64,000 bases of DNA. It comes from Candidatus Spechtbacteria bacterium (lineage in GTDB: Bacteria > Patescibacteriota > Minisyncoccia > Spechtbacterales > JACPHP01). Where the stretch lies: assembly GCA_016188605.1 (NCBI GenBank), contig JACPHP010000001.1, positions 1,327 through 65,326 on the forward strand, in the 5' to 3' direction. How positions within the stretch are numbered: position 1 is the stretch's first letter; each line of letters opens with the position of its first letter. The position numbers were made by a program, and so were the translations under genes. The notes under the pieces were generated by a model. The model was not told where the DNA came from. It saw nothing but the letters and a program-made list of their open reading frames with translations, and made no database searches. Positions 1-64,000 of the stretch are shown in pieces.

Positions 1-595
1 CATGCACTTGTGCTGGTCCCATTGCTTTGCGGGCAAAATCTTCGGCATACACACGTTGTTCTGGAGAAAGTGTAATATTTTTGTCTTTCAAGTATCGCGT
101 AATTGCGTGTCTTGCAAGATGCGTCATTCCTTCGCCGCGTACTGCTTGCTCGGTTATAAAATCTCCTTGCTGTGATACTGCCGGTCCTTCAACTTGTATT
201 GTTTTTCCGTCAGGCCCAATTTGCACCCGCATATTGGAATTAGCCGATGATATAGATGATACAGGCGCGCTAGAGTCTTTTTGCGACAGGCTGGCTACAA
301 GTTTTTCGGGAAAATTAGTGGAGAATGAAGGCGCGACGCGGAAAGCGATAAACGCGCCAGCCGCAATAAGAGCAATGCCGGCGATAACCATCATCACGCG
401 CGCGCGGTTTTGCTGAAACCAGATTGCAAGCTGAAAGCCCCACCCATTTGTTCGCGCCCTATCCATAATAGTGTAGAAGTCATCCATTACTAAATCATCA
501 CCTGTATTTTTTCCCGATGAAAAACGCGGCCCCTGGTGACCTTGAGAAGGTGAACCGTTTTGTTGTAGTGGAGAATCTTGAGAAAAAGTAAACAT
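1..595 (-). CDS. hypothetical membrane-anchored protein, 3' end truncated by window edge (ATG at 595-593, N-terminal TM helix, Ser-rich linker)
   Basis: Manual reverse translation of 1..595 gives a continuous ORF: MFTFSQDSPLQQNGSPSQGHQG...MVIAGIALIAAGAFIAF...RYLKDKNITLSPEQRVYAEDFARKAMGPAQVH, running off the window. It is not in the ORF track because it has no stop inside the window. The antisense track ORF 27..416 has low-complexity composition. Confidence 0.4.
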   Translation of the reverse strand, partial: MFTFSQDSPLQQNGSPSQGHQGPRFSSGKNTGDDLVMDDFYTIMDRARTNGWGFQLAIWFQQNRARVMMVIAGIALIAAGAFIAFRVAPSFSTNFPEKLVASLSQKDSSAPVSSISSANSNMRVQIGPDGKTIQVEGPAVSQQGDFITEQAVRGEGMTHLARHAITRYLKDKNITLSPEQRVYAEDFARKAMGPAQVH

Positions 596-647
596 AGAGA
601 TACGGAAATAAGGGTTAAAAAACCCTTTTTGGGTCGTCGCTCGCTAG

Positions 648-672
648 GAAGAGAAAGCTTGCTTTCTCTTCT
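648..672. repeat. perfect 10-bp stem hairpin gaagagaaag-cttg-ctttctcttc, flanked by direct repeat gctcgctag
   Basis: Seen directly in the sequence. Function unknown: possible terminator or recombination site. Confidence 0.5.
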
Positions 673-795
673 CTTGCTCGCTAGACAATAATTATAATTA
701 AAAATGAAACGGATAATATCCGTTGTTTTTATCGCTATATTAAAGCGATATGTTTGTTAATGAACAAATTCTATTTCAATAGTTATCAATATAAC

Positions 796-950
796 ATCTC
801 AAATCTCAAATGTTAAATCGCAAAACTAAAACTCAAATCTCTCAGCCAAGGGCTGATCCGCCTCCGGCGGAAAAACTTTTAATCTGACAGAGAGGAGATT
901 GTAGATTTAAGATGCAGATTTAAGATTTGCCATTTGAGATTTGAGATAAA
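796..950. repeat. palindromic heptamer array (aaatctc / gagattt arms) enclosing a REP-like twin-hairpin element
   Basis: Left arm has tandem caaatct-type 7-mers and the right arm has the reverse-complement 7-mers. The same organisation recurs at 58914..59068. Confidence 0.7.
842..875 (+). mobile_element. REP-like twin-hairpin element copy R1 (tCAGCC-aag-GGCTGa-tCCGCC-tcc-GGCGGaaaaa)
   Basis: Two adjacent GC-rich mini-hairpins in AT-rich spacer. Family has about 10 copies in the window. Confidence 0.7.
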
Positions 951-1009
951 AACAATCAAATTTATAGTCTTATTAAAATCTAAGATCTCATACTTAGAAT
1001 TAATACTAT

Positions 1010-2062
1010 TTATTTCTCATTCTGTGCCGCGGATGAAATTACGTCAAGCATTTCATCTAAATCACCATCGAGAATTGCGGTGATGTTGTGCCAATTTTCG
1101 TTAATACGATGATCCGTAACGCGATCTTGAGGAATATTGTATGTGCGAATTTTTTCACTTCGCTCGCCGCTGCCTATTTGAGAACGGCGCGCCTCTCCGC
1201 GCGCTTTTTCTTCTTTTTCACGCTGTTCTTGTAATATGCGGCTACGCAAAATTGTTAGCGCGATCTCTTTGTTTTCCGCTTGCGAGCGTCCGGCTTGCGA
1301 AGCAACGACCGTACCGGTGGGAATGTGGGTTACCCTTACAGCCGAAGATGTTTTATTTACATATTGTCCGCCAGGCCCAGACGCGCGAAAAACGTCTATC
1401 TGTAATTCGTCTTGGCGGATTTGAATATCGATCGGTTTTGCTTTTGGCAAAATTGCCACGGATGCCGTGGATGTATGCACGCGACCCGCTTTTTCTGTTT
1501 CCGGAATACGCTGTACACGATGTACGCCGCTTTCATATTCTAGGCGCGAAAAAGCGCCCTTGCCATGTATTTCACAAACCGCTTCTTTAATGCCGCCAAT
1601 TTCCGTTCTGCTTGAATCTAGAATGGTAAATTTCCAATTTTTGCGTTCGGCATATCGTGTGTACATACGCAGAAGGTTTTGCGCGAACAAGGCCGCCTCA
1701 TCACCACCGACACCAGCTCGTATTTCCATAATCAAATCGTCATATTCTTTATCAGATGTTGTGGGATTAACGAATTCTGTTAGCTGTTTCTCAATGTCAG
1801 CCATTTTTTGTTTATCTTCCCGCGCTGTTTCTGTGGCGAGTTGCGCCATCTCCGGATCGGTTTCTTTCTGAGCCATTTCCTCGTGTTCTTTTATCATTTC
1901 CTCAAGCTCATTGATTTGTTCCTGGAAGGAGACGATCTGCTCTACAAAAGAGTACCTTTTGGACGCTTCTCGCAGTTCTTGGCTAGACGAAAAAGCTCTC
2001 GGGTTGCTTAGTTTACCCGCGAGCTCATCCCGTTCTTTTTTTAGTTCGGAAGTATCATGCAT
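1010..2062 (-). CDS. prfA: peptide chain release factor 1
   Basis: 350 aa. GGQ motif (SGPGGQYVNKT) and the RF1-type tripeptide region RVQRIPETEKAGRVHTS (PxT-type, not the SPF of RF2). Confidence 0.9.
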   Translation of the reverse strand: MHDTSELKKERDELAGKLSNPRAFSSSQELREASKRYSFVEQIVSFQEQINELEEMIKEHEEMAQKETDPEMAQLATETAREDKQKMADIEKQLTEFVNPTTSDKEYDDLIMEIRAGVGGDEAALFAQNLLRMYTRYAERKNWKFTILDSSRTEIGGIKEAVCEIHGKGAFSRLEYESGVHRVQRIPETEKAGRVHTSTASVAILPKAKPIDIQIRQDELQIDVFRASGPGGQYVNKTSSAVRVTHIPTGTVVASQAGRSQAENKEIALTILRSRILQEQREKEEKARGEARRSQIGSGERSEKIRTYNIPQDRVTDHRINENWHNITAILDGDLDEMLDVISSAAQNEK

Positions 2063-2097
2063 AGCTATGATTTGAGAAGCTGGACATGAATTATATC

Positions 2098-2177
2098 ATC
2101 AACGAATAACGAATCTGTTACGAATAAACGAATTGACCAGCATTCGTAATTTAGCGCGGGATTCGCTATTCGTTGAT
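2098..2177. mobile_element. MITE family A copy 1 (TIR ATCAACGAATAACGAAT ... ATTCGCTATTCGTTGAT)
   Basis: 17-bp terminal inverted repeats seen directly, with internal cgaata 7-mer sub-repeats. Fills the prfA-rpmE spacer. Confidence 0.75.
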
Positions 2178-2191
2178 GATGCCATTGAAAA

Positions 2192-2410
2192 TTATTTCGT
2201 CTTCAGATCCTCATGTTTCTCCGCTCGTTTACGGAAACGTTCTACGCGGCTGCCTCGTAACGCGCTCTGCGCGCCGGTGTAGAAAGGATGGCAGGCGCTG
2301 CAGGTTTCTATCTCAATAGATTCTTTGGTCGCGCCAATAGTAAAAGTAACGCCGCAGGCGCAGGTTACTTTGGCATTAGGGAAATATTTAGGATGAATAT
2401 CTTTTTTCAT
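2192..2410 (-). CDS. rpmE: 50S ribosomal protein L31
   Basis: 72 aa. MKKDIHPKY N-terminus and a C-x-C...C-x-x-H zinc pattern typical of L31. Confidence 0.85.
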   Translation of the reverse strand: MKKDIHPKYFPNAKVTCACGVTFTIGATKESIEIETCSACHPFYTGAQSALRGSRVERFRKRAEKHEDLKTK

Positions 2411-2562
2411 AGGATTGAATGAATTTAGTAAGTGTTCCGATTTCTTTTATATAATAGGCGAAAACCGGTATTTTGTAAATCTGGCAGGAAAAAATAGGCA
2501 AGGCGGGAGGCTAACAAGCCCCCGCCTCGTAGGATAAGCAGCAGTCCACCTTGGGGTTATTG

Positions 2563-3087
2563 TTAACTGGCAGAGTTTTTTTGGGGAAGCGACGCGGAGA
2601 TCGTTGAAATAGCGCTGCGAAGCAATGAAATAATGTCACTGCGAAACCGCACCATCTCGTTGCCAACAAAAAACACACTAACACTCAACAGTGGATGTGG
2701 CCACACCTCATCTAGCACCTTACTTTGACCAATATGGAAAGAGGAAAATGTTAGGAGTGCTAGGAACAAGCTCCACCATGCCACAAAGAATACTTCCCCT
2801 GGCTTGCGCTTGAGGGCTCCATTGCACTTTGCCTTATAAACTTCCTTTGTGCCGAGGTATACTCCCAAGAGTATAAGGTATATCTCGTTTAGCATTGTCG
2901 GCGCTTGGGCAAACCACTGGAAGCCCGCAAAACGCAGAAGGATAATGACAAGATACAGTACAGTAATTCCCGCGCTGAAGCAGAAAAGAAAGTTTTTTAT
3001 ATTTTCCGCAATGACAACGGCATCCACCGTCGCATTGCTATTACCGTTACCATTAAGCAGCGTGTCCGGCTGGGTAGTCATAGCCAT
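2563..3087 (-). CDS. hypothetical polytopic membrane protein
   Basis: 174 aa ORF with several hydrophobic helices and an Asn/Gly-rich N-terminus. No recognisable family. Confidence 0.45.
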   Translation of the reverse strand: MAMTTQPDTLLNGNGNSNATVDAVVIAENIKNFLFCFSAGITVLYLVIILLRFAGFQWFAQAPTMLNEIYLILLGVYLGTKEVYKAKCNGALKRKPGEVFFVAWWSLFLALLTFSSFHIGQSKVLDEVWPHPLLSVSVFFVGNEMVRFRSDIISLLRSAISTISASLPQKNSAS

Positions 3088-3220
3088 CCTCCCTCACTGG
3101 TTTTGTTGAAATGTGCTGTATATGGCTTATATCACGATTATCTGCTAAACACAAGCCCCTGCAGAGGAACTGCTCACACCTCTTAAAGATGACGTTACGT
3201 TGAGATTAAACCTCGCCAGA

Positions 3221-3332
3221 TTCCATTGTTTCATTGCTCTATCGTTACATTGTTACATTGTTTCATTGTTGCATGGTTTCATGGTTACATAAACAATGAA
3301 ACAATGGAGCAATGAAGGGTCAATGGGAGCGG
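3221..3332. repeat. palindromic heptamer array (cattgtt / aacaatg arms)
   Basis: ccattgtttcattgctc...cattgttacattgtttcattgttgc ... acaatgaaacaatggagcaatgaag. Inverted arms seen directly. Confidence 0.65.
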
Positions 3333-3444
3333 TCGGTAATAACTGCTCATGCGTCTTCAAAAATGGTTTATGTAAGCCAAATCATTATTTAGGGGTGTGA
3401 GAGGGGTTCCCTCCGCAGAGATGGGGCGCGCGCGTAAGTAAGTA

Positions 3445-4413
3445 TTGCGTACTATTAAATGTTCTGCTATACTTTTTGATATGTTAGAAAAAATTCAATT
3501 TACCCCCTTAGATCCTCAAAACTCCAGCTCTCAAGTTGTAGATGAGGGATATATAAGGTCAAACAACAATCCCGTTTCCCGTATTGTTAATCTAACGGGG
3601 TTTACAGATGAAGTGGATGCATCAAACGTTTCAGCGAAGTCCAGTCTCGCCAAGCCGAGGCCTTTGGCGGAGGATGGTCTCGCGCAAGGCTACAGCGAGA
3701 CGAAGCCAGGAATAATAGAGCCTGTTTCGCAAGAAATTGCAAATTTGTTTGCTCGCGGAGCGCATTTTGGGCACCAAAAATCGTACGTGCATCCGTCTAT
3801 GATGCCATACATTGTGGGCGTTAGAAACAACGTGCACATTATTGATGTACAGCAAACATTAGACAAATTAGAGGTAGCGCGAAATTTTCTTAGCACTCAA
3901 GCAACTCAAGGGAAAATTATTCTTTTCGTGGGTACCAAATTACCTGTTCGCGGTTTGGTTAAAAAGTATGCGGAAGAAGCAGGAATGCCATATATTATCG
4001 AACGATGGGCAGGTGGCATTTTAACCAACTGGAAAACTATTTCTTTGCGCGTTGAGTATTATCGCGACCTTGAGGCAAAGACCAAATCTGAAGATTGGGA
4101 AAAGTATCCTAAAATTGAGCGTTTGCACATGGAAGAGGAACTCGGACGGCTTGCAAGAGATTGGGGAGGTATTCATGATATGAAAAAGCAACCGGATGTC
4201 GTTGTGGTTGTTGATATGCATAGCGATAGTTTGGCGGTCGCAGAAGCAAATAAGCTCGATATTCCAGTTGTCGCGATTGCAGACACCAATATTAATGTCA
4301 ATTTGGCAACTTATCCAATTCCTGCAAGCGACGATTCTCTCGCAAGCGTGGAGTTTATACTAGAGAAGTTGGCTGAGGCAATTACTAAGGGGAAGAGCAA
4401 GGTGAGTCAATAG
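3445..4413 (+). CDS. rpsB: 30S ribosomal protein S2 with a roughly 100-aa non-conserved N-terminal extension (true start uncertain; possible internal TTG near 3655)
   Basis: Conserved S2 core (GAHFGHQKSYVHPSMMPYIVG ... VVVVDMHSDSLAVAEANKLDIPVVAIADTN) begins about aa 100. The rpsB-tsf order is conserved. Confidence 0.8.
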   Translation: MRTIKCSAILFDMLEKIQFTPLDPQNSSSQVVDEGYIRSNNNPVSRIVNLTGFTDEVDASNVSAKSSLAKPRPLAEDGLAQGYSETKPGIIEPVSQEIANLFARGAHFGHQKSYVHPSMMPYIVGVRNNVHIIDVQQTLDKLEVARNFLSTQATQGKIILFVGTKLPVRGLVKKYAEEAGMPYIIERWAGGILTNWKTISLRVEYYRDLEAKTKSEDWEKYPKIERLHMEEELGRLARDWGGIHDMKKQPDVVVVVDMHSDSLAVAEANKLDIPVVAIADTNINVNLATYPIPASDDSLASVEFILEKLAEAITKGKSKVSQ

Positions 4414-4440
4414 ATCATTTGAAGAAAATAGGTAGGCGCG

Positions 4441-4498
4441 AATAGTGAAGACAGAATCATGAATCATGAATACTGCACCTCACTATTCATAATTCATC
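4441..4498. repeat. interleaved inverted repeats (aatagtga/tcactatt and gaatcatgaatcatgaata/tattcataattcat) in the rpsB-tsf spacer
   Basis: Seen directly. Heptamer gaatcat units. Confidence 0.65.
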
Positions 4499-4505
4499 TT
4501 TTTTT

Positions 4506-5093
4506 ATGTCTATTTCTGCCCAACAAGTTCAGGAACTACGCCAAGCATCGGGCGCGGGTGTTATGGATGTGAAGCAAGCTCTTGAGGAAGCTGGTGGTGA
4601 TATACAAATTGCGCGTGATATTTTGCGTAAGAAGGGAATGATTAAGGCGGCTAAAAAAATGGAACGTGAAACACACGAAGGCCGCGTTGAAGCATATATT
4701 CATGCAAATAATAAAGTCGGAGTATTGTTGAAGCTTTATTGCGAAACAGATTTTGTCGCGCAAAACGAACAGTTTGCTCAGCTTGCGCACGATCTTGTGT
4801 TGCACATCGCGGCATCAAATCCTCAATATGTTTCTCCAGCCGACGTTCCCGCGCAAATTTTGGACAACGAACGCCGTATTTATACAGAGCAATTGCAGGG
4901 ATTGCAAAAGCCGACCGATGTTTTAGCGCAAATTATTGAAGGAAAGATAGAGAAGTTTATGCAAGAAGTCGCGCTCACCAAACAGCCATTCGTTAAAGAT
5001 CTGGATAAAACCGTGGAAGATGTTATTAACGAGGCAATTGCAAAAATAGGGGAGAATATTCAGATTGGGGGATTTGTGCGTTATGAGCTCTAA
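4506..5093 (+). CDS. tsf: elongation factor Ts
   Basis: 195 aa. N-terminal UBA-like region (LRQASGAGVMDVKQALEEAGGDIQIARDILRKKG) and EF-Ts core. Confidence 0.9.
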   Translation: MSISAQQVQELRQASGAGVMDVKQALEEAGGDIQIARDILRKKGMIKAAKKMERETHEGRVEAYIHANNKVGVLLKLYCETDFVAQNEQFAQLAHDLVLHIAASNPQYVSPADVPAQILDNERRIYTEQLQGLQKPTDVLAQIIEGKIEKFMQEVALTKQPFVKDLDKTVEDVINEAIAKIGENIQIGGFVRYEL

Positions 5094-5098
5094 ATCTA

Positions 5099-5195
5099 GA
5101 ATAGTGAATCACGAATCATGAATTATGAATTATGAATCACGTCAGTTAGCATTTATGATTCACAATTCATGATCCCATATTCATTTTTTATTCAT
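5099..5195. repeat. palindromic heptamer array (gaatcat/gaattat units) related to 4441..4498
   Basis: aatagtgaatcacgaatcatgaattatgaattatgaatcac ... atttatgattcacaattcatgatcccatattcat. Confidence 0.65.
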
Positions 5196-6009
5196 GCTTT
5201 CTTTTTTCCCCCACATTCTTTTTTTACTAAGCGTAGCTGGTATCATCATCATTTTTGGTAAAAAACTCCCGACGCTTAAAAATACTACGGATGTCGAGCC
5301 ATTGAATTATGAGGCAACAACATCTTTTTTGTATGACGTGTTTCGTTCCGCGCATATTTTGTTTAGTCGTTTTTTTGGATACTCGCAACGAGAAAAGGTA
5401 TTTATCTATTTAGAAAAATTGCTTCGCAAAGTAAAGGTGCTTCTGATGCGTTGGGAAAATAAGCTGAGCAAAGCATTAGAGTATTTTTCAACTCGTTCTT
5501 CGCAGCGTATTTTGAAGGAAAGATTTGACCAAGAATCCAAACACAGAATTAGCTGGGACGACATTCGTCAAACAGAGGGAAATTTTTTCTCTGCCAAGCC
5601 GAAGTCTTCGGCGAAGGATGGTTTTAAGAAGATAGCTGATCCTATATTGGCAAGCTCAAATTCAGACGCTGATCTAAATGTTATTGTACGGCAAAAGAAG
5701 AAATCCGCCCCCATCTCGTCTAATTGGGGTTCCGGCGAGGTAGACAGAAAATCTAAAAGCAGTAAACAGGAGCAGTCAGTCCAGATTTCTCCAGTTTCAA
5801 TCGTAAGCACAAATTCCGAAGAAGAAGAATTTTGGCTAAGTGTTCTTAGGCAAAATCCACACAACCCTCATCCATATAAAAAATTAGGCGAGATATATAT
5901 GAACCGCGGTGAATATCATGAGGCGAAGGCAGCGTTTGTGTATGTTTTGAAGCGAAATCCCGATGATCAGGAAACTATGAAATGGCTTGAGAATATAAAA
6001 AGGAAGTAA
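5194..6009 (+). CDS. hypothetical protein: N-terminal TM helix, Lys/Ser-rich middle, C-terminal TPR-like helix pair
   Basis: 271 aa. C-terminus YKKLGEIYMNRGEYHEAKAAFVYVLKRNPDDQETMKWLENI resembles one TPR unit. Confidence 0.5.
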   Translation: MLSFFPHILFLLSVAGIIIIFGKKLPTLKNTTDVEPLNYEATTSFLYDVFRSAHILFSRFFGYSQREKVFIYLEKLLRKVKVLLMRWENKLSKALEYFSTRSSQRILKERFDQESKHRISWDDIRQTEGNFFSAKPKSSAKDGFKKIADPILASSNSDADLNVIVRQKKKSAPISSNWGSGEVDRKSKSSKQEQSVQISPVSIVSTNSEEEEFWLSVLRQNPHNPHPYKKLGEIYMNRGEYHEAKAAFVYVLKRNPDDQETMKWLENIKRK

Positions 6010-6048
6010 GGGCTAGTATTTAAGATTTCTTGGTTTATATTCAATTTA

Positions 6049-6121
6049 GCCAGCGTAGCTCAGTTGGTAGAGCAACACTTTTGTAAAGTGAAGGTCGTCG
6101 GTTCGAATCCGACCGCTGGCT
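6049..6121 (+). tRNA. tRNA-Thr (anticodon UGU); CCA not encoded
   Basis: Manual fold: acceptor GCCAGCG/CGCTGGC, D-arm GCTC-AGTTGGTA-GAGC, anticodon stem ACACT/AGTGA with loop TTTGTAA (U33, anticodon TGT, A37), T-arm GTCGG-TTCGAATC-CGACC, discriminator T. Confidence 0.85.
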
Positions 6122-6180
6122 CATTGGCATCTTTAATGTGGGTTGGGCGGAAGAAGTAAAATAAGTGCGGTAGAAATAGC

Positions 6181-6211
6181 AATGCCCTCAACAACAGTCG
6201 AGGGCATTTCG
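6181..6211. terminator. 9-bp stem hairpin (aatgccctc ... gagggcatt) 3' of the GC-rich minus-strand gene
   Basis: Seen directly. Lies immediately downstream of the 6213 stop on the minus strand. Confidence 0.5.
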
Positions 6212-6212
6212 T

Positions 6213-6887
6213 TTAGCGACTACCGCAAGACGCGGAACCCCAGCGGCCATCCGAGTCGCCGACCCCGTACCAGAAGAGCCTCGGCCGATCGCCGCCGTCC
6301 AGATAGACATTCGGCACCCCGTCGGCGGACTCGTAGCGGGAGCCGGTAGCCCACACATAGTGCCGCGAGAGCACATCCGTGTGAGTGGTGAGCGCCATGA
6401 CCTCGGCGGCAGTGAGCGGAGACCGCTTCTGCTGCTTGAGGATTTTCTCGGCGTTCTCCGGCGACTTGCCGCGCGTGCTGTTGCCGTCCTCGACATCGTA
6501 GATGTAGTAGGGCTCGCTGGGAGCGTCCACCACATCGGAGATCGCGGTCGGGTTGAGATAGGTGTAGCCCACCTTCCCGCCGTTCTTGACCATCGCCATG
6601 AGGTCGTAGGGGCTCCGATACGAACGGGGGATGACCGGGAGGAACGGAATGTTGCCGTCTCCGATCGCCACCTCGCTCGCCTTCTTCACCACTGCGCCCT
6701 TCTGGTTCTGGAGGATCTCCACGATCTGCTCTGGGACGCCGCGATCCTTGAGAGTCGCGATCTGAGCATCGAAGAGCTTCTCGAGGTCGTTCCGCTTGGC
6801 CTGCGCCACCGCGTCATCGAACTTCTCCGGGTCGGCCTCTCGCAAGAGGGCGACCAACCTCCCGATCAACTGAAACTGATTTACCAT
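6213..6887 (-). CDS. hypothetical protein encoded on a roughly 62 % GC island (likely horizontally acquired); family not recognised
   Basis: 224 aa with strongly GC3-biased codons, unlike all neighbours. Strong SD GGAGGAA 6 nt upstream of ATG at 6887. The island starts 19 nt after tRNA-Thr. Confidence 0.7.
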   Translation of the reverse strand: MVNQFQLIGRLVALLREADPEKFDDAVAQAKRNDLEKLFDAQIATLKDRGVPEQIVEILQNQKGAVVKKASEVAIGDGNIPFLPVIPRSYRSPYDLMAMVKNGGKVGYTYLNPTAISDVVDAPSEPYYIYDVEDGNSTRGKSPENAEKILKQQKRSPLTAAEVMALTTHTDVLSRHYVWATGSRYESADGVPNVYLDGGDRPRLFWYGVGDSDGRWGSASCGSR

Positions 6888-6908
6888 CTGTCCTTCCTCC
6901 TTCTGGAC

Positions 6909-6928
6909 TTTTCCGCCAAAGGCGGATC
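6909..6928 (-). mobile_element. partial/degenerate REP-like element copy R2 (ttttCCGCCaaaGGCGGatc)
   Basis: CCGCC-aaa-GGCGG hairpin preceded by tttt, matching one half of the twin-hairpin element. Confidence 0.5.
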
Positions 6929-6938
6929 TGTCTCTGGC

Positions 6939-8015
6939 ATGACACTTTCTGCGTTATGTATAACAAAATTCTGCCTCCTGTCAAGTACCCCGGGTAATGT
7001 GCCGCACATTACCAGCAGTTACATCAAATGCAGAGAAATATGGTATAATAACCTCGTGAATAATTTATTCGTTGACAAATTACGCGATAATTTTTCAGCC
7101 ACTCCACGCAATCAATATATAGCGTCTGCTTTTTTGATTTTTGCGACGTTTGCAATGTGGGAAGGGGTGAATGTTTTGGTTTCTGGGTCTGAAATCGCAG
7201 ATATTCATCTGATAATTGGGCTTATTGGTTTTACCCTATGGTCCGCGCTATTTGCTCTAAGCTTTCTTTTGCTTGATCCGCCGTGGCTTGCATACATTGT
7301 ATATATTATTACAAGTATCGTGCTTCTCGCATTGTTCGGCTGGCAGCAATGGCCTATCGTTGGTGTTGCTTCGTTCTTAATTTTTACGGTGTCCGCGCGC
7401 CAAAGTGTTACAAATGAGCGTGAATTACTTGCATCGTTTAGATTGAGCCGCTTTGTTAAAAAGGGATTGTCGTCATTTTTTACCGGCGTTGCCATACTGC
7501 TCGCGTTCGTTTATTATTTTTCTCCGTACGGAGCAGCAAACTTGCGGCCGGAAATTCCGCGCGCGGTAGTTGATCTCTCATTTATTCCAATAGACGTTAT
7601 TGCCGCAACAACAATCTACGGCTACGAACCAGGAGCAACTGTCGGCCAGTTCCAATCGTTGATGATCCAAAATCTTTTGCCAATATTAACTCACAGTACC
7701 GGACCGGTTCAAATTACAGAAGATGTGAAAAAAAATTTCAGCGTGATTAAAGATGAAAAAACGCTCGGAATGCCCCTGCCCCAATTTATATACGAGCAGT
7801 CAAACGCCTATCTTGCAAAATTCGTTGAGCCGTATAAAAGCTATTTGCCAATATTTTTCGTGCTTACTTCATTCTTGACTTTTAAATTATTGAGTATACC
7901 ATTTGTATGGTTTACTCAGCTTGCCGCGTGGGGTTTAATGAAGCTATTTATTGCACTCGGTATAGCAGGGTTTAATAAGGAAATAATAGAAAAAGACAGG
8001 CTGGTGTTGAAGTAA
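6939..8015 (+). CDS. hypothetical polytopic membrane protein (start chosen at first ATG outside the GC island)
   Basis: Track ORF 6360..8015 runs antisense through the GC-rich gene for its first about 190 codons. The hydrophobic multi-TM sequence begins about 6939. Confidence 0.5.
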
Positions 8016-8028
8016 AACAATTAATGAA

Positions 8029-9111
8029 ATGGAAAAAGATTATTATAAGATATTGGGCCTTGAAAAAAGAGCCTCAAAAGACGATATCAAAAAGGCCTAT
8101 CGCAAGCTTGCGCACCAATATCATCCCGATAAACAAGGCGGAGATGAAAAGAAGTTTAAAGAAATAAACGAAGCCTATCAAGTATTGTCTGATGACACTA
8201 AGCGTGCTCGGTACGATCAGTTCGGCTCCGCTTTTGAGCAACAAGGAGGATTTAGTGGTTTCGGCGGCGCTGGCTTTGGTCGGGGCGGTGGAGCATGGCA
8301 AGGCGATATAAATGATATTTTCCGTGAGTTTTTTGGCGGCGGCCACGATGGTTTTGGCGCGGGCTTTGGAGGCGGTCAAACGCCAAGACAACGCGGTAGC
8401 GATATTTCTATAGATGTCGAGCTTACGCTCGAGCAGGCATTTAGCGGAATCGATCACACTGCTCACCTAAAGAAGTTTGCAAAATGTTCACGTTGTGAAG
8501 GTAGGCGAGGAGAGCCTGGCACGTCTGTTAAAACTTGTTCAAAATGTGACGGTAAGGGAGAGATTCGCCATGTGCAAAACACTATTTTGGGTTCATTTGC
8601 CAGCATGCAAACATGTCCGCAGTGCGGCGGCATAGGTACGATAGCGGAAAAGCCATGCAAGCAGTGTCGCGGTACTGGACGGGAACAGCAGGTTGAAAAG
8701 ATTACATTCAATATTCCAGCAGGGATCTCTGACGGGGAAATGGTGCGTGTTTCAGGCAAGGGTGAGTATGATATAAATGGCGCGGGCGATTTATATGCTA
8801 GAATATATATTAAAAAACACCCCGTGTTTATAAGAAAGGAGAGCGATCTTTACAGCACAATAACAATACCAATGACAGAAGCAATTTTAGGTGGTGAAAA
8901 AAGTGTCAGGGTAATTGATGGAAACGGTAAGCTAGAAATACCAGCGGGAATTCAGTCTGGCACATTGTTGAAGTTAAGCGGCAAGGGCATGTCTAGCCCT
9001 CAGCGCGGCGGCAGAGGCAATCATTTCTTTCAAGTAATCGTGGAAACACCAAAGAAAGTTTCCAGGCGGGCAAAAGAGTTGTTACAAGGGCTACAAAAAG
9101 AAGGATTATAA
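8029..9111 (+). CDS. dnaJ: chaperone DnaJ
   Basis: J-domain with HPD (AHQYHPDKQ), G/F-rich linker, and four CxxCxGxG zinc-finger repeats (CSRCEG, CSKCDG, CPQCGG, CKQCRG). Confidence 0.9.
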
Positions 9112-9112
9112 T

Positions 9113-9646
9113 ATGAGCTTTTTAAAATCTTTTTCTTTTCCGTCAATTCACACTCCATTCCAGTTTTCTCTTGATTTGGGAATCGTTGTATTTGGTCTTA
9201 TCGCGTTATTTCTGTATTGCATGTCTATCGGGCGAAAGCGTATCACGGTTTTACTTTTGAGCGGATACATAGCTCGAGTAGTATTTCAGGTTTTGCCATT
9301 TGATGTGAGCGCGAAGGTGTATTCTTTTAATACCAATTTTTTTTCATGGATAATGGGGCTGCTGTTTTTAATCCTGGTTGCTATAATATATTTTTTGCTA
9401 GCTGGATCGGCTTTGCGCATGGCTTTGCGCCTGCCTAATAATGGCGACGCATCGTGGTGGCATATTATCTTGCTTAGCCTGATTACGTCTGGATTTTTTA
9501 TGGCAACTTTGTTACATTTAATGACGGATGGCACAGCCCTTTCATCTACCGTCAAGATGGCGTTTTTCTCGCCTTACGCGTTATTTGGCTGGACGGTAGC
9601 GCCAATTATTGCAATTGCATTGGTACGGCGAGGAGGGACGGAATAA
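9113..9646 (+). CDS. hypothetical membrane protein (start 1 nt after dnaJ stop, so translationally coupled)
   Basis: 177 aa with 4-5 hydrophobic helices. Confidence 0.5.
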   Translation: MSFLKSFSFPSIHTPFQFSLDLGIVVFGLIALFLYCMSIGRKRITVLLLSGYIARVVFQVLPFDVSAKVYSFNTNFFSWIMGLLFLILVAIIYFLLAGSALRMALRLPNNGDASWWHIILLSLITSGFFMATLLHLMTDGTALSSTVKMAFFSPYALFGWTVAPIIAIALVRRGGTE

Positions 9647-9650
9647 ATCC

Positions 9651-9893
9651 ATGTCATCTGTATACGTGTTAAAGAGTCTGCGGAATGGCAAGAGGTATAT
9701 TGGAAGTACCGAACTTAATCCTGAAGAAAGATTGAAGCGGCATAATTCCGGTACCAATCAATTTACAAAAAGAAATGGGCCATTTGTATTGGTCTATCGA
9801 GAACAGTGTACTGACAAAACAGCATCAAGAAAAAGAGAGAATTTTTTAAAATCAGGAGTTGGAAGAAAGTACCTAGATAGTATTCTTAGTTAG
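9651..9893 (+). CDS. GIY-YIG nuclease superfamily protein (YhbQ/UPF0213-like, 80 aa)
   Basis: VYVLKSLRNGKRYIGSTELNPEERLKRHNSG...PFVLVYREQ...RENFLKSGVGRK matches the GIY-YIG core. GGAGGG sits upstream of ATG 9651. The track ORF starts earlier at 9609 inside the upstream gene. Confidence 0.6.
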   Translation: MSSVYVLKSLRNGKRYIGSTELNPEERLKRHNSGTNQFTKRNGPFVLVYREQCTDKTASRKRENFLKSGVGRKYLDSILS

Positions 9894-9906
9894 TTAAGTG
9901 TTTTGT

Positions 9907-9979
9907 GCACCCATAGCTCAGCTGGTAGAGCAGCTCCCTTTTAAGGAGATGGTCGCAGGTCCGAATCCTGCTGGGTGCA
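9907..9979 (+). tRNA. tRNA-Lys (anticodon UUU); CCA not encoded
   Basis: Acceptor GCACCCA/TGGGTGC, D-arm GCTC-AGCTGGTA-GAGC, anticodon stem GCTCC/GGAGA with loop CTTTTAA (anticodon TTT), T-arm GCAGG-TCCGAAT-CCTGC, discriminator A. Confidence 0.85.
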
Positions 9980-10002
9980 CAAAACACTTAACTATGTAGA
10001 GC

Positions 10003-10037
10003 AGCTCCCTTTTTCCGCCAGAGGCGGATCAGCCTTT
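10003..10037 (-). mobile_element. REP-like element copy R3 inserted in the anticodon loop of a tRNA-Lys fragment
   Basis: ttttCCGCCagagGCGGatCAGCCtttGGCTGaaa. Confidence 0.7.
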
Positions 10038-10152
10038 GGCTGAAAGGAGATGGTCGCAGGTCCGAAGGATCAGCCTTTGGCTGAAAGGAGATGGTCGCAG
10101 GTCCGAATCCTGCTGGGTGCACAAAACACTTAACTATGTAGAGCAGCTCCCT

Positions 10153-10197
10153 TTTTCCGCCCCGAGGTGTCTGTCCGCCTCAGAAGGGGATCAGTCT
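10153..10197 (-). mobile_element. degenerate long-variant REP-like element copy R5 in the second tRNA-Lys fragment
   Basis: ttttccgccccgaggtgtctgtccgcctcagaaggggatcagtct. Compare the long variant at 21367..21418. Confidence 0.5.
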
Positions 10198-10209
10198 AAA
10201 AGAAAAAAT

Positions 10210-10782
10210 ATGACCAAAAGAGTTTTTATAGTTCACGGCTGGGGTGGGCATCCTGAAGAAGGTTGGTTCCCTTGGCTGAAGCACGAGCTAGAAGCAAATG
10301 GTTTTGAAGCTATCGTTCCTCAGTTACCAGACGCCGACAATCCGCGCATTTACAATTGGGTGCCAAAGCTTGCCGAGATAGTCGGGGTTGCCGATGAAAA
10401 TACCTATTTTGTAGGTCACAGTATGGGTTGCCAAACCATCGCTCGCTATCTTGAAACTTTGCCCGAAGGAGTAAGGGTTGGAGGAGCGGTTTTTGTCGCG
10501 GGATTCTTTAAGCGGCTAAGCGGACTTGAGAACGACACAAACGCGAGAGTAACGGAGAGGCATTGGCTTGAGACGCCCGTTGACTTTGAAAAGATAGCGT
10601 CACACCTATCAAAAAGCATAGCTATATTTTCTGATGATGATCCTTATGTGCCGTTAGATAATCAAAATGACTTTCGCGATAAACTAGGTTCTGAAATTAT
10701 CATTCAACATAAAATGAGGCATTTTAGCGACGGGTTAACACGGCTGCCAATTGTATTGCAATCTGTGTTAAAACTTGCTTAA
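10210..10782 (+). CDS. alpha/beta hydrolase, YdeN/RBBP9-like serine hydrolase
   Basis: GHSMG nucleophile elbow. Start taken at ATG 10210 (MTKRVFIVHGWGG). The track start at 10036 lies inside the tRNA fragments. Confidence 0.7.
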   Translation: MTKRVFIVHGWGGHPEEGWFPWLKHELEANGFEAIVPQLPDADNPRIYNWVPKLAEIVGVADENTYFVGHSMGCQTIARYLETLPEGVRVGGAVFVAGFFKRLSGLENDTNARVTERHWLETPVDFEKIASHLSKSIAIFSDDDPYVPLDNQNDFRDKLGSEIIIQHKMRHFSDGLTRLPIVLQSVLKLA

Positions 10783-10811
10783 CTCAAATAAAAAAATGGT
10801 ATAATTAGTTT

Positions 10812-11783
10812 ATGAATACACCAATCACAAACACACCGAAAGATGTATTTTTGCATCTTTTGCATATCAGCATGCTCTACGTGAGCGTGGTAAGTTTTAT
10901 AACTTTATTCTTTCAGTATATTAATTATATGTTTCCTGATCAGTTGAATTTTTATCTGATGGGAATATTGGATTCTATACATCTTTCCAGCGCTTCACTG
11001 GCAATCTCTTTTCCCGTGTACTTACTTAGCACGTGGATGATAGAAAAAGATTTTATGTCCTTTCCAGAAAAGCGTGAATTTGCTATTCGCAAATGGTTAG
11101 TTAACCTAACACTCTTTATTGCCTCAATTACGATTATAGTTGACCTGATCACGCTCATCTATACATATTTTAACGGTGAACTGACGATGAGGTTTTTTCT
11201 GAAAGTAGCGCTCGTTCTAGCAATTGCCGCGGTTGTCTTTGGATATTATATTTGGGACATGCGAATAAAAGACGAGATAAAAACCGTTCGCATGCAGATA
11301 AAACTTGGCGCCGTGTCGCTTCTAGTAGTGCTGGCGACAATCGCGTATGGTTTTATTTTGGTGGGCAGCCCAGAGCAGCAGCGTGCCAGGCGCTTTGACG
11401 ATCAGCGCGTGCAAGATTTACAGGGTATTCAAAATGAGATAGTGAATTATTGGCAACAAAAAGAAGTCTTGCCGCAAAGCTTAGATGCGCTTACAAATAG
11501 CATTTCTGGTTATAGCGCGCCAAAAGATCCTCGGACTAACGAGTTGTACGAATACGCAGTCTCTGGCGCGCTTACGTTTCAACTCTGCTCTAACTTTGAA
11601 GCCTCTACTGCGGGGCAGTCGGATCAGCGCATATATAAGCATGGTCCATACGGTCAAAATTGGAATCACGCAGTCGGCCGCGTCTGTTTTCCAAAAGAGA
11701 TTGATCCGGAACTTTATAAAACTGCAAAGCGAGGAGAAATGTTGCCTATAGATTATGTTCGGCCACCGGCAGTTGCGCAGTAA
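10812..11783 (+). CDS. hypothetical membrane protein (N-terminal 4-5 TM, C-terminal soluble domain)
   Basis: 323 aa ORF. No confident family. Confidence 0.5.
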   Translation: MNTPITNTPKDVFLHLLHISMLYVSVVSFITLFFQYINYMFPDQLNFYLMGILDSIHLSSASLAISFPVYLLSTWMIEKDFMSFPEKREFAIRKWLVNLTLFIASITIIVDLITLIYTYFNGELTMRFFLKVALVLAIAAVVFGYYIWDMRIKDEIKTVRMQIKLGAVSLLVVLATIAYGFILVGSPEQQRARRFDDQRVQDLQGIQNEIVNYWQQKEVLPQSLDALTNSISGYSAPKDPRTNELYEYAVSGALTFQLCSNFEASTAGQSDQRIYKHGPYGQNWNHAVGRVCFPKEIDPELYKTAKRGEMLPIDYVRPPAVAQ

Positions 11784-11787
11784 CATT

Positions 11788-12129
11788 ATGAAATTCGTTA
11801 TTCCAAACACACGCCTAAGTATCGCGAACGCGTTGCGTATGTGTGGCTATCATTTTGAGCGAGAGCACGAAAAAAGCAACGAAGTGAGCGCCGCGCGTAA
11901 TATGGGCGCTGGAGATTTTCCGCGTTTTCATGTTTATGCCACCTTGCAGAAATCATCGGAACCCGACCCATATGGTCGCAAGCAAGATTTGAATATGAAT
12001 TTGCATTTAGACCAGAAAGGAGCAAGTTATAATGGTGCAAGTGCTCACAGCGGTGAATACGAAGGTCCGCTTGTAGAGCAGGAGGCAGCGAGGATTAAAA
12101 AAGTTTTGGCAGATAGCCAAGCGCAATAA
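11788..12129 (+). CDS. hypothetical protein (113 aa from MKFVIPNTR)
   Basis: ORF continuity. The earlier in-frame start 11755 overlaps the upstream gene. Confidence 0.4.
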   Translation: MKFVIPNTRLSIANALRMCGYHFEREHEKSNEVSAARNMGAGDFPRFHVYATLQKSSEPDPYGRKQDLNMNLHLDQKGASYNGASAHSGEYEGPLVEQEAARIKKVLADSQAQ

Positions 12130-12212
12130 GTGGGATATAATCGTGGAAAGGGGTTACTATGCAGCTTCTTGTTAAAAACGGTGTTTTGTTTTATTATCTT
12201 AAATCCAAGAAT

Positions 12213-12842
12213 ATGCCGAGAAAGGAGGCCGACGTGGCTTATAAGCCGGAGATTGAGCGTAAGTTCCTAGTGCGTTCTTTTCCAATTGAAGTATTGCGAG
12301 GACGAGAATGTTACTGGATCCAGCAGGCGTATCCAAGATTTAAGCGTGGAATTAGAGTAAGGGAGAAATTGCGTAATCCCTACATACAACCCCCCGCATC
12401 TATTAGTTCTGTGCCAGATGGGCCAACTATAATAAGCGAGGAGTGGCAGGGAACTATTACTATGAAGGCGCGCGCTAATAACAATGATTGGCGTACGCAA
12501 ATTGAATGCGAAAGCCCTATTGATCTTGAATTTGTTCGGGAATTTAGCAAAGGCGCTCCGGGCGTGCGCAAGGCGCGCTATGTTATTGGGCGTTTTGAAT
12601 TGGACATTTACACCAGTCCACAATTGCGTGGGCTTGTGGTTATGGAAATAGAGCTTAAAAATGCAGCCGAGCAAGTTTATATTCCCGATGGCTTTGACGT
12701 AGTTGAGGTAACAGAGGACCAACGATTTCGCAGCGCGAGCCTCGCTAGATTAAAAACCAGGAAAGCGATGTTGGAATTATTGCGAAAATACGGAATTGCG
12801 TTGAAGGAGGATGGCCAGAATGACAGGGCAAATAACCGTTAA
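12213..12842 (+). CDS. CYTH (triphosphate tunnel metalloenzyme) domain protein
   Basis: Signature EIERKFLV (ExExK) near the N-terminus. Start taken at ATG 12213 (MPRKEADVAYKPEIERKFLV). Confidence 0.7.
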   Translation: MPRKEADVAYKPEIERKFLVRSFPIEVLRGRECYWIQQAYPRFKRGIRVREKLRNPYIQPPASISSVPDGPTIISEEWQGTITMKARANNNDWRTQIECESPIDLEFVREFSKGAPGVRKARYVIGRFELDIYTSPQLRGLVVMEIELKNAAEQVYIPDGFDVVEVTEDQRFRSASLARLKTRKAMLELLRKYGIALKEDGQNDRANNR

Positions 12843-14034
12843 CGGTTTGAATGAAGGCATTGCGCGTATAAGCCAGTCTATCGGTAATTATGCAATACAA
12901 AAAACAAATCCTCTTATTGTGGGCATTGCCGGCGCTTCGGGTTCCGGAAAAACCGTATTAAGCAAACTTTTGCAACAGGCATGGCCTGGTTCTGCCATAC
13001 TTGCAGCCGATGACTATTTCTACGGCAAAAGGTATATGCGCAAGCATAATCTAGTTAGTTTTGACGATCCAAACTGTGTCAACTTGCAACTAATAGCAGA
13101 GCATCTAGCATCTCTCAAGAGAGGAGAGGCTATACAAAAATCAATCTATTCTTTTAATACGGGTGAGCCGGAAGATGATTTGGTATCTTTTGCTTGCGCC
13201 CCGATAATTTTCGTAGAAGGTATATTTGTCCTCATGGAACCAACACGGAGCATGCTTGACTTGACGGTTTTTGTTGAAGCGGGAGTACACGGGACGTTTT
13301 GGCGGCGCATTGTGCGCGATATTGAGCGAACTCGTCAAAGTCCCCTCGATATCGCCGGTGTGTTTATTAATAACGTTTATCCTGCATATAAAAAATTTAT
13401 TCTTCCGACGCGAGAGTGTGCGCAGATAATTGTAATAAATGACATGTTTCCGGGTGAAATGCAAAAAATCTTAAGCATGCAATACCAATTAAGGGGGTGT
13501 ATAGCATCTCCCTATGATGCGGGGGAGTACAATAGGATTCTCGGTATTCTTGCCGCCGCAGGATTTAAGAGTGAGAAAAAAGTTCTTCAGCATGATAAAT
13601 GGCTGGTTCCCCCGAGCAACTACGATATATCTGACGAGGAATTGATACGCGTTCGCGCTGAGTATTTGCAGCTAGACACAGCACATCAACACCTTACTCT
13701 TACATACAAAACTCCGGCCGACTCTTCCCCAAGAGGGGTATTGGAATTTTCCATTACTTCCGAAATCATAGATGGTTTAATCGCTCTGGGATACAGAAGC
13801 GGAAGAAGAAGGCTTAAAAAAGAAAGGGTTATGTATCATAAAAAAGGTATAAATAATTATGAGATAGCGCTTGATTCTTTTATTACGAACGACGATATTG
13901 TGCATTTATGGCTTGAAGTTCGTGGTGATACAATTGACGATTTGCATCAATGCCTTAAATTGTTAAGTAATTTAGGAGTGCAACAAAGTAAATTCGTCGC
14001 TACTTCTTATAGAAGTATAATCGCGTTAATTTAA
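12811..14034 (+). CDS. uridine kinase / phosphoribulokinase-family P-loop kinase with an about 190-aa C-terminal extension
   Basis: Walker A GIAGASGSGKT and DDYFY/udk-like core. Overlaps the CYTH gene by 32 nt. Confidence 0.75.
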   Translation: MARMTGQITVNGLNEGIARISQSIGNYAIQKTNPLIVGIAGASGSGKTVLSKLLQQAWPGSAILAADDYFYGKRYMRKHNLVSFDDPNCVNLQLIAEHLASLKRGEAIQKSIYSFNTGEPEDDLVSFACAPIIFVEGIFVLMEPTRSMLDLTVFVEAGVHGTFWRRIVRDIERTRQSPLDIAGVFINNVYPAYKKFILPTRECAQIIVINDMFPGEMQKILSMQYQLRGCIASPYDAGEYNRILGILAAAGFKSEKKVLQHDKWLVPPSNYDISDEELIRVRAEYLQLDTAHQHLTLTYKTPADSSPRGVLEFSITSEIIDGLIALGYRSGRRRLKKERVMYHKKGINNYEIALDSFITNDDIVHLWLEVRGDTIDDLHQCLKLLSNLGVQQSKFVATSYRSIIALI

Positions 14035-14046
14035 TTTCTTAAAGAA

Positions 14047-14076
14047 AAAAAGCGTCCCGCAAGGCAGGACGCTTTT
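14047..14076. terminator. intrinsic terminator hairpin (gcgtcc...ggacgc) flanked by A-tract and T-tract
   Basis: aaaaaaagcgtcccgcaaggcaggacgctttta between convergent genes. Confidence 0.7.
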
Positions 14077-14103
14077 ATAGTATCTCTAACTAATCTATTC
14101 GGC

Positions 14104-14133
14104 AAAAAAGGGCTACCGGGTAGCCCCTTTTTG
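14104..14133. terminator. intrinsic bidirectional terminator (gggcta-ccgg-tagccc, A-tract/T-tract)
   Basis: aaaaaagggctaccgggtagcccctttttgcc downstream of fmt on the minus strand. Confidence 0.7.
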
Positions 14134-14176
14134 CCACTGCGAGCAGTTTACCCTGCTTGCCCCTAATAGAATGTTA

Positions 14177-15139
14177 TTACTTTAGTATTGCTCCAATTAT
14201 CTGCGAATGTCCTCGGAGGAATTCTTGCGCGCTCTGTTCTTTTTTTCCTTCGTACTGAACTAGAACAGGAATTAAAATATTAGCGCCTGCTTGTATCGCT
14301 AAAGTATTTTCAAAAGCAATAACTTTTCCCGGCTCTAAATTTTCTTGTTGTGAGTTTGCGACGCGCGCGGAATGAATAATAATTCGCTTGCCATCCCAAA
14401 GCGTAAAAGTACCGGGCCAGGGAGTATATGCGCGAACCATTCGTTCAATTTCTTCCGCGGATTTATTCCAATCAATACGCGCGTTTTCTTTGGAAACGGG
14501 TTTGCAAAATACAGCCTTTTCGTGATCCTGTTCTATCGGAGTAATTCTGCCCTCAAGCCATTCTGGGATAGTTTCAAGCAATAATTCCGCGCTAAAGTTC
14601 GCAAGCTCCATAGATAGGCTCTCTGTGGTTGCGTCGACCGCTATAGGCCATTTTTTTTGCGCAAGAACAGGTCCGTGATCCATCCGCGCGTCCATCAGTA
14701 TTATAGAGGCACCTGTTTCTTTATCTCCGGCAAGAATCGCGCTTTGAATGGGGGAGGCGCCTCGCCATCGCGGCAGAAGCGATGGATGTACGTTTAGCGT
14801 GCCATACTTAGGAATTTTTAAAATTTCTTTCGGTAAAATTTTTCCGTACGCGGCGACAATGAATAAATCAGCCCGCGCAGGAAGGACCGACCCTCCGCGG
14901 AGGGTCGGTCCTTCCTGCAACTCCTTGCGCGTTGCGGGTTGAAAAACAGGGATGCTCAATTTTTCCGCATACAACTTTACCGGCGGCGGGTTGAGTATCT
15001 GTTTTCGTCCAGCAGGCATGTCGGGTGTCGTCACAATGAAAGCAGGCTTGTATGGTGATGCATCAAGGCGCTCCAAAACAATTGCCGCGAATTCCGGTGT
15101 GCCGAAGAATACAATAGATAAATTAGTATTATTTTTCAT
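14177..15139 (-). CDS. fmt: methionyl-tRNA formyltransferase
   Basis: IVFFGTPEFA N-terminal motif and formyltransferase core. Start taken at the second Met (MKNNTNLSIVFFGTPEFAA), so the overlap with def is only 11 nt. Confidence 0.85.
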   Translation of the reverse strand: MKNNTNLSIVFFGTPEFAAIVLERLDASPYKPAFIVTTPDMPAGRKQILNPPPVKLYAEKLSIPVFQPATRKELQEGPTLRGGSVLPARADLFIVAAYGKILPKEILKIPKYGTLNVHPSLLPRWRGASPIQSAILAGDKETGASIILMDARMDHGPVLAQKKWPIAVDATTESLSMELANFSAELLLETIPEWLEGRITPIEQDHEKAVFCKPVSKENARIDWNKSAEEIERMVRAYTPWPGTFTLWDGKRIIIHSARVANSQQENLEPGKVIAFENTLAIQAGANILIPVLVQYEGKKEQSAQEFLRGHSQIIGAILK

Positions 15140-15626
15140 GTAAGCGATCAATAAACAGCGTCCCATTTAAGTGATCGGTCTCATGCTGAAATATGCGAGC
15201 TAGAAGCCCCTCCACGGTAACGCGAAACCTCTGGCCTTTTTCGTTTTGCGCTTCAATAGTCACTCGACCGGAACGCGGCAGAGGATGGAAAATGCCGCGA
15301 ACGCTAAGGCACCCCTCTTCCTCAATCTCTTTTTTAGAAGAATAGTCTGATAGTTTTGGATTAAAGAAAATAGTTGCGCGGAATGGCTTGAATAAAGATG
15401 AGGGTATGCACAGAGAACGAACCATGGGCGCTACTTCTTTTGGTATTACAAATATTGTCAAACTTTCGTTAATTTGCGGCGCGGCCAGCCCAAGGCCTTC
15501 TTGCTGGATAAGCGTATCTTCCATGTCTTTCAGCAGAACTTTTAATTTGGGATCGTTAAAATTAGACACGAGCTGTGCCTTTTGTCGTAATGTAGGATGT
15601 GGTTCCTGGATTACGGGACGGATCAT
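15129..15626 (-). CDS. def: peptide deformylase
   Basis: Motifs G-x-G-L-A-A-x-Q, EGCLS and QHETDHLNG. Confidence 0.9.
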   Translation of the reverse strand: MIRPVIQEPHPTLRQKAQLVSNFNDPKLKVLLKDMEDTLIQQEGLGLAAPQINESLTIFVIPKEVAPMVRSLCIPSSLFKPFRATIFFNPKLSDYSSKKEIEEEGCLSVRGIFHPLPRSGRVTIEAQNEKGQRFRVTVEGLLARIFQHETDHLNGTLFIDRLHEK

Positions 15627-15630
15627 AACT

Positions 15631-15795
15631 AAAATTTTGAATTTTTAATTTCGAATTTTGAATAAATTTTGAATGACTGAAATTAGAAGAATTATCATCT
15701 TTATCATCAAAAAGTTATATATTAGCGCTAGATAGCACGTGTTTCAAAATTAAATAATTCTAATTTTATTCAAAATTCAAAATTCTAAATTAAAT
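15631..15795. repeat. palindromic heptamer array (ttttgaa / ttcaaaa arms)
   Basis: aaaattttgaatttttaatttcgaattttgaataaattttgaat ... attcaaaattcaaaattctaaatt. Confidence 0.65.
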
Positions 15796-17749
15796 CTATC
15801 GGATCTACGTCAATGTCCCAACCTTTTGGCAAAATGTCAAGCAGGCGGTTGCGCGCTTCTATCTCCACAGGATCTCCAAGCCGCGCGACAGGCCATTTTA
15901 CTATAATATACCACAAGAACCAGTTATTAACTTTAGGAACGAATGCGGGCGAAGGACCTAGCAGTTGAACTGCTGGCATCACCGAAGGATAATCTTTGGC
16001 TAGATATTTAATTTGCGTCTCCAGGCGTTTTTTTGTTGTAAGCACATCTTGTTGAGCGCGATTACTATCCTTATGTTCGTACGCTAGACGTATTATTTGG
16101 GAAAAAGGAGGCCATTTTAGCATCTTGCGCAAGGGGATTTCCTGCCGCGCAAATTCATTCCATTTGTTTTGCATCGCAAGCTGTAGCACCGGCGCTTCAG
16201 GGTGGTATGTCTGCACAGCATATTCTTTTGCGCACATAGCGCGTAATTTTTGCACAATATCAAACACGCGTTCGCCCATGCGATAATCAGGAAGGCTCAA
16301 AAGAGGATCTATGGAAATAATGGCGGAATACGCAACAGGCGAATAGGCGAGCGGCTTTAGCGAGAAGTGTGTACCGATTAGCACGTCATATTTTCCCTCA
16401 TTGAAATCCTTGATAATTTCTCGCTGGGCTTCAAAGGTTTGGGCGGCGTCAGAGTCGATCCTGCACACCTTTAATTCTGGAAAAAGAATTTCTATTTCTT
16501 CTTGAACTTTTTGTGTTCCTCCGCCCATATATTTTATGCGGTCGCTTTGGCATTTGGGGCAGACTGTTGGAGGGGTATCGCGCTTGCCGCATCTGTGGCA
16601 GACAAGCCTTCGACACGGCTCAGGCCAGGGCATATGAATGTTATTAGAGCGATGATAAACCATTGGCACGGAGCATTCGGTGCAGAAAATTATATGCCCG
16701 CAGTCACGGCACAAAAGCCCCGAAGCAAATCCTTTGCGATGAATAAAAAGGGTAACCCGACCACCCTTTTTATTCGCGTCAGCGAGCCAGTTTTGAACTT
16801 GCTTGCTAAGTATTGAGAAATTCTTTTCTTTCAGCTCGTTTCTCATATCAATAAGAAGCGGCTTTGGTGAAAGTCTTGGTGTGGTCGAAGATATGTTCCA
16901 ATTTCTCACCAGAGCTGTGTGCTGTATTTCAATGGTGGGACACTCAGATCCTAAGGTTAAACTAATTCCAAAATGATCATGCAGCCATAACATAGCGCGG
17001 ACACTGTTTGTATGCGGGTTTTGATCCCACGAAGTATGAGAGGGGTCTTGAGGATTTTCTATTAGTGCTTGGGAAAGATCTGCAAAAGGCATCAAAGATG
17101 CAAGTCTAGTGCCAGCTAATTTTAATGATTCACCTCGCCGGGCGCGGAGCCATAGATCTCTTTGTTTTGTTGCTCCAAGGCCGCTGTACAATACCTCCAG
17201 TTTGTCCAACTGCTTTGCTAGCGCAGACAGAGTAACAAGATCCGGCATTAAAAAAAGAGCTTGTCCCCTCCTACCGCTAGCTAGAATTTTTTTATACTCG
17301 TTGACTCGCCCCGCGCCTAAAATCAGCATACCGTGGAGCTTGCCCTGAGTGGAATCGGAGGGTTTCTTTCTATATTTTATTTTGTTGGGCAAATCTAATG
17401 CAAGCGATGGCTTCTTCAGTATTGAGCTTGGGATCATGCGTTTTATTACCGTGCCAAGCGAGGCGTAGTAATAGTCGGATAACCAACGGGCAAATTGCAG
17501 ATATTCTTCAGGCAAAATGTGTTGAGAAACAATCGAAAAAATTGATTTTAGCGGAAAGGGAGAGTTTTTTATCTCCATGCGCGCGTCTTGTACATCGCGG
17601 CAGGCAAATACGATGCCGAGCGTTTTGCGTCTATTTAGCGGCACTTCAACAAGCTGACCAACGGAGACGGAGTTGCGCGAAAAATAGTCCAGAATCTGGC
17701 TCGCGGGACGAGGTATTGAATTAAGTGGAGCAATTGAAACGATAAACAT
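15785..17749 (-). CDS. priA: primosomal protein N' (PriA) with degenerate helicase motifs I and II
   Basis: N-terminal 3'-DNA-binding-like region. C-terminal CxxC x4 zinc-binding region (CRDCGH..CTEC..CHRCG..CPKC) and helicase C domain. Walker A position reads LILGAGRVNEY instead of G-x-G-K-T-E-V-Y. Confidence 0.8.
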   Translation of the reverse strand: MFIVSIAPLNSIPRPASQILDYFSRNSVSVGQLVEVPLNRRKTLGIVFACRDVQDARMEIKNSPFPLKSIFSIVSQHILPEEYLQFARWLSDYYYASLGTVIKRMIPSSILKKPSLALDLPNKIKYRKKPSDSTQGKLHGMLILGAGRVNEYKKILASGRRGQALFLMPDLVTLSALAKQLDKLEVLYSGLGATKQRDLWLRARRGESLKLAGTRLASLMPFADLSQALIENPQDPSHTSWDQNPHTNSVRAMLWLHDHFGISLTLGSECPTIEIQHTALVRNWNISSTTPRLSPKPLLIDMRNELKEKNFSILSKQVQNWLADANKKGGRVTLFIHRKGFASGLLCRDCGHIIFCTECSVPMVYHRSNNIHMPWPEPCRRLVCHRCGKRDTPPTVCPKCQSDRIKYMGGGTQKVQEEIEILFPELKVCRIDSDAAQTFEAQREIIKDFNEGKYDVLIGTHFSLKPLAYSPVAYSAIISIDPLLSLPDYRMGERVFDIVQKLRAMCAKEYAVQTYHPEAPVLQLAMQNKWNEFARQEIPLRKMLKWPPFSQIIRLAYEHKDSNRAQQDVLTTKKRLETQIKYLAKDYPSVMPAVQLLGPSPAFVPKVNNWFLWYIIVKWPVARLGDPVEIEARNRLLDILPKGWDIDVDPIDLI

Positions 17750-17767
17750 GGTATAATGAATATAATG

Positions 17768-17890
17768 ACAAATTTCAAATACTAAATATCAAATCAATGT
17801 CAAAAACTTAATGCCAAAAACTATATTGTAGTTTTAAGTTTTTGTCCTTCGGCATTCATTTAACATTTGAAATTTGGATTTTGAAATTTA
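17768..17890. repeat. palindromic heptamer array (caaat / atttg units)
   Basis: aaatttcaaatactaaatatcaaatcaatgtcaaaaac ... catttaacatttgaaatttggattttgaaattt. Confidence 0.6.
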
Positions 17891-17895
17891 TTTTT

Positions 17896-18606
17896 ATGTC
17901 TAGCAAAGCAGTCAATATTTTAGGCGTGCGCGTAGACAATCTCTCCCTTAGCGAGGCTCTCTTACGCGCTGAGGATTTGCTTGAAAGTGGTGGCGCTCAT
18001 TACATTGTAACACCCAACCCGGAAATTGTTCTGCGGGCTTATCGCGACTCTAGACTACGCGAAATTCTCAACAATGCTTCAATGTCGCTGTGCGATGGAA
18101 TGGGTGTTTTTCTTGCGGGAATGTTAAATGGCAAAAGATTTACGCAGCGTATTACGGGAGTGGATTTTATGGACGCGCTTTGCCACAGGGCGGCGGAAAA
18201 AAAGTGGCGAGTTGCATTTGTCGGCGCTTCTAGCGATGTGAGAGAAAACCTTTGCGCGCATTATCAACAAATGCACCCCGCTAGTTTTTTTCAATCACTC
18301 GCAGATGAGATGATGAACAAACCAGTTGATGCCGATATCATATTTGTAGCGCTTGGCGCGCCGAAACAAGAAGAATGGATGGTGGTCAGACAGAAATCTT
18401 TTGATGCGCGTGGAGTAATGGTAGGTGTCGGCGGCGCATTTGATATATTAGCAGGTTCACTGCCAAGAGCGCCACAGAGCATGCGTTCGCTCGGACTCGA
18501 ATGGTTGTGGCGGATTTTCCTTCAGCCTTGGCGCATTAAGCGCGTAGTAAATGCGGTTATTGTTTTTCCGATTGTGTACAGTATAAATATTTTGAAAAAT
18601 CTGTGA
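17896..18606 (+). CDS. WecB/TagA/CpsF-family glycosyltransferase
   Basis: Family-typical NILGVRVD...YIVTPNPE...DGMGV N-terminus. Start taken at ATG 17896 (MSSKAVNILGV). Confidence 0.8.
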   Translation: MSSKAVNILGVRVDNLSLSEALLRAEDLLESGGAHYIVTPNPEIVLRAYRDSRLREILNNASMSLCDGMGVFLAGMLNGKRFTQRITGVDFMDALCHRAAEKKWRVAFVGASSDVRENLCAHYQQMHPASFFQSLADEMMNKPVDADIIFVALGAPKQEEWMVVRQKSFDARGVMVGVGGAFDILAGSLPRAPQSMRSLGLEWLWRIFLQPWRIKRVVNAVIVFPIVYSINILKNL

Positions 18607-18683
18607 TATAATGAAAGGGTATTTTAAAATTTATTACCCGCTAATATTCGAAGTCGTCGAATGAACGCGGGACGACAAACAAT

Positions 18684-18926
18684 ATGACACTATTTGTTGT
18701 ACTATTGGTGATCTTAATCGCCGCAGGCGCCGCGTATTACTATTTTTTTATGAAGAGAGAGGAGGGTGGCGGCGACAACATGGGTGGAGGAACAATGCCC
18801 CCAGGCCAGATGGAATCTCATGAGACGGGACATGATATGAGCAATATGGGCGGAATGGCGCACGACGACAAGGTGGAAGATAAAATGGAGGATGAGAACA
18901 CGCGGGACGGAGGAATGAATTCGTAA
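18684..18926 (+). CDS. small membrane protein with Gly/Met/His-rich acidic tail
   Basis: 80 aa: one N-terminal TM helix, then MGGGTMPPGQMESHETGHDMSNMGGMAHDD. Confidence 0.4.
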   Translation: MTLFVVLLVILIAAGAAYYYFFMKREEGGGDNMGGGTMPPGQMESHETGHDMSNMGGMAHDDKVEDKMEDENTRDGGMNS

Positions 18927-19023
18927 TTAGTAATGAAAAATCACCATGCTATGGTGATTTTTCATTTGAAAAAACAAGGTTTGTATGCTATAAAAAGGAT
19001 ATTATCTCTATAGAGATAATAAA

Positions 19024-20010
19024 ATGCCTATGGAAAAACCTTGGGTCGGGATTGTTACTATTAACTGGAACAACCCTCAAGAAACGCTCGAATGCCTCAA
19101 ATCTCTATCTGGCGTTTCCTATGACAGGAAACGCATTTTTGTTGTAGACAACGGCTCTTCTGACGATTCGGTCGAGGTTTTGTCAGCGCAACAGCAAGCC
19201 CTTAATTTTACGTTCGTTGAAAGTAAGGAGAACACTGGTTTTAGTGGCGGTTGCAATATTGGCATGCGCAAGGCGTTGGAAGACAACGACATCTCGTATA
19301 TACTTTTTTTAAATAATGATACGACAGTCGCGCCGGATTTTTTGGATAAAATGATTGAGGTTGCGGAGGGCGACAAAGCGGGCGGCATGTGGGCGCCCGT
19401 TATTTACTACTCTGCTCGTCCCGACGAAATTTGGTTTGCCGGAGGGAAGCTGCGCTGGATGCGTGTAAGCCAGATAGGCGAGCACGTGATTAGATTTGCC
19501 ACACGCAGCAGCGTGTTCGCAAAGCAATCATTTCGCCCTACGCGGGGCGAAATACCTTTTATTTATAACGCAAATAAATCAGACTATTTTGAAACAGAGT
19601 TTATAACTGGATGCGCGATGCTTGCGCGCAGGAAAGTTGCGCAGCGAGTGGGCGAGTGGGACGAGCGATTTTTTCTATATTTTGAGGATGTTGATTATAG
19701 CTTGCGAGCAAAGGATCTGGGATGGAAATTGCACATTATTCCCAGCGCCAAAATTTGGCACAAGGTATCCGCAACAGCACTAGGCAAAGTTGGCAGCCCA
19801 AAGATTTTGTATTATCACCATCGCAATGGCATGCTCATTACGAAATTACACGGACCATTCTGGGCAAATGTTTATAAACATTACTGGGCGGCGGCAAAAG
19901 TTAAATTGCAATTATTGAAAATTTTGCTCGGTATAAACAGAGAGCAGTCTAGGGCGATTATTCGCGGAATTACTGATTATTATAAAGGTAATTGGGGAAA
20001 AATTGATTAG
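19024..20010 (+). CDS. glycosyltransferase family 2
   Basis: VVDNGSSDDS and DxD-containing GT2 core. Confidence 0.8.
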   Translation: MPMEKPWVGIVTINWNNPQETLECLKSLSGVSYDRKRIFVVDNGSSDDSVEVLSAQQQALNFTFVESKENTGFSGGCNIGMRKALEDNDISYILFLNNDTTVAPDFLDKMIEVAEGDKAGGMWAPVIYYSARPDEIWFAGGKLRWMRVSQIGEHVIRFATRSSVFAKQSFRPTRGEIPFIYNANKSDYFETEFITGCAMLARRKVAQRVGEWDERFFLYFEDVDYSLRAKDLGWKLHIIPSAKIWHKVSATALGKVGSPKILYYHHRNGMLITKLHGPFWANVYKHYWAAAKVKLQLLKILLGINREQSRAIIRGITDYYKGNWGKID

Positions 20011-20037
20011 TCTTATTATGATAAATGAAAAAGTGTT

Positions 20038-20098
20038 GTCATCTCGAGCGAGCACGCGAGAGATCTCTCGTCCCGTCGTTGCAGGACTTCGAGATGAC
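20038..20098. mobile_element. MITE family C copy 1 (TIR GTCATCTCGA ... TCGAGATGAC; internal palindrome GAGAGATCTCTC plus gtcccg..ggac hairpin)
   Basis: Seen directly. Second copy at 49849..49906, with the internal modules in inverted order. Confidence 0.7.
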
Positions 20099-20107
20099 AA
20101 ACTAAAA

Positions 20108-21253
20108 ATGATTCAAATTGGCATCGACGCACATAATTTGGAACTAAACCGCGCGGGTGTTGCTCGGTATCTTGAAAATCTTTTGCGCGAGTGGGCAAAA
20201 GATCCGAAAATGCGCGGCAATTTCCATTTTACCCTTTATTTCAAGGGCCGAGTTCCTGACGACGATTTTTTGGAAGATTCAATTTTTACTTGCCGCTCCC
20301 TGCAGATATTGCCGCGCCCAAGCTTTTTTTTGTATTTTCTTTTTTCTTTGCCGCTACGGGCTATGCGCGATAAAATAGATATTATGTTTTTCCCGTCATA
20401 TATGGCATCGCCATTATGGCGCGGTAAATCAGTAATAGTTTTGCACGATATTTCCTTTGAACGTTTCCCGGAGCTTTTCCCAATTCGTTATCGTCTGCCC
20501 TATCGTATCCTGGGAAGATTTGGCGCAAATCATAGCCAAGCCGTAATTACCGTTTCAGAATTTTGCAAGAGGGAAATTAAAGAGATATATAAAGTTCCAG
20601 CAGAAAAAATTTTTGTAACTTATCTTGGCGTGAATGAAAGGATTAAGCGAGCTAGCGATGAGGAGATACGGCGCGTAAAGCAGAAGTTGGATATAACGGG
20701 TGAGTACATACTTTGGGTGGGGCAGATATTTAATCGAAGGCATGTTCTAGAATCTCTGCGCGCTTTTGAAATTATTGCGGATAAATTTCCCTGCGCGCAA
20801 TTTGTTGTATCTGGAAGGAACGGCACTAGCCCCCACCAGCCAATCGATGAGATATGTGGGGATATCAATAGAAAATTAGATCGGGAAGCAGTGATACGCG
20901 TTCAGTACGCGGAAGAAAAAGATCTGCCCGCGCTTTTATCTGGAGCTAGGGTAGGTGTTTATATATCAAATTACGAGGGCTTTGGTTTGCCGCCGCTTGA
21001 ATTTTTAGCATGTGGTACTCCGGTACTTGCGCCTAACACCACTTCATTAAAAGAAGCTTTGCGAGGCGAGCAAATTATAGTAGAAGACGCCTCAAGTGTA
21101 AAAGAAATAGCTGAGAAACTAACTTTTGCCTTTACTAATCAAGAAGTTATAGATCGCGCGCGTTTAAATGGCCCAAAGCACGCGGCGCAATTTAGCTGGA
21201 AACGATGCGCGGGGCAGACGATCAGCGTGTTTAATGGGGTGCAGAAGAATTAA
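20108..21253 (+). CDS. glycosyltransferase family 4 (GT-B)
   Basis: E-x7-E region EGFGLPPLEFLACGTPVLA. Start taken at ATG 20108 because the first 35 codons of the track ORF are the MITE. Confidence 0.8.
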   Translation: MIQIGIDAHNLELNRAGVARYLENLLREWAKDPKMRGNFHFTLYFKGRVPDDDFLEDSIFTCRSLQILPRPSFFLYFLFSLPLRAMRDKIDIMFFPSYMASPLWRGKSVIVLHDISFERFPELFPIRYRLPYRILGRFGANHSQAVITVSEFCKREIKEIYKVPAEKIFVTYLGVNERIKRASDEEIRRVKQKLDITGEYILWVGQIFNRRHVLESLRAFEIIADKFPCAQFVVSGRNGTSPHQPIDEICGDINRKLDREAVIRVQYAEEKDLPALLSGARVGVYISNYEGFGLPPLEFLACGTPVLAPNTTSLKEALRGEQIIVEDASSVKEIAEKLTFAFTNQEVIDRARLNGPKHAAQFSWKRCAGQTISVFNGVQKN

Positions 21254-21279
21254 AAAGTCTATTCATAAACTATAAGCAA

Positions 21280-21458
21280 AATTTCAAAATCCAAATGTCA
21301 AATTACAAATCAATTTCAAATACTAAATGTCAAATGCTAAAATTTTAGGTTTTGAATATTTGAGACTTTTCCGCCTGAGGCGCCTGTCCGCCTCTGGCGG
21401 GGATCAGCCTATGGCCGAGACATTGATTTGACATTTGTAATTTGGACTTTGTAATTTA
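21280..21458. repeat. palindromic heptamer array (caaatgt/acatttg units) enclosing a long-variant REP-like element
   Basis: aaatgtcaaattacaaatcaatttcaaatactaaatgtcaaatg ... cattgatttgacatttgtaatttggactttgtaattt. Confidence 0.65.
21367..21418 (-). mobile_element. REP-like element, long variant (R6) with two CCGCC hairpins plus CAGCC/GGCC hairpin
   Basis: ttttccgcctgaggcgcctgtccgcctctggcggggatcagcctatggccgaga. Its reverse complement matches the 45196..45246 copy. Confidence 0.65.
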
Positions 21459-21464
21459 CTAGCT

Positions 21465-23027
21465 ATGTCCTCTCGCATTTTCTCCCCTCTAAACATAATC
21501 TATATCCTCTCGCTGGTAACTCTGTTCGCGGCTGTCTTTGGCGTTGTGCCTCGGGAGTTTATTTTTATTCCAGCAGTCCTTATTCTGGGATATATGCTTG
21601 TCGCGCCGCATCAAAACGGCTTACTTTTGTTTGTTAGATTTATTCCATTTTTCTTTGCCCTGCCGCTCACGCAAGGATTTGATAATTTTAATCTCTGGCG
21701 TATTGCCATAATTTTGCTTTTCGCGAAATGGATTTTAAGCGGCAGAAATCTCGATGAAATTGTAGCTTCATTGCAATGGAATAATTTGCGCAATCTGTGG
21801 AACAGCGCGCGGGCAGAAGTTCTTGGCAGCGCATTGTTTGCGCTAGCTTTCATCTCGTTGTTTGTTGCGCAGGATATATCCACTGGTGTTAAAAGGATTA
21901 TTTATTTTGCTAACCTAACTCTTTTGTTTGTAATAGTGCGCGGTTTGGTGCGGCGCGAAAATGGATACGTGCAAAAACTGACGAATAATTTTGTAGTATC
22001 AGGGATGGTGGCTGTGGTTGTTGGATTTGGCCAGTGGATAAGCACATATTTTTTACCCGTCTGGATTTTTCATTATTGGTGGGGGCAGATCGTGTCTTTG
22101 AATATGTATGGACAACAATGGGCGAATATAGTAACAAATTTTGGCAACACGTGGTTTAGTTATTCGGGCGGTGGGCTGCGCCTGCGTATGTTTTCTTTAT
22201 TTCCCGACTCGCATACATTTCCGTTATACTTGCTCATGGTTTTGCCGTTTTTGTTTTTGTTCATATACGATGCAAAACGAACGCTCACAAAATGGGAACG
22301 CCGGCTGGCATGGTTTGGATTTTTGGCATTGCACCTCGCGCTTATTTTAAGTGGTACCAGAGGAATATGGGCGGGTATTATTTTTCCGGCAGTGGCACTT
22401 GGTACAGCGTGGTTTTTCATGCCGTATACGCGCGTATACGGAAAAAAAGTTGCTTTATCTATAGGGGCATTTATTTTGATGTTCCCTTTCGCGTGGGCGA
22501 TATTGATGCTGCCGCAATTTCAAGACGACAATGTGCCGTCGCATAATGTTTTCTTTACTAGGATTGGTTCTTTGATAGATACTTCTGAAACTTCAAACCA
22601 AGGCCGCATCGCTATTTGGAGAAGCACGCTGAAATCAATAGCGCATAATCCAGCGCTTGGTATAGGCATAGGGAATTATCCCGTGGTTTTAGATCAAAAT
22701 ATATCGGCAACAAGAATGGGCGCATCCGCGCATAATCTATATTTACAGGTTGCCTCGGAAATGGGCATTCCAGCTGCTATAATATTTATATGGTTCTTGT
22801 GGGAGGTGTTTGCTCGCGCGTGGCGGTTTGCTCAAAAACCGTCGTATAATACGTTAACGGGCCTTTTTGCTTTCGCAATCATTTTTTCATTTATTTGGAT
22901 TTTGGGTTACAGCCTAACTGATGCGGCGCTGTTTGACGAGCGGGCATTTTTGGGTTTCTTGGTGTTTATAGGCGTGTTACTTGGGATAACGAGGCAAAAT
23001 GAAATAAAAAATCCCAAACCCCAATGA
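21465..23027 (+). CDS. O-antigen ligase / Wzy-like polytopic membrane protein
   Basis: 520 aa, more than 10 TM helices with a large periplasmic-type loop. Its last codons and TGA stop lie inside the heptamer array at 23009..23130. Confidence 0.55.
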   Translation: MSSRIFSPLNIIYILSLVTLFAAVFGVVPREFIFIPAVLILGYMLVAPHQNGLLLFVRFIPFFFALPLTQGFDNFNLWRIAIILLFAKWILSGRNLDEIVASLQWNNLRNLWNSARAEVLGSALFALAFISLFVAQDISTGVKRIIYFANLTLLFVIVRGLVRRENGYVQKLTNNFVVSGMVAVVVGFGQWISTYFLPVWIFHYWWGQIVSLNMYGQQWANIVTNFGNTWFSYSGGGLRLRMFSLFPDSHTFPLYLLMVLPFLFLFIYDAKRTLTKWERRLAWFGFLALHLALILSGTRGIWAGIIFPAVALGTAWFFMPYTRVYGKKVALSIGAFILMFPFAWAILMLPQFQDDNVPSHNVFFTRIGSLIDTSETSNQGRIAIWRSTLKSIAHNPALGIGIGNYPVVLDQNISATRMGASAHNLYLQVASEMGIPAAIIFIWFLWEVFARAWRFAQKPSYNTLTGLFAFAIIFSFIWILGYSLTDAALFDERAFLGFLVFIGVLLGITRQNEIKNPKPQ

Positions 23028-23130
23028 CCAATGACCAATCAAATCCCAATGCCTAAAATCCCAAGACCTAACTTTAATCATTTGGATTTGGGGCTTGATT
23101 GGTCATTTGGATTTGGTCATTGGGATTTTT
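23009..23130. repeat. palindromic heptamer array (aatccca/tgggatt arms)
   Basis: aaaatcccaaaccccaatgaccaatgaccaatcaaatcccaatgcctaaaatcccaag ... tggatttggggcttgattggtcatttggatttggtcattgggatttt. Confidence 0.7.
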
Positions 23131-23136
23131 AAAGTT

Positions 23137-24165
23137 ATGCAATCTCCTCTAGTCTCAATCCACCTAATCGTAAAAGACGGCGAAAAATATATTCGCCAGT
23201 GTCTTGAACACGTGCAAAAGCAGACTTATCCTAACATTGAGTTTAGGGTGTTTGACAATGCTTCCACCGACAGGACTCGCGAAATTGTAAAGGAGATAAT
23301 GCCGAGCGCGGAAATCATTAGATTCCCTAAAAACTATATCCTTGGTGGTGGGTTTAATCGCAGTTTGTCTTGGAGTAGGGCGCCCTATGTGGTGGGTTTG
23401 TGCGTGGACGTGATGATGGCGCCTGACTTTATTGAAAGGGCGGTGGCGGTCGCGGAAGCGCACCCAACGGCAGGGGTGGTGCAAGCCAAGGTTTTGCGGT
23501 ATGATTATGAGCATGCAAAAGTGACATCTATAATAGATACCACTGGTATGCAGATCTTCCGCTCGCGCCGTATTATCAATCGCGGGCATGGAGAGGAAGA
23601 CACCGGGCAGTACAATAAGGCAGAGGAAATATTCTGCTATGAAGGCGCGGTGCCATTTTTCCGCCGCGAGGCGCTGGAAGCAATAAAGATGCCAAAATCA
23701 AAACCAGACGCAGAGTTTCCGTACGAGTATCTGGACGAGGATTTTGTTTGGTATGCTGACGAGCTTGATTTGGGATGGCGGCTTCATCATGCCGGCTGGA
23801 TGAATTGGTATGACCCAACCGTGCTTGCGGCGCACGATCGCCAGACCACAAAAAAATTGAGTAAGGGGTATAGAGGTTTTATAGAACTTCGCAAAACAAT
23901 TCCTGCGTTTAAACGCGTGCTTGATTGGCGCAACCAAAGATTGGCATTCTTGAAAAATGACTATCTTTCATCTGTGCTTAAGGATGTATTCTTCTGGCTT
24001 CCGCGAGAAATGATGATGTTTGGGTATTTTATCATTTTTGAAAGAACAAGTTTGTGGGCGTATATTGGTATGTTGCGCATGGCGCCCCTAATGCTGCGCA
24101 AACGACGAGCGATATTGAAGAATGATAAGACAAACGCAGGCGATATAAGAAAGTGGTTTTTGTAA
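23137..24165 (+). CDS. glycosyltransferase family 2
   Basis: VSIHLIVKDGEKYIRQCLEHVQKQTYPNIEFRVFDNASTDRT is GT2-typical. Start taken at the second Met (23137) after the array. Confidence 0.75.
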   Translation: MQSPLVSIHLIVKDGEKYIRQCLEHVQKQTYPNIEFRVFDNASTDRTREIVKEIMPSAEIIRFPKNYILGGGFNRSLSWSRAPYVVGLCVDVMMAPDFIERAVAVAEAHPTAGVVQAKVLRYDYEHAKVTSIIDTTGMQIFRSRRIINRGHGEEDTGQYNKAEEIFCYEGAVPFFRREALEAIKMPKSKPDAEFPYEYLDEDFVWYADELDLGWRLHHAGWMNWYDPTVLAAHDRQTTKKLSKGYRGFIELRKTIPAFKRVLDWRNQRLAFLKNDYLSSVLKDVFFWLPREMMMFGYFIIFERTSLWAYIGMLRMAPLMLRKRRAILKNDKTNAGDIRKWFL

Positions 24166-24177
24166 TAAATGAATGTC

Positions 24178-24250
24178 ATCAACGAATAACGTACGAATAT
24201 ATGAATCGGCCGTAGTGGAGTATTCGTATATTCGTACGTTATTCGTTGAT
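24178..24250. mobile_element. MITE family A copy 2
   Basis: atcaacgaataacg ... cgttattcgttgat. Fills the spacer between the GT2 stop (24165) and the LCP start (24259). Confidence 0.75.
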
Positions 24251-24258
24251 TATTCCAT

Positions 24259-25356
24259 ATGGATTTTCAACAAGACGAACAACCTCAACCTTTAATTCCA
24301 CAGCATCAATTGGAGTATGGGTCAGAAAAAAAATATTTAAGGCTGGGCGTTGCGCTTGGCGTTTTTGTGCTTGTTGCGGCAGGCATATTCTTTTTTTGGC
24401 AAGGCGCGCGCACTCTTACCGTGATTCAAGCGGGTGACGCAAATGTGGACGCGGGCTCGCTGTATCCTGACTTCAGGGTGAAGGAAGAGCCAAACCGCAT
24501 AGATGTATTATTGATGGCGATACGCGGGTCCGATGATCCAAATGGCGGTTTGCTTACAGACTCAATGATATTGATAAGCTTTGATACTGAAACAAAAAAA
24601 GCGGCAATGATTTCCATTCCTCGCGATCTTTACGTATTTATACCGCCAGCGGGCAAGATGATGAAGATTAATGCCGTGTATGAAACCGGTGAAAAAAATG
24701 AGCGTGGTGGCGGTTTGATTCTGACAAAACAAGCTGTGTCTTATATTACCGGCGTCTACGTTGATTATGCCGCGGTGGTTGATTTTGACACCTTTTCAAA
24801 GACAGTGGATGCGGTTGGCGGAGTCACCGTGAAGCGTACAACGACCCTAATAGAGGATAAACAATGGACCCAAGAAGGAAGGGAAGACGACCAGTTTTGG
24901 CATATTGAAACTAGCGGTGATGGTTCTCAGGCATGGGTATTCGAGGTTCCGATTGGCACATCCACGCTCGATAGTTTTGATGCCCTGTATTACGCGCGAT
25001 CTCGATATACGACTTCTGACTTTGACAGAATGAAGCGACAGCAGGAAATAATCAATCAAGTTGCAAAAAAAATGCTTTCACTAGGAGTCCTTTCAAACCC
25101 ATTTAAAGTTTCTGAGTTGATGGATATTATTGGAAAATCGGTGAAAACTGATATAAGTTCCCGACAGATATTAAACTATTTGCCTATATTACAGGAAAAC
25201 GCATCGGCGGGTAATGTAGCGGAATATGTGCTTGATACTTCAACCAATAGTTTTCTTATGGATGGACGAGAAGATAATCAATATGTATTACTTCCTCGTT
25301 CGGGAAATTTTGATCAGTTAAGGGTATTTATTCAGAGTTTAATTAGCGCAAAATAA
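24259..25356 (+). CDS. LytR-CpsA-Psr (LCP) family protein
   Basis: N-terminal TM, then SMILISFDTETKKAAMISIPRDLYV...INAVYETGE, the LCP core. Confidence 0.8.
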   Translation: MDFQQDEQPQPLIPQHQLEYGSEKKYLRLGVALGVFVLVAAGIFFFWQGARTLTVIQAGDANVDAGSLYPDFRVKEEPNRIDVLLMAIRGSDDPNGGLLTDSMILISFDTETKKAAMISIPRDLYVFIPPAGKMMKINAVYETGEKNERGGGLILTKQAVSYITGVYVDYAAVVDFDTFSKTVDAVGGVTVKRTTTLIEDKQWTQEGREDDQFWHIETSGDGSQAWVFEVPIGTSTLDSFDALYYARSRYTTSDFDRMKRQQEIINQVAKKMLSLGVLSNPFKVSELMDIIGKSVKTDISSRQILNYLPILQENASAGNVAEYVLDTSTNSFLMDGREDNQYVLLPRSGNFDQLRVFIQSLISAK

Positions 25357-25377
25357 AAATTTTTGCTAGACTTATAG

Positions 25378-26631
25378 ATGATGCAAGACGAATCCCAGCA
25401 ACAATCAAGCAAAGCTCGCGCGTTTTTCGCGCGAGTTGTTCTTGTAATTATGCTTGTTGGCATAAGTTTTGGCGCTGGGCTGATTGTTGGCCAGTTAAAG
25501 CAAACTCCTTTGCCGACAAGCATACTTCCGTTTAATTCCATCAATCTTTCGGGGCAAACAGTGCCGTCATCGTTTTCGTTGATTGAAGATGTATGGAAGC
25601 GCATCCATACGCAATATGTTTACAATGACAAATTGGATGACTCCCAACTTATTTACGGAGCAATTAGGGGTATGCTCGGAGCTGTAGGCGATCCTTATAG
25701 CGTATTTTTTAATCCACAAGAATCAAAAGATTTTTTGGAAACAGTGAATGGTCAGTTTGATGGTATTGGAGCTGAAGTGGGCATGCGCGACAGTCAACTT
25801 ACTATTATTGCTCCACTTAAAGATTCTCCAGCAGAACGCTCCGGACTAAAAGCGGCCGATCAAATTACAACCATTGACTCAGTAAGCACGAAAGGCATGA
25901 CCCTTGAGGAAGCGGTTAGTAAAATTCGCGGTCTTCGCGGCACAAATGTTGTGCTGGGCATTGCTCGCCAAAATGGTGAACAAAAAATATTTTCAATCAC
26001 CATCACTCGCGAAACAATAAAGGTCCCAAGCATGAAATGGGAAATGAAAGACGGCAATATTGCCGCAATATCTTTCTTTCAATTTAGCGAGAGGTCACCT
26101 CAGGATTTTCAAAAAATTGTAGAAGAAATTCAACGGGCAGATACGCGAGGCATTATTCTTGATTTGCGCAATAATCCGGGCGGCTACCTTTCGGCGGCAG
26201 TAGATATTGCCGGTTGGTTTTTGCCAAAAAACCAAATTGTGGTTACAGAGGATTTTGGCAGAGAGAATACTGAAGAGCACACAACCAAAGGTCCCGCAAC
26301 TTTACAGAATATGCCCCTAGTCGTATTGATAAATAAAGGATCGGCATCAGCGTCAGAGATATTGGCTGGCGCGCTTCTAGATAATAGGCAAGTGCCATTG
26401 ATTGGAGAAAAAAGTTTTGGGAAAGGCTCTGTACAACAGCTCGACTCGCTTTCCGGCGGATCTAGTCTAAAAATTACCGTGGCAAGATGGCTTACTCCAT
26501 CAGGCCGCTCTATACAAGAGCAGGGGATTGACCCGACTATTACGGTTAAGCAAAACGAGAGTTCGAAAGAAGATGACCAGCTTAATAAGGCATTGGATAC
26601 CATTATGGAATTGATAAGAAATCAAGATTAA
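25378..26631 (+). CDS. ctpA: carboxyl-terminal processing protease (S41), PDZ-containing
   Basis: PDZ (GIGAEVG...GLKAADQI) and catalytic Ser motif GSASASEILAGAL. Also DLRNNPGG. Confidence 0.85.
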   Translation: MMQDESQQQSSKARAFFARVVLVIMLVGISFGAGLIVGQLKQTPLPTSILPFNSINLSGQTVPSSFSLIEDVWKRIHTQYVYNDKLDDSQLIYGAIRGMLGAVGDPYSVFFNPQESKDFLETVNGQFDGIGAEVGMRDSQLTIIAPLKDSPAERSGLKAADQITTIDSVSTKGMTLEEAVSKIRGLRGTNVVLGIARQNGEQKIFSITITRETIKVPSMKWEMKDGNIAAISFFQFSERSPQDFQKIVEEIQRADTRGIILDLRNNPGGYLSAAVDIAGWFLPKNQIVVTEDFGRENTEEHTTKGPATLQNMPLVVLINKGSASASEILAGALLDNRQVPLIGEKSFGKGSVQQLDSLSGGSSLKITVARWLTPSGRSIQEQGIDPTITVKQNESSKEDDQLNKALDTIMELIRNQD

Positions 26632-26680
26632 GTCTAATGATAATTTATCTTGGATTTTAACATTTAGATAGATGTAAGCT

Positions 26681-27127
26681 ATGAAAGTCATCTTTCTTCA
26701 ACATGTACAAAACATTGCGCAAAAAGGAGACGTAAAGAATGTCTCTGAAGGATACGCGCGCAATTTTCTCTTCCCTAAAAAATTAGCTGATATTGCAACT
26801 ACTGAGCGTTTGGCACTAGCAAATTCACAGAAACAACAACAGGCGATTCATCACGACGCAGAGAACTTTCGTTTTCAGGAAATCGCATCAAAATTAAAAA
26901 ATGAAATTATTAAAATAAATGCCAAAGCGCACGACGACGGCGGTTTGTTTGGTTCCGTAGGCGCGCAGGAAATAAGCTCTGCTATGCGCAAACAAGGGTT
27001 TGATGTTGCGCCCAGTCACGTTCAGCTCCCAAAGCCTTTGAAGAAACTGGGAGAGTATGTCGTTGTTTTGAAGTTCAATCAAGAGATTAAGGGAGAGGTG
27101 AGGGTTAATATTGAGGCAGAAAAATAA
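26681..27127 (+). CDS. rplI: 50S ribosomal protein L9
   Basis: MKVIFLQHVQNIAQKGDVKNVSEGYARNFLFPKKLA N-domain. Confidence 0.85.
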   Translation: MKVIFLQHVQNIAQKGDVKNVSEGYARNFLFPKKLADIATTERLALANSQKQQQAIHHDAENFRFQEIASKLKNEIIKINAKAHDDGGLFGSVGAQEISSAMRKQGFDVAPSHVQLPKPLKKLGEYVVVLKFNQEIKGEVRVNIEAEK

Positions 27128-27160
27128 ATTCTATACATTAATTTTCAAGCACCAATTTTC

Positions 27161-27192
27161 TCAGCCAAAGGCTGATCCGCCTTCGGCGGAAA
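27161..27192 (+). mobile_element. REP-like element copy R7
   Basis: tCAGCCaaaGGCTGatCCGCCttcGGCGGaaattt. Confidence 0.7.
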
Positions 27193-27265
27193 TTTATCTC
27201 GCTTCGCGAGATCTAGCATAGCCAGACAATGAATTTACAATGACTCAATTACTAATCGTGTGTTT

Positions 27266-27300
27266 TCAGCCATAGGCTGATCCGCCTCAGGCGGAGAAAA
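27266..27300 (+). mobile_element. REP-like element copy R8
   Basis: tCAGCCataGGCTGatCCGCCtcaGGCGGagaaaa. Confidence 0.7.
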
Positions 27301-27459
27301 TTAGGGCATTGAGTTATTGCGTAAAGCAACGTGGGGCGTAAAACCCTCCGTGGAGGGCCACGCCCTCTTTACGGAGTTGCCACGCAACTCTACGTTGATT
27401 GAAAATTGTAAATTGATCATTGAAAATTCTTTCGGCATTTTTGATTTTAATTATATTAT

Positions 27460-29193
27460 ATGCCTCGTTTCATATTCGTAGTTGGAGGAGTAATGTCAGG
27501 GGTTGGTAAGGGCGTCGCGACTTCGTCAATTGGAACAATCCTGCAGGCGCGGGGTTTTCGCGTTACTGCGGTAAAAATTGATCCCTACTTAAACGTAGAT
27601 GCCGGCACCATGAACCCGGTTGAGCATGGCGAGGTTTTTGTGACCAGTGACGGCATGGAATGCGACCAGGATATTGGCAACTACGAGCGATTTTTAAATA
27701 AAGATATTCCCGCCATTAATTATATGACTAGCGGAAGTGTTTATTACACGGTAATTCAGCGTGAGAGAAACTTGGGTTACGGAGGACGTTGCGTTGAAGT
27801 GGTGCCAGATATCCCGGAGGAAGTAATTGGCCGTTTGCAGCGTGTTGCCAAAGTCTCAAAGGCAGATTTTGTGTTGGTAGAAATAGGTGGCACTGTGGGC
27901 GAATATCAGAATCTTCTTTTTTTGGAAGCGGCGCGTATGATGCGTTTGCGCACTCCAAAGCAAGTAATTTTTGCTTTGGTTAGCTATTTGCCAGTACCTA
28001 AAATGGTTGGCGAGATGAAAACTAAGCCAACGCAGTATGCCGTGCGATCTCTAAACTCTGCCGGCATTCAGCCGGATCTTATCATTGCGCGTTCAGAATG
28101 CCCTATAGATGAACCGCGCAAAAAAAAGCTTTCCGTGTTTTGCAATGTCGGACCGGAAGATATTATCTCTGCGCCAGATATTCAGTCAAGCATTTACGAG
28201 ATACCTGTTAATTTTGAAAATGATGGTCTTGGCAAGCGTATAGTGGTAAAGTTTGGCATGCGTGACAAAGCCGTGGAATTAAAGCAATGGAAGAGCGTTG
28301 TTTCCAAGATTCAGGCGCAAAATCCGGAGGTAAAAATCGGAGTCGTGGGAAAATACTTCGAATCAGGGAACTTTGTATTATCTGACTCTTATCTTTCGGT
28401 GCTAGAGGCAGTAAAGCATGCCGCGTGGTACCAGAATCGTATTCCTATCATCCAATGGCTTAATGCTGGCGACTACGATCCTTCGGCGAATTCGACCCTT
28501 TCGACAAGCTCAGGGCAAGGAATAAAAAAGCAATTGGCGCAACTTAGAGAATTTGATGGCATTATTGTACCCGGAGGATTTGGCAGCAGGGGGGTGGAGG
28601 GTAAGATTAATGTTATCCGTTATTGCCGCGAAAATAATATTCCATATTTTGGACTGTGCTATGGCATGCAGCTTGCAACAATTGAATTTGCGCGAAACGT
28701 TTGCGGCATGGAAGGTGCCAATACCACTGAGATTGATGGCAAGACACCTTACCCGGTGATAGATATAATGACCGAACAAAAAGCTAAGCTAGCAAAAGGG
28801 GACTACGGCGCTTCCATGCGACTTGGTGCATACGGATGCGCCCTGAAAGAAGGAACTTATGCGTATCAAGCATATGCACAGGAGGGTCGTACCCTTCGCG
28901 GAGGGTCCGACCCTCCTATCTTGTCGATGGGTAAAAAAAATGGCGAACTGCTTATTTCAGAACGCCATCGCCATAGATATGAATTAAATAATGCTTACCG
29001 AGAACAGTTTACCGCAAACGGCTTGGTTTTTTCTGGTGTGAACCCAGAGCGCGATCTTGTAGAGATTATTGAGTTGCCAAAACACAAATTTTTCATGGGT
29101 ACGCAATTTCATCCAGAGCTTCAATCGCGCCCCTTGAGGCCACATCCATTGTTTGTTGCGTTCATTGGGGCGGCAGTGAATATCAACGAATAA
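27460..29193 (+). CDS. pyrG: CTP synthase
   Basis: N-terminal synthetase domain (GGVMSGVGKG) and C-terminal GATase (GLCYGMQ). The last four codons and TAA (...N-I-N-E-stop) are supplied by the left TIR of MITE-A copy 3. Confidence 0.9.
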   Translation: MPRFIFVVGGVMSGVGKGVATSSIGTILQARGFRVTAVKIDPYLNVDAGTMNPVEHGEVFVTSDGMECDQDIGNYERFLNKDIPAINYMTSGSVYYTVIQRERNLGYGGRCVEVVPDIPEEVIGRLQRVAKVSKADFVLVEIGGTVGEYQNLLFLEAARMMRLRTPKQVIFALVSYLPVPKMVGEMKTKPTQYAVRSLNSAGIQPDLIIARSECPIDEPRKKKLSVFCNVGPEDIISAPDIQSSIYEIPVNFENDGLGKRIVVKFGMRDKAVELKQWKSVVSKIQAQNPEVKIGVVGKYFESGNFVLSDSYLSVLEAVKHAAWYQNRIPIIQWLNAGDYDPSANSTLSTSSGQGIKKQLAQLREFDGIIVPGGFGSRGVEGKINVIRYCRENNIPYFGLCYGMQLATIEFARNVCGMEGANTTEIDGKTPYPVIDIMTEQKAKLAKGDYGASMRLGAYGCALKEGTYAYQAYAQEGRTLRGGSDPPILSMGKKNGELLISERHRHRYELNNAYREQFTANGLVFSGVNPERDLVEIIELPKHKFFMGTQFHPELQSRPLRPHPLFVAFIGAAVNINE

Positions 29194-29272
29194 CGAATCC
29201 ATTACGAATTTACGAATATCCTACTATCTATAGCTGATTCGTTTATTCGGATAGGATTCGTTATTCGTTGAT
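29182..29272. mobile_element. MITE family A copy 3
   Basis: atcaacgaataacgaat...attcgttattcgttgat. Overlaps the pyrG stop and abuts the rpmA stop. Confidence 0.8.
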
Positions 29273-29544
29273 TATAGTACATGCACAACCTTCGCAACAC
29301 GTTGCTGTCCATTAAATCGTCGTTTTCGCACGGTAGTAAATGATATCTTGCCATTTCGCGCGGCGTAAAGCGTGTCATCCTTGCCGGAGCGTACATTGTC
29401 TCCCGCGATAAAATGCGAGCCACGCTGGCGCACGATTATATTTCCCGCTTTCACGTCTTGGCCCGCAAAGAGTTTTACTCCGAGGCGTTGTGAGTGCGAG
29501 TCTCGCCCGAGACGGGTTGTTCCTGCTGCTTTTGTTTTTGACAT
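29272..29544 (-). CDS. rpmA: 50S ribosomal protein L27
   Basis: [29 protein letters not shown]...[10 protein letters not shown] is the L27 signature. Confidence 0.85.
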
Positions 29545-29624
29545 AGTGTTAGATTAAATCAAATAATAAATTTTAGATTAGCCGAATCATTCAACATATA
29601 AATGACTATTTTGAAATTTTATTA

Positions 29625-29740
29625 TCTCAAAACGCAAATGTCAAAACTCAAATCTACATCGCAAATCTTAAATCTCCAGCAGTAGTTTCTTAGATTTGAT
29701 TTTCAGTTTTGCGATTTGAGCTTTAAGATTTGAGATGAAT
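29625..29740. repeat. palindromic heptamer array (caaatct / agatttg arms), same family as 796..950
   Basis: aaaacgcaaatgtcaaaactcaaatctacatcgcaaatcttaaatc ... gatttgattttcagttttgcgatttgagctttaagatttgagat. Confidence 0.7.
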
Positions 29741-29767
29741 ATGTAAATAAATAATTATTCAGATATT

Positions 29768-30154
29768 ATGGATAAAAAATTAATAGTTTCTCTAATAGCT
29801 TTCTCTATAGTAATTGCCTACGGGATCTTTGTGGCAGGATATGCCTCGCGATCTTTTTTGGAGATACGGAGACAGCCGATTACCGTAGAAAAAGAGTCGG
29901 AAAATACTGATAGTAATACTACCGCAAAAACCGCATCCTTGCAAGATGGCATAAGCCAGAATGCCCAAGATGCCCTGACGGCAGAAAAAGTCACCTTCTT
30001 TGCTAGCAAGAATGGCAAGGTCTACTATCTCCCCTGGTGTCTTAAACAAGGCCAAATAAGCGACAAAAATAAAGTGGAATTTGCCACGCGCAAGGAGGCG
30101 GAGGCTGCTGGGCTAAAGCCCGCGGCAAGCTGTCCGGAGATAAGTCTGTTTTAA
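29768..30154 (+). CDS. membrane-anchored protein with C-terminal Cys-containing YxxxC...EAxAAGxxPxxxC metal-binding-like motif
   Basis: N-terminal TM. C-terminus KVYYLPWCLKQGQISDKNKVEFATRKEAEAAGLKPAASCP resembles a small Zn-binding module seen at the ends of secreted nucleases. Confidence 0.45.
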   Translation: MDKKLIVSLIAFSIVIAYGIFVAGYASRSFLEIRRQPITVEKESENTDSNTTAKTASLQDGISQNAQDALTAEKVTFFASKNGKVYYLPWCLKQGQISDKNKVEFATRKEAEAAGLKPAASCPEISLF

Positions 30155-30160
30155 GATAAT

Positions 30161-30188
30161 TTGACAAATTATATGAGTTTGTTATAAT
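30161..30188 (+). promoter_or_regulatory. consensus sigma70-type promoter TTGACA-16 nt-TATAAT
   Basis: ttgaca at 30161-30166 and tataat at 30183-30188, read directly. Lies upstream of the 30217 and 30290 ORFs. Confidence 0.6.
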
Positions 30189-30216
30189 ATTTGAAATTAA
30201 AGAAAAGGGGTGCTTT

Positions 30217-30318
30217 ATGAAAAAGCAAGCCTGGTTCTGTCTGGATTGTGGGCATTACGGAATAGCTAGTTTAGCAAGGAGGCAAAGTCGTGAGTCAGAT
30301 TTCTCTACAAGGTCTTAA
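30217..30318 (+). CDS. possible 33-aa leader/upstream ORF with CxxC (MKKQAWFCLDCGHYGIASLARRQSRESDFSTRS), overlapping the GTG start of the next gene in another frame
   Basis: SD-like aaaggggtg 6 nt upstream. Not in the track because it is under 60 aa. Confidence 0.3.
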   Translation: MKKQAWFCLDCGHYGIASLARRQSRESDFSTRS

Positions 30319-30769
30319 TAAGGGAAATGTTTTGGCGGCGCTTTATAACGCTTCCAGGCCTCAAGGCATGGGGTTTTTGCAGTATGACCCCAAGCCAATG
30401 ACCCTCGAGGAGGCGGAGTATTTGCTTCAAAGAATGACCGACTTTGATTATATCAAAGGTCGAGTCATGAAGGTAGATCTGTCCGGCGATGTGCTGGACA
30501 CGTGGGGGTACGACCGCGGCAACGGTGATGGCGCTGCGGAGCAAGCTATCTCGGAGCTTCGCAGTACGGGAGACGTAAACTCGGTCGTCGCTCAAGCGAC
30601 TCACCATATGAGTACATTGGAAGCGGCCGAGGATGTGAAGGCCGATCTCAATAAAGAGACCACGGTGGCGAATAGTGAAGGAATTGTGATCTTGAGCCTA
30701 GGTCTTGCGGACGTCGCCGACGTGCTTGGTCCCGCCGTGGACCGGGCGATTGAGAAGCGCCGAGCGTAA
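30290..30769 (+). CDS. hypothetical acidic protein, GTG start with strong SD AGGAGG, elevated GC (about 53 %)
   Basis: 159 aa. aggaggcaaagtcGTG. Followed by an intrinsic terminator. No recognisable family. Confidence 0.55.
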   Translation: MSQISLQGLNKGNVLAALYNASRPQGMGFLQYDPKPMTLEEAEYLLQRMTDFDYIKGRVMKVDLSGDVLDTWGYDRGNGDGAAEQAISELRSTGDVNSVVAQATHHMSTLEAAEDVKADLNKETTVANSEGIVILSLGLADVADVLGPAVDRAIEKRRA

Positions 30770-30782
30770 TTCGGCATCAAGA

Positions 30783-30816
30783 GGCGCGTATGAGGAAACT
30801 CTGCGCGCCTTTTTTA
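30783..30816 (+). terminator. intrinsic terminator (ggcgcg ... cgcgcc + tttttta)
   Basis: aggcgcgtatgaggaaactctgcgcgccttttttatt. Confidence 0.65.
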
Positions 30817-30848
30817 TTACTAACTTTCGTGTTATGGTATAAAAGAAA

Positions 30849-30970
30849 AACACAAAACACAAATTACAAAAGCCAAACAAATTTCAATTTACAAAGTACA
30901 AACTACTGCGAATTTGGAATTTGTATCCTGTGTTTTGTTTGGACTTTGTGCTTTGAGTTTTGTGTTTTTC
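30849..30970. repeat. palindromic heptamer array (acaaa / tttgt units)
   Basis: cacaaaacacaaattacaaaagccaaacaaatttcaatttacaaagtacaaac ... tttgtatcctgtgttttgtttggactttgtgctttgagttttgtgtttt. Confidence 0.6.
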
Positions 30971-30976
30971 TAAACC

Positions 30977-32821
30977 ATGAAGCCACTTACAAAACAAACA
31001 TATCTTCTATACTGGCAGCACGCTCGAAAGTATTCTTTCTGGCTTTTTGTGACTGTCGCGGGGGTTGTGATCGCAAGTGTTTTGGAAGTTATTATACCTC
31101 TTTACTTCAAAGAGTTCTTCGAAGCGCTCGTACGAGGCGCGCAAGGCCGCGACTTGTATGCCAACGTGCTTCTGCAAATTCTATTTATAATAATTGCTTT
31201 GCGCGTTATTTCGTGGGCTTTTTGGCGCGTTTCTACTTTTGTTATAGCGCATTTACAAAGCAGGGTGATGTCCGATCTTCTCAACACTGCTTTTGAGAAC
31301 CTACAAAATCATTCATATTATTTCTTTGCTAACCGTTTCGTAGGTACGCTAGTGCGGCGCGCTGGCCGTCTTTCTGATTCTTTTGAAGGGATTGCGGATC
31401 GCGTATATTATGATTTCCTGCCGCTTATTGTAAAGATAATCGCTATTGTTTTTGTTTTATTCTTAAGTAGCAAGTTAGTTGCCTTTATCACGATAGCGTG
31501 GACTATTATGTATTTGGCTATAAATTATTTTTTTATAATTTATAGCATTAAATACGACGAAAAAAGCTCGGCAATGGATTCAATTGTATCTGGGCAGCTT
31601 GCTGATACGCTTACTAACAATACTAACGTTAAGCTTTTTACTGGCATTAAGTACGAAATAAGCCAATTTGTAAAACTTACAGAAGAGCAGTTCCGTTTGA
31701 GGCGTTTTGCTTGGTGGCTGGCGGAATCTTCCGAGGCGGTTCGCGCGGGCCTCATGGTCATTTTGGAGTTCGTTATATTCTATTTTGCTATTTCTTTGTG
31801 GCAATCCGGCCAGATTGGGGTAGGGGACTTCGTGCTCATTCAATCTTATTTAATAGATCTATTCGGCCGATTGTGGGGCTTTGCTCGCGCAATGCGCAAT
31901 ATGTTCCGTTATCTCGCCAATGCCGAGGAAATGGTGGAGATTATCAATACACCGCACGGAATTATTGATAAGTCTCGCGCAAAGAAATTAAAAGTTACCA
32001 ACGGCGAGGTTGAGTTTCGCGACGTGACATTCGCGTACAATCAGACTAGAGATGTAATAAATCATCTAAATCTTAAGATTAAGCCGGGCGAAAAAGTCGG
32101 TGTTGTAGGGTTATCCGGTTCAGGTAAGACAACCATCGCTTCGTTAATTTTACGCCTGTTTGATATTCAAGATGGCGCGATTCTTATTGATGGTCAAAAT
32201 ATTGCAGATGTTACGCAGGATTCACTCCATTCAAGCATAAGTTTTGTGCCACAAGACCCAATTCTTTTTCATCGTACTCTTTGGGAGAATATTCGCTACG
32301 GGAAAAGGGACGCAAAAGATAAGGAAGTTATACAAGCGGCGCGCGACGCGTATTGCGATGAGTTTGTAGAAACTTTGCCGGAGAAATATCAAACGTATGT
32401 AGGGGAGAGAGGCATCAAGCTTTCAGGCGGACAGCGCCAGCGTATAGCCATAGCGCGCGCATTTTTAAAGAACGCCTCTGTTTTGATTTTGGATGAGGCA
32501 ACCAGCAGCCTAGACTCTCATTCTGAGCAAATCATTCAGCAAGCGCTCGAACGGCTTATGCAAGGCCAGCCTTCGCAAAATGCTTCCGCCGGCACTAAAG
32601 TTCTGGCGGACGAGACGGCGGGGCAAGGCCGTACAACAATAGTGATAGCACACCGTTTATCAACGATAAGTAAAATGGATCGCATAGTTGTTCTTGATAA
32701 CGGAAAAGTAGTTGAGCAGGGGACGCATGCAGAACTTATAGCTAACCCCGACAGTATTTATACTAAACTATGGAATTTACAGGTCGGTGGATTTATTTCG
32801 GCCGGAGAAACGGAAGAATAA
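30977..32821 (+). CDS. ABC transporter permease/ATP-binding protein (MsbA-like exporter) with a 21-aa insertion between D-loop and H-loop
   Basis: Six TM helices. Walker A GLSGSGKTT, signature LSGGQRQRIAIARAF, Walker B ILDEATSSLD. The insert is QPSQNASAGTKVLADETAGQG, before RTTIVIAHRLSTI. Confidence 0.85.
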   Translation: MKPLTKQTYLLYWQHARKYSFWLFVTVAGVVIASVLEVIIPLYFKEFFEALVRGAQGRDLYANVLLQILFIIIALRVISWAFWRVSTFVIAHLQSRVMSDLLNTAFENLQNHSYYFFANRFVGTLVRRAGRLSDSFEGIADRVYYDFLPLIVKIIAIVFVLFLSSKLVAFITIAWTIMYLAINYFFIIYSIKYDEKSSAMDSIVSGQLADTLTNNTNVKLFTGIKYEISQFVKLTEEQFRLRRFAWWLAESSEAVRAGLMVILEFVIFYFAISLWQSGQIGVGDFVLIQSYLIDLFGRLWGFARAMRNMFRYLANAEEMVEIINTPHGIIDKSRAKKLKVTNGEVEFRDVTFAYNQTRDVINHLNLKIKPGEKVGVVGLSGSGKTTIASLILRLFDIQDGAILIDGQNIADVTQDSLHSSISFVPQDPILFHRTLWENIRYGKRDAKDKEVIQAARDAYCDEFVETLPEKYQTYVGERGIKLSGGQRQRIAIARAFLKNASVLILDEATSSLDSHSEQIIQQALERLMQGQPSQNASAGTKVLADETAGQGRTTIVIAHRLSTISKMDRIVVLDNGKVVEQGTHAELIANPDSIYTKLWNLQVGGFISAGETEE

Positions 32822-32849
32822 AAAAAGGGCCTCCGGGAGGCCCTTTTTC
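32821..32849 (+). terminator. intrinsic terminator (gggcctc-cgg-gaggccc + ttttt)
   Basis: aaaaaagggcctccgggaggccctttttca. Confidence 0.7.
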
Positions 32850-32945
32850 ATCGGCGATATAGAATAGAGGGGAGTATAAGAAGAAGCTTCTTTGGCCGTT
32901 ATTTATATAGTCGTATAATGTACCTTATGCGACATACAATATAAA

Positions 32946-33018
32946 ATCAACGAATAACGAATCCCTACGAATAAACGAATTAAAAATAAGAAGTAGATAG
33001 TATTCGTTATTCGTTGAT
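32946..33018. mobile_element. MITE family A copy 4
   Basis: atcaacgaataacgaat...attcgttattcgttgat. Confidence 0.75.
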
Positions 33019-33022
33019 ACAT

Positions 33023-33337
33023 CTATCGCGACGGTGTTGGTATCACCCTATCAACACCTTTATCAATTTGTTGGCTAACCCGTTGCTTGAGATTGTCTTT
33101 TAAATAGTTTTTGACATCATTAACGGCCTCAACAGCGCTTATTTTAGATTGTTGAAAAAGTTGTTTTATAAAATCTTCGTCCTTAATGCTATCAATCAAT
33201 CCCTTTGTCTTATTAACAATACTTACAACAAAATTTTTTATGTCTGATCCGTAAGGAATTTTTTGCACTAGATTATCGGGCACCACATATGCAAATATTA
33301 GCAATAAAATTATTGTAAATATAAGGAATTTCGCCAT
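33023..33337 (-). CDS. small hypothetical protein with N-terminal TM helix
   Basis: 104 aa ORF. Confidence 0.45.
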   Translation of the reverse strand: MAKFLIFTIILLLIFAYVVPDNLVQKIPYGSDIKNFVVSIVNKTKGLIDSIKDEDFIKQLFQQSKISAVEAVNDVKNYLKDNLKQRVSQQIDKGVDRVIPTPSR

Positions 33338-33369
33338 ATGTCGTATAATAATTATTAGTGTAAAATAGA

Positions 33370-34629
33370 TTATTTCGGCAAATAATCCATTGGATTCAAT
33401 GACGCGCCGATTGGCAATGTGCCAGCCAGTTTGCTGGCTTTAGTGGTGTATGTATTGGGCGCATACACCGTAAAATGCACATGGGAGCCCGTAGAATAGC
33501 CCGTAGACCCCATATATCCTATTATATCCCCTCTTTTTACGGTTTGGCCAACTTTTGCGGTCTGCACAGACATATGTCCATAAAGGGTTACGAGACCATT
33601 GTCGTGCTCTATAGTTATCCATTTTCCATATGCGTAAGGCGCGCTAGCCACTCCTATTACAACACCTTCGCGCGCAGCGCGAAGTGGCGTGCCTATAGGC
33701 CCCGCGATATCAATGCCATTATGAAAGCACGTGGGATATGCTTTGGACTTTTTAGCAAATGCCGTGCATCCGTATCCTTGTGAAAGCCTACCGCTAGCCG
33801 GCCATTCAAGAACGCCATGACCAGTAGTTGGTATAATGCTGGGATCGAGTGTTTCCCGTAATCGATCTTCTAATTCAAAAATTTGGCGCTGAACTTCATC
33901 TTGTTTACTTGTGACATCTTTGAGCAGATTCTGATATTGCGCTTCTTGATTGCGAGTCTGCTTTAGAACATCCTGCTGGTCGGCCCTTTGCGATTCAACA
34001 ATTGCCTGTTGAGCAGTAAGGTCGTCCTTTGCGTTGTTAAGATCGTCTTGCCGCTGGTTAAGTTCCAATTTCGCATTTTCAAGCCCGGCTTTTTCAGATT
34101 TTAAATTTTTTAGATTTTCATAAAGATTACTATTTAAGCTATCCTGATTCTGAACCTGATCGTAGAAATTGGATAAATTTTCATATTTTAGCACAAGTTC
34201 GAGGATTGACTCGCTATCACTCGCGTATATTTCGCGCACCAAAGCGGCAGTCTGCTCTTTATTTCTTTCAATAGATCGTTCAAGAGCGTGAATCTGCAAT
34301 TCGGTTTGCGTTATCTTATCAGACAACAATGTTATTGCCTGCCGATCTTTGTTTATTTGTTTTTCAAGCGATTGAATTGACCTGTTATAGTTAGCAATTA
34401 GATTTTTTAAAGTATTGGCCTGCTGTTGCGTTGTATCAATATTTTCTTTATAAGATTGCGCTTGTTCTTGCAATTCTCTTATTTGCTGTTGTTTTTCGTC
34501 AAGCTGTTTTTGAATATCGTCTGCTGTTGTGGCAGAGGCGTAGTTGGCAAAACCTGACAATACTAAAAGTAACTGCAATAATAGGCAGATTGATCGCAAA
34601 AAGTATTTTGATACATGAAACATTGGCAT
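33370..34629 (-). CDS. M23 family peptidase with long N-terminal coiled coil (EnvC-like murein hydrolase/activator)
   Basis: Coiled-coil Q/E/L-rich 250 aa, then the LytM domain (GIDIAGPIGTPLRAAREGVV ... GSTGYSTGSHVHFTVY). Confidence 0.8.
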   Translation of the reverse strand: MPMFHVSKYFLRSICLLLQLLLVLSGFANYASATTADDIQKQLDEKQQQIRELQEQAQSYKENIDTTQQQANTLKNLIANYNRSIQSLEKQINKDRQAITLLSDKITQTELQIHALERSIERNKEQTAALVREIYASDSESILELVLKYENLSNFYDQVQNQDSLNSNLYENLKNLKSEKAGLENAKLELNQRQDDLNNAKDDLTAQQAIVESQRADQQDVLKQTRNQEAQYQNLLKDVTSKQDEVQRQIFELEDRLRETLDPSIIPTTGHGVLEWPASGRLSQGYGCTAFAKKSKAYPTCFHNGIDIAGPIGTPLRAAREGVVIGVASAPYAYGKWITIEHDNGLVTLYGHMSVQTAKVGQTVKRGDIIGYMGSTGYSTGSHVHFTVYAPNTYTTKASKLAGTLPIGASLNPMDYLPK

Positions 34630-34667
34630 GAAAGGAGCTCACTATGAAACTTTTATACTTACCGATT

Positions 34668-36245
34668 TCAGAGGAGGCTTTTTGCATACGCTAATCGAGC
34701 AAGCGTTTTTTCTTTACCCAGAATACTAGCTACTTCAAACGGGCCAGGTGATGCTTTTTGACCAGTTAAGGCAACGCGCAAAGGCCATAATATAGTGCCT
34801 TTATCCCCCTTTGCCGAAGCATAAGGCATTAAAACGTCTTCCAGAGATTTTGCGGTCTGAAATATTTTATTATCTAACGACATGATAAAGTTTTCTAATT
34901 CAGACAGCGTTTTGGTAATAGTTATTTTGTCGGTATTTTTCCAAACAAGCAGGGATTCATCGTAAGAGGGACTATCTGTAAAGAAAAATCCTGCTCTCTC
35001 CCCTATTTCCGCGAGGCGCTTTAACCGTTCTTGCTCCAGAGCAATAATTTTTTTTAGCCATTCAAAATTAACTATCTCGCCGGTTTTAATAATTTTGAAT
35101 TTCAAACCGTCATTTTGCTTGTCTCGCGAAGCATAGGCGGAGTGAGGAGATTTGCGATTTGCGATTTGCGATTCCTCGATGTATCCCGCATAAACCAAAA
35201 ATGGTACACAACGCTGGGTTAATTCGCCTATCTCCATGTTACGTATGTACATGCCATTCATCCAATCCAATTTTTCGAGATTAAAAATAGCTCCGCTCTG
35301 CTGAATATTGTCGCCGTCAAATCGTTCGATAAGCTCCTTCATTGTCATTATTTCTTTATCATCATTGGCGTTCCAGCCAAGGATAGCAAGAAAGTTTATA
35401 AATGCTTCGGGCAGATATCCCATTTTTTCATATTCAAGAACAGAAACCGCGCCGTGGCGCTTGCTAAGCTTTGATCGATCTGTACCGAGTAGCAACGGCA
35501 AGTGAGCGTACTTAGGCGATTGCAATTTAAGCGCGCGTTGGATCAGAATTTGTTTCGGGGTATTTGAGATATGATCTTCGCCGCGAATAACATGCGTAAT
35601 TTCCATGTCGCTGTCGTCAATTACAGCCGCAAAATTATATAACGGCAAATCAAGCGACTTTGCGAGTGAAAAATCTCCCAGCAAATCAGCATTAAATTCT
35701 ATCTCTCCTCGTACATGATCATAAAATTTTACGCTGCCTCCAGGATTCTGAAAACGTATGATAGATTTTTCTTTATTAGTATCAGTAACATCGATTGCAG
35801 CAAATTTGCGATAATCACATATATGCATTGGCGGTTGCTTTTGCGCCTCTTGTTGCGCGCGTTCTTTTTCAAGCTCTGCTTGTGTATGCCAGCAATAAAA
35901 AGCATCGCCTTGTTCTAATAATTGATTTAAATACTGTTTATGAATTTTTAGGCGTTCGCTTTGACGATATGGGCCATGGAGGCCGCCAACATCGGGCCCT
36001 TCGTCCCAATCCATGCCTAGCAATTTAAGCCCCTTGAGGATATTTTCTTCATATTCTTTTTTGGAACGTTCGGTATCAGTATCCTCAATGCGTACTATAA
36101 ATACTCCCCCATGGTGACGAGCAAAAAGGTAGTTAAATAATGCGGTGCGAGCCGTGCCGACGTGCAGCATTCCCGTTGGGCTTGGAGCTATGCGGACGCG
36201 AACGGTTTGGTCAGGGGTTACGAATTGTTCTTTAGTGGTATTCAT
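34668..36245 (-). CDS. gltX: glutamyl-tRNA synthetase
   Basis: HIGH-type motif SPTGMLHVGTAR and KMSKS-type KLSKRHG. Confidence 0.85.
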   Translation of the reverse strand: MNTTKEQFVTPDQTVRVRIAPSPTGMLHVGTARTALFNYLFARHHGGVFIVRIEDTDTERSKKEYEENILKGLKLLGMDWDEGPDVGGLHGPYRQSERLKIHKQYLNQLLEQGDAFYCWHTQAELEKERAQQEAQKQPPMHICDYRKFAAIDVTDTNKEKSIIRFQNPGGSVKFYDHVRGEIEFNADLLGDFSLAKSLDLPLYNFAAVIDDSDMEITHVIRGEDHISNTPKQILIQRALKLQSPKYAHLPLLLGTDRSKLSKRHGAVSVLEYEKMGYLPEAFINFLAILGWNANDDKEIMTMKELIERFDGDNIQQSGAIFNLEKLDWMNGMYIRNMEIGELTQRCVPFLVYAGYIEESQIANRKSPHSAYASRDKQNDGLKFKIIKTGEIVNFEWLKKIIALEQERLKRLAEIGERAGFFFTDSPSYDESLLVWKNTDKITITKTLSELENFIMSLDNKIFQTAKSLEDVLMPYASAKGDKGTILWPLRVALTGQKASPGPFEVASILGKEKTLARLAYAKSLL

Positions 36246-36252
36246 AAAATAT

Positions 36253-36339
36253 ATTAGCGAATAACGAATGGCATAAGAATATACGAATACTCCACTACAG
36301 CCAATTCGTTTATTCGTAAAAAATTCGTTATTCGTTGAT
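36253..36339. mobile_element. MITE family A copy 5
   Basis: attagcgaataacgaat ... attcgttattcgttgat. The right TIR supplies the last codons of murG (...L-I-N-E-stop). Confidence 0.8.
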
Positions 36340-37491
36340 TAAGTCCAATATCATTCCTGCAATCTCATCCGCAGCCCTTGGCCGTGCAAACTCCGCGGCG
36401 CGTTGTGACATAAATCGCCGTTTTTGTTCATCATTAATAACAAAATTAATTGTTTCAAAAAATAAATTGGGTGTAAGGTTTTGCTCCTCAAGCACCGTAC
36501 TGGCGCCAAAATCAGCATAAAGATAAGCATTTTTTTTCTGGTGATCATCCGCCGCGCTTGGCAGTGGAATAAGGATACTTGGTTTTTGTATAGCGGCAAT
36601 TTCAAAAATACTTCCCGACCCCGCCCTGCTTACCACAAGCGAGCATAAAGCGTAGGCGTGCGCGAGGCCTGCTTCATCCATAAATGCATGCGGGTGGTAA
36701 GATGAGTACAATTCTAGCGGAGTCCTTGCAAGCGCAATTTCTTTCACGGCAACAAAATGCTTTTCTCCGATTTGATGTATCACTTCAAAGTTAGCAAGAA
36801 GTTTTGGCAATGATTCCAAAACAAGTTCGTTAATTTTTTGCGCGCCCTGGCTTCCTCCCTGTATTAAAATAATCGGCTTCTGCGAATCTATTTGAAAAAT
36901 TTTCCTCCCCTCATCAGTAGAACCGTTCATAAGATTAGGGCGAATCGGGTTTCCTAGAACCGTGTACAACTCTGGTAGGTGCTCGCGTTTAGCCCCTCGA
37001 ACAAACTCGGGGTAAACAACCGGAAATGAAAGTATAACTTTGTCAGCAAATCGTGCCAGTAAGCGATTTGCGAGCCCCATAACGCTATCTGACTCATGAA
37101 TTACTATCGGTATGCGATAAAGCCAACCAACTAAGACAGGGAAAGCGCTGCCGTAACCTCCTTTTGCGAATATCACATCAGGCATGAGCCAGTATAAATA
37201 CGCGAGAGATTGTATAAGAGTTATGGGCGGCTTTAATATATCTAAAATAGTTGTGAGCGAAAAATATCTGCGCAATTTGCCGGCAACAAGATTCCATACA
37301 GTAATGCCTTCTTGCGCGAATATTTCTTGTGCCATTTTTCCAGGTCCAAGGAATATAACTTCTGGCTCTGCGAATCCCTCTTCTTGCGTGCGAAAAACAA
37401 AACTGCGCGCAACAGCAATAAGCGGAAATAAGTGTCCGCCAGTGCCACCGCCGGTAAGCAGGATATGTAATTTTTCTTTTTCGTTTGACAT
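36328..37491 (-). CDS. murG: undecaprenyldiphospho-muramoylpentapeptide beta-N-acetylglucosaminyltransferase
   Basis: G-loop LLTGGGTGGHLFP and GT28 core. Confidence 0.85.
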   Translation of the reverse strand: MSNEKEKLHILLTGGGTGGHLFPLIAVARSFVFRTQEEGFAEPEVIFLGPGKMAQEIFAQEGITVWNLVAGKLRRYFSLTTILDILKPPITLIQSLAYLYWLMPDVIFAKGGYGSAFPVLVGWLYRIPIVIHESDSVMGLANRLLARFADKVILSFPVVYPEFVRGAKREHLPELYTVLGNPIRPNLMNGSTDEGRKIFQIDSQKPIILIQGGSQGAQKINELVLESLPKLLANFEVIHQIGEKHFVAVKEIALARTPLELYSSYHPHAFMDEAGLAHAYALCSLVVSRAGSGSIFEIAAIQKPSILIPLPSAADDHQKKNAYLYADFGASTVLEEQNLTPNLFFETINFVINDEQKRRFMSQRAAEFARPRAADEIAGMILDLINE

Positions 37492-37497
37492 TGCAGT

Positions 37498-37584
37498 AAT
37501 CAGCGAATAACGAATAGTGTACGAATATACGAATACTCTACCAAATCGATTCGTTTATTCGTGTTGGATTCGTTATTCGTTGAT
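37498..37584. mobile_element. MITE family A copy 6
   Basis: aatcagcgaataacgaat ... attcgttattcgttgat. Confidence 0.75.
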
Positions 37585-37588
37585 TATA

Positions 37589-38701
37589 TCAGTTATGCCG
37601 AGAAATCTGAAGTAGTAATCCGGAAGCCGCCAGTGTTGACACCATAGCCGAACCGCCATAACTAATAAATGGCAAAGGTATTCCCATCAAGGGCAAAACG
37701 CCTGTTATAGATCCGATGTTGATAAATGCCTGGATGCCAATCCAGGAAGTGATGCCGAGCGCTAACATGGAAGAAAATCTATCATTTGAGTCTCGCGCGA
37801 TTTTTAGTCCCCGCCAAATAAAAATTAAAAAAAGTAGTATGAGTGAAATAGCGCCAACAAATCCCGTCTCTTCGCTCCACACCGCAAAGATAGAGTCTCC
37901 CATTGGTTCTGGAAGAAAATTATGAGATTGCTGGCCTTGGGCTATTCCAACCCCCCAAAGTCCTCCCGAACCTTCCGCGAGCAACGCTTGATTAAGATGA
38001 TAGCTAATACCCATAGGATCGGTTTGAGGGTTAAGAAACGTAGATATTCTTTCTAGTCTGTACGGCGCAATTTGAATAAGAATAAATAATCCTATAACGC
38101 CCAGGACGCCCAGAAAAGCAAAATGCTGTATTTTTCCCCCAGCTACAATATACATAAATCCCGCGGTAAGACCAATTAAAATTAAAGTGCTAATATCGGG
38201 TTGAAGAAAGAGGAAAAAAGCCAACATGCCAACCAGGATCGTAAAGGGTACTAAACCAGTTCCAATATTTTGCACTTCATTTTTTTTTGATGCAAACCAT
38301 GCGGCAAGATATATTACAAATGTAAGTTTGGTAATTTCCGAGGGTTGCATTAGAAAAGACCCAATATGAATCCATCGCTGCGCGCCACCGGCTGCGTATG
38401 CAAACCCCGGAACAAAAATAAGTATAAGCAGAAATAGCGAGGTTAGATAGAATGGAAGCGCTAAACTATGCAATATTTTGTACGGTAAAAAATAAAATAT
38501 AAACCCGCCAATCAGTCCCAACCCCACTCCGTAAATCAATTGATGTTGCAAATATCCATATATGTTGCCAAAAACATACTGACTTTCGCCTCCTGACGCG
38601 GATGATAAAATAACAAGCCCGACACTAAACAGGGCTGCTATGGACATAAGCAAAATGAAATCTGGTTTTTTGAGCAGCAAATGTTTGTTCATGTGGAACA
38701 A
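37589..38701 (-). CDS. ftsW: SEDS family protein FtsW/RodA (TTG start)
   Basis: 10 TM. Conserved SEDS periplasmic loop (QRWIHIGSFLMQPSEITKL). Confidence 0.8.
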   Translation of the reverse strand: MFHMNKHLLLKKPDFILLMSIAALFSVGLVILSSASGGESQYVFGNIYGYLQHQLIYGVGLGLIGGFIFYFLPYKILHSLALPFYLTSLFLLILIFVPGFAYAAGGAQRWIHIGSFLMQPSEITKLTFVIYLAAWFASKKNEVQNIGTGLVPFTILVGMLAFFLFLQPDISTLILIGLTAGFMYIVAGGKIQHFAFLGVLGVIGLFILIQIAPYRLERISTFLNPQTDPMGISYHLNQALLAEGSGGLWGVGIAQGQQSHNFLPEPMGDSIFAVWSEETGFVGAISLILLFLIFIWRGLKIARDSNDRFSSMLALGITSWIGIQAFINIGSITGVLPLMGIPLPFISYGGSAMVSTLAASGLLLQISRHN

Positions 38702-38780
38702 TCAGCGAATAACGAATGGCGTACGAATATACGAATACTCCACTACCGCTAATTCGTTTATTCGTAAAAAATTCGTTGAT
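38700..38780. mobile_element. MITE family A copy 7 (right TIR shortened)
   Basis: aatcagcgaataacgaat ... aattcgttgat. Confidence 0.7.
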
Positions 38781-38781
38781 G

Positions 38782-40347
38782 TTATTCTCTTCTTAGTATC
38801 TCTCCCGCTCGATTCGTCGTCGTCTTTCCATCTCGCACCGCTACTTCGCCATTGACGATAACCCAATTTATACCAGATGGGTATTGATAAGGATTTTGAA
38901 AAGTCGCGTTATCTTTTATTTTCTTTGGATTAAATATCACTATGTCAGCATAAGCGCCTTTTTCAATTTTTCCGCGATTCTTTAAACCTATTTTTTGCGC
39001 AGGGCCGTATGTCGCCTTGTAGATGGCTTGTTCCCATGTCAGCAGATTGTTTTCTTGAATATATCGCGAAAAATATCTTGGAAATGCTCCAAATGATCGC
39101 GGATGAACGAGTTTCCCTGACTTGCCGTCAGAATGTAGATATCCGATACCATCGGACGATGTAAAAGAATAAGGATTCTGTACTGCTTGCATAATATTTG
39201 CCTCCGAAAGTGTGGTCGTAAATACTGATACGCGTCCTTCCGACGCCGAAAGCATATTGAGTACCGCATCTTCAATGGAGGTTTCCTGATTTTTGGCAAT
39301 CTCTTTTATGGTTCGGCCAATAAACGTAGGGTCAAGGTTAGCAGATGCGATAACCATTCTATCGTACTGATGCGGATCTTGCCGCATTTCCTGCACAAGG
39401 CGTTTGCGTATCACAGAATCTTGAATACGCTCAAGCATTTTTTTCTTTCCGCCTTCAGCAACCCAATCGGGAAGAAATATATAGAGTACAGATAAAGTCG
39501 TTGTATACGGATAAAGGTCAAAATTTACAAACACTCCCTGCGACCGAGCTTCTGTTATCATATCAATTGCTTTTGAAAAATTTGACCAGAATGTTTCTCC
39601 CATCGCTTTGAAATGGGATATTTCAAGATGTACTGTGTTGCGGCTGGCTGAATCAAGCGCTTCTTCCACCGCCGGAATTAAATGTTCTCCTTCGTCGCGT
39701 AGGTGCGCGCTATAAAGGCCATCATATTTTTTTACCACATCGAGCAACGCGTCAATTTCTGACGCTGACGCAATTTTGGCATGCGAATAAGCAAAACCGG
39801 TTGAAAGACCAAACGCGCCTTCGTTCATAGCATTATCCAGCAGGAATTGCATTTGTTTTATTTCATGACTATTAGCTTCGCGAAAACTATCACCAAGAAT
39901 ACCGCGACGGAGCGTTGAGTGACCAACAAGAGTGCCGACATTGATACGCAGATGATGATGATCTAATTCCGCAAGATACTCACCCATCGACATCCAGTTG
40001 ACATTTAACAGTGACGGATCAGCCCATTTTTGTACCATCATAATAACACCGGGGTTCGTTAACGGCGCGAGTGACGTGCCGCAATTGCCCATCAGGATGG
40101 TTGTTATACCCTGTTGAACAAGACTATTCTGGCCAGCGTTGGAAAATAACGTTAAATAGACGTCGGAATGATTAAGAATATCTACGAATCCGGGGACGAC
40201 GAAATTATTTTGCGCGTTAATGACACGTTCATTGTTATGCTCGTGAAGATTTCCAATTTCATGGATAAGATTTTTCTCAATTCTAATATCAGCTTCGTAT
40301 CGAGGCTGTTGCATGCCATCTATAATTATGCAATTTTTGATGAGCAT
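38782..40347 (-). CDS. amidohydrolase-superfamily protein, N-acyl-D-amino-acid deacylase (D-aminoacylase)-like; occupies the usual murD slot between mraY and ftsW
   Basis: 521 aa. N-terminal VVPGFVDILNHSD metal-binding segment. Overall D-aminoacylase-like architecture. Confidence 0.65.
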   Translation of the reverse strand: MLIKNCIIIDGMQQPRYEADIRIEKNLIHEIGNLHEHNNERVINAQNNFVVPGFVDILNHSDVYLTLFSNAGQNSLVQQGITTILMGNCGTSLAPLTNPGVIMMVQKWADPSLLNVNWMSMGEYLAELDHHHLRINVGTLVGHSTLRRGILGDSFREANSHEIKQMQFLLDNAMNEGAFGLSTGFAYSHAKIASASEIDALLDVVKKYDGLYSAHLRDEGEHLIPAVEEALDSASRNTVHLEISHFKAMGETFWSNFSKAIDMITEARSQGVFVNFDLYPYTTTLSVLYIFLPDWVAEGGKKKMLERIQDSVIRKRLVQEMRQDPHQYDRMVIASANLDPTFIGRTIKEIAKNQETSIEDAVLNMLSASEGRVSVFTTTLSEANIMQAVQNPYSFTSSDGIGYLHSDGKSGKLVHPRSFGAFPRYFSRYIQENNLLTWEQAIYKATYGPAQKIGLKNRGKIEKGAYADIVIFNPKKIKDNATFQNPYQYPSGINWVIVNGEVAVRDGKTTTNRAGEILRRE

Positions 40348-40354
40348 AAATTTA

Positions 40355-40468
40355 ATCTAAAATCTCAAATGGCAAATCTTAAATCTACATCGCAAATCTT
40401 AAAGCTTCAGTCGTAATTTTTAGATTTAAGTTTTAGTTTTGCGATTTGCGATTGGAGTTTTGACATTT
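40355..40468. repeat. palindromic heptamer array (caaatct / agatttg arms)
   Basis: aaaatctcaaatggcaaatcttaaatctacatcgcaaatcttaaag ... tagatttaagttttagttttgcgatttgcgattggagttttgacattt. Confidence 0.7.
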
Positions 40469-40470
40469 AT

Positions 40471-41619
40471 TTAATGGAAGCTAAGCCAAATTGCTGTCAT
40501 TGAAAAAAGCGAAGCTACAGCCCATGCGTACATCACTATAGTCGCCTCGCTCCAACCTGTAATTTCAAGGTGATGATGTAACGGGGCCATTGCAAGCAAT
40601 CTATGTCCGAATAATACACGCCACGCGACTTGAATGAGAACTGATACGATTTCAATAACGAATATTCCTCCTATGATTGGCAAAAGCACTACCCTGTCTA
40701 ACGCAAACGCAATCGCGGTAAGCATTACCCCCATTCCAAGCGATGCCACGTCTCCCATTTGATATCGTGCGGGTTTGATATTAAATAGTAAATAGCCAAG
40801 CAGTGCGCCTATCGTTACCGCAATCAGGAAAATGAAATCTGTGTTTCTATGTTGGAGCGCTACGATAAAAAACGCGCTGTAGGATAGCAGTAATGTCCCA
40901 GCAGATAGCCCGTCAATGCCGTCGGTAATGTTTACAGCATTAGACATAAACATAACCAGGAAAATAATTAAAGGAACAATCATCCAGCCCAGATCATATG
41001 AACCATGCCATGGAATCCAGATTGACGTCCAGCTAAGCTTAAATGAAAGCCACCAGGCAATAATGCATCCTATAATGAATTGTACCAAAATTTTCTCATG
41101 AGCCTGAATGCCACTGCCGGGATGCGATCCCAGAAGATAGAAAAATCTTTTATACGCGTACCACGGCAATAACAGTACATACCATACGCGAGCTAAAATA
41201 TTTTTGTGGACGCGTATAAGCGTCCAAACTTTTCCAAGCGTACGCACGGGGCGGGTTTTTGTATAAAAGATATTCAGCAGGTCGTCCAAACCACCCAAAG
41301 CAGCTGACAACAGTAGCACTCCTATTGGTACATATGTCGTCTCACGATGCCAATTAAACATCGTTGTGAGCACCGCGATAACGCTAACAATTATAATGCC
41401 TCCCATGATTGGTGTACCTATTTTTGCCTCGCGCCCGGCAATTAACGATGAAAAATCGTGTTCATCTCGTCGAGTTATGTGTAATTTTTTAAGAAGCGCG
41501 ATAAGCGGAATTGAGCCTATGACGGTTAAAGCGAATGCCGTGAAAAAAAATGCAAAAATAGAATCCGGAAATGAAGTAAAAATCATACTTACAAGTACAG
41601 CGGACGATATAGACCACAT
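40471..41619 (-). CDS. mraY: phospho-N-acetylmuramoyl-pentapeptide transferase
   Basis: Motifs GTPIMGG and NAVNITDGIDGLSAG. Confidence 0.85.
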   Translation of the reverse strand: MWSISSAVLVSMIFTSFPDSIFAFFFTAFALTVIGSIPLIALLKKLHITRRDEHDFSSLIAGREAKIGTPIMGGIIIVSVIAVLTTMFNWHRETTYVPIGVLLLSAALGGLDDLLNIFYTKTRPVRTLGKVWTLIRVHKNILARVWYVLLLPWYAYKRFFYLLGSHPGSGIQAHEKILVQFIIGCIIAWWLSFKLSWTSIWIPWHGSYDLGWMIVPLIIFLVMFMSNAVNITDGIDGLSAGTLLLSYSAFFIVALQHRNTDFIFLIAVTIGALLGYLLFNIKPARYQMGDVASLGMGVMLTAIAFALDRVVLLPIIGGIFVIEIVSVLIQVAWRVLFGHRLLAMAPLHHHLEITGWSEATIVMYAWAVASLFSMTAIWLSFH

Positions 41620-42359
41620 GCTACCTCCTGGCCCGATATAAACCCGCGTTGCTGGTTAATTGTGCGTGATGTGTTGGGCCACTCTTCCCAATGCTGTTCA
41701 ACCAAAGGCAACGATTCATTCGTGATAGTTATTTTTCCTTCTTTTATTCCCTCGCCAGTTTCTTCACGTACCGATTGAGCGTATTCCACGGAAATCAACT
41801 TATCGTTATTATCTCGTTCAGTTTTTATAACAAGTATGGCATGGTCAACTTCAGCGACAAATCTAATCAAGTCGCCGGGCTGCAATTCTTGCCAATTCTT
41901 TAATTCCCTAGCATTTTGTAGATCGGTAAGCGTTGCAACACCGATGTGCGTGAATGGGCGTAAATAAATTGCGATTTTTGCAAATAAGCCAGACTGCGGG
42001 AATTGCAAAACTTCATATACGCGCTTGCTCTTACTTTGACGCGTCCAAGCATCAAATATATGGGCGATAAAACCGGAGCATTCCACGCCGAGCCGCCTCT
42101 TTCTCATTATATCACGAACTTCATCTTCTTCCATTGAGGAAAAGTTTTTATGCTCAAGGCGCTCAATTATTTTGAGTTCGTCTTCAATCTCTTGAGGAGA
42201 CCCTTTGCCGGAAAAAGCGTTCAAGCCCCAGCGCTCCTTACCACTGCGAGGATTGCGATAATAAGGGCAACGGACTGCCCTGTTGTCACCTATGTTGAGA
42301 TGTTTATAGCGCTCTATAACGTCTAGAGCTGGTTGAGGGATACTTACAATTGTATTCAT
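41589..42359 (-). CDS. hypothetical protein, possible Cys/His hydrolase (ECSGFIAHIF ... EVDHAILV)
   Basis: 256 aa. Candidate catalytic Cys and His in a papain-like spacing. Family not confidently assigned. Confidence 0.45.
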   Translation of the reverse strand: MNTIVSIPQPALDVIERYKHLNIGDNRAVRCPYYRNPRSGKERWGLNAFSGKGSPQEIEDELKIIERLEHKNFSSMEEDEVRDIMRKRRLGVECSGFIAHIFDAWTRQSKSKRVYEVLQFPQSGLFAKIAIYLRPFTHIGVATLTDLQNARELKNWQELQPGDLIRFVAEVDHAILVIKTERDNNDKLISVEYAQSVREETGEGIKEGKITITNESLPLVEQHWEEWPNTSRTINQQRGFISGQEVACGLYRPLYL

Positions 42360-42368
42360 ATGTTTACT

Positions 42369-42455
42369 ATCAACGAATAACGAATCCTTTACGAATAAAC
42401 GAATTGGCTGTAGCGGAGTATTCGTATATTCGTACGCTATTCGTTATTCGTTGAT
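42369..42455. mobile_element. MITE family A copy 8
   Basis: atcaacgaataacgaat ... attcgttattcgttgat. The right TIR supplies ...I-I-N-E-stop of the ATP-grasp gene. Confidence 0.8.
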
Positions 42456-43673
42456 GATATATTCTTGCACCCTATATAGCTCCTCATTCACCCCTACCAC
42501 TTTCATACGCGAAGTAACAATTCCTTCACCTAAGGGCAGCTGAATTTCCGAAACCAGCACTTCATTCTGTAGTTTATTGCGATACAGCACTTGCCGTACC
42601 TTACCACGCAAGACAAGCGGCGGTAAGTCCCCGTTCGACAAGCTCAGGGCAAGCTCCTTTTTCGGCTCGAATCCTGGCTCCAGCATGTCGTTAATAAACA
42701 ATAGAATTAGAGGGGTTTTATTTATGGCTCGATGCAGTTTTGCTTCAAATGAAATGCTAGCTGGCTGATGCGTGTTTACTTCAATAAAGTATACTTTACC
42801 AGTGCTTTTTTCTGCCACAGCGTCAATGCCAAAAAGGCCATTGTAGCCCTTAGCATGCATCGCGGTTCCTACGTTTCTCGCCATCACGCCGATAGCTTCT
42901 ATTTGACTTTGCGAAAGTTCTTCGGACACGATGCCGAAATCGTTTCCCACGGTTGATGACGGATTGTTTGTTGCTTCAGGTAGTCCGGTAAGCTGTTTGC
43001 TGATAGAGCCCGTATAGACCGTGCCATTTTTTGCTGCAAACGCATTAAGAGTGTAAGTATTTCCCGTGATGAATTGCGCGATCCTTACTTCCCTATTCGG
43101 GAATTTTTCCGCGTGCGGAGTAAGATCTTCGATTGACTGCAAAATAAACGTCCCTCCTCCGCTGTGGCCGATATTATACTGGGCAACTAACGGTAACGGC
43201 ATTTTTGCAATAACTTTGGTTGCTTGCGACAATGTTGTAATAATAGTTGGCGGAAACTCAATGCTATCTTTAAGATGTTGATATTGGGTTATTTTATCTT
43301 CAAAAAGAGTTGCTAAATCCGCGCGCGGCGCCATAAGTTGCCAGCTGTTCTTTTGGCATTCTTGCTCGATAGGCTCGGAGGTTTTTAGTACAAGAATGTT
43401 TGATTGCTGTCCGGCCGACAAATCATCAATATATTTTATAACGCAGGTTAACTTCGCCACGCCATAAGTGCCAGCGCGCAGATTATCTTCCCAATTTTTG
43501 TCAACACAATCGCGTTCCAGAATAAACATTTTTGTGCCCCTTGCCTCCAAGTCATCTGTAAAAGCGCTTTTATATGGACAAATAATAGCGTAGTTAGCCA
43601 AATCATCCTCAACGCCGGTTGCGCGTTCAGGGTCAAGGGCGAGATAGAAAATTTTGTTATTCCCTATTGACAT
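42444..43673 (-). CDS. ATP-grasp domain protein (peptide/amino-acid ligase-like)
   Basis: ATP-grasp C-terminal motifs GLFGIDAV and YFIEVNTHQPASISFEA. Start taken at Met29 (43673), because the first 28 track codons lie in a tataat-rich spacer. Confidence 0.65.
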   Translation of the reverse strand: MSIGNNKIFYLALDPERATGVEDDLANYAIICPYKSAFTDDLEARGTKMFILERDCVDKNWEDNLRAGTYGVAKLTCVIKYIDDLSAGQQSNILVLKTSEPIEQECQKNSWQLMAPRADLATLFEDKITQYQHLKDSIEFPPTIITTLSQATKVIAKMPLPLVAQYNIGHSGGGTFILQSIEDLTPHAEKFPNREVRIAQFITGNTYTLNAFAAKNGTVYTGSISKQLTGLPEATNNPSSTVGNDFGIVSEELSQSQIEAIGVMARNVGTAMHAKGYNGLFGIDAVAEKSTGKVYFIEVNTHQPASISFEAKLHRAINKTPLILLFINDMLEPGFEPKKELALSLSNGDLPPLVLRGKVRQVLYRNKLQNEVLVSEIQLPLGEGIVTSRMKVVGVNEELYRVQEYIINE

Positions 43674-43746
43674 ATAATTATAATATATGGTATATAAAAA
43701 AAATAATCGGGAGTATCGCAATATATTCCTTAAAGGAGGAATAAGA

Positions 43747-43941
43747 GTGGTTGACATCGGTGAAGTAATCTATCTTGCTATTGCGGTATTTATTGGTTGT
43801 GCGTTCGGAAACTTTGTGGAAAGCTCTTCTAGAACGGGAAGCTCTTCTAGAAGTCGTGCGTTCGAGCGCAGTCTCTTTCAATTTGTAGCATTATTTTGTT
43901 TTGTCTTGTCCATCGTACTTGTCTACCTCATCCGTGTATAA
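43747..43941 (+). CDS. small two-TM protein (GTG start, strong SD AAGGAGG) containing a tandem 17-bp repeat
   Basis: aaaggaggaataagaGTG. Encodes VVDIGEVIYLAIAVFIGCAFGNFVESSSRTGSSSRSRAFERSLFQFVALFCFVLSIVLVYLIRV. Tandem agctcttctagaa x2 inside. Confidence 0.4.
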   Translation: MVDIGEVIYLAIAVFIGCAFGNFVESSSRTGSSSRSRAFERSLFQFVALFCFVLSIVLVYLIRV

Positions 43942-44793
43942 TAAATCCGTCATTAGACACACCGACTGCCCAGCTTCACCAAGAGGCTGGGCTTTTTCTT
44001 TCCATTTTAGAAATCCCGCGAATGCCAAAACGCTTTGCCAACCTGGCTTAAACTCACAGCCCTCAAAGTACTTCGCGGCATTTTCCAGTTCTTGATTGAA
44101 AATAACATAGCCATTGCCACCGGTTGCGCGGACAATATTCGCAACTGTTTTTTTGCGAGGTGCTACGCGGTCTACGATTGCCGTGGCCAAACTTTCTTTT
44201 TCTTCTATAAAATCTTTGCTAAATTCTTGCGCTATCGTGTGCACCTTGCTTGTTTGTACTATATGAAGTTCCGGAACCTCACATCCAAGGACTTTATATC
44301 CATTGTATATTCCCTGCAAGGTTGCGCCTGAGCTAGTAGGTATAAAAATGCGTTTCGTATCGGGCAACTGATCGCGTAGCTCAAACGAGATTGTTTTATA
44401 TCCCTCAATCCCCTCCTCATGCTTTGACGCGAGCAGATTAGGAATATTGTTCTTTTGGCTGAATTGTACGGATTCCTTGCGCGGAAGCGCGCTCTGGTAT
44501 ATCTGGATGTTGTCAAAAGATTGAAGGCGTGCTAGTTTTTCTTTGGCAAGCTTGGTGCTAATAAAAACATGCAGGCGGATATTTGCTAGCTTGCAATATG
44601 CCGCCGCGGAAATAGCGGAATTTCCGGACGAGGCAATAGCGAGCTCTTTTACGCCATTCATACGACAAAGCGAAATCCAATACGCGAAAGATCGATCTTT
44701 GTGCGTACCAGTGGGGTTGCGAAATTCAAGTTTTCCCCACACCGAAATATCCCCAATTGACTGCGTTTTTTGCAGACTATATACTGGGGTCAT
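43891..44793 (-). CDS. threonine synthase-like PLP-dependent enzyme (fold type II)
   Basis: GEGMTPVYSL...GKLEFRNPTGTHKDRS...ASSGNSAISAAAYC aligns with the ThrC N-terminus and PLP-Lys motif. Start taken at the internal Met (44793) so the gene does not overlap the divergent Zn-ribbon gene. Confidence 0.65.
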   Translation of the reverse strand: MTPVYSLQKTQSIGDISVWGKLEFRNPTGTHKDRSFAYWISLCRMNGVKELAIASSGNSAISAAAYCKLANIRLHVFISTKLAKEKLARLQSFDNIQIYQSALPRKESVQFSQKNNIPNLLASKHEEGIEGYKTISFELRDQLPDTKRIFIPTSSGATLQGIYNGYKVLGCEVPELHIVQTSKVHTIAQEFSKDFIEEKESLATAIVDRVAPRKKTVANIVRATGGNGYVIFNQELENAAKYFEGCEFKPGWQSVLAFAGFLKWKEKAQPLGEAGQSVCLMTDLLYTDEVDKYDGQDKTK

Positions 44794-44868
44794 TCCCTCT
44801 CCCAAGGAGGATTTACAACCATCCGGGATGGGCGGAGAAAACAAATCATTAAAGTCCCAAAATATCAT

Positions 44869-45031
44869 GAAAGTAAAATGCCAAGAATGTAAAAATGAAA
44901 AAGCGTTAGACGACTTTGACGCGCAAGCAGGCAACTGGTTTGAGTGCGACTATTGTGGCACTACCTACGAGATTGTCGATATTGACGAAGACGGTGAGCC
45001 GCAGCTGCAAATGATTGAGGAGGAAAAATAA
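44869..45031 (+). CDS. LysW-like zinc-ribbon protein (54 aa, CxxC-x17-CxxC followed by acidic tail)
   Basis: MKVKCQECKNEKALDDFDAQAGNWFECDYCGTTYEIVDIDEDGEPQLQMIEEEK. Has the G-x-x-Y-E-[IV]-V motif after the second CxxC, like amino-group carrier protein LysW, but the C-terminus is EEEK rather than EDWGE. Confidence 0.5.
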
Positions 45032-45099
45032 GTATCTAGTCTTACCGGGGCATCTCAATATGAGGTGCCTTTTGTTTTATAATCAGGTGTTATCTGGTT

Positions 45100-45295
45100 T
45101 CAAAATTTTCAATGGTTATGTTTTCAGCCATAGCAAGAAATACAAAAAAATGTATTTCTACGTTTAACAAAAATTACAACAAAATGTAATTTTACGCTAA
45201 GGCTGATCCCCGCCAGAGGCGGGCAGGCGTCTCAGGCGGAGAAAATTTAGTAATTGTAAATTTATTGAAAATTGTTAAATTGAAAATTGATCATT
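45100..45295. repeat. spacer filled with heptamer repeats (ttgaaaattg units) and a long-variant REP-like element
   Basis: ttcaaaattttcaatgg...gtaattgtaaatttattgaaaattgttaaattgaaaattgatcat. The same ttgaaaattg motif follows R8 at 27400..27455. Confidence 0.6.
45196..45246 (+). mobile_element. REP-like element long variant copy R9
   Basis: gctaaggctgatccccgccagaggcgggcaggcgtctcaggcggagaaaattt, the reverse complement of the 21367 copy. Confidence 0.65.
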
Positions 45296-46630
45296 TTTCT
45301 GTTTTATAGTTCTTATTGTCTCCTCTATCATCCCCCTAAACCCTTTTTGGCTCATGAAAACAACACAGCCAAAGATATCCCGTTTCCTCCAACCAACTAC
45401 AATTTTTTTAATTTGCGAAATTACCTCCTCGTCTTCCGTTATAAATTGTACGCGCTTGTAATCTTTTTGAATTTTCCGCGCAAGCTTTTTATTAAACTCT
45501 TGTGATTCAGCCGAAGTGCCGCTCAAGCGAGGCAGTAAGACATAATCCGCCTTCGCAAAACATTTGTGGTATTCTTTTTGCTTCAGCGCCAAATCGCTTC
45601 TATTTCCCGGTTCGTATATTGCGATTATAGATTTGCAAGGAAATTGCGCGCGGATTGCTTCAAGCGCCCCCTCAACTTTTTCCGGAGAATGGGCGTTGTC
45701 GTCTATCACTACTATGTTTTTGTCCTGGTAGCGCACTTCCTGGCGGCGTTTAATGCCCTTAAAAGTTCGCAGCGCTCTCTTTATTTGTTTATCTTCTATT
45801 CCTATCTGTTTGGCTAGCGCCACGACCGAACCAATATTCTCTTTCCATGCCGCGCCCAAAAAGGGAGGGGTAAAGCCTTCGGCGCTATTTTCATCGTACC
45901 AGCAAATTTGTGCTTTTGCACCATTTAGAACCTCTTGGGCATTCTCTCCCCTTCTATTGGCAATAATCACGCCATTTTTAGGCATTTTTAGGGCAAGCTT
46001 ATGGAATGTATTTATATAAGAACTCTTGGTCGGAAACATATCCATGTGGTCCCAGGTGGCACCCGTGAGAATAAGATATTTGGGGTGATAAGCCAAAAAT
46101 CGCGATGTTTTCTTCCAATTTGCGATGGGATATTCATCACCCTCAAGAACCGACCACTTGCTATCCGTGCTGCGGATGCCGTCGGTGAAGTTTTTGGCAA
46201 TGCCGCCTATCATAAAACTGGGATTGAATTTGGCGACTTCGAGCAGCCACGCAACGAGTGACGTTACAGAAGTTTTGCCGCACGATCCTGCCACAACAAT
46301 AGAATTTTCTTTTTCTATTAGTTCTGGTAAAACTTCGCCATATGTCTTGTAGGGAATCTTATTTTTTATAGCATAGGCAAGTTCGGGATTCTTTTTGCTA
46401 ATGAACGCCATAACTAGCACAAGATCGGGCCTTTGGCTAAGATGTTTTTCTTTGTAGCCAGGCATAATTGCAATGCCATTTTTCTTCAAATAGGTACTCA
46501 TGGGCGGGAAAAACGCGCGATCGGAACCAGTCACTTTCCAGCCAAGTTTTTTATACAAAACAGCCAGAGGTGCCATTGTCACCCCAGAAATGCCTATAAA
46601 ATGAATGTGTTTTTGAGTTTCTTTGGTCAT
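45275..46630 (-). CDS. Mur ligase of the MurC/Mpl subfamily (UDP-MurNAc--L-Ala ligase or UDP-MurNAc:tripeptide ligase)
   Basis: IHFIGISGVTMAPLAV...VTGSDRAFFPPMSTYLKKNGIAIMPGY...VAGSCGKTS...LEGDEY...TWDHMDMF. The GSD-x-x-x-PPMST and EGDEY...DH motifs resemble Mpl more than canonical MurC. Confidence 0.75.
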   Translation of the reverse strand: MTKETQKHIHFIGISGVTMAPLAVLYKKLGWKVTGSDRAFFPPMSTYLKKNGIAIMPGYKEKHLSQRPDLVLVMAFISKKNPELAYAIKNKIPYKTYGEVLPELIEKENSIVVAGSCGKTSVTSLVAWLLEVAKFNPSFMIGGIAKNFTDGIRSTDSKWSVLEGDEYPIANWKKTSRFLAYHPKYLILTGATWDHMDMFPTKSSYINTFHKLALKMPKNGVIIANRRGENAQEVLNGAKAQICWYDENSAEGFTPPFLGAAWKENIGSVVALAKQIGIEDKQIKRALRTFKGIKRRQEVRYQDKNIVVIDDNAHSPEKVEGALEAIRAQFPCKSIIAIYEPGNRSDLALKQKEYHKCFAKADYVLLPRLSGTSAESQEFNKKLARKIQKDYKRVQFITEDEEVISQIKKIVVGWRKRDIFGCVVFMSQKGFRGMIEETIRTIKQKNDQFSI

Positions 46631-46676
46631 CTTTATCGGGTAGTCTATAGAAGCACGGCTTCTATACTCGCGCTTA

Positions 46677-47810
46677 TCATATAATTTTCGCTAATACTTT
46701 CTCCGCGTAATCTTTATCGCGTACCACATCCCCTACAGGCAGACCAGTTTCATTCTCCGCTTCTTGTGTCGCGCGTCGCGTGTCTTCTTCAGACATGCCG
46801 GATGTATTCAAAGCCACCGCTGCAACTTTTGTGTCGCGGTATGTCGGTAAAATACTAGATTCGTAGTGCTTAATCGCTTCTTTCAGCGAAGGAAGAGCCA
46901 CAAGCTTGGAGCCAATGGAGTGTTTTCGCGCGGGCCTGTGGACTAACACCATATGCGTTGGCACCGCGCCGTGAATTAGGGAGATGCAGGTATTCGAGAA
47001 TGCGGGATGAAATAAACTCCCCTGCCCTTCCACAAAAAAAATATCGTAATCATTTTGTTTTTCAATCAGCATTTTCTCCACCGCGCCAGCCATAAAATCC
47101 GCTGGCAGGGCGTCTATGGAAATCCCCCAGCCCTCAATCATAATGCTCGTTTGTCCCGTAGGGATTACGCAGGCACGCATGCCCCGCTTTTGCGCAGCTC
47201 GCGCGAGTTCATAGCTTGTTGTCATCTTTCCAATAGCGGCATCGGTACCTACCGTTAAAACTATAGGTTTTGTAATGTGATAAGATTGCGAGGAACACAC
47301 GGGAATACTTTGCAAATCAACATCAGAGCGCACGTCCCAAATTATTGAGCCACTGGTTTTAGCGGCCTCGCTAAACTGCGCATTATTTTTTAGCGGATAA
47401 TGCATTCCCGAAACTACATGCATGCCTTGTTGCAAAGCCGTTAGAATATCATTTTCCCACTCGCGTGGCAACCCTCCGCCCTCTGGGGCGGCGCCTAGTA
47501 AAAGAACAGATGCTTTGGTAATATCACGCGCTTCAGCGAGCGACGAAAAAATTGGCGTATCGACATTTTTTGAATCATCGAGATATCCGCCAAGCACATC
47601 ATATACTCTTATGTGGGGTATCCGATACCCCACATAAGATGTGGAGTCCACGATGCCCGCTATCGGATATTCCGCGTATCGCAAAATCCCATCCGCGGTT
47701 TTTGCCCGCATGGGGAATTTTTTGCGTGCATTAAGGCCAAAAACCCCCTCGGCGTAGATGAGAGATACGTGCTCTGCTAGGTTAATCGGCGCATTTATTG
47801 GGCTAGCCAT
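46677..47810 (-). CDS. DUF1611-family P-loop protein (same family as MurL, the UDP-MurNAc-L-Ala-L-Glu epimerase described in Xanthomonas)
   Basis: N-terminal LIYAEGVFG...AKTADGILRY...GIVDS and P-loop TVGTDAAIGKMTT match the DUF1611 pattern from memory. Confidence 0.55.
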   Translation of the reverse strand: MASPINAPINLAEHVSLIYAEGVFGLNARKKFPMRAKTADGILRYAEYPIAGIVDSTSYVGYRIPHIRVYDVLGGYLDDSKNVDTPIFSSLAEARDITKASVLLLGAAPEGGGLPREWENDILTALQQGMHVVSGMHYPLKNNAQFSEAAKTSGSIIWDVRSDVDLQSIPVCSSQSYHITKPIVLTVGTDAAIGKMTTSYELARAAQKRGMRACVIPTGQTSIMIEGWGISIDALPADFMAGAVEKMLIEKQNDYDIFFVEGQGSLFHPAFSNTCISLIHGAVPTHMVLVHRPARKHSIGSKLVALPSLKEAIKHYESSILPTYRDTKVAAVALNTSGMSEEDTRRATQEAENETGLPVGDVVRDKDYAEKVLAKII

Positions 47811-47908
47811 AAGAAGTTATAATAGCACACAATCTAAATATATTCTAGCATAAGAAAATGAAAAAGCCCGTGCGAACACGAGCTTTGTTTGTTTGTAGAA
47901 CTTATACT

Positions 47909-48448
47909 TTATGCCATTGCCGGGTGCCTGGCTGGCATAAATAAATTGCCTATACTTTTCACCGCTTCCTTTAAGCGGCTTTTCCCCCCGCTATTAGAGC
48001 ATACTGCAACATAAAAATGTAATAGGAAACATATGCTCGAAATAGCTTGTAGAGACGCTGGCATCATAATAATATATGAAATTAGAAAAATACTTCTAAA
48101 CAGAATTGTTAATGGCGCATAATACATGCTCATTTCCATCGGAGCAATATCGCTTGCGGACTTCATCTTAATTTTTTCAAGCATTGCGTAGAATAGCCCG
48201 TATAACGAAAGGGCTACTACGGTATCGAAGCCGAATAATATACTAGCTGGCATCGATTGATCAGCCAGTACAAAAAAGACTACCCTGATTAAACGAAAAA
48301 ATATTGCTATGAGCAATAATATTTTTGCCAATGCGATGTTGGTTTCGCCCGTCCATTCTGACCAAAAATCAACCGCGCGCCTCACGACACGCAGTATAAA
48401 ATTGTCAAAAGAACTTATGACATCCATTATAACGCTCCCCACAGACAC
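47909..48448 (-). CDS. hypothetical membrane protein
   Basis: 179 aa with several TM helices. Confidence 0.45.
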   Translation of the reverse strand: MSVGSVIMDVISSFDNFILRVVRRAVDFWSEWTGETNIALAKILLLIAIFFRLIRVVFFVLADQSMPASILFGFDTVVALSLYGLFYAMLEKIKMKSASDIAPMEMSMYYAPLTILFRSIFLISYIIMMPASLQAISSICFLLHFYVAVCSNSGGKSRLKEAVKSIGNLFMPARHPAMA

Positions 48449-48579
48449 CTCCTTCGGTAGTATTCAATACCCCAGCAGCCATTTTTCGTATTTTATAGAT
48501 TACATGATAATAACATCTTTGTCAATATTAAACACAATGCACTAACGCATTGTGTTTAATATATTAACTACTAGCTGGC

Positions 48580-49821
48580 TCATTGCCAATAATAGGCATC
48601 CTTAACCCACGTGATAAGGTTAGTCATCGCTTGAATGCGATTGGTGGAACCCAACACAACAGTGACGACAGATTTGTCGTTTGTAATCTTTGTCACAATA
48701 GTCATGCACTCTCCTGCCTCGTCGGTATAGCCGGTTTTGCCCGCTACAACGCCAGAAATTGCCCCGAGAAGCGAATTTGTGCTAACCCAACGATGAGAAA
48801 TTCCATCTTTGCTTTTAGTTTCGTATATTGGCAATGCGAGAATGCCGCGAAGGGTTTCGTTCTTGTATGCTTCAAAAATAAGCGTTGCCACATCAGACGC
48901 GCTCGCCACATTATTTTGCGATAACCCACTTGAATCTTCAAAAAAAGCGGAAGCTAGTCCAAGTTCGTGCGCTTTTTGATTCATAGTGCCTAAAAATGTA
49001 ATTCCCTCTCCTGAATTATTTCTATCATATTGTTCTTGCAGTGCCACCGCGGCATCGTTGCTTGATTCCAAAAGCAACGCGTACAAAAGCTGGTTTACAG
49101 AAAAAATTTCATTTACTACTAGATCCCCTTCTGTTCCCGTTGTATTTATTGCATTTTGGCTTATGACCACTTTTTCATCGAGTGCCATAGAATCAACAAC
49201 GACGAGAGCATTCATTAATTTTGAAATGCTGGCGATTGGCCGCGCGGTGAGGGAATCTTTCTCGTACAAGATTTTGTTATCAGGAAGCTCTACCGCAAGC
49301 ACGGACAAGCCATCTATATCCATAAGAGGCACTTGCCAATTGCGAATTGGGAAAAGATCGGGCGATCGCACTCCGTGCAAGAACAGAGAATTAGACGACA
49401 TCATTACTGATGAAACTGGTAGATTCGCGGGCGCGGAATTGTATTTAGATAGAAAGTCTTTCCAGTCTTGAATTAGTGGTGTTTGCGGTGATGGCTCTTT
49501 ATCTACTGAAGTTGGTTGAGTTTCGGTGGGGGTGTCATCTGCATTATCTTCTTTTATCGTTTCATCTTGGCTTGCAGATTGAGCTTCCTTCAATCCTTGT
49601 CCTTGCTGAATTTCAGGACTTTCAGCAGGTTGCGTTGGCGTATCGCTTACCGCTTCATTAACTGAAGCTTCAAAAGAAGAAATTGCCGGTGGCTGACCTT
49701 GCCTCGCCGTAGCCTCGTGCGAAGGAGGGTTCTGTACATTTCCAGCAAAAATACCCGCCAGCGCAAACACTGGTAGAAAAATTGCAAATCCAACTGAAAT
49801 AAGAATATGTCTTGTGTCCAT
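48580..49821 (-). CDS. D-alanyl-D-alanine carboxypeptidase (S11, PBP5-like) with low-complexity N-terminal region
   Basis: SxxK (ASISKLM), SxN (LESSNDAA) and KTG (AGKTGYT) motifs. Confidence 0.75.
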   Translation of the reverse strand: MDTRHILISVGFAIFLPVFALAGIFAGNVQNPPSHEATARQGQPPAISSFEASVNEAVSDTPTQPAESPEIQQGQGLKEAQSASQDETIKEDNADDTPTETQPTSVDKEPSPQTPLIQDWKDFLSKYNSAPANLPVSSVMMSSNSLFLHGVRSPDLFPIRNWQVPLMDIDGLSVLAVELPDNKILYEKDSLTARPIASISKLMNALVVVDSMALDEKVVISQNAINTTGTEGDLVVNEIFSVNQLLYALLLESSNDAAVALQEQYDRNNSGEGITFLGTMNQKAHELGLASAFFEDSSGLSQNNVASASDVATLIFEAYKNETLRGILALPIYETKSKDGISHRWVSTNSLLGAISGVVAGKTGYTDEAGECMTIVTKITNDKSVVTVVLGSTNRIQAMTNLITWVKDAYYWQ

Positions 49822-49848
49822 TTAAGGTTTTAACTCTTTGAAAGATTT

Positions 49849-49906
49849 GTCATCTCGAAGTCCCGTAGCGGCGGGACGAGAGATCTCTCACTATGTTCGA
49901 GATGAC
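49849..49906. mobile_element. MITE family C copy 2 (inverted relative to copy 1)
   Basis: gtcatctcgaa-gtcccgtagcggcgggac-gagagatctctc-actatgt-tcgagatgac. Confidence 0.7.
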
Positions 49907-49927
49907 AGCTGCTACTAACGATCAGTT

Positions 49928-51328
49928 CTATTCTTTTTCTTTTACAGGAATAATCTTGAGATGTAATTCATTAAGTTGCGCTTCGTCAACCGTGCTTGGC
50001 GCTTCCATTACGGAAGTCCTGCCATTTCCGGTTGTTGGAAACGGAATTACTTCGCGAATACTCTGCTCTCCTAATAATACCAGAAGCCAGCGGTCAAAGC
50101 CAGCAATGCCTCCATGAGGAGGAACGCCGAAAGAAAAAGCTTCAAGAAGATGTCCGAAACGATCTTCAATTTCTTCTTTGCTATGCCCTAGCGCTTGAAA
50201 AACCTTTGTAAGAACATTGGGGTCTGTGGTCCTGATACTGCCTCCGAAGACTTCAGCGCCATTTAGCACCAAGTCGTATTGCTTTGCGCGAATTTGGCCG
50301 TACGCGGAAGGATCGTCTAATTTTATTATGTCATCATCTACAATTGCTGTAAACGGATGGTGAGCTGCTCCCCAACTTCCATCGTCTTTTTTTTCAAACA
50401 TTGGAAAATCTACAACCCATGTATAGGCCATTACATTTTTATCTTCTTTATTCTTGCGCACATCAGGGTTATCGCGGCCATAATCTTTCATAGCATCGGC
50501 GTATGACATACGCGGGAATGGCTTTTCCTGTATTGTTTTGCCCAGCACGTTCTCCGTGACATATACCACGAGCTCCTCAAGCAGAGAAATAATATCTTCT
50601 TGCTCTACAAATGACATTTCTATGTCTAACTGATCAAACTCAAAGAGGCGGTCGTTGCGCAAATCTTCATCGCGGAAACAACGCGCGAATTGAAAATACC
50701 GATCCATGCCGCCAACCATCAATAATTGCTTGTATTGCTGTGGTGATTGCGGGAGTGCGTAAAATTTTCCCGGATAATGACGAGATGGTACAAGGAAGTC
50801 GCGCGCGCCTTCCGGTGTGCTTTTGGTAAGGATTGGCGTGTCGATTTCGGTAAATCCTTTTTCCGTCAGCATATTGCGCAAGGTCTGCTTCACTTTGTGG
50901 CGCGCTTGCAATATCTCTCGCACGCGAGCGCGGCGAATATCAAGGTAACGATACTTCCAGCGAAGTTCTTCGCTGATATCGTATCCATCACCATCAATAG
51001 AAAACGGCAGTGTTTTTGCCACGCTTAAAACTTCAATCGTTTGCGCCAGCATTTCAAAATCACCCGTTATCATATTTGGGTTTTTCATGTTTTCAGGGCG
51101 GCGCTGGACTGTGCCTGTAATTTTCAAAACCCATTCTGAACGCGCGTCTTTTGCCTTTTCGTAGAATTCACCCGCAGAAGGCAATATCACGACCTGCAAA
51201 AGCCCGGATACATCGCGCATGTCCAGGAAAATAATCTTGCCATGGTCGCGGCGAACATGCACCCATCCGGCGATGGTTACCGATTCGTTTTCGTGTTGAA
51301 CTATGTCTTTTATAAGAATTCTGTTCAT
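49928..51328 (-). CDS. aspS: aspartyl-tRNA synthetase, short (archaeal/eukaryal-like, no GAD insertion) form
   Basis: N-terminal OB fold, motif 2 FRDEDLRNDRLFEFDQLDIEMSF, motif 3 GGSIR..PPHGGIAGFDRW. 466 aa. Confidence 0.75.
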   Translation of the reverse strand: MNRILIKDIVQHENESVTIAGWVHVRRDHGKIIFLDMRDVSGLLQVVILPSAGEFYEKAKDARSEWVLKITGTVQRRPENMKNPNMITGDFEMLAQTIEVLSVAKTLPFSIDGDGYDISEELRWKYRYLDIRRARVREILQARHKVKQTLRNMLTEKGFTEIDTPILTKSTPEGARDFLVPSRHYPGKFYALPQSPQQYKQLLMVGGMDRYFQFARCFRDEDLRNDRLFEFDQLDIEMSFVEQEDIISLLEELVVYVTENVLGKTIQEKPFPRMSYADAMKDYGRDNPDVRKNKEDKNVMAYTWVVDFPMFEKKDDGSWGAAHHPFTAIVDDDIIKLDDPSAYGQIRAKQYDLVLNGAEVFGGSIRTTDPNVLTKVFQALGHSKEEIEDRFGHLLEAFSFGVPPHGGIAGFDRWLLVLLGEQSIREVIPFPTTGNGRTSVMEAPSTVDEAQLNELHLKIIPVKEKE

Positions 51329-51341
51329 AGTTATAGTTATA

Positions 51342-52910
51342 TTATTCGTTTCTATAAAACGGCAGTGACACTATAAAGGTTGACCCTTTCCCTTCCCCCT
51401 CTGACTCAACCCACGCCGTACCGCCGTGATCTTCTACAATACGCTTGACTATAAATAAGCCAAGTCCGGTGCCATTAACGTCAATTTTTTTACCTCCCTC
51501 CCCACGGGAAAAACGCTGGAACAACTTTTCTTTATCCGCTTCGGTAATGCCAATGCCCGTATCTTTCACGGAGATGCGCATGCGCAATGGGTTATTGTAT
51601 AATTGAGTAACGCTTACCTCCACAGACCCTCGCGGCGTATATTTTATCGCATTGTCGATAAGGTTCAATATCACCTGGCGCAATTTGCTATCATCTGCTT
51701 TGACGCAAAACCGCACGGCATTTTCTGGATGGTGCCAAATAAGCTTTAGGCCTTTTGATTCAGCAGAGATTTTTTGCTCGTCTACAATACTGTCTATCAT
51801 ATCGGGAATGCAGATTTTTTGGAAGACATAATGAAATTCGCCTCGTTCAATGCGAGACACGTCTAGCAAATCTTTCACAAGTCCTATGAGCACCTCGTTG
51901 CTTGAATAAACCTTTTTTAACGCGTCATTTGCGTTGATGTCTATTTTTCCGTAGTCGCCATCAATAACCATAGAAAGATAGCCCTTGATGGCCGTGAGAG
52001 GCGTGCGTAGCTGATGCGAGGCGATGGAGATAAACTCTGATTTGAGGTCGGAAATTTTTTGCAGTTCTCTGATTTCACGAAGCGTGCCGCGAATAAGAGA
52101 GATGCCAAATATAGTTACAAATATAAATAGAATACTATTGACTGAGAATTCTCGCGGTGTCGGCGATGTTAGTACATTTATGAGGAAAATAAGAATAACT
52201 AGAAAAGTAAATGTTTCTGTGGCAATAACGCGAATATTGAATAGCTGATGTCTAAATATGGCATATGCCGTGAGTATTAGAAACGGCAACGTAAAAATAG
52301 GCCCGAATTTTATGAAGAATGTAATGTGTAGCAATGCCGTCGCGACAAATTGAGTTAGTATAAGTAGCGCAAACATTAAGAAATAGCCAGTAGCAACGTA
52401 AACCATCTGCGCCCGCCTAAGTCCAGTAGCTATTTTTAATTTAAGTATCAACTGCCTACCTCCCAATATAAAGAGTAGGAGGATCGTGATGCCAAATAGT
52501 GGAATAAGTGACCCGGGTATTGGCGCTCCATTGGCATCAATGTACTTAAAAACAAATGGCGTTTGAGTGGCTATGATCGTGACGATCGAAAGTATCCATA
52601 TTCCTGCATGGGCGAACTTCGGCATTTTCAATTCCTCGTCCGGGAAGACTTGAACCAAAAAGAAAAACATCAGCTGCAGGAAAACCGCAACCATCAAAAC
52701 TATCCTTGCCCATATCAGCATGTATGGCGATGGCTGCAATGAAAAATAATTTGCAATAGTCCACAGAACAAGGGCTATTGTGGATAAGACAAAGAATCGT
52801 CTGCTGGGGCCCGAATCGCCCTTAAAATAAATAAGCGCGCCAAGAAATATACTTGCCGCGACAGCAATAAAAGCCGAGATAAATGTGACATCACCAAAAA
52901 GTGATGGCAT
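51342..52910 (-). CDS. sensor histidine kinase with about 7 N-terminal TM helices; no cognate response regulator in the window
   Basis: H-box SHQLRTPLTAIKGY. HATPase N/G boxes (DNAIKYTP, DTGIGI, GTGLGLFIVK). Confidence 0.8.
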   Translation of the reverse strand: MPSLFGDVTFISAFIAVAASIFLGALIYFKGDSGPSRRFFVLSTIALVLWTIANYFSLQPSPYMLIWARIVLMVAVFLQLMFFFLVQVFPDEELKMPKFAHAGIWILSIVTIIATQTPFVFKYIDANGAPIPGSLIPLFGITILLLFILGGRQLILKLKIATGLRRAQMVYVATGYFLMFALLILTQFVATALLHITFFIKFGPIFTLPFLILTAYAIFRHQLFNIRVIATETFTFLVILIFLINVLTSPTPREFSVNSILFIFVTIFGISLIRGTLREIRELQKISDLKSEFISIASHQLRTPLTAIKGYLSMVIDGDYGKIDINANDALKKVYSSNEVLIGLVKDLLDVSRIERGEFHYVFQKICIPDMIDSIVDEQKISAESKGLKLIWHHPENAVRFCVKADDSKLRQVILNLIDNAIKYTPRGSVEVSVTQLYNNPLRMRISVKDTGIGITEADKEKLFQRFSRGEGGKKIDVNGTGLGLFIVKRIVEDHGGTAWVESEGEGKGSTFIVSLPFYRNE

Positions 52911-52920
52911 AAGAAAAAAG

Positions 52921-53955
52921 TTACTTTATTGTCTGATTGCTATTATCAAGATAAACGATATACCTGCCTGATTTTAAATCTTGTTTTGTAGTAATTTTTC
53001 GAACTGCATAAGCTACTGCCGATCCCGCGATTGTCGCGGTGGTTCCAAGCTGAGGCACTGCCGCAATCGTTTTGCCGATTTCAGAAAGAGACTCCCGCAT
53101 TCTTTGCGTGAGGTTAGCGGGATCAACTATTCTTGTCGCAACCTTTACCCATTCAGAATACGCCAGTCCAGCTATCTTGTCGGGATCAACTCCTTCAACC
53201 AGACCGTGTAGAATAGGTCTTTCTGGTTCTTCATCAAATCTCTCAACATCAAGTATAACATTATCTCCGTTATCTGTAGCCATAACCACCGGAATGCGAT
53301 GTTCGCGGCACACTATGCGTGAAAGAAGCTTTAATTCCAAGCTATCCATTTCATCAATGAAAACGTCTAATTTTGGCTCAAGAATAAATTTTTCAAGCGT
53401 TTGGCGATTTACACCATCAGTCCATAAATCCAATTCTGAAAAAGGGTCTAGCTCCCAAACCTGTTGTGCCGCAAAGTCAGTTTTATTCATTCCTATGGCA
53501 AATACTGGCGCGCGAAGGCGGTTGAGATTAGTAATCTCAATGACATCATAGTCGGCTATTTTTAAATTTTTCGGACCACCGCTGAAAACCAGCGCGTTTA
53601 TTACATTAGAACCAACGGAAAGACCTATAATTCCTACTCTCGCCGCTCTATATGTTTCCTGTTCTTCCTTGGTAATAATATTTTTGTTGCGCGCAGTGCG
53701 CAACTCAAGATAAATCTCCTCGCTAGGCACGCGCGCCACGATATTTCGCCAAGGATAATATACATACACTGCGGGCAAACCTTCGTTATTTTTGATAAAA
53801 ATATCGCACTTTTCCGCCCTCTCTGTTGGCGGAGCGGATTTTAGCGCGGGGTTGCGGATAACGCAGAGTTCTTTCAGCGCTGTGGGGATTGTGTCAACAA
53901 AAATCGCGCCGGCGGGTAACAATTGTTTATCTTTTTCTATACGAATTGATTGCAT
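52921..53955 (-). CDS. ThiF/MoeB/E1-like adenylyltransferase-fold protein with about 110-aa N-terminal extension
   Basis: Rossmann GIIGLSVGSNVINALVFSGGPKNLKIADYDVIEITNLNR, typical of the E1-like superfamily. Confidence 0.65.
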   Translation of the reverse strand: MQSIRIEKDKQLLPAGAIFVDTIPTALKELCVIRNPALKSAPPTERAEKCDIFIKNNEGLPAVYVYYPWRNIVARVPSEEIYLELRTARNKNIITKEEQETYRAARVGIIGLSVGSNVINALVFSGGPKNLKIADYDVIEITNLNRLRAPVFAIGMNKTDFAAQQVWELDPFSELDLWTDGVNRQTLEKFILEPKLDVFIDEMDSLELKLLSRIVCREHRIPVVMATDNGDNVILDVERFDEEPERPILHGLVEGVDPDKIAGLAYSEWVKVATRIVDPANLTQRMRESLSEIGKTIAAVPQLGTTATIAGSAVAYAVRKITTKQDLKSGRYIVYLDNSNQTIK

Positions 53956-53966
53956 AGATATGCATA

Positions 53967-55532
53967 TTACGTCTTTTTAGTCCACCTTTGTTTAATAGAT
54001 TTTACATTGAAGTATTTTTCATCTCCCTTGGCTGCAAAACGAATTGACGGAATAGCTCTTTCTCCAATAGCATCATAGAGCCGATTGTATTCAAGGTTTC
54101 TTTTGCGAAGCGCCGCGACGATGTAATCGCTTACGATTTTTCGGGCGAGCGCGCTTTCCTTTACGCCTTCGCGCAATTCAACAGTAATTTCCCAGTATTG
54201 GTCCTGGTTGCTTTTACTTTTTTGCTGCATCACAAATTTACCCGTCGCAAATGGCACAACTTCTTCGTTCTCCAATCCCTCCTTGATGTTTTCTGGATAA
54301 ATCTTTAGCCCGTAAAAAGAGATGGTAAAATCGCTTTTTCCAAATACTGCTAAAAATGGAAACGTCCATTTAGGTTGTTTTTGTACCGACTGATCGCTAG
54401 CAAGGCTTGAAATTTTCATCACTTCGTCAAAAGGAATAATTTTTCCGGCATCGTGGACGTTATACCTTACAAGCGGCACTCCACCCCTTGCCGTAAAAAG
54501 AAGCTCCCCTTCCTGTTCTTCGAAGAATTTAAAGATGGGATGATATTGCACAAATGTCGGGGTAAACGTTTCATCTCCCCACAATTCCGATGCTGTGTCT
54601 TTATCCTCTGATGCCGCGCGGCGTATGGCAACCGAAAGAGGTGTTTCGTGTCCCAGAATCCCCGAATCGGCAGAGCCATATATATTAATTGATGTAGATT
54701 CGGCGCTAGTCGCGTTGGTTTTACTTAGTATGTAGTCGCGAAATGCTTCGCTGAAATTTTCTGTAGCAAAAAGAAATTTTATCTTTTGATTTTCCCACGA
54801 TATCCCCCTTTTCTCTCCGGCGTCAATAATATCTTTAACAAACGGCGGGTACCCGGCGAGAACAATCTGGTTATATTTTGGGCCCAGTTCCTTTATAGCA
54901 CGCAGTACGTCATTAAGCTCAACTCCCGGAGCAATAATACTGATAGGCAACCCCATTTGCGATGTATGTAAAATAGAATCAAGTGTAATAATTCCGGCAA
55001 TATAAATACCCATTGAGAAACTTATTACTACAAGCGTGGGCGTGCTGCCGGCATCAAAAAATTCTTTTAATATAAGAGCGTGGATAAGAGACGTTTCTAT
55101 TTCAAGATTGTCACCCCTAGGCCAAAAATATGGCGTACCTGAAGAGCCAGAGCTGACAGAAAAGATAGTATTTTCTTCAACCTTGCCATCCCACGACAGC
55201 TCTTCGGACGAATATGCCTTGATATAGTTTTCTTTATCAGTAAAAGGTACATTCTTAAAATCATCTATAGTTTTAATTTCGGTGTGCTTGATATTGTTCT
55301 TTCTTAGAAAATCTTTATACGCGGGCACGCTTTCTGCCGCTTCGTGAAATAGAGAAAGAGCCATCTCTTGTCCGTGAGTTTCCCAAAAATCGGCGCTTTT
55401 TGAGCAAAGCAAGGAATTTGCTTCGTCAAGATTTATTTTATACAAATTGAGGATTCCGTCATATTTAAATCCACGCCTGTCAAAAAGGCGTAAGAAAAGT
55501 TTATAAAAAGGATTTAACGTGTCGTGTTTCAT
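53967..55532 (-). CDS. adenylate-forming enzyme of the PaaK/CapK/F390-synthetase (ANL-like) family
   Basis: ATP-binding motif FSVSSGSSGTPYFWPRG and overall architecture. Confidence 0.6.
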   Translation of the reverse strand: MKHDTLNPFYKLFLRLFDRRGFKYDGILNLYKINLDEANSLLCSKSADFWETHGQEMALSLFHEAAESVPAYKDFLRKNNIKHTEIKTIDDFKNVPFTDKENYIKAYSSEELSWDGKVEENTIFSVSSGSSGTPYFWPRGDNLEIETSLIHALILKEFFDAGSTPTLVVISFSMGIYIAGIITLDSILHTSQMGLPISIIAPGVELNDVLRAIKELGPKYNQIVLAGYPPFVKDIIDAGEKRGISWENQKIKFLFATENFSEAFRDYILSKTNATSAESTSINIYGSADSGILGHETPLSVAIRRAASEDKDTASELWGDETFTPTFVQYHPIFKFFEEQEGELLFTARGGVPLVRYNVHDAGKIIPFDEVMKISSLASDQSVQKQPKWTFPFLAVFGKSDFTISFYGLKIYPENIKEGLENEEVVPFATGKFVMQQKSKSNQDQYWEITVELREGVKESALARKIVSDYIVAALRKRNLEYNRLYDAIGERAIPSIRFAAKGDEKYFNVKSIKQRWTKKT

Positions 55533-55576
55533 ATTTTTATACGTGACGCAAACTTCAATAATATCTCATGAATATC

Positions 55577-56626
55577 TCATGTTAGCACTTCTTCAACTCC
55601 TCTTCGCGGGCTATGTGGCGCAACTTTTGTAGGATATCCTAGTCCAAAAAACATTTGCGGAGAGAGGGTCTGGTTAGTTTTTTCAAAAATAAAAGTCGAG
55701 AGTTTTTTTCTGGACTCGCCACTTTCAATTGCAGCAACCATAATGGACGCGGCCATGCCTTTGCTTTGTAATGTCAGAAGTACGCTTTCAAGAAGCTCTC
55801 CGGTATGCAGCCACGCCGCCGCATTATCATCTTTGGTGCTTATTATACCAACAGCTCCGAAATTTAGCACGCGCTTAATCGCTTTTTTCTCCTCTACTGG
55901 CGATACATCTATTAAGCGTAACGCCCAAGGTGCCGCAAGTGATTTAAGCATAGACATTTCGTGTCCAGATCCCGGCATGCCATCTCGGCTCATCGTCCAA
56001 TTATTGCGAATCCATGTCGCAAGTTCTTTGCGGAAATCAAGCTGCGACATTTTTTCTTTCATGCCTTCCCCCGCTATCGAAGCCAATAGTTTTTTATCGG
56101 TGAAATTATTGGTAATAGTTAGATTGATGCCGCTTTCGCTAACTAGATTCTGAAGATCATCAATAATTTCCGCTGGCACTTCTTTGTTCTGATACTCTGC
56201 TCTGTATGAAACGCGCTGCGTAATTGCTGAAAATAAGGCATCATCATGGCTAACAAGGCCTTTATCGTCGCATGTTAGCGTTACGGCGTGCTCGGCGTTA
56301 GCGTTTGAAAGCTGTTCGTTATAATGAACAGCGCATTCAAAACCGTAATGTTTTGCCGCAATAATCATATTTTCTGCGGCGCAACCAAGGGCGATATAAG
56401 TCATGCGGCCTGTCGGATCGCCAAATTGCGGGCGGCGTGAAAAATCAGCAATTATTTCAATGCTGTTATTATCTACATGAAATTTCCATGGTTGTGTGTT
56501 GTGGCTGGATGGCGCGAGGATGCCAAAACAAACTAAAAATTTTAGTTTGTCGGTTTTGGTGGGCTGGTCATAGAAACCCCTTGGGTCTATACTCCACGCT
56601 TCGTAGTTTGATGGTTTACGGCACAT
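55577..56626 (-). CDS. nitroreductase-family flavoprotein (two-lobed, about 350 aa; SagB/Acg-like size class)
   Basis: SSHNTQPWKF motif and a second degenerate lobe. Confidence 0.65.
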   Translation of the reverse strand: MCRKPSNYEAWSIDPRGFYDQPTKTDKLKFLVCFGILAPSSHNTQPWKFHVDNNSIEIIADFSRRPQFGDPTGRMTYIALGCAAENMIIAAKHYGFECAVHYNEQLSNANAEHAVTLTCDDKGLVSHDDALFSAITQRVSYRAEYQNKEVPAEIIDDLQNLVSESGINLTITNNFTDKKLLASIAGEGMKEKMSQLDFRKELATWIRNNWTMSRDGMPGSGHEMSMLKSLAAPWALRLIDVSPVEEKKAIKRVLNFGAVGIISTKDDNAAAWLHTGELLESVLLTLQSKGMAASIMVAAIESGESRKKLSTFIFEKTNQTLSPQMFFGLGYPTKVAPHSPRRGVEEVLT

Positions 56627-56641
56627 ATAATGATCAAGTGA

Positions 56642-57718
56642 CTAAAGTTGTAACACTGTTTGATGAATAGCCTCCTGTACTTTTTTCATATCTTGTTCTG
56701 AAGGCACTGCCATGCGCACCGCGTTTGCTAGATACGGTAGATTGGCTGGATGGTGTGATAGGTCATTTATCAATATTCCGTGATCGCGCATAGCTTCTAA
56801 GAAATTGGCTGAATTTTCGGTTTTGAAAAGGAAAAAGTTGGCCTTCGAAGGATAGACGCTAATCCCTTCTTTGCGCAGAAATTTTTCCATCGCCGCCTTC
56901 CTTTCGGCAAACTTTTTCCATTGTTCTTCAAAATAATGGAGGTTTTTAAGCGCAGTTGTTGCCGCGTAAGTGCTGAAATGGCTTAATTCCCAAGGGCCGC
57001 GCAGTTTTATTATTTCCCCAACAATAGATTCGTCAGCCAACATATATCCGATTCTTAGTCCCGCCATGCCAAAAAATTTGGAAAAAGTGCGTAAAACTAT
57101 AAGATTTTTGTGTTTCAAGATGTCTTGTACGTGGCTATGAGGGTAAAATCCAAAATATGCCTCGTCAAGGATGACAGGTATGCCTTGGTCGTCGCATGTA
57201 GCAATAAGCTCATTTAGCTGGCTCTCGTCCATTGCCGCTCCAAGAGGATTGTTAGGGTTGCACAGCAAAAGCGCTTTTGCACCTGGAAGGGCTTGTTTTG
57301 TTTCTTCAAAAGGAAATTCAAAGGATGTTTCGTTGTCGCGGTAAGGAATTTCTACAAGCTGGATTGGAGAAAATTGCGCTCGGTAGTTATAAAAAGCAAA
57401 GTTTGGCGATGGCATGATAACCTTGTCACCCTCGCGAAATAAAAGTTTAAAAAGTAGGTCAATTGCCCTGTCGGACCCGCCGGTAAGAAATATATTTTTA
57501 GTAGAAACGCCCGTGTAATTGGCTAGCAAGTCTAGTAGTTCCTCGTATTCCGGGTAACATCCGACAGTAAAAACGCTGAAATCCTTCAGCTTTGCCAAAA
57601 AATCGTCGTTTATAAGCCCGTAGCTCTCATTCAAATCTAGTCGGATAAATTGCTCTCTTTTAGAGGGCATTTTGTAGCGCTTTTGTGGCAACGAGTATTT
57701 CTCTGTAGAGAAAGTCAT
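56642..57718 (-). CDS. class I/II PLP aminotransferase, histidinol-phosphate aminotransferase (HisC/CobD)-like
   Basis: LNESY...GSDRAIDLL...NPNNPLG...RTFSKFFGMAGLRIGY (PLP-Lys). Confidence 0.75.
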   Translation of the reverse strand: MTFSTEKYSLPQKRYKMPSKREQFIRLDLNESYGLINDDFLAKLKDFSVFTVGCYPEYEELLDLLANYTGVSTKNIFLTGGSDRAIDLLFKLLFREGDKVIMPSPNFAFYNYRAQFSPIQLVEIPYRDNETSFEFPFEETKQALPGAKALLLCNPNNPLGAAMDESQLNELIATCDDQGIPVILDEAYFGFYPHSHVQDILKHKNLIVLRTFSKFFGMAGLRIGYMLADESIVGEIIKLRGPWELSHFSTYAATTALKNLHYFEEQWKKFAERKAAMEKFLRKEGISVYPSKANFFLFKTENSANFLEAMRDHGILINDLSHHPANLPYLANAVRMAVPSEQDMKKVQEAIHQTVLQL

Positions 57719-57777
57719 ATAGCTTATATTATAATATCACAAAATACCTTTTAAGTAAATAGATAGGGTTTGCGGCT

Positions 57778-58908
57778 CTATAACCCTCGTTTTATACGGC
57801 GCAAGCTTTCCAGTGCCCAGTTTGGCCAATAACGCCAGGAAATCGGTAAATCTTGCGCGTGGAGATAATCTGTTTGGTAGCCTCCGAATCCTTTTTTGAA
57901 CAACGTTAAGCCAGCCCATGGGTGCTTAGGATTTTCGCTGGTTGTGATGCCCCAAAAGTTATATAGCTTCTTGTTTCTTCTCTTTGCTTCTTTAATTGCC
58001 GCCCACTGCACTGCGTAGGCAGTCGGGATATTTGAATACCTAAGCGATGACGCGCCGTGGTGGTAGAAAGCGCTGTTTCCGTAAAAAATAATCACCGCGC
58101 TTGCTTGAGGTTCACCCTGAGCATTGCCGAAGGGCTCGCCCTTATACCAAGCGGAGATCACCTCCGCTTGTCCTTCCGTAGTCCTTCCGTAGCATTGTAG
58201 CGTAGGAGGGCGAAGGAGGACACTTTCATTTTTCGAGAACGCATCAACCTCGCATTGAATATATTCTCGTGAAAATGGAATAAAGTCGTGCTTAGCAACT
58301 GTTTCTTTGTGTAATTTATAAAAATGGTCAATATCTTCCTTGCTGGCGCCGATTGTAATCTCTACGCCTTCTCTTTCCGCGCGGCGGATGAGGTTTCGCG
58401 TGGTTTTGCGCATGCCCTTTAGCAATTCTTCCTCGCTAGGCGATAAATCAAGTGTCCAAGTAGTTTCCGCGTGCATGTGAATTGGCGCGGGGCGAAAACC
58501 CAAATCAGCAAAAAGCTGGCGATTTTCTTCAGTAGCTATCATTGGCGGGCTGACGCGAATAAAATACGCTTTTTCTTGTTGTGCAATCTTTTTTAACTCC
58601 GATGTAAGGGTTTTTAAGATTTCAAATTTTGAATTTTCATTTTGAGATTTGAGATTTGAGATTTGAGATTGAAATATCGGCCCGTGTGGTATAAAAAGAA
58701 ACCTTCCGCGTCTCGCCTCTACCAAAATTACAAGTATCACTGATACGAGTTCTCCATTTTCCTCAACACCAAAACGCCACATCTTATCCCCCATTCGCAC
58801 GTTAAACTCGCCCCACTGCCATGAATGCAGGAAAGTATGGTCGGGCTGGGAAGTGACGAAACTATCCCATTTTTCCTTGTCTGTTATTTGGATGATTTGT
58901 GGAGACAT
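57778..58908 (-). CDS. FemAB/FemX-family aminoacyl-tRNA-dependent peptidyltransferase-like protein
   Basis: HSWQWGEF N-terminal motif and tandem GNAT-like halves, about 376 aa. Confidence 0.65.
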   Translation of the reverse strand: MSPQIIQITDKEKWDSFVTSQPDHTFLHSWQWGEFNVRMGDKMWRFGVEENGELVSVILVILVEARRGRFLFIPHGPIFQSQISNLKSQNENSKFEILKTLTSELKKIAQQEKAYFIRVSPPMIATEENRQLFADLGFRPAPIHMHAETTWTLDLSPSEEELLKGMRKTTRNLIRRAEREGVEITIGASKEDIDHFYKLHKETVAKHDFIPFSREYIQCEVDAFSKNESVLLRPPTLQCYGRTTEGQAEVISAWYKGEPFGNAQGEPQASAVIIFYGNSAFYHHGASSLRYSNIPTAYAVQWAAIKEAKRRNKKLYNFWGITTSENPKHPWAGLTLFKKGFGGYQTDYLHAQDLPISWRYWPNWALESLRRIKRGL

Positions 58909-58913
58909 AATGT

Positions 58914-59068
58914 TATCTCAAAACGCAAATCTCAAATGTCAAAACTGAAACTTAAATCTCAAAACTACTACGGAGATACTTTTAATTTTTCCGCCAGAGG
59001 CGGATCAGCCTCAGGCTGAAGATTTAAGATTTTGATTTGAGTTTTACGATTTGAAATTTGAGATAAAA
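58914..59068. repeat. palindromic heptamer array (caaatct / agatttg arms) enclosing REP-like element R10
   Basis: Same organisation as 796..950. Confidence 0.7.
58987..59020 (-). mobile_element. REP-like element copy R10
   Basis: ttttCCGCCagagGCGGatCAGCCtcaGGCTGaa. Confidence 0.7.
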
Positions 59069-59082
59069 ATAGTTTACTACTG

Positions 59083-60318
59083 CTATAAGATATTTTTTAA
59101 AAAATTAATCACATTTCTTGCATCCTGTTTTGATATATTTACGTGCGTCGGCAAGTTAAAAACTTCGCGCGCGGCTTTCTCGGCATTGGGGCATGAGCCT
59201 TCCGCATAATTCATTATGTCGAAATCTGTACCTCGCGGCGCAATGACACTATCATACCAATCCCCTAGCAAAATGCGCGCATTCTTTGCTTTTTGCAAGA
59301 TACTGTCTCTGTTTTGATTGCGCATTGGATAGCGCAAGAATACATATTTGGCTCCGCGAGACATATTAAGCCATGAATTTTTTGCCGGTGTTGGGTCAAG
59401 CGCTTTTTTATACATATCCGCAACCGCGTTCCTATGAGCACTGAACAATTCGATTTTTTCAAGCTGGTGGAGAGCGAGTATAGCCAAAGCGCCAGGTAGT
59501 CGCGCGGGAAAATATTCTGGCTTCCTGCCGTATCTTTCACCTTGCGTTACGGCTTTTGAAAGCAAATGCAAGCGTTGCGCCGCTCTTAGCGCGTACCTGC
59601 CAACAGTCCAGTATGTTGCGATAATAGGAGCCATGAATAAAGGATGCAGTAATTGCTGGCTAGTCCACAAATACGATGGACAAGGAAGCGTTGTCCATTC
59701 CTGTAGCGCGCGCCGCGACACTATTTTTTTATTTACTATTAGCGCTCCTCCATAAACCGAAGAAATAACTTTGTCTCTGCCGAAGCTAAAGAACGTGGCG
59801 TCACCAATGGTGCCAACCCTTTTTCCACCCCACTCCGCGCCAAGCGCGTGAGCGCAGTCTTCTATTACAAACAACTTATGATTTTTTGCTACCCGCAAGA
59901 GCGCGTCCATGTTAGCCGGTATGCCAAATGTATGCTGAACTACCACAGCTTTACAGCGTGGTGTAATTTTGTGTTCTAAATCCATTGGATCCATGTTGTA
60001 GCCATCCTTTTCTATATCTACAAATACTGGCTTTGCGCCCCACCATAATACTGGATTTGGCACTGCGTTGCAGGTAAATGCTTGTACAAGTATTTCGTCC
60101 CCAGGCTGAATACGCAACGCTTTAAGCAGTGTCAAAAAAGCCGAACGACCGCTGTTAAATAGCAAGACTTCCGCAGTGGTGCCGAGGTATTGCGCAAGGG
60201 CTTTTTGTAATTTTTTATTAGCCCCCTCGTTTCTCCAATTCCACGGACGTATCAAAACAGACCAAGCGAGGCGCCTGTCATCATTTTGAGTATTGGGAGA
60301 AAGTGAAGTATAGATCAT
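59083..60318 (-). CDS. DegT/DnrJ/EryC1/StrS-family PLP-dependent sugar aminotransferase
   Basis: FTCNAVPNPVLWWGAKPVFVDI...EDCAHALGAEW...FSFGRDKVISS (PLP-Lys). Confidence 0.85.
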   Translation of the reverse strand: MIYTSLSPNTQNDDRRLAWSVLIRPWNWRNEGANKKLQKALAQYLGTTAEVLLFNSGRSAFLTLLKALRIQPGDEILVQAFTCNAVPNPVLWWGAKPVFVDIEKDGYNMDPMDLEHKITPRCKAVVVQHTFGIPANMDALLRVAKNHKLFVIEDCAHALGAEWGGKRVGTIGDATFFSFGRDKVISSVYGGALIVNKKIVSRRALQEWTTLPCPSYLWTSQQLLHPLFMAPIIATYWTVGRYALRAAQRLHLLSKAVTQGERYGRKPEYFPARLPGALAILALHQLEKIELFSAHRNAVADMYKKALDPTPAKNSWLNMSRGAKYVFLRYPMRNQNRDSILQKAKNARILLGDWYDSVIAPRGTDFDIMNYAEGSCPNAEKAAREVFNLPTHVNISKQDARNVINFLKNIL

Positions 60319-60373
60319 CTATTTTTCTTTAGTGTATTTTAAGAGTTGGTTCTATGAAAGATCTGATGTTTTT

Positions 60374-60439
60374 GAATACAGAATACAGAATTGAGAATAC
60401 AGGTCCTGTATTCCGTATTCTTGATTCTGTATTCTGTTT
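60374..60439. repeat. perfect-ish palindrome of gaataca heptamers
   Basis: ttgaatacagaatacagaattgagaatacaggtcctgtattccgtattcttgattctgtattctgtt. Confidence 0.7.
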
Positions 60440-60441
60440 AG

Positions 60442-62073
60442 TTAGTCATCTATAATCAAATTTCTCACAATCGTTTCCGGTACGCGATTCTCTAACAATA
60501 TAACGTCTCCTTCGTCGCATAATTCTTGGGCTTTGCGCATTGCTATATATGGATCTGGTATGCACCACAAGGCATTTTTACTCATGCCGGCTTTAATAGC
60601 TTCGTCTTTTATGTATTCGTAGAAATCTGGCGCCGTAACAATGCACTGATCGCAGGTCTCCGCGATTTTTGCTCCTATCGCGCGATGCGCGTCTTCCGCA
60701 GCACGACCAAGTTCAATCAAGGGATATATTATGCATATTTTTTTGCGGCCCTCTGATTCTTTTAGAATATCGAGCGCCGCAAACACTCCATCTGTGTTAG
60801 CTGAATAACTATCATCAATTATTGTAGTATGCTTGATACCTCGACGGAAATGAATTGCGTGCGGAGGCGTTTCAAGTGTTTTGCAGGCCTCGGCAATCTC
60901 TTTGTAGCTCATGCCAAGTCCGTGCGCTGCGCAAATAGCGCCGACAACATTCGTACCGTTATGCGCGCCGCTTAATGGCACCTCAATGGCGATTTTCTTT
61001 TTCTTGTCCCGTATTTCCACTGTCATCCTATCTTTGCCTTGGTGAATTTTCTGCGCAAAAATTGCAGCAGATGCGAGGCCTTCAGGTAAATTGGTCGCGT
61101 ACAGACGTTTTGGTTTTTTGCAATTATCGTAGAGAGCGCGCGTGTACTGGTTGTCGCCGTTAAATATCGCGAGCCCTTTTTCTGGCAGTGATTCAATTAG
61201 TTCGTATTTTGCGCGCTGAATATTACGAAACGAACCAAAGAGCGACAAGTGCTGTTGGTTGATGCCGGTTAAAATACCGATTTGCGGCTTCACCATCGCG
61301 CAAATGTCGCGTATTTCTCCTCGCTTGTAAGCTCCCATCTCAACGATGAATATTTCATGCTCTTGCCTAAGATTTTTTATAATATGGCTTGCGATGCCAA
61401 TCTCTGTATTGGTATTTTCCGGCGTTTTTAATACATTAAAATTATTTTCCAAAATATGCGAAAGAAATTCTTTCATGCTGGTCTTGCCGAAGCTTCCCGT
61501 AATGCCAATGACGAGCAAGTCTGGAGTAGATGCTAACTTTGTCTTGGCCCGAGCAACTATTTTTCGCTTCATGTAAAGCGATAATGGCCGAGCAGTACCC
61601 ACAAAAGCTGTTGCAATAGCTGGAACCATTAAATCTGTAAAAAACAGAAGCGATAACGCGCTTGGAAGCGGCGACAACAGCCCAGCGATAACCATTACGA
61701 GCGCCGAGCTAAAAGTTAGACCAAGCAGAGACACGGCCTTTTTGGTAAATGTAGGCATACGAAGGCGATGGTCTTGATATGCTTCATACATGCGGTATGC
61801 CTGAAAACCATATAAGCCAATCCCGGCTAAAAGCATTACATAAGAGAAGAAAGATGCTAGCAATCCAAGCGCGGAAAACAAGAACAGCACTCCCACTGCC
61901 AGGGTTTTATAACTTAACAAAAGTTTTTTCGCGCTTGGTAGCTCGAAGTGAGCGCGCATGCGATCAAGCCGATATTCTTTTAATTGCCAAAGATATATCC
62001 AAAACAGCGCGTCTTTTACCACGCTTGTGATCCAAAGTATTCCGAAAATAAATAATAGGATTATTTCTACCAT
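60442..62073 (-). CDS. murF: Mur ligase (MurF-like, UDP-MurNAc-pentapeptide synthetase) fused to an N-terminal about 190-aa polytopic membrane domain
   Basis: 4-5 TM helices, then LLVIGITGSFGKTS...IVEMGAYKRGEI...GAHNGTNVVGA. A cytoplasmic Mur ligase fused to TM helices is unusual. Confidence 0.7.
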   Translation of the reverse strand: MVEIILLFIFGILWITSVVKDALFWIYLWQLKEYRLDRMRAHFELPSAKKLLLSYKTLAVGVLFLFSALGLLASFFSYVMLLAGIGLYGFQAYRMYEAYQDHRLRMPTFTKKAVSLLGLTFSSALVMVIAGLLSPLPSALSLLFFTDLMVPAIATAFVGTARPLSLYMKRKIVARAKTKLASTPDLLVIGITGSFGKTSMKEFLSHILENNFNVLKTPENTNTEIGIASHIIKNLRQEHEIFIVEMGAYKRGEIRDICAMVKPQIGILTGINQQHLSLFGSFRNIQRAKYELIESLPEKGLAIFNGDNQYTRALYDNCKKPKRLYATNLPEGLASAAIFAQKIHQGKDRMTVEIRDKKKKIAIEVPLSGAHNGTNVVGAICAAHGLGMSYKEIAEACKTLETPPHAIHFRRGIKHTTIIDDSYSANTDGVFAALDILKESEGRKKICIIYPLIELGRAAEDAHRAIGAKIAETCDQCIVTAPDFYEYIKDEAIKAGMSKNALWCIPDPYIAMRKAQELCDEGDVILLENRVPETIVRNLIIDD

Positions 62074-62089
62074 ATTAAATATAAATACT

Positions 62090-62212
62090 AATCAAAACAA
62101 TCTCAAATCGCAAAACTCAAATCGCAAATCTGCAACTCAAATCTTAAATCTACTGCGAAGATTTTAGATTTGAGATTCAGTTTTGAGATTTGCCATTTGA
62201 GATTTGAGATTA
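62090..62212. repeat. palindromic heptamer array (caaatc / gatttg arms); encodes the C-terminal about 18 aa (NNNLKSQMANLKTESQI) of the downstream hydrolase
   Basis: aatcaaaacaatctcaaatcgcaaaactcaaatcgcaaatctgcaactcaaatcttaaatc ... agatttgagattcagttttgagatttgccatttgagatttgagatt. Confidence 0.7.
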
Positions 62213-62991
62213 TTATTTTTATGTTGTGCTATAAACTCCGCCATTGTTTGAGCCATTTCATGTGGCACCTCCAGGTTTATCGCGTGCCCTCTCTCGGGAA
62301 ATACGTGCAGGCGTGAATCTGCAACTTCTTTTTGAATGATATACGCGTCGGCAAGCGGTGTTGCTCTATCGTTTTCTCCCCATAAAATTAGCGTAGGTAA
62401 GGTAATATGCCTCACGTATTTGCGCAAATTTTCGTTAATAACTTTTTTAAATGTTTCGCGCATGACGCCGTCTGTCTTGTAGTAATCTCGTTCCAGGGTA
62501 AATTTGTACCAGAGATTACGAACTATGGGTTTTAGGAAATGAAGCGGCGGCACGGCAAAAATAACATTGCCGATTTTTGTTGTTATCAGAAACATGCGCG
62601 TACGTACCGTGTGTCGACGCACTACTCCTGCCGCATCGCATAAAATGAGGGTGGAAACATTTTCTCCGTGCTTTGCGCCATAGATTATGGCAATTCTTCC
62701 GCCAAACGAATGTCCTACAAGAGTGAAATCTTGCAGGCCAAGCGACTGGATGAACTCGTATACAAACTCCGTGTATTGATAAATATCCCAAGGTTCTGAC
62801 GGTGGAGGCGTTTCGCCAAATCCAGGCATATCAGGAACTATCGCTCTGAAGCCGCGTTCTGCTAAATCATTTTGCACGGCGCGCCAGTTGTTAGCGCGAG
62901 ATCCCCATCCGTGAAGAATAACAATTACGGCTCCCGTGCCCAGGTCGCGGTAGAAGACGGGAATACCTTGAATGGTGATGTTTTTATCCAT
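62164..62991 (-). CDS. alpha/beta hydrolase fold protein; its C-terminal tail is encoded by the heptamer array
   Basis: GHSFGG nucleophile elbow and HGWGS oxyanion region. The last about 18 codons lie inside 62164..62212. Confidence 0.75.
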   Translation of the reverse strand: MDKNITIQGIPVFYRDLGTGAVIVILHGWGSRANNWRAVQNDLAERGFRAIVPDMPGFGETPPPSEPWDIYQYTEFVYEFIQSLGLQDFTLVGHSFGGRIAIIYGAKHGENVSTLILCDAAGVVRRHTVRTRMFLITTKIGNVIFAVPPLHFLKPIVRNLWYKFTLERDYYKTDGVMRETFKKVINENLRKYVRHITLPTLILWGENDRATPLADAYIIQKEVADSRLHVFPERGHAINLEVPHEMAQTMAEFIAQHKNNNLKSQMANLKTESQI

Positions 62992-63010
62992 TACTTTCAG
63001 TTTATCATAT

Positions 63011-64000
<990 letters not shown>

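Follow-up and report, generated by a model that had tools for sequence, protein, structure and literature searches.

The 224-aa ORF at 6213–6887 of the window (the whole 64-kb stretch of DNA analysed here) is very probably the variable-protein gene of a diversity-generating retroelement (DGR). It belongs to the DUF5701 family, has been exchanged among lineages of ultra-small (CPR) bacteria and stands here without its retroelement. What had been taken for an unknown foreign gene thereby becomes a specific and testable object: in an episymbiotic CPR bacterium, a putative binding protein written by a DGR. The targets of DGRs are suspected of mediating interactions with hosts or phages in such bacteria.

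A GC-rich gene among AT-rich neighbours

The gene under study is the following.

6213..6887, minus strand: ORF, 224 aa, DUF5701 family, probable DGR variable (target) protein (Pfam, homologues, AF2, Foldseek)

The window is AT-rich, with a GC content of 0.433 over its 64 kb, and the genes around the ORF are ordinary CPR housekeeping genes: rpsB, tsf, a TPR protein, tRNA-Thr, a membrane protein and dnaJ. The ORF itself has a GC content of 0.627 (GC1/GC2/GC3 = 0.62/0.42/0.84), while 675-nt windows across the rest of the 64 kb average 0.430 (sd 0.028, maximum 0.508), which places the island at a z of ~7 and makes it the only GC-rich region of its kind in the window. Its third positions contain 0.03 A and 0.12 T, against ~0.27 and ~0.33 in the neighbouring genes. 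That the ORF is compositionally foreign in the window is therefore supported. A first-pass annotation of this DNA had described an island of about 62% GC with extreme GC3, unlike its neighbours, and had made its case depend on a GC calculation; the calculation gave a clear deviation (0.627 vs 0.433). The annotated ORF of 224 aa is present, on the minus strand, and the antisense plus-strand ORF 6360–8015 is inflated as had been suspected, the opposite-strand reading of the island being poor in stop codons.

Protein family and predicted fold

The protein, whose C-terminal end reads ...GRWGSASCGSR, had been considered not recognisable as a member of any family; it matches Pfam DUF5701 (PF18959) with 50.7 bits (E 2.4e-13), against a gathering cut-off of 27.4, and the match covers residues 53–224, corresponding to model positions 16–203 of 206. 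Its homologues numbered 280 in a word-indexed search, and 749 as cluster representatives at 50% identity. The majority of the matches are unnamed metagenome proteins, and all homologues carrying an organism name or title come from Patescibacteria/CPR or from unclassified 'bacterium' MAGs, as do all the loci found among representative genomes (24/24). A Candidatus Spechtbacteria MAG is the recorded source of the identical protein; an exact-protein look-up had no entry for it. The idea that a lone gene of this sort might encode a toxin, defence or anti-defence module found no echo in the databases: PADLOC models gave 0 families at E values up to 1, PHROGs and NCBIfam scans returned nothing, and tblastn against phage and plasmid collections gave no match. 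PDB sequences, searched with the protein and also with a profile, yielded nothing above noise.

Structure prediction, which the first-pass annotation had recommended, yielded a confident AF2 model with a putative lectin-like fold. The full protein has a pLDDT of 92 and the C-terminal domain (residues 75–224) one of 94.7, and the predicted architecture is a helical N-terminus followed by a C-type-lectin-like C-terminal domain. Foldseek searches of the PDB and BFVD gave no strong match, and the structurally coherent ones were all C-type-lectin domains. The best was the C-terminal domain (CTD) of Bd2740 (E 0.0097, TM 0.62–0.65), and the others included mannose-binding protein A, DCAR2, mannose-receptor CRDs and two viral C-type lectins. 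The authors of the Bd2740 CTD structure describe it as a C-type-lectin variant and name Mtd, the prototype of DGR variable proteins, as its sole trimer-equivalent homologue (PMC10769870). The C-terminal domain of the window protein would be a divergent C-type-lectin fold. Neither a signal peptide nor a TM segment was detected in the 224 aa (maximum Kyte-Doolittle 19-residue score 0.64), and we infer a soluble ligand-binding protein with a binding surface tuned by a DGR.

Diversity-generating loci in relatives

In three related loci (L004, L016 and L038), the DUF5701 gene adjoins a reverse transcriptase (RT), a bAvd gene and a template repeat, and in L004 and L005 the homologue lies beside an RVT_1 reverse transcriptase and a bAvd gene. 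The last 129 nt of the gene in L004 are repeated beside Avd with 92% identity, and 8 of the 10 mismatches between the template and the variable region (VR) in this 129-nt alignment fall at template adenines (p 4.8e-5); in L016, all the mismatches do (20/20, p 1.4e-14). Adenine-specific differences between template and VR are the defining signature of DGRs (PMC3240598, PMC5758913), and loci of the L004 and L016 type are bona fide DGRs with DUF5701 targets. L038, an IMG/VR contig, carries target, RT, Avd and template as in L004, with an adjoining amidase, and its template repeat is 86% identical to its own VR. L005, L009, L014 and L028 likewise have an RT gene, or the remnant of one, next to the DUF5701 gene. 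Overall, an RT or RT remnant was found nearby in 7 of ~30 loci and in none of the eight closest relatives of the window gene. In the cassettes seen, Avd is on the opposite strand, between template and RT, and template-Avd-RT units of this clade also occur alone on contigs of ~1–2 kb.

In these relatives, the RT, with bAvd alongside, copies the template repeat into cDNA, misreading adenines, and the cDNA then overwrites the last ~130 nt of the target gene. Around 20 residues of the C-terminal lectin-like domain are randomised in this way, with the scaffold codons kept. No mention of DUF5701 or PF18959 was found in the DGR literature searched, which included the supplements of Roux et al. 2021 (PMC8144416), and the Pfam family gains a biological context from these loci.

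A DGR fingerprint in the window gene

Three segments at the 3' end of the window gene are relevant here.

6240..6335, minus strand: putative variable region (VR), codons 185–216 (codon-position pattern and comparison with the L033 template)
6216..6239, minus strand: constant 3' end, codons 217–224, the WGSASCGSR region, IMH-like (sibling and template alignments)
6212..6347, minus strand: entire stretch with homology to DGR template repeats (nhmmer profile built from three such repeats)

The nhmmer template profile has a single match in the window, at 6212..6347, with an E value of 7.7e-19, and in the AF2 model the VR falls on C-terminal beta-strands. The codon alignment was built with seven close homologues of at least 75% identity, the closest relatives of the window gene being 75–85% identical. 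The proportions of variable sites at codon positions 1/2/3 were 0.41/0.62/0.28 in the VR and 0.35/0.29/0.53 outside it. Within the VR, scaffold codons that are nucleotide-identical among the seven homologues, synonymous sites included, alternate with hypervariable ones, and the latter are NNC, NNG or NNT, which is what AAC, AAG or AAT codons in a template should give. Codons 221–224 are nucleotide-identical in the seven homologues, and positions 6216–6239 are identical or nearly so to the siblings. The homology between template and VR stops inside GGTAGTC|GC in L004, L016 and L033, as in an IMH-like segment.

The codon pattern of the VR was used to predict a template string, CGSCCGAAGCTCAACTGGAAC, which was then scanned against a metagenome collection. 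The string was found in exactly one contig, L033, from groundwater, where a hairpin, a bAvd ORF and an RT adjoin it in the same architecture as in L004. A template belonging to the window gene itself would be expected to show the signature ...CGGCCGAAGCTCAACTGGAAC...GGTTGTCTCT followed by a AAAGGCGTCC...GGACGCCTTT hairpin. The heterologous L033 template is from a different sample and spans 54 nt before the constant end, the 3' half of the VR only. Compared with it, the window gene shows 10 of 12 differences at template adenines (Fisher p 6.6e-6), and the two non-adenine differences are both in codon 208. Six sibling genes show the same pattern against L033. This successful template prediction is the strongest single piece of evidence. 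The alignments show codons 185–216 of the window gene to carry what reads as an adenine-mutagenesis fingerprint, with the constant 3' end intact.

The expression cassette and its limits

The gene is bordered by the following elements.

6896..6900, minus strand: Shine-Dalgarno (SD) sequence GGAGG, 8 nt upstream of the ATG, kept in relatives as AAAGGAGGAAAGAC
6912..6926, minus strand: 5'-UTR hairpin TCCGCC-TTT-GGCGGA; relatives have a different hairpin in the same place
6957..6984, minus strand: sigma-70-like promoter, TTGACA-16 nt-TATACA (upstream alignment of 11 loci)
6181..6208, minus strand: hairpin with a 12-bp stem (one G-T pair) and a 4-nt TGTT loop (-20.6 kcal/mol, z -6)

In the alignment of 11 loci, the conserved part of the family cassette extends 5' as far as the promoter at 6957..6984; a consensus promoter scan misses this promoter, the final base of the -10 hexamer being A. 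Across loci with unrelated flanks, conservation starts just upstream of the TTGACA -35 box, and the order conserved in the family is TTGACA -35, TATACT -10, 5'-UTR hairpin, AAAGGAGGAAAGAC SD and ORF. The limit of 6937 originally given for the island thus falls short, since the conserved unit goes further to the right, up to its own promoter (-10 at 6957–6962, -35 at 6979–6984). Retroposition of an mRNA as the route of transfer was rejected because the conserved unit contains the -35 box. The GGAGGAA SD of the ORF was correctly noted, with GGAGG(AA) at 6900–6894, 8 nt before the ATG, and the remark that the genome mostly lacks such sites is roughly true: 25 of 50 long ORFs had no 4-mer SD in a scan biased towards finding one, yet 12 had a strong one. 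As an expression cassette the island is compact and self-contained, having a promoter of its own, a 5' UTR, a strong SD and the ORF.

The 3' side differs from that of the relatives. In the majority of the 17 relatives aligned, ~150 nt are conserved 3' of the ORF, comprising a TTGG-repeat array, a TTCCGCCGCAATTTTTTCCACAGG box and a terminator; this element is short or degenerate in L002b, L005 and L008. The window gene is without it, the family homology ending at the stop codon (6214), and the hairpin at 6181..6208, which starts 5 nt after the TAA stop and is terminator-like on both strands, sits where relatives have the TTGG-repeat element. A terminator hairpin had been annotated here; it is present, but its stem has 12 bp with one G-T pair and not 9 bp. 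A reading of the conserved 3' element as a structured RNA was set aside in favour of a TTGG-repeat sequence element, as RNAalifold gave no covariation support for a hairpin in that element. Rfam searches of the island and the whole window returned two tRNAs only. A LOOT RNA in L004 was likewise discarded, being a sub-threshold Rfam match absent from four other loci.

Horizontal exchange and the neighbouring tRNA

The 224-aa protein is 84–88% identical to copies in Taylorbacteria and Parcubacteria MAGs, against 50–54% for RF1 of the same MAGs, and synonymous divergence is low, with 22–32 third-position differences in ~150 conserved codons. Flanking genes are unrelated between loci, and the neighbourhoods differ at every locus. 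Because protein identity so exceeds that of RF1, synonymous differences are few and neighbourhoods unrelated, sequence comparison supports the view that the cassette has been exchanged horizontally among CPR lineages. Such movement would account for at least part of the foreign GC of the gene. DUF5701 targets move among CPR lineages as cassettes that run from promoter to terminator, and the retroelement is often missing from where they end up.

The first-pass annotation had read the gene as horizontally acquired cargo at a tRNA. The first half of this reading holds, as the gene is foreign and horizontally exchanged, but targeting of the tRNA does not: of 27 related loci scanned, none had a tRNA within 450 nt of the gene, the nearest being ~490 nt away in L018. 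The gene was also said to begin 19 nt after the tRNA; being on the minus strand, it turns its stop codon (6213–6215) towards tRNA-Thr (6049–6122), at a distance of 91 nt. There is no integrase ORF between 6122 and 7056, and a search for att sites found no repeat of the tRNA 3' end, the sole flanking repeat (6135–6152/7154–7171, 14/18 matches) being at chance level by our own estimate. When sister genomes were searched for an unoccupied site, only the same organism turned up. The segment resembles tRNA-associated genomic islands in being compositionally foreign and adjoining a tRNA gene, and differs from them in being a single 0.8-kb cassette without an integrase or a duplicated tRNA end, with relatives that are not near tRNAs. 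The adjacency to tRNA-Thr is coincidental. It is consequently most improbable that the gene is generic cargo (toxin, defence or anti-defence) brought to tRNA-Thr from a high-GC Actinobacteria or Proteobacteria donor. The GC anomaly beside a tRNA and the real horizontal exchange would both fit such an origin; the lack of an integrase and of an att-like repeat, the 27 related loci, the empty PADLOC, PHROGs and phage/plasmid searches and the exclusively CPR or unclassified 'bacterium' origin of the named or titled homologues all speak against it, and the last of these leaves the expected donor without a match in the homology search.

Assembly and a deletion allele

Such a compositional island could also arise in the assembly, from two genomes joined through a DUF5701 gene shared in the community. 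Two independent Logan contigs correspond to window positions 6775–9952 and 6795–9939 with 100% identity, and a third stops inside the tRNA (~6094). A chimera at the right junction is unlikely because two independent Logan assemblies, from two samples, contain the same join at 100% identity. The left junction is spanned by none of these contigs, which break in the gene (6775, 6795) and in the tRNA (~6094), and for about 9 of the 24 related genome loci the contig ends no more than ~650 nt away. One of these breaks is explained by a polymorphism in the gene.

6794..6803, minus strand: junction of a 39-nt in-frame deletion between two CTTGGCCTGC direct repeats (L035 vs L036 and the window)

The deletion removes 13 aa of the N-terminal helix, with a matching gap in the protein alignment, and the undeleted allele is found in one Logan contig from a sister sample, with the extra 39 nt flanked by CTTGGCCTGC repeats. 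From this difference between L035 and L036 it follows that the 224-aa protein is a deletion allele of the usual 237-aa form, and the indel accounts for the break at 6795. The break at 6094 lies within the tRNA, where sequence common to other community members could explain it. Both flanks are of the same composition, and more than 25 independent assemblies have a GC-rich DUF5701 gene sitting inside an AT-rich CPR contig. Taken with the verified right junction, these observations make a chimera very unlikely.

A copy without a retroelement in cis

Within the 64-kb window, no RT was found by tblastn or with an HMM of 80 RT homologues against the six-frame translation, no Avd by tblastn or profile HMM, and no second template repeat, the template profile matching 6212–6347 alone. 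None of the 120 best RT homologues carries the locus-tag prefix of this MAG. Because the conserved 3' element of the family has been lost, we lean slightly towards the view that the window gene is a frozen copy whose diversification is no longer efficient, and away from that of an active remote target. Efficient homing of the BPP-1 DGR depends on a structure immediately 3' of the VR (PMC3240598).

Remote DGR targets are documented (PMC5758913), and there is a realistic chance that a template-Avd-RT unit elsewhere in the genome, probably on a small unbinned contig, still diversifies the gene in trans. The intact constant 3' end and the intact scaffold codons throughout the VR argue for this and against a frozen copy, as does the hairpin at 6181–6208: its 12-bp stem and 4-nt loop, 5 nt past the stop, resemble what BPP-1 homing needs at such a distance (PMC3240598), and in an active remote target it would be a retrohoming-promoting hairpin or cruciform. 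Against an active target, the TGTT loop of this hairpin departs from the GRNA consensus of phage DGR hairpins (PMC3240598). With 0/8 of the closest relatives having an adjacent RT, the unlinked state seems normal for the clade, and DGR cassettes of the clade that assemble alone as ~1–2 kb contigs would be missed by binning. A remote target is harder to reconcile with the absence of RT, Avd and template within 64 kb and of this MAG from the 120 best RT homologues, with the loss from the window copy of a 3' element that most relatives keep, and with a 90% cluster of the protein that consists of one sequence on record.

Comparison with known DGR targets

Whether frozen or remote, the gene shares several features with those of the lectin-fold DGR proteins, namely Mtd of Bordetella phage BPP-1, TvpA, AvpA and TaqVP: a C-terminal VR that departs from a template (here the heterologous L033) mostly at adenines, a GC-rich 3' end that stays constant, a putative lectin-like scaffold on which the variable residues would be displayed and, in relatives of the window gene, RT and Avd partners. 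It differs from them in having no detectable sequence similarity and no Foldseek match to them, the closest structure being the Bd2740 CTD, and in encoding a small, soluble protein with a helical N-terminus and no phage-tail context; the AvpA motifs given in PMC5006420 are absent from it. The DGRs previously described in CPR bacteria (the 'CPR set' with unclassified UVR classes, PMC5758913; 'clade 2', PMC8144416) are similar in their CPR hosts, in being cellular rather than phage-borne and in having targets without TM segments or other recognisable domains (PMC5758913, PMC8144416), and the window copy differs from these in lacking RT, Avd and template; a further difference is the opposite-strand Avd, between template and RT, of the DUF5701 cassettes. 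Like remote or non-adjacent DGR targets, for example in Treponema (Wu et al. 2017, PMC5758913), the window gene is far from any RT and has its VR and constant end intact; unlike them, it has no cognate DGR within the 64 kb and is missing the 3' element of its family.

GC excess across the family

The GC content of the gene exceeds that of its flanks in all 28 loci compared (28/28), by +0.04 to +0.26 with a mean of +0.14 (Wilcoxon p 4e-6). In L004, L016 and L038, the target gene is also far richer in GC than its own RT and Avd: within single cassettes, the GC3 of the target is 0.61–0.79, while RT and Avd are host-like, with a GC3 of 0.28–0.42 in L004 and L016 and an overall GC of 0.33–0.34 in L038. 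Because the gene exceeds its flanks at every locus and its own RT and Avd in these three, horizontal transfer alone does not explain its GC content. Avoidance of adenines on the sense strand was considered as a cause and rejected, as T3 is depleted too.

The high GC might not be, or not only be, a residue of recent transfer, and might be maintained on the target gene itself. Selection could, for example, act against synonymous A/T in connection with adenine mutagenesis or with the recognition of targets, or gene conversion at a recombination hot spot could be biased towards GC. We regard such maintenance as rather unlikely. It would agree with an excess over the flanks that persists even in the most GC-rich hosts and extends to subclades merely 31–53% identical to the window protein, and with a target that is GC-rich beside host-like RT and Avd of the same cassette. 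On the other hand, copies drift towards the composition of their hosts, as in L005, where synonymous differences run 45 GC-to-AT against 5 in the opposite direction; the GC of the gene follows that of the host (r 0.59); the low synonymous divergence of the close clade fits recent transfer; the depletion of T3 like A3 does not suit simple sense-strand adenine avoidance; and no mechanism is known. The broader proposal that GC enrichment of the whole gene is a maintained, family-wide property of the CPR DGR target cassette, and not a trace of transfer alone, appears improbable. If it were true, DGR targets, remote and orphaned ones included, could be spotted in AT-rich CPR genomes by an isolated peak of GC, and DGRs might recognise targets by a signal of a new kind, for which the conserved TTGG-repeat 3' element would be a candidate. 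The GC-rich target beside an AT-rich RT and Avd is in any case a consistent compositional oddity that lies outside current DGR models.

Architecture of DGR cassettes in related loci

Cassettes of the diversity-generating retroelement (DGR) with a shared layout were found in the following loci related to the DUF5701 target gene:

L004, 7072-8645, complete DGR
L016, 8358-9928, complete DGR
L038, 1149-2730, complete DGR on an IMG/VR contig
L033 (metagenome contig) and L034, same layout

In this layout, a strong and conserved hairpin (AAAGGCGTCC-loop-GGACGCCTTT) comes after the template repeat; next in order are Avd, on the opposite strand, and the RT, with which the target gene is convergent. The DGR architecture of these five loci is unusual. 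In the DGR of Bordetella phage BPP-1, the inverted repeat lies behind the variable region and not behind the template repeat. In L004, the interval separating the target gene from the RT holds a match to the Rfam LOOT RNA (6882-7028, plus strand) that, at 33.6 bits, stays below the gathering score of 46.4; L005, L009, L014, L016 and the window showed no such match.

The DUF5701 gene exceeded its flanks in GC content at 28 of 28 loci (L003-L029, L038 and the window), by +0.04 to +0.26. The RT and Avd genes adjoining the target in L004, L016 and L038 are host-like and AT-rich.

Over roughly the first 150 nt from the stop codon onward, a 3' element is conserved behind the DUF5701 genes of multiple loci (L001, L003, L004, L009, L011, L015, L019, L021, L022, L031, L032 and others), both where an RT adjoins and where none does. 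It comprises, in order, six to seven TTGG repeats spaced by 7-9 nt, TTCCGCCGCAATTTTTTCCACAGG and a GGGCAG...CTGCCC terminator; RNAalifold gave no covariation support for a structure in this element.

Copy number, contig ends and a possible vector

Two DUF5701 genes (4323-5036 and 6001-6456) lie about 1 kb apart in one Parcubacteria MAG (L002/L007), with a small HTH gene in between, and UBA4787 and a Spechtbacteria MAG each carry two copies on different contigs. At about 9 of 24 genome loci (L008-L012, L014, L015, L018 and L025), a contig end cuts the DUF5701 gene or falls within about 650 nt of it, as expected if repeated or hypervariable sequence fragments assemblies.

Only one IMG/VR contig, L038 (IMGVR_UViG_3300035698_027858), contains a DUF5701 homologue. 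Next to its complete DGR are an endolysin-like gene of the Amidase_2 family and an ORF of 1366 aa, and given this gene content, L038 may be a CPR phage vector.

Polymorphism and neighbouring features

Relative to window positions 6794-6803, the sister-sample contig L035 (1-36) contains an extra 39-nt in-frame segment, which encodes 13 aa of the N-terminal helix and is bounded by two CTTGGCCTGC repeats; the window and the Logan contig L036 both lack it. This indel is a population polymorphism, and Logan assembly breaks coincide with its site.

Directly upstream of the cassette -35 box, a perfect 10-bp palindrome (6993-7013; GGTAATGTGC-c-GCACATTACC) separates the membrane-protein gene from the divergently oriented cassette; it is not conserved among relatives. 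Further along the window, a small GIY-YIG-domain ORF (9609-9893) lies directly upstream of tRNA-Lys (9907-9980), an arrangement also present in Logan contigs. According to precomputed Pfam matches, an intein with a LAGLIDADG domain interrupts the GyrA gene of L004 (594-5075).

Follow-up and report, generated by a model that had tools for sequence, protein, structure and literature searches.

A GIY-YIG nuclease gene, an intact tRNA-Lys and hairpin-split tRNA fragments form a probable tRNA-replacing cassette in Candidatus Spechtbacteria

Results

Organization of the tRNA-Lys locus

The window (the whole 64,000-nt stretch of Candidatus Spechtbacteria DNA analyzed here) contains, between genes for a membrane protein and a serine hydrolase, a small nuclease gene followed by an intact tRNA-Lys(UUU) gene and a series of partial tRNA copies interrupted by hairpins. 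The features are as follows.

9651..9893, + strand: 80-aa stand-alone GIY-YIG nuclease gene, UPF0213/Slx1-like (PF01541, E 5.6e-14)
9891..9906, + strand: leader arm of a perfect 23-nt inverted repeat, pairing with 9980-9994
9907..9979, + strand: intact tRNA-Lys(UUU), the functional copy of the cassette (ARAGORN; Rfam RF00005, 68.7 bits)
9980..9996, + strand: trailer arm of the inverted repeat (9980-9994) and 2-nt spacer TG
9997..10013, + strand: S1', copy of tRNA nt 20-36, an exact match to 9926-9942
10014..10043, + strand: E1, 30-nt twin hairpin (near-palindrome), TCCGCC-AGA-GGCGGA plus TCAGCC-TTT-GGCTGA, from sequence and fold
10044..10066, + strand: S2', copy of tRNA nt 37-59, from repeat comparison
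10067..10107, + strand: exact 41-nt tandem duplicate (100% identity) of 10026-10066, i.e. GG, hairpin 2 and tRNA nt 37-59
10108..10138, + strand: S3' and trailer copy (tRNA nt 60-73, 15-nt trailer arm, TG spacer), within a 77-nt repeat
10139..10155, + strand: S1'', second copy of tRNA nt 20-36, from sequence match, its junction also present in Logan contig L007
10156..10197, + strand: E2, decayed three-hairpin variant (compare 21367-21418)
10210..10782, + strand: serine hydrolase gene, a neighbor outside the cassette (PF06821 covers residues 6-182 of 190 aa)

The original prediction had placed a tRNA-Lys at 9907-9979 with a GIY-YIG gene at 9651-9893 directly upstream, and both assignments were confirmed, the former by ARAGORN and Rfam and the latter by PF01541. 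The GIY-YIG reading frame begins 4 nt past the membrane-protein gene and encodes an 80-aa protein without any DNA-binding domain, whose PF01541 score above the curated cut-off assigns it to the GIY-YIG superfamily. The catalytic residues Y5, Y16, R27, H31, and E63 are invariant across 28 homologues, and a median dN/dS of 0.105 in the Lys family indicates strong purifying selection. Closest similarity and stand-alone small size place the protein in the UPF0213/Slx1-like clade; its nearest relatives with solved structures are UPF0213 proteins (BH0048, EF2693, E. coli YhbQ-type) and SLX1, and profile searches against the PDB returned BH0048 (PDB ID: 1zg2, E 5.9e-11), EF2693 (PDB ID: 1ywl, E 2.1e-8) and SLX1 (E ∼4e-4). 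Two further matches were weak, one to TIGR01453, a model of group I intron endonucleases (sub-threshold, 21.8 bits against a cut-off of 56), the other to a PADLOC 'homing endonuclease' model (E 0.0065). Eukaryotic SLX1, a structure-specific endonuclease, cleaves branched and stem-loop DNA, and an activity of this type would fit a hairpin-in-stem three-way junction as substrate. In a representative library the GIY-YIG family comprises 4,926 clusters (50% identity) at E<=1e-10. A tblastn search (E<=1e-5) with the GIY-YIG protein returned no match in 50,697 phage records or in a plasmid collection, a domain scan of ten ORFs at 5.2-14 kb of the window showed no integrase or phage gene, and neither Y1/RAYT nor any other transposase was present among the ORFs examined near the locus.

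A perfect 23-nt inverted repeat (9891-9913/9972-9994), unreported in the original prediction, lengthens the acceptor stem of the intact tRNA by 16 bp, and its first 3 nt are the TAG stop codon of the GIY-YIG gene. The leader/tRNA/trailer segment folds at -35.9 kcal/mol (z -9.4). Relatives have acceptor-stem extensions of 12-16 bp that differ entirely in sequence, so the leader/trailer stem covaries.

Partial tRNA copies and their hairpins

Past the trailer, tRNA nt 20-36 (TAGAGCAGCTCCCTTTT) are found again at 9997-10013 and 10139-10155. The first of these segments, S1', holds the 3' strand of the D stem, the 5' strand of the anticodon stem and the loop through the anticodon, and directly 3' of it lies the twin hairpin E1, TCCGCCAGAGGCGGA+TCAGCCTTTGGCTGA. 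E1 cleanly separates tRNA nt 36 from nt 37, with 0 nt duplicated or lost, the tRNA sequence continuing as AAGGAG; when folded with the anticodon-stem strands to either side, it forms a three-way junction (z -3.7). Two exact repeats, of 77 nt (9943-10019 = 10085-10161) and 41 nt (10026-10066 = 10067-10107), far exceed chance; the latter is a tandem duplication inside the first copy that had previously been missed, and it is known from one assembly only. The S3' and trailer copy pairs with the leader, giving a second inverted repeat (I2). The second unit consists of a 17-nt 5' piece and E2, whose fold (z -0.15) is no better than that of shuffled sequences; the 3' part beginning AAGG is absent, and the start region of the hydrolase gene follows directly. 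The earlier description of two copies, each split at the anticodon loop, thus holds for the first, which is split after nt 36 by the hairpin element as proposed, and for the second only in its 17-nt 5' piece, next to a decayed variant of the element.

The fragments had been suspected to be non-functional as tRNAs, and a Rfam search gave no tRNA match for them even at E<=10. An intron-bearing, permuted or split tRNA was rejected as an explanation on three counts, namely the lack of a ribozyme, the missing nt 1-19 and the lack of any tRNA score. An ORF start at 10036, within the hairpin region, had been called artefactual, which is borne out by the hydrolase: its true start is the ATG at 10210, and the PF06821 domain begins at residue 6 of the product. 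An exact-protein look-up of the hydrolase returned no record.

We counted 13 occurrences of the hairpin motif in the window where 0.48 were expected (a second count gives 7 against 0.05 expected). Copies away from the tRNA locus are listed below.

842..871, - strand: solo twin hairpin, intergenic, at the center of a CAAAT/ATTTG-rich palindromic element
6912..6926, + strand: solo single hairpin TCCGCCAAAGGCGGA, intergenic
21367..21418, + strand: solo three-hairpin variant, intergenic, preceded by a T-run
27161..27190, - strand: solo twin hairpin, intergenic
27266..27295, - strand: solo twin hairpin, 105 nt from 27161..27190 and in the same orientation
45123..45247, - strand: three-hairpin variant with an AT-rich insert of ∼62 nt in the loop of the third hairpin
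58990..59019, + strand: solo twin hairpin, intergenic, at the center of a CAAAT/ATTTG-rich palindromic element

The 64 kb thus hold at least seven solo hairpins, all intergenic, in both orientations and independent of gene direction. It had been proposed that such copies might mimic the TTTT/AA of the anticodon loop; the 5' half of this idea stands, as a T-run or TT precedes nearly all copies, whereas the 3' flank is merely purine-biased. Between loop 1 and loop 2 of the twin hairpin we found a purine/pyrimidine trend but no strict complementarity. A role as intrinsic terminators was rejected, since the T-run lies 5' rather than 3' of the hairpin and orientation ignores gene direction.

Related loci in other lineages

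Three Lys-family homologues, from other CPR lineages, were examined at ten loci, and at all ten (10/10) a tRNA-Lys(UUU) lies 13-22 nt past the GIY-YIG gene and is followed by a hairpin-split partial copy, with a hairpin-split 5' fragment also present upstream of the GIY-YIG gene. The complete form reads, in order, tRNA nt 1-36, hairpin and nt 37-4x; the GIY-YIG gene; leader, tRNA and trailer; and nt 2x-36, hairpin and nt 37-76. The window copy has lost the left junction and has two right-hand units. An unbiased metagenome scan, with the junction sequence alone as the query, recovered 46 loci, 33 of which adjoin a GIY-YIG gene (15 in the arrangement junction-GIY-tRNA-junction), while 6 of the 13 without an adjoining GIY-YIG gene are cut by contig ends.

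Contigs with the identical protein P0008 differ in their number of units, with as few as 1 and as many as 3 or more (L011/L012 versus L013/L014/L133), and tandem GIY-YIG units occur in L117, L122, L034, L041, and L083. Fragments vary in number and side, are missing from some GIY-bearing loci (e.g. L108), and have decayed outside the hairpin in others, with broken T stems and extra indels (L009, L103, L114, L141, and L123). Hairpin-bearing fragments without a GIY-YIG gene in cis were found in L120, L141, L140, and L144; in L144, a pseudo-tRNA-Lys, each of the three loops contains a hairpin. The hairpin is thus able to persist, or to arise, on its own. Synteny of DnaJ, GIY-YIG and tRNA-Lys spans CPR classes.

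The same plan recurs with other tRNAs. Among the matches listed, 80 genome loci, a sample of more distant rather than the closest relatives, come from many phyla, with the caveat that the taxon labels of some MAGs are possibly unreliable; a same-strand tRNA is directly adjacent in 67, the adjacent tRNAs cover 14 amino-acid types, and in 30 of the 80 a perfect hairpin lies cleanly in a fragment of the adjacent tRNA, mostly in its D-, anticodon- or T-loop. Perfect hairpins number 57 in the cassette neighborhoods (91 kb) versus 1 in the other 258 kb. The position of the hairpin is constant within each GIY-YIG/tRNA family, and in the Ser and Asn sister families it is exactly GGTTC^GAATC; in 'down'-type cassettes the hairpin position and the beginning of the GIY-YIG ORF are 8-28 nt apart. 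The nearest GIY-YIG neighbor has the same tRNA amino-acid type in 42 of 72 cases (0.10 by chance). The suggestion that the nuclease is linked mechanistically to the tRNA copies is strengthened by these data: GIY-YIG gene, tRNA and hairpin-split fragment recur together at every Lys-family locus examined and across phyla, so their association is not coincidental. We found nothing in support of the accompanying suggestion of an anticodon nuclease acting on RNA, and the hairpins in D- and T-loops of other tRNAs in sister families point to DNA-level events.

Mobility and empty sites

The cassette is mobile, judging from comparison of sequences and their contexts. As expected for a homing gene, a near-identical element is found in unrelated contexts: L108 and L123 share 90.7% identity across ∼395 nt of cassette sequence, bounded by the left hairpin junction and the 3' end of the tRNA, within flanks and neighbor genes that are unrelated. 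Since the hairpin lies inside this block, it travels with the cassette. Presence and absence at a conserved site was likewise observed, at order level. An empty site had been anticipated at the syntenic locus of related genomes, and the Spechtbacterales relative L150 provides one, with DnaJ, membrane protein and tRNA-Lys but no GIY-YIG gene, fragment or hairpin; in L145 the GIY-YIG gene is missing between the same neighbors. Both are order-level, not strain-level, relatives of the window. The closest DnaJ relatives are at most 58% identical, and through them only order-level sites, and no strain-level empty site, were found; L146 has no tRNA-Lys near DnaJ, and a syntenic search via the 177-aa membrane protein recovered only that protein itself.

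The GIY-YIG protein of the window is 78% identical to a Tagabacteria protein, whereas the adjacent DnaJ is 44% identical. The right fragments of L118/L127 and L138 represent a different tRNA-Lys allele, in which the T or acceptor stem differs and CCA is encoded, and in L064 and L097 the disrupted copy and the intact tRNA differ by compensatory stem changes.

Discussion

We consider it likely that 9651-10200 is a partly eroded homing-type, tRNA-replacing selfish cassette, composed of a GIY-YIG gene, an intact tRNA-Lys(UUU) and twin hairpins. Building on what the comparisons show, namely a defined architecture that recurs in many phyla with other tRNAs and is mobile, we infer a mechanism in which the putative nuclease, by analogy with SegB, would break a resident tRNA gene within a cloverleaf loop. 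Repair would then copy the cassette, the two tRNA halves serving as homology arms; the cell would survive on the cassette's own tRNA, and the resident halves would remain as dead fragments, in which the palindrome may both abolish the target and split the homology that might restore the gene. Slippage, unequal recombination or repeated invasion could then add or remove direct repeats and hairpins and so yield tandem partial copies, and in the Spechtbacteria genome of the window the hairpin may additionally have spread as solo REP-like copies. The tandem units of the window are best read as the product of slippage or repeated invasion, and this copy is probably no longer mobile, because the left junction is absent.

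Some points speak against homing. The protein has no DNA-binding domain, and some hairpin-bearing fragments have no GIY-YIG gene in cis. The intact tRNA of the cassette would bear the same target, and would escape cleavage only if protected by the leader/trailer stem or by low expression; the 8-28 nt offset in 'down'-type cassettes is not an obvious outcome of one cut-and-copy event; and the dN/dS of ∼0.1, together with the conserved DnaJ-GIY-tRNA-Lys synteny, could reflect domestication or a host function instead of pure selfishness. A target-site-duplication model, with the anticodon arm cut at its base in a staggered manner, suits the Lys family but fails for single-hairpin 'down'-type cassettes and was not adopted.

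SegB, from the tRNA cluster of phages T4/T6, is a free-standing GIY-YIG homing endonuclease that cuts inside tRNA genes (PMC13096335; PMC2330249). It is statistically enriched beside tRNAs of many isotypes and promotes tandem amplification of tRNA-containing segments (PMC13096335; PMC2330249), and T6 escapers lose the last 28 aa of the protein, whose C-terminal portion extends past the nuclease core (PMC13096335). The SegB motif RAWTSGAAC (PMC13096335) proves to be the reverse complement of the T-loop box GTTCGAATC. SegB is the closest precedent, being like the cassette GIY-YIG a free-standing gene among tRNA genes, and its T-loop target may be set beside the hairpin position in the Ser and Asn sister families. 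It is, however, a phage protein with a C-terminal portion, whereas the window protein is a UPF0213/Slx1-like catalytic core, chromosomal in CPR and many phyla and without a match in phage records. SegB loci are not known to have hairpin-split tRNA fragments or a replacement-tRNA design.

A bolder proposal, which we put forward as possible but doubtful, is that GIY-YIG gene and palindrome constitute an unrecognised pan-bacterial 'cleave-and-rescue' class of selfish element, with the cassette tRNA as antidote and the host addicted to it. The target of the nuclease, structure-specific and Slx1-like, would be either the palindrome or the loops of stem-loops in tRNA genes. The palindrome would put the resident essential tRNA gene out of action for good and could also spread by itself into hairpin loops. 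Such an element would be nature's equivalent of synthetic toxin-antidote gene drives, and it would drive horizontal tRNA-gene replacement.

It is unlikely that the twin hairpin is instead an autonomous REP/MITE-like element that targets DNA stem-loops, inserting into their loops behind a TT. Redundant tRNA fragments would then be safe targets, hits in the essential copy being lethal and never seen, the GIY-YIG protein would be at most a trans-acting nuclease, as RAYT is for REP, and the tRNA duplications would have arisen separately, by slippage. The solo copies of the window fit this proposal in their number and orientations, as do the TT or T-run before and the purine after most copies, solo and tRNA-embedded alike; three solo copies center long AT-rich palindromes, one variant has an insert in its own loop, the L144 pseudo-tRNA-Lys has a hairpin in every loop, and the split fragments of L120 and L141 have no GIY-YIG gene in cis. 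Solo copies are nevertheless rare outside the window's genome, as seen in the single hairpin in 258 kb of flanks versus 57 beside cassettes, and an autonomous element is at odds with a hairpin position that is constant per GIY-YIG/tRNA family, with a hairpin inside the 91%-identical block of cassettes in unrelated contexts, and with the lack of any transposase among the ORFs examined near the locus. REP/REPIN and RAYT resemble the cassette in that short GC-rich intergenic palindromes flank one small nuclease or transposase gene, and the twin-hairpin design recalls REP doublets; the dispersal of intergenic palindromes in both orientations in the window is also REP-like, but unusual for the family at large. 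The flanked gene, however, encodes a GIY-YIG protein and not an HUH/Y1 transposase such as RAYT, and unlike REPs the cassette palindromes are embedded in tRNA fragments and, in most genomes, confined to the tRNA cassette.

We think it quite improbable that the locus is a functional RNA module, in which the split fragments, co-transcribed with the nuclease gene and the tRNA, would serve a tRNA-Lys nuclease as platforms for processing, as decoys or as antitoxin-like repeats, in the manner of a type III toxin-antitoxin system or an anticodon nuclease. Such a module does not predict the evidence for mobility, and it accords poorly with fragments that decay outside the hairpin (the five loci named above), with the degenerate second unit of the window, with fragments that vary in number and side or are lacking beside a GIY-YIG gene (L108), with the use of any tRNA and any loop in sister families, and with the lack of any Rfam family match for the hairpin-split fragments. 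In its favor, the nuclease gene adjoins structured repeats arranged in tandem, purifying selection on the protein is strong, the leader/trailer stem is kept by covariation, and the hairpin retains an anticodon-stem strand to either side, with which it forms a stable three-way junction; one GIY-YIG/TrmH-like fusion has also been noted (PMC1564403). Compared with type III toxin-antitoxin systems, tandem units are present in some loci only, optional and decaying, and the protein falls outside the known type III toxin families.

That the tandem structure is an assembly artefact, produced by a short repeat in a metagenome-assembled genome, is very improbable. Logan contigs from at least six samples do break inside the tRNA, and the inner unit, the 41-nt duplication and the copy number are known from the window assembly only; real repeats also yield contig breaks at branch points, however, and independent Logan contigs reproduce both outer junctions, GIY-YIG-tRNA and trailer-S1''-E2-hydrolase, while the architecture, including arrays of 2-3 units, was assembled independently in dozens of unrelated metagenomes.

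Integrative elements that target tRNAs resemble the cassette in that they insert in a tRNA gene, regenerate an intact tRNA (attL) and leave a displaced fragment (attR) as a partial scar, and the anticodon loop is a known sublocation for integrase crossover. Partial 3' copies past an intact tRNA are their textbook footprint, and the original prediction accordingly saw site-specific integration/excision here, but attL/attR scars of a decayed or excised tyrosine-integrase element (prophage or island) are the least probable reading and were rejected, as no integrase or phage gene lies in the neighborhood, a conserved palindrome at a cloverleaf loop interrupts the copies and leaves no uninterrupted block of identity, the entire 'insert' between copies is 17-100 nt (inserted unit ∼0.1-0.5 kb; cassette ∼0.4-0.5 kb), the displaced part may be 5' or 3', with 5' fragments upstream of the nuclease gene in relatives, the design recurs with D- and T-loop breaks, and tblastn with the GIY-YIG protein (E<=1e-5) found nothing in the phage and plasmid collections.

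In the literature searched we found no report of tRNA linkage for UPF0213 proteins and no description of tRNA-linked UPF0213-type GIY-YIG cassettes, including in searches with the 20-nt palindrome string. Should the homing-type, tRNA-replacing reading prove right, the 'hypothetical' stand-alone GIY-YIG proteins, which form a very large family, would gain a role, and a cassette of ∼0.4 kb would routinely split and replace tRNA genes in CPR and many phyla, and thereby cause horizontal turnover of tRNA alleles. It would also account for recurrent contig breaks and pseudo-tRNA fragments near tRNAs in metagenome-assembled genomes, and for spurious ORF starts and N-terminally over-extended gene calls beside tRNAs in MAGs, and it would carry the SegB finding, tRNA-linked GIY-YIG homing with amplification, from phages to bacterial chromosomes. 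Nuclease and palindrome would also make up a compact system with directly testable candidate substrates (tRNA-gene loop, cruciform, three-way junction).

Some group I introns carry GIY-YIG homing endonuclease genes. Like the cassette hairpin, group I introns interrupt the tRNA anticodon loop and abound in CPR, and they have been described in tRNA anticodon loops of Patescibacteria among others (PMC13011429). The 30-nt insert differs in having no ribozyme, Rfam searches being negative both at the gathering threshold and at E<=10; it does not contain the nuclease gene; and the interrupted copies, without half of the tRNA, cannot splice to a tRNA. Some GIY-YIG cassettes adjoin intron-bearing tRNA-Asn genes.

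Organization of the tRNA-Lys locus

The window comes from a metagenome-assembled genome of Candidatus Spechtbacteria (Patescibacteria/CPR); the GIY-YIG protein and those encoded beside it match NCBI entries under that name at 100% identity. A single tRNA, tRNA-Lys(UUU), was found at the locus by ARAGORN and Rfam, directly downstream of an 80-residue GIY-YIG nuclease ORF whose start codon lies 4 nt past a membrane-protein gene. A perfect inverted repeat around the tRNA, which also takes in the nuclease stop codon, adds 16 bp to the acceptor stem; the tRNA and repeat fold together with a z score of -9.4.

Features of the locus; 3' of the tRNA and its trailer, the order through to the hydrolase gene is as listed
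9651-9893 (+): GIY-YIG ORF, 80 aa (PF01541, E 5.6e-14)
9907-9979 (+): tRNA-Lys(UUU)
9891-9913 and 9972-9994: perfect 23-nt inverted repeat
9997-10013 (+): S1', copy of tRNA nt 20-36
10014-10043 (+): E1, 30-nt twin hairpin, cleanly inserted between tRNA nt 36 and 37
directly 3' of E1 (+): copy of tRNA nt 37-59
3' of that copy (+): exact 41-nt tandem duplicate of hairpin 2 and nt 37-59
between the 41-nt duplicate and S1'' (+): tRNA nt 60-73 and a second trailer copy
10139-10155 (+): S1'', second copy of tRNA nt 20-36
10156-10197 (+): E2, decayed three-hairpin variant
10210 (+): ATG start of the hydrolase

The original prediction of two copies of the tRNA 3' portion, each split by a REP-like element, holds for the first copy; the second lacks its 3' half. 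Neither partial copy scores as a tRNA even at E≤10, in agreement with the expectation that they are non-functional, and a domain search of the ORF, with the hydrolase starting at ATG 10210, identifies the ORF start at 10036 as the artefact it had been suspected to be. Both outer junctions are reproduced in independent Logan contigs, which end at repeat branch points; the inner unit rests on a single assembly.

The cassette in Lys-family relatives

Homologs of the nuclease at 65-80% identity occur in Tagabacteria, Giovannonibacteria, Yanofskybacteria, Zambryskibacteria, and others. Ten loci were fetched for three Lys-family homologs, and all ten carry a tRNA-Lys(UUU) 13-22 nt 3' of the nuclease gene, followed by at least one 5'-truncated tRNA-Lys copy with the same twin hairpins at nt 36/37. 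A leader/trailer stem of 12-16 bp, differing in sequence by lineage, surrounds the tRNA, and the other half (tRNA nt 1-36, hairpin, nt 37-4x) lies 5' of the nuclease gene. Because both 5' and 3' pieces are seen in these loci, the canonical form is (1-36, hairpin, 37-4x), GIY-YIG, (leader, tRNA, trailer), (2x-36, hairpin, 37-76).

A metagenome scan using the junction sequence alone, independent of the protein, returned 46 loci. A GIY-YIG gene lies beside the junction in 33, and contig ends cut six of the 13 without one; the full two-junction form is present in 15 of the 46 and the right-junction-only form, as in the window, in 10. The copy in the window (SPECIFICALLY) has no left junction, as its nuclease gene directly adjoins the membrane-protein gene, and is therefore likely to be immobile. 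Two or three right-hand units form arrays in L106 and L133, and their number varies from one to at least three among contigs encoding an identical nuclease (L011/L012 versus L013/L014/L133). The right-hand units of the window are of unequal age, E1 being intact whereas E2 is decayed, a pattern consistent with two events in succession or with an old unit joined by a recent duplicate; the exact 41-nt tandem duplication is typical of slippage. At three left junctions (L009, L011, and L015), the 3' strand of the anticodon stem, AAGGAG, is kept after the left hairpin, 8-25 nt before the GIY-YIG start codon, and in the Lys family may double as its Shine-Dalgarno sequence.

Evidence for mobility

The cassette is mobile. 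In two loci, L108 and L123, a block of ∼395 nt that begins at the left hairpin junction and ends with the tRNA is 90.7% identical, and the flanks and neighboring genes are unrelated. The empty site that was to be sought at the syntenic locus of relatives was found in a Spechtbacterales relative (L150), which keeps the order DnaK-DnaJ-membrane protein-tRNA-Lys with no nuclease gene, fragment, or hairpin; L145 likewise has no nuclease gene, and the syntenic L120 has none and retains one hairpin-split fragment. Between lineages, identity reaches 78% for the nuclease and 44% for the DnaJ proteins encoded next to it. The displaced 3' fragment in L118/L127 and L138 derives from a tRNA-Lys allele unlike the tRNA of the cassette, and in L064 and L097 the disrupted copy and the intact tRNA differ by compensatory stem changes. 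A nuclease and its nearest neighbor in sequence agree in tRNA amino-acid type in 42 of 72 cases (0.10 expected by chance) and in taxon label in only 30 of 72. Tandem cassettes are present in five loci (L117, L122, L034, L041, and L083).

Hairpin-split fragments without a nuclease gene in cis occur in L120 and L141. One locus (L144:1380-1700) holds a complete pseudo-tRNA-Lys with twin hairpins in the D-loop and T-loop and several hairpins in the anticodon loop, with no GIY-YIG gene nearby. In another Spechtbacterales relative (L148:4560-5010), a leader/trailer stem extends tRNA-Lys by 15 bp, and a terminator-like hairpin contains a short remnant of the 3' acceptor, GGTGGGCGGAC; no GIY-YIG gene or GC-rich hairpin is present in this interval, which may be a decayed cassette. 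In L109:9150-9900 and L143, a series of tRNA-Lys pseudo-copies 5' of an intact tRNA-Lys is broken by other, unrelated palindromes (e.g., TCCCGA...TCGGGA and CCCCGAC...GTCGGGG), with no GIY-YIG match near the pseudo-copies; different hairpin families may fill the same role.

Cassettes at other tRNA genes and in other phyla

A protein-alignment scan restricted to one genome per species listed a sample of 80 loci of more distant relatives (41-68% identity), which belong to CPR, Omnitrophota, Bacteroidota, Ignavibacteria, Chlorobi, Planctomycetota, Acidobacteria, Chloroflexota, and others. A same-strand tRNA is directly adjacent in 67 of these 80 (just downstream in 47, just upstream in 20), spanning 14 amino-acid types; several of the other 13 proved to contain tRNA-Asn genes with introns or tandem arrays of the cassette. 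The opposite side of the nuclease gene carries a fragment of the same tRNA, cleanly interrupted by a GC-rich palindrome (perfect in 30 of the 80). CPR, Omnitrophota, Chlorobi, and Ignavibacteria carry the twin hairpin of the window or a covarying variant of it; in Bacteroidota, Planctomycetota, and Acidobacteria its place is taken by a single palindrome of 20 nt, CCTGCCTGCCGGCAGGCAGG. Insertion points concentrate in the D-loop, anticodon loop, and T-loop, falling exactly in GGTTC^GAATC in the Ser and Asn sister families; in one cassette type, palindrome and ORF start are 8-28 nt apart.

The nuclease family comprises 4,926 clusters at 50% identity (E≤1e-10), with no match in phage and plasmid collections. 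The Lys-family protein is under purifying selection (median dN/dS 0.105), and a ratio of about 0.1 could reflect domestication. Many listed members (P0228-P0377, from protein collections) are 100-125 aa long; their domain begins at residue 20-45, and some contain it twice. They probably reflect start codons placed too far upstream, within the tRNA fragment or the hairpin, or the fusion of tandem cassettes, and the over-long proteins would be artefacts of the same kind as the 10036 start. In several CPR loci (L022, L023, and L032), a tRNA-Asn-like gene 3' of the GIY-YIG gene is split by an apparent group I intron following ..ACTGT and is missed by ARAGORN because of the interruption. L024 carries a second GIY-YIG ORF within the anticodon-loop region of the adjacent tRNA.

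Proposed mechanism and relation to known systems

The composition and ends of the cassette are established, as is its mobility. It brings an intact tRNA, and each leftover piece of tRNA is interrupted by the palindrome at a cloverleaf loop. We propose that the nuclease would break the resident tRNA gene and that recombinational repair would copy in the cassette, the conserved tRNA halves serving as homology arms. The palindrome at the break would disable the target and split the homology able to restore the old gene, and slippage, unequal recombination, or repeated invasion could then expand the resulting direct repeats and hairpins. The closest solved relatives of the nuclease are UPF0213 proteins and SLX1, a structure-specific nuclease, and the anticodon arm with the twin hairpin is predicted to fold into a three-way junction, so the nuclease may plausibly act in a structure-specific way on the stem-loops of tRNA genes or on the palindrome.

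A precedent is phage SegB, a GIY-YIG homing endonuclease that is enriched beside tRNAs, cleaves tRNA genes internally at a motif resembling the T-loop, and causes tRNA segments to be amplified in tandem (PMC13096335; PMC2330249). This motif recalls the GGTTC^GAATC palindrome site. The cassette is probably a homing-type selfish element. Among known systems it comes nearest to SegB-type free-standing homing endonucleases, tRNA-targeting integrative elements, and REP/RAYT; none of these unites a minimal UPF0213-type GIY-YIG nuclease, a replacement tRNA, and a conserved palindrome in the loops of the displaced pieces. No description of such cassettes was found in the literature searched, which is not proof of absence. 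The cassette is notable for its breadth and testability.

Solo copies of the hairpin element

The twin hairpin is a near-perfect 30-nt palindrome, present in both orientations, in which stem position 3 covaries (A-T/C-G) and the loops are free. Perfect palindromes number 57 in cassette neighborhoods versus one in the other 258 kb. The window holds at least seven intergenic solo copies, which is unusual for the family. These are preceded by T-runs and three are centered in long AT-rich palindromes, which suggests that in this genome the palindrome has spread on its own, REP-like, into hairpin loops.

Solo hairpins and associated features
775-945 (-): ∼160-nt intergenic element
21290-21465 (+): ∼160-nt intergenic element, same plan
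58912-59080 (+): ∼160-nt intergenic element, same plan
45123-45247 (-): three-hairpin variant, third hairpin TCAGCCATAGC...GCTAAGGCTGA
27161-27295: two solo twin hairpins, same orientation, 105 nt apart
6360-8015 (+): 551-aa GTG ORF
6213-6887 (-): DUF5701 gene
6912-6926: single hairpin TCCGCCAAAGGCGGA

The three ∼160-nt elements are built alike, with CAAAT-type short repeats before a twin or triple hairpin and ATTTG-type repeats after it, at a mean column identity of 72%. Each forms a long, imperfect AT-rich palindrome tipped by the GC-rich hairpin, and together they could be a MITE family or AT-rich stem-loops invaded by the hairpin. The third hairpin at 45123-45247 carries in its loop an AT-rich insert of ∼62 nt with small hairpins of its own, an insertion into a hairpin loop that resembles the tRNA-loop insertions. 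The pair at 27161-27295 flanks a 75-nt segment between two plus-strand genes and looks like a miniature two-ended element. The GTG ORF overlaps the opposite-strand DUF5701 gene, and its N-terminal part is probably spurious; the single hairpin at 6912-6926 lies in a true intergenic gap.

Follow-up and report, generated by a model that had tools for sequence, protein, structure and literature searches.

The question raised by this locus is how the peptidoglycan stem peptide is assembled by a cell-wall gene cluster that contains neither murD nor murE. The locus lies in a 64-kb stretch (the window) of a contig from Candidatus Spechtbacteria, a tiny uncultured bacterium of the CPR (Patescibacteria).

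A conserved gene module linked to mraY

All gene calls of the cluster were reproduced by Pfam, NCBIfam or PDB searches. Genes for a DUF1611 protein, a MurC/Mpl-family ligase, a ThrC-like PLP enzyme, an ATP-grasp ligase, an NlpC/P60-fold Cys/His protein, MraY, a D-aminoacylase-family hydrolase, FtsW, MurG and GltX follow one another on the minus strand, and a gene for a LysW-like zinc ribbon is set among them on the plus strand. The flanking genes are gltX (34668-36245), murG (36328-37491; matches to PF03033 and PF04101) and ftsW (37589-38701; PF01098, 317 bits). The mraY gene, encoding phospho-MurNAc-pentapeptide transferase, occupies 40471-41619 (PF00953 match; TIGR00445, 172.6 bits with a cut-off of 192).

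Synteny of these genes extends to more than 40 loci of other CPR genomes and metagenomes, at 30-65% amino-acid identity. The set occurs in three arrangements, and is tightly linked to mraY and often also to murA and murB. Because the module recurs to this extent, its composition is not due to chance. This region forms the heart of a Patescibacteria-specific operon for peptidoglycan precursors, and its MraY, FtsW and MurG are ordinary. Thus, the cluster, which an earlier note on this DNA had called non-canonical, is indeed so and is also conserved.

Queries with E. coli MurC, MurD, MurE, MurF, Mpl, Ddl and MurI, together with MurD-, MurE- and MurF-like proteins from CPR, were run against the 64 kb by tblastn. 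Only two Mur-ligase genes were found, at 45275-46630 and, beyond the cluster, at 60442-62073 (MurF-like). This agrees with the earlier statement that the window holds no murD or murE, and the same search found neither Ddl nor MurI there. MurD, MurE, Ddl and MurI are likewise missing from every DUF1611-bearing locus compared, and Ddl, Alr and MurI were seen in none of the loci examined.

A sole MurC-family ligase with Mpl signatures

The ligase encoded at 45275-46630 has the N, M and C Mur_ligase domains of Pfam, and no other MurC-family ligase is encoded in the window. Among the NCBIfam models, the murC model (TIGR01082) scored 253 and the mpl model 238, yet both are below their cut-offs (335 and 389, respectively); the murD model scored 95. 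The murC model is slightly ahead of mpl for all ligases of this group. However, the top PDB matches are the Mpl structures 3HN7 and 3EAG, and BLAST gives 189 bits with E. coli Mpl versus 134 bits with MurC. Two Mpl signatures defined by Das et al. 2011 (PMC3060825) are present in the protein: the insertion DEY-xxAxW-xxS(K/R)F, which occurs only in Mpl, and MSQKGFRG at the C-terminus. The signature loop is, however, a family marker and not a proven determinant of specificity. A sister CPR orthologue even has SAFFDKKSKF. The L-Ala-binding motif of MurC, HRxxR, is absent from the ligase. These features support the earlier assignment of the protein as Mpl-type rather than as an ordinary MurC.

Mpl of Gram-negatives places a ready-made peptide on UDP-MurNAc during recycling, and PaMpl accepts di- to pentapeptides. 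The CPR ligase has the same family signatures, UDP-MurNAc-binding N domain, P-loop and catalytic residues, and may follow the same logic. It differs in scoring below the curated Mpl cut-off, in its peptide-site residues, in appearing to be the sole MurC-family enzyme with no separate murC alongside, and in residing in a core biosynthetic operon with mraY, murA and murB. If the ligase is of the Mpl type and not an ordinary MurC, peptide preassembly followed by Mpl-type ligation is the most economical reading. We therefore tentatively favor a route in which one portion of the stem peptide, whether synthesized or salvaged, is obtained off the nucleotide before this ligase attaches it. This retains one half of the hypothesis in the earlier note; the other half, epimerization by a MurL-like DUF1611 protein, is not retained, as homology evidence for it was not found.

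A rather doubtful but serious alternative is that the pathway is ordinary. The Mpl-type enzyme would be the MurC of the lineage and add L-Ala, MurD and MurE would be encoded elsewhere, and the conserved extra genes would either supply D-amino acids, for example if the PLP enzyme were a racemase and the ATP-grasp enzyme replaced Ddl, or have nothing to do with building the stem peptide. A MurD-like gene with a PF21799 N domain adjoins the module in L141 and L149, two loci that do not have DUF1611. Those lineages at least probably pass via UDP-MurNAc-L-Ala, with the Mpl-type enzyme in the role of MurC. MurE-like and MurF-like genes occur near the module in L105, the ATP-grasp gene adjoins murB as ddl often does, and the absence of Ddl, Alr and MurI from all loci means that substitutes are needed somewhere. 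The slight lead of the murC model also fits. However, the Mpl-specific motifs and the missing L-Ala-binding motif speak against this explanation. It also leaves unaccounted for an NlpC/P60 gene fusion, a carrier, the alternation of DUF1611 with an ATE_C-like gene, and MurE-like and MurF-like ligases without domain 1.

The ATP-grasp ligase, its NlpC/P60 partner and an accessory hydrolase

The ATP-grasp ligase (42444-43673; 409 amino acids by the NCBI start, in an ORF that reaches 43757) has amino-acid and peptide ligases as its closest structural relatives, among them the gamma-glutamyl ligase BesA. It does not belong to the RimK/LysX class. The neighboring Cys/His protein (41589-42359) is cytoplasmic, has an N-terminal extension of ~90 amino acids, and was assigned an NlpC/P60 fold in which the Cys and His are invariant. 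The two proteins are encoded as one fused ORF in L115-L118, and are predicted to work together, with the NlpC/P60 protein as the partner of the ATP-grasp ligase. ATP-grasp ligases are likewise matched with papain-like amidases in glutathionylspermidine synthetase/amidase and in the tubulin tyrosine ligase/vasohibin cycle. The likeness is architectural only, because sequence kinship goes no further than the fold and the substrates have nothing in common.

The Amidohydro_3 hydrolase between mraY and ftsW (38782-40347) matches D-aminoacylase (1M7J, E = 8e-66) and N-acyl-D-Glu deacylase (3GIP, E = 1.5e-60). It retains equivalents of Cys96, His220, His250 and Asp366, and has Leu in place of His67. 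The enzyme plausibly acts on N-acyl-D-Glu compounds. It had been proposed to stand in for MurD, but the gene is present only in the window and in other Spechtbacteria-like loci (L001-3, L096, L098-100), and the closely related L010 and L013 run directly from mraY to ftsW. The hydrolase is thus a lineage-specific accessory outside the core module.

These hydrolases raise the possibility of salvage, which we regard as unlikely as a full explanation. An episymbiont would import host peptidoglycan peptides, which the NlpC/P60 protein, DUF1611 and the D-aminoacylase-type hydrolase would trim or edit, joined in relatives by an M16 peptidase. The ATP-grasp enzyme would re-ligate the right diamino acid, and the Mpl-type ligase would load UDP-MurNAc as in E. 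coli recycling. Mpl and YkfC have roles in peptidoglycan-peptide recycling, and both NlpC/P60 DL-endopeptidases and N-acyl-D-Glu deacylases are known from such recycling or from D-Glu catabolism. CPR bacteria have reduced biosynthesis, as salvage would suit; in L163 and L164 the gene immediately upstream of the ligase encodes an M16 peptidase; and, outside CPR, DUF1611 adjoins dipeptide-epimerase-type enolases and a peptide-binding protein. However, the module shows no peptide transporter, no role is obvious for the carrier or the PLP enzyme, and neither the amidohydrolase nor the M16 peptidase is conserved. Moreover, the place of the module beside murA, murB and mraY is that expected of a main route, and it fits synthesis de novo as well.

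A putative carrier protein and a PLP enzyme

The 54-amino-acid zinc ribbon (44867-45031, plus strand) contains two pairs of CxxC. In a scan of 12 LysW-like sequences, the window protein and 11 orthologues, PF21344 ranked first for each of them (best E = 7.8e-11), and the window protein itself scores 26.4 bits against a cut-off of 27. The C-terminus I(E/D)E(E/G)K is invariant among the 12 locus sequences and 19 small homologues from a library of 1.84 billion proteins, such that these proteins always end in E-x-K. Judged by sequence, they form a distinct LysW-like subfamily with an invariant terminal Lys, and the window protein is a putative carrier.

Like the CPR protein, LysW of the LysW/LysX/LysK systems of Thermus and archaea is a small acidic zinc ribbon, and the two share a Pfam family. 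In both cases the ribbon is encoded together with an ATP-grasp ligase that could load it and a hydrolase that could unload it. However, LysW ends in EDWGE rather than E-x-K, so the attachment chemistry must differ. The hydrolase of the CPR module is an NlpC/P60 cysteine peptidase instead of an M20 metallopeptidase, and the kinase and reductase steps are missing from the module. Because the CPR ATP-grasp ligase, unlike LysX, is outside the RimK/LysX class, loading of the LysW-like protein is conjecture.

The ThrC-like protein (43891-44868, with the start at 44868 taken from orthologues) is a fold-type II PLP enzyme of the PALP family (PF00291, 130 bits) with a conserved PLP lysine motif, THKDR. 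All NCBIfam threonine synthase models score far below their cut-offs. Residues N154 and R160 of Thermus thermophilus ThrC are replaced by A and G, and with these phosphate-site residues missing, the protein is predicted not to be a bona fide threonine synthase.

Lysine, ornithine and non-proteinogenic amino acids are products of LysW carrier-protein pathways. By analogy, the carrier, ATP-grasp, PLP and NlpC/P60 proteins could form an unusual amino acid or diamino acid, destined for position 3 or for a cross-bridge and used by MurE-like or FemAB-like enzymes; the ligase and DUF1611 would then be unrelated to it. The altered substrate site of the ThrC-like enzyme would fit, and a FemAB gene is present within the window. 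We consider this explanation distinctly improbable, because the carrier gene is linked most constantly to the Mpl-type ligase gene (the two are convergent in all three arrangements), because the LysW-type kinase, reductase and aminotransferase are not present, and because the carrier ends in Lys and not Glu.

DUF1611 and its slot beside the ligase

The DUF1611 protein (46677-47810; DUF1611_N and DUF1611 regions; PF07755, 216 bits; PF17396, 85 bits) consists of a Rossmann-like N domain and a BioD-like P-loop domain, and has PDB relatives 2OBN, 7XRJ and 2G0T. The sequence is 100% identical to that of a Candidatus Spechtbacteria protein at NCBI. Its best NCBIfam relative is DgcN, the one named DUF1611 member and a D-Glu N-acetyltransferase. 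Its score of 222 bits against a cut-off of 480 indicates a paralogue of DgcN. In D-glutamate catabolism, DgcN acts with the enolase-type racemase DgcA, and this DUF1611-enolase pairing is kept in the related loci L029 and L039. The window protein, in contrast, has no enolase partner, is set in a cell-wall synthesis operon, and belongs to a clade separate from that of haloarchaeal DgcN.

DUF1611 is tied to peptidoglycan outside CPR as well. A dcw cluster of Armatimonadota reads ftsI-murE-murF-mraY-ftsW-murG-Mpl-like-DUF1611-ddl-ftsQ-ftsA-ftsZ, with no murD. Within CPR, DUF1611 and the ATE_C-like gene, which encodes an ATE/Bpt-like transferase, occupy the same position by the ligase (21 versus 17 loci) and never occur together. 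Characterized members of the DgcN and Bpt/ATE1 families acylate the alpha-amine of glutamate. DUF1611 most likely fills an N-acyl-transferase slot, for which sister lineages would use an ATE/Bpt-like aminoacyl-tRNA transferase.

The earlier note had assigned DUF1611 to the MurL family, but a MurL-like epimerase is scarcely plausible here: although the protein has a P-loop, is linked to dcw genes without a nearby murD in CPR and two non-CPR lineages, and could on chemical grounds favor epimerization by activating the carboxyl of N-acyl-Glu, homology evidence was not found, MurL is said to contain no known domains and to form AMP, the partner ligase is not of the MurD2 type, the one named relative is an acetyltransferase, and exchangeability with an aminoacyl-tRNA-transferase-like protein indicates acyl transfer instead. 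MurD2/MurL (2017; reviewed in PMC8788868) is nevertheless similar in design. In each case a ligase gene is coupled with one for a protein of unknown function, the two-gene unit belongs to a peptidoglycan context, and the organisms seem to lack the usual D-Glu step. Both units might plausibly serve to supply D-Glu in one direction, driven by ATP. The CPR unit differs in that its ligase is of the MurC/Mpl type, in that no DUF1611-MurL relation has been demonstrated, and in its additional conserved partners (carrier, ATP-grasp, NlpC/P60 and PLP enzymes).

A possible route to the stem peptide

Under the favored reading, in which a ready-made peptide is attached, the N-terminal part of the stem peptide, which includes D-Glu, would most likely be produced by the partner proteins, or salvaged and edited by them, while not bound to UDP-MurNAc. 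This part could be L-Ala-D-Glu or L-Ala-gamma-D-Glu-Lys. Its attachment by the Mpl-type ligase would cover the work of both MurC and MurD, and MurI might be unnecessary. Gene identities, folds, motifs, synteny, the gene fusion and the mutual exclusivity are observed, and from them we infer all substrates and the order of the steps. A concrete five-step scheme gives every family its usual chemistry. The ATP-grasp ligase would link the gamma-carboxyl of Glu to the terminal Lys of the carrier; the PLP enzyme, conjecturally an epimerase, would invert the free alpha-center; DUF1611 would place L-Ala on the Glu amine; the NlpC/P60 enzyme, as a cysteine peptidase of the gamma-D-Glu-X type, would cleave the gamma-D-Glu-Lys bond; and the Mpl-type ligase would join the product to UDP-MurNAc. 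If this is true, a CPR bacterium builds or salvages its cell-wall peptide partly off-line and attaches it ready-made.

The peptide would be completed by ligases that lack the UDP-binding domain, a MurF-like enzyme here and MurE- and MurF-like enzymes in relatives. Ligases without this domain, such as FolC, MurT and CapB, act on non-UDP substrates. The MurF-like ligase of the window (60442-62073, minus strand; TIGR01143, 237.7 with a cut-off of 288.6) aligns with the model only over residues 176-492. In place of UDP-binding domain 1 it has a hydrophobic N-terminus of ~170 amino acids, with hydrophobic 19-mers at approximately 1-27, 51-90 and 112-160. MurE-like and MurF-like ligases that similarly lack the domain are paired with NlpC/P60 paralogues in L091, L105 and L165.

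A conserved gene set around mraY

On the minus strand of the window, gltX (34668-36245) is followed, in the direction of increasing coordinates, by murG (36328-37491), ftsW (37589-38701), a gene for an Amidohydro_3 enzyme (38782-40347), mraY (40471-41619), a gene for a 256-aa protein without a Pfam match (41589-42359), an ATP-grasp gene (42444-43757; NCBI start at 43673), a gene for a ThrC-like PALP enzyme (43891-44934; likely start 44868), a Mur ligase gene (45275-46630) and a DUF1611 gene (46677-47810). A 54-aa LysW-like zinc ribbon is encoded on the plus strand (44867-45031). All genes named in an earlier note on this DNA lie where that note had placed them. For three window proteins, NCBI has entries of 100% identity, two of which carry the locus tags HYV65_00225 and HYV65_00230, and a CPR-typical DUF5671 is also encoded.

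Searches by tblastn with E. coli and CPR queries reveal no more than two genes for Mur ligases across the 64 kb, namely the one at 45275-46630 and a MurF-like gene at 60442-62073, also on the minus strand. The same queries detect no MurD, MurE, Ddl, MurI, MurA or MurB in the 64-kb window, which bears out the claim that murD and murE are missing from it.

Related loci (designated by L and a number) were collected from homologues of the DUF1611, ATP-grasp and 256-aa proteins, from GTDB genomes scanned with a DUF1611 alignment, and from JGI metagenomes scanned with an alignment of the 256-aa family. All were annotated by BLAST and HMM searches against the window's proteins. By this annotation, the gene set recurs in >40 CPR loci; it is more than a chance grouping. 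Three arrangements are found. Arrangement A, seen in the window and in Spechtbacteria and Wildermuthbacteria, is DUF1611 - ligase - LysW (opposite strand) - PALP - ATP-grasp - 256 aa - MraY - [amidohydrolase] - FtsW - MurG. Arrangement B is ATP-grasp - 256 aa - MraY - DUF1611 - ligase - LysW - [MurB, MurA] - PALP. Arrangement C is MurB (opposite strand) - ATP-grasp - 256 aa - MraY - ATE_C-like - ligase - LysW - PALP. The constant core consists of the ATP-grasp and 256-aa proteins, MraY, the ligase, the LysW-like protein and the PALP enzyme. Among the contigs with the module, several are near-complete: JGI Ga0378408_0000012 (517 kb), JACPMK010000002.1 (395 kb), Ga0265292_1000005 (858 kb), Ga0210057_1000021 (426 kb) and SPJK01044009.1 (833 kb).

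The module is undescribed in the literature searched. Judging from its sequences, this conserved and specific module may constitute an alternative early route to peptidoglycan precursors, for which a mechanism is proposed only.

Two arrangement-B loci have a gene for an M16-family peptidase directly upstream of the ligase (L163, 11631-12899; L164, 13166-14434). In another CPR locus, L165, a dcw cluster with DUF1611 and the Mpl-type ligase described below has a 280-aa RimK/LysX-type ATP-grasp gene adjoining mraZ (1630-2472, minus strand); no LysW-like, PALP or large ATP-grasp gene occurs within 10 kb in this cluster.

The ligase is of the Mpl type

The ligase has all three Mur-ligase domains, with an N domain of the MurC/Mpl type (PF01225, Pfam). 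It scores 253.1 bits with the NCBIfam murC model (TIGR01082, cut-off 335.1), 237.8 bits with the mpl model (TIGR01081, cut-off 388.7) and 94.9 bits with the murD model (TIGR01087, cut-off 212). Eight orthologues show the same pattern, scoring 201-274 bits with the mpl model. To calibrate these models, authentic E. coli Mpl was scored with the murC model (273) and E. coli MurC with the mpl model (182). Seen against this calibration, scores below both cut-offs indicate that the CPR ligases are neither murC nor mpl equivalogs.

Features unique to Mpl include Tyr182 followed by an (S/T)AFFDKRSK loop that is missing in Mur ligases, a GI(C/G)GTFM loop, and residues of the C-terminal domain that include SNG (Das et al. 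2011, PMC3060825). When aligned with E. coli Mpl and MurC, the window ligase and all CPR and Armatimonadota orthologues show the Mpl-type insertion; the region reads DEYPIANWKKTSRF in the window and DEYDCAFFDKRSKF in Mpl, whereas MurC has DESD-------ASF, with a 7-residue gap. The same proteins have FFPPMS where Mpl has VYPPMS, and a C-terminal MSQKGFRG that corresponds to MSNGGFGG in Mpl and VQGAGNI in MurC. The CPR orthologue in L165 has SAFFDKKSKF and GICGTAM. By BLAST, the ligase matches E. coli Mpl with 189 bits and 30.5% identity, and MurC with 134 bits and 25.9% identity; its two best PDB matches are Mpl structures. These signature motifs, the BLAST preference and the PDB matches together place the ligase in the Mpl type, with use of a peptide putative. 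Thus, the description of this gene as an Mpl/MurC-type ligase holds.

A serious alternative is that the Mpl-type enzyme is merely this lineage's MurC and that the rest of the module supplies D-amino acids. Two sets of MurC residues are not kept in the window ligase: the L-Ala-binding HRxxR (HRFTR aligns with GN-RSD) and YGH (DDYGHH aligns with DDNAHS).

Arrangement-A ligases are without a central-domain segment of ~40 residues (alignment columns ~290-350) that is found in E. coli Mpl, in MurC and in other CPR orthologues.

An ATP-grasp enzyme and an intracellular NlpC/P60-fold protein

The 256-aa protein, called Cys/His hydrolase-like in the earlier note, has a papain-like NlpC/P60 fold with a Cys-His pair. 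Cys94 (in LGVECSG) and His173 are invariant in its family, and a family-specific N-terminal extension of ~90 residues carries CPYY..N and GKGS motifs. Sequence search yields no PDB match, even with a profile. The protein does not resemble a secreted cell-wall hydrolase: inspection of its N-terminus, MNTIVSIPQPALDVIERYKHL, reveals no hydrophobic signal segment, and in L115 it is fused to the cytoplasmic ATP-grasp. Such fusion in one ORF, with the 256-aa protein at the ATP-grasp C-terminus, occurs in L115-L118, and the two genes overlap or abut where they are unfused. Fused ORFs of ATP-grasp and NlpC/P60-like proteins, 666-699 aa in length, were noted in L115-L118, L122 and L125 (for example, L115 567-2651). 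Distant homologues of the 256-aa protein are also found in unrelated contexts, for example adjoining a Fic protein.

It is also a serious alternative that the module salvages host peptidoglycan peptides.

The ATP-grasp protein has the three-domain ATP-grasp fold and no significant PDB match by sequence search; all 39 of its homologues at E <= 0.001 are from CPR. Comparisons gave values of 23-25 for PurK, PurD and biotin carboxylase, 23.1 for the gamma-glutamyl ligase BesA, 22.8 for the Streptomyces peptide ligase and PGM1, 22.5 for L-amino-acid ligase, 17-18.5 for Ddl, and 15.7-16.7 for LysX, ArgX and RimK. The enzyme is not a simple replacement for MurE, because L105 encodes it together with a MurE-like protein. 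In L161 (8249-9982), the ATP-grasp carries a fused NUDIX hydrolase domain, and a separate NUDIX gene lies between the ligase and LysW-like genes in two other loci (L111, 16479-17036; L115, 8900-9460). These associations hint at a nucleotide-linked intermediate.

A LysW-like protein ending in lysine and a ThrC-like enzyme

PF21344 is the top family for the window's LysW-like protein and for 11 orthologues (12/12, best E 7.8e-11), so the assignment as a LysW-like zinc ribbon is upheld, with 26.4 bits for the window copy (cut-off 27). Every tail reads I(E/D)E(E/G)K, and all 12 locus sequences end in E-x-K. A full HMMER scan of 1.84 billion representative proteins produced 22 matches; every one of the 19 small matches with sequences examined ends in E-x-K, and none in Glu. 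In canonical LysW, the C-terminus is EDWGE, and its last residue, Glu, is where the cargo is attached. Although the two share the zinc-ribbon globular domain, the E-x-K tail in place of a terminal Glu sets the module's protein apart as a distinct LysW subfamily with a predicted difference in attachment chemistry. The systems also differ in that LysW works with an ATP-grasp partner of the RimK/LysX class, to which the module's ATP-grasp does not belong. The LysW-like gene is convergent with the ligase gene in all three arrangements, and no copy occurs in the non-CPR dcw loci.

The PLP enzyme has the ThrC-type PLP lysine motif THKDR, whose lysine corresponds to K61 of 1UIM, and an SSGNS loop. 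It matches PF00291 (fold-type II) with 130 bits, in keeping with its description as a ThrC-like PLP enzyme. However, its scores with the threonine synthase models all fall well short of the cut-offs (best NCBIfam model, 118.6 versus 358; TIGR00260, 55.8 versus 167). N154 and R160 of T. thermophilus ThrC, which we take to be phosphate ligands, align with Ala and Gly. With its phosphate site not conserved and the models below cut-off, the enzyme was rejected as a threonine synthase; it is, by these sequence criteria, a ThrC-like enzyme with a different predicted substrate. Its gene and the LysW-like gene are divergent, and the likely start codons overlap by 2 nt at 44867/44868, as they do in the Spechtbacteria-like locus L001. 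The promoters must therefore lie within each other's coding sequence.

In a third serious alternative, the carrier system would yield an unusual amino acid.

The amidohydrolase is an accessory gene

The amidohydrolase matches D-aminoacylase (1M7J, E 8e-66) and N-acyl-D-Glu deacylase (3GIP, E 1.5e-60), and scores 162.6 with NF006560 (cut-off 340). Equivalents of Cys96, His220, His250 and Asp366 are retained (GNCG, SAHLRDEG, ISHF and SSDG align), and the His67 equivalent is Leu; the enzyme is probably active. Replacement of MurD by this enzyme was considered. Its family and its position between mraY and ftsW are as described, but the substitution does not stand, because sister loci of otherwise the same order (L010 and L013) lack the gene and have mraY directly followed by ftsW. 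The gene is confined to Spechtbacteria-like loci (the window, L001-3, L096 and L098-100). Thus, it is an accessory, lineage-specific insertion.

DUF1611 alternates with an ATE_C-like protein

The DUF1611 identity is solid, with 85.3 bits for DUF1611_N and 216.4 bits for the P-loop domain (Pfam cut-offs 22.6 and 25) and a match to PDB 2OBN (E 2e-61). The only Pfam matches are PF07755, PF17396 and, weakly, AAA_26. The protein has a BioD-type P-loop, GTDAAIGKMT, and its AAA_26 and BioD matches are weak. Its nearest named family is DgcN, a D-glutamate N-acetyltransferase (NF041892), and the score of 222 bits versus a cut-off of 480 makes it a DgcN paralogue. No MR_MLE gene that could encode an enolase-type DgcA partner is present in the window.

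DUF1611 had been taken for the family of MurL, an epimerase. MurL is without known conserved or cofactor-binding domains according to its discoverers, and no link between DUF1611 and MurL was found in the literature searched. The partner of MurL, MurD2, is MurD-type, whereas the ligase beside DUF1611 has a PF01225 N domain and falls far below the murD cut-off. The identification of DUF1611 with the MurL family is therefore unsupported, given the BioD-type P-loop, DgcN as the nearest family and a neighbor that is not MurD-type. A MurL-type epimerase is the weakest reading of the module. Replacement of MurB by DUF1611 was also rejected, because MurB adjoins the module in L004.

Elsewhere, close relatives of the DUF1611 protein are encoded near enolase-superfamily racemase/epimerase genes (L029 and L039) or a peptide-binding protein gene (L087), and haloarchaeal DgcN-type loci are among the further contexts. 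Two non-CPR dcw clusters, L021 (Armatimonadota) and L020, also carry DUF1611, so the link between DUF1611 and peptidoglycan reaches beyond CPR; in an NJ tree, these proteins are not sister to the CPR clade. The order in L021 (JAAZEB010000245.1, 287-18051) is ftsI-murE-murF-mraY-ftsW-murG-Mpl-like-DUF1611-ddl-ftsQ-ftsA-ftsZ, with no room for murD between mraY and ftsW. In L020, the order is mraY-ftsW-...-murG-DUF1611-murE. The L021 cluster is otherwise complete and ordered, with the Mpl-like ligase and DUF1611 in the usual murC/murB place and no murD; it has two tandem ftsZ genes.

Where arrangement B has DUF1611, arrangement C has a 210-245-aa protein that matches ATE_C, the C-terminal domain of arginyl-tRNA-protein transferase, with 21-28 bits (cut-off 25). 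Of all the loci covering this slot, DUF1611 without the ATE_C-like gene is seen in 21 and the ATE_C-like gene without DUF1611 in 17; the latter also applies to L161. This alternation looks like non-orthologous displacement. Characterized DgcN acylates the alpha-amino group of free D-Glu, and characterized Bpt and ATE1 acylate the alpha-amino group of N-terminal Asp or Glu. Because both families act on the alpha-amine of Glu or Asp, analogy points to N-acyl (aminoacyl) transfer as the step beside the ligase.

MurD, MurE and ligases without domain 1

The ~21 DUF1611-bearing loci, each up to 21 kb, show no gene resembling murD or murE that encodes a complete N domain. In two arrangement-C loci, which have the ATE_C-like gene instead of DUF1611, a divergent gene similar to murD (N domain PF21799; product 21-25% identical to E. 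coli MurD) directly follows the PLP-enzyme gene (L141, 15019-16353; L149, 15333-16604; both minus strand). A nearby MurD-like gene thus occurs in 0 of ~21 DUF1611 loci versus 2 of ~17 ATE_C-type loci, numbers too few for significance.

Mur-family ligases without domain 1, such as FolC, MurT, CapB and cyanophycin synthetase, use substrates other than UDP-linked ones. MurE-like genes without domain 1 lie near the module in L105 and L165. The window's MurF-like protein (60442-62073) has ~170 hydrophobic residues, with 4-5 predicted helices, in place of the UDP-binding domain 1, which suggests a membrane-anchored ligase that may act on a non-UDP or lipid-linked substrate. In L091, L092 and L126, from another CPR lineage (contigs of 754-858 kb), two paralogues of the 256-aa protein each precede a Mur ligase without UDP-binding domain 1 (8084-12008). 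The order there is ftsI - 256 aa - paralogue 1 - MurE-like (404 aa) - paralogue 2 - MurF-like (412 aa) - MraY - FtsW - MurG. These dcw clusters have no murD between mraY and ftsW.

A possible carrier route to the stem peptide

We show the identities, folds, motifs and synteny of the genes, their fusion and their exclusivity, and infer the substrates. The module fits non-canonical assembly, in which part of the stem peptide would be prepared off UDP-MurNAc and then attached by the Mpl-type ligase. A more detailed version, which we consider unlikely to be correct as a whole, is that a large CPR clade builds the first part of the stem peptide on the LysW-like carrier instead of on UDP-MurNAc, and that this carrier route replaces MurC, MurD and MurI. 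Glutamate would be tethered to the carrier ending in lysine. Conversion to the D form and N-alanylation would then take place on the carrier through the ATP-grasp, the PLP enzyme and DUF1611, with an aminoacyl-tRNA transferase instead of DUF1611 in sister lineages. The intracellular NlpC/P60 enzyme would free the product, and only afterwards would the Mpl-type ligase join it to UDP-MurNAc. Later residues would come from Mur ligases that have lost the nucleotide-binding domain.

In peptidoglycan precursor synthesis, the MurC-MurF steps rank with the most conserved bacterial pathways and provide major antibiotic targets. The literature surveyed describes a single alternative, MurD2/MurL. A CPR-wide conserved module in which an Mpl-type ligase, a carrier, an ATP-grasp/NlpC-P60 pair, a PLP enzyme and an interchangeable N-acyl-transferase are coupled would be a second and quite different variant. 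It would explain how D-Glu-containing wall peptides are acquired by genome-reduced episymbionts, and would give first functions to dcw-linked DUF1611 paralogues, the Lys-ending LysW-like subfamily, intracellular NlpC/P60 proteins and domain-1-less Mur ligases. Should the deflationary reading be right, annotation would be corrected anyway: the 'MurC' of this lineage is Mpl-type, and DUF1611 is not to be annotated as MurL.

Another gene row in the window

At 52921-56626 on the minus strand, genes for a ThiF-family E1-like protein, a 521-aa PaaK-like adenylating enzyme and a nitroreductase-like protein lie in a row, adjoining genes for an aminotransferase, a FemAB-family transferase and a DegT aminotransferase. 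Together they could form a distinct cluster, for a modification or a small molecule.
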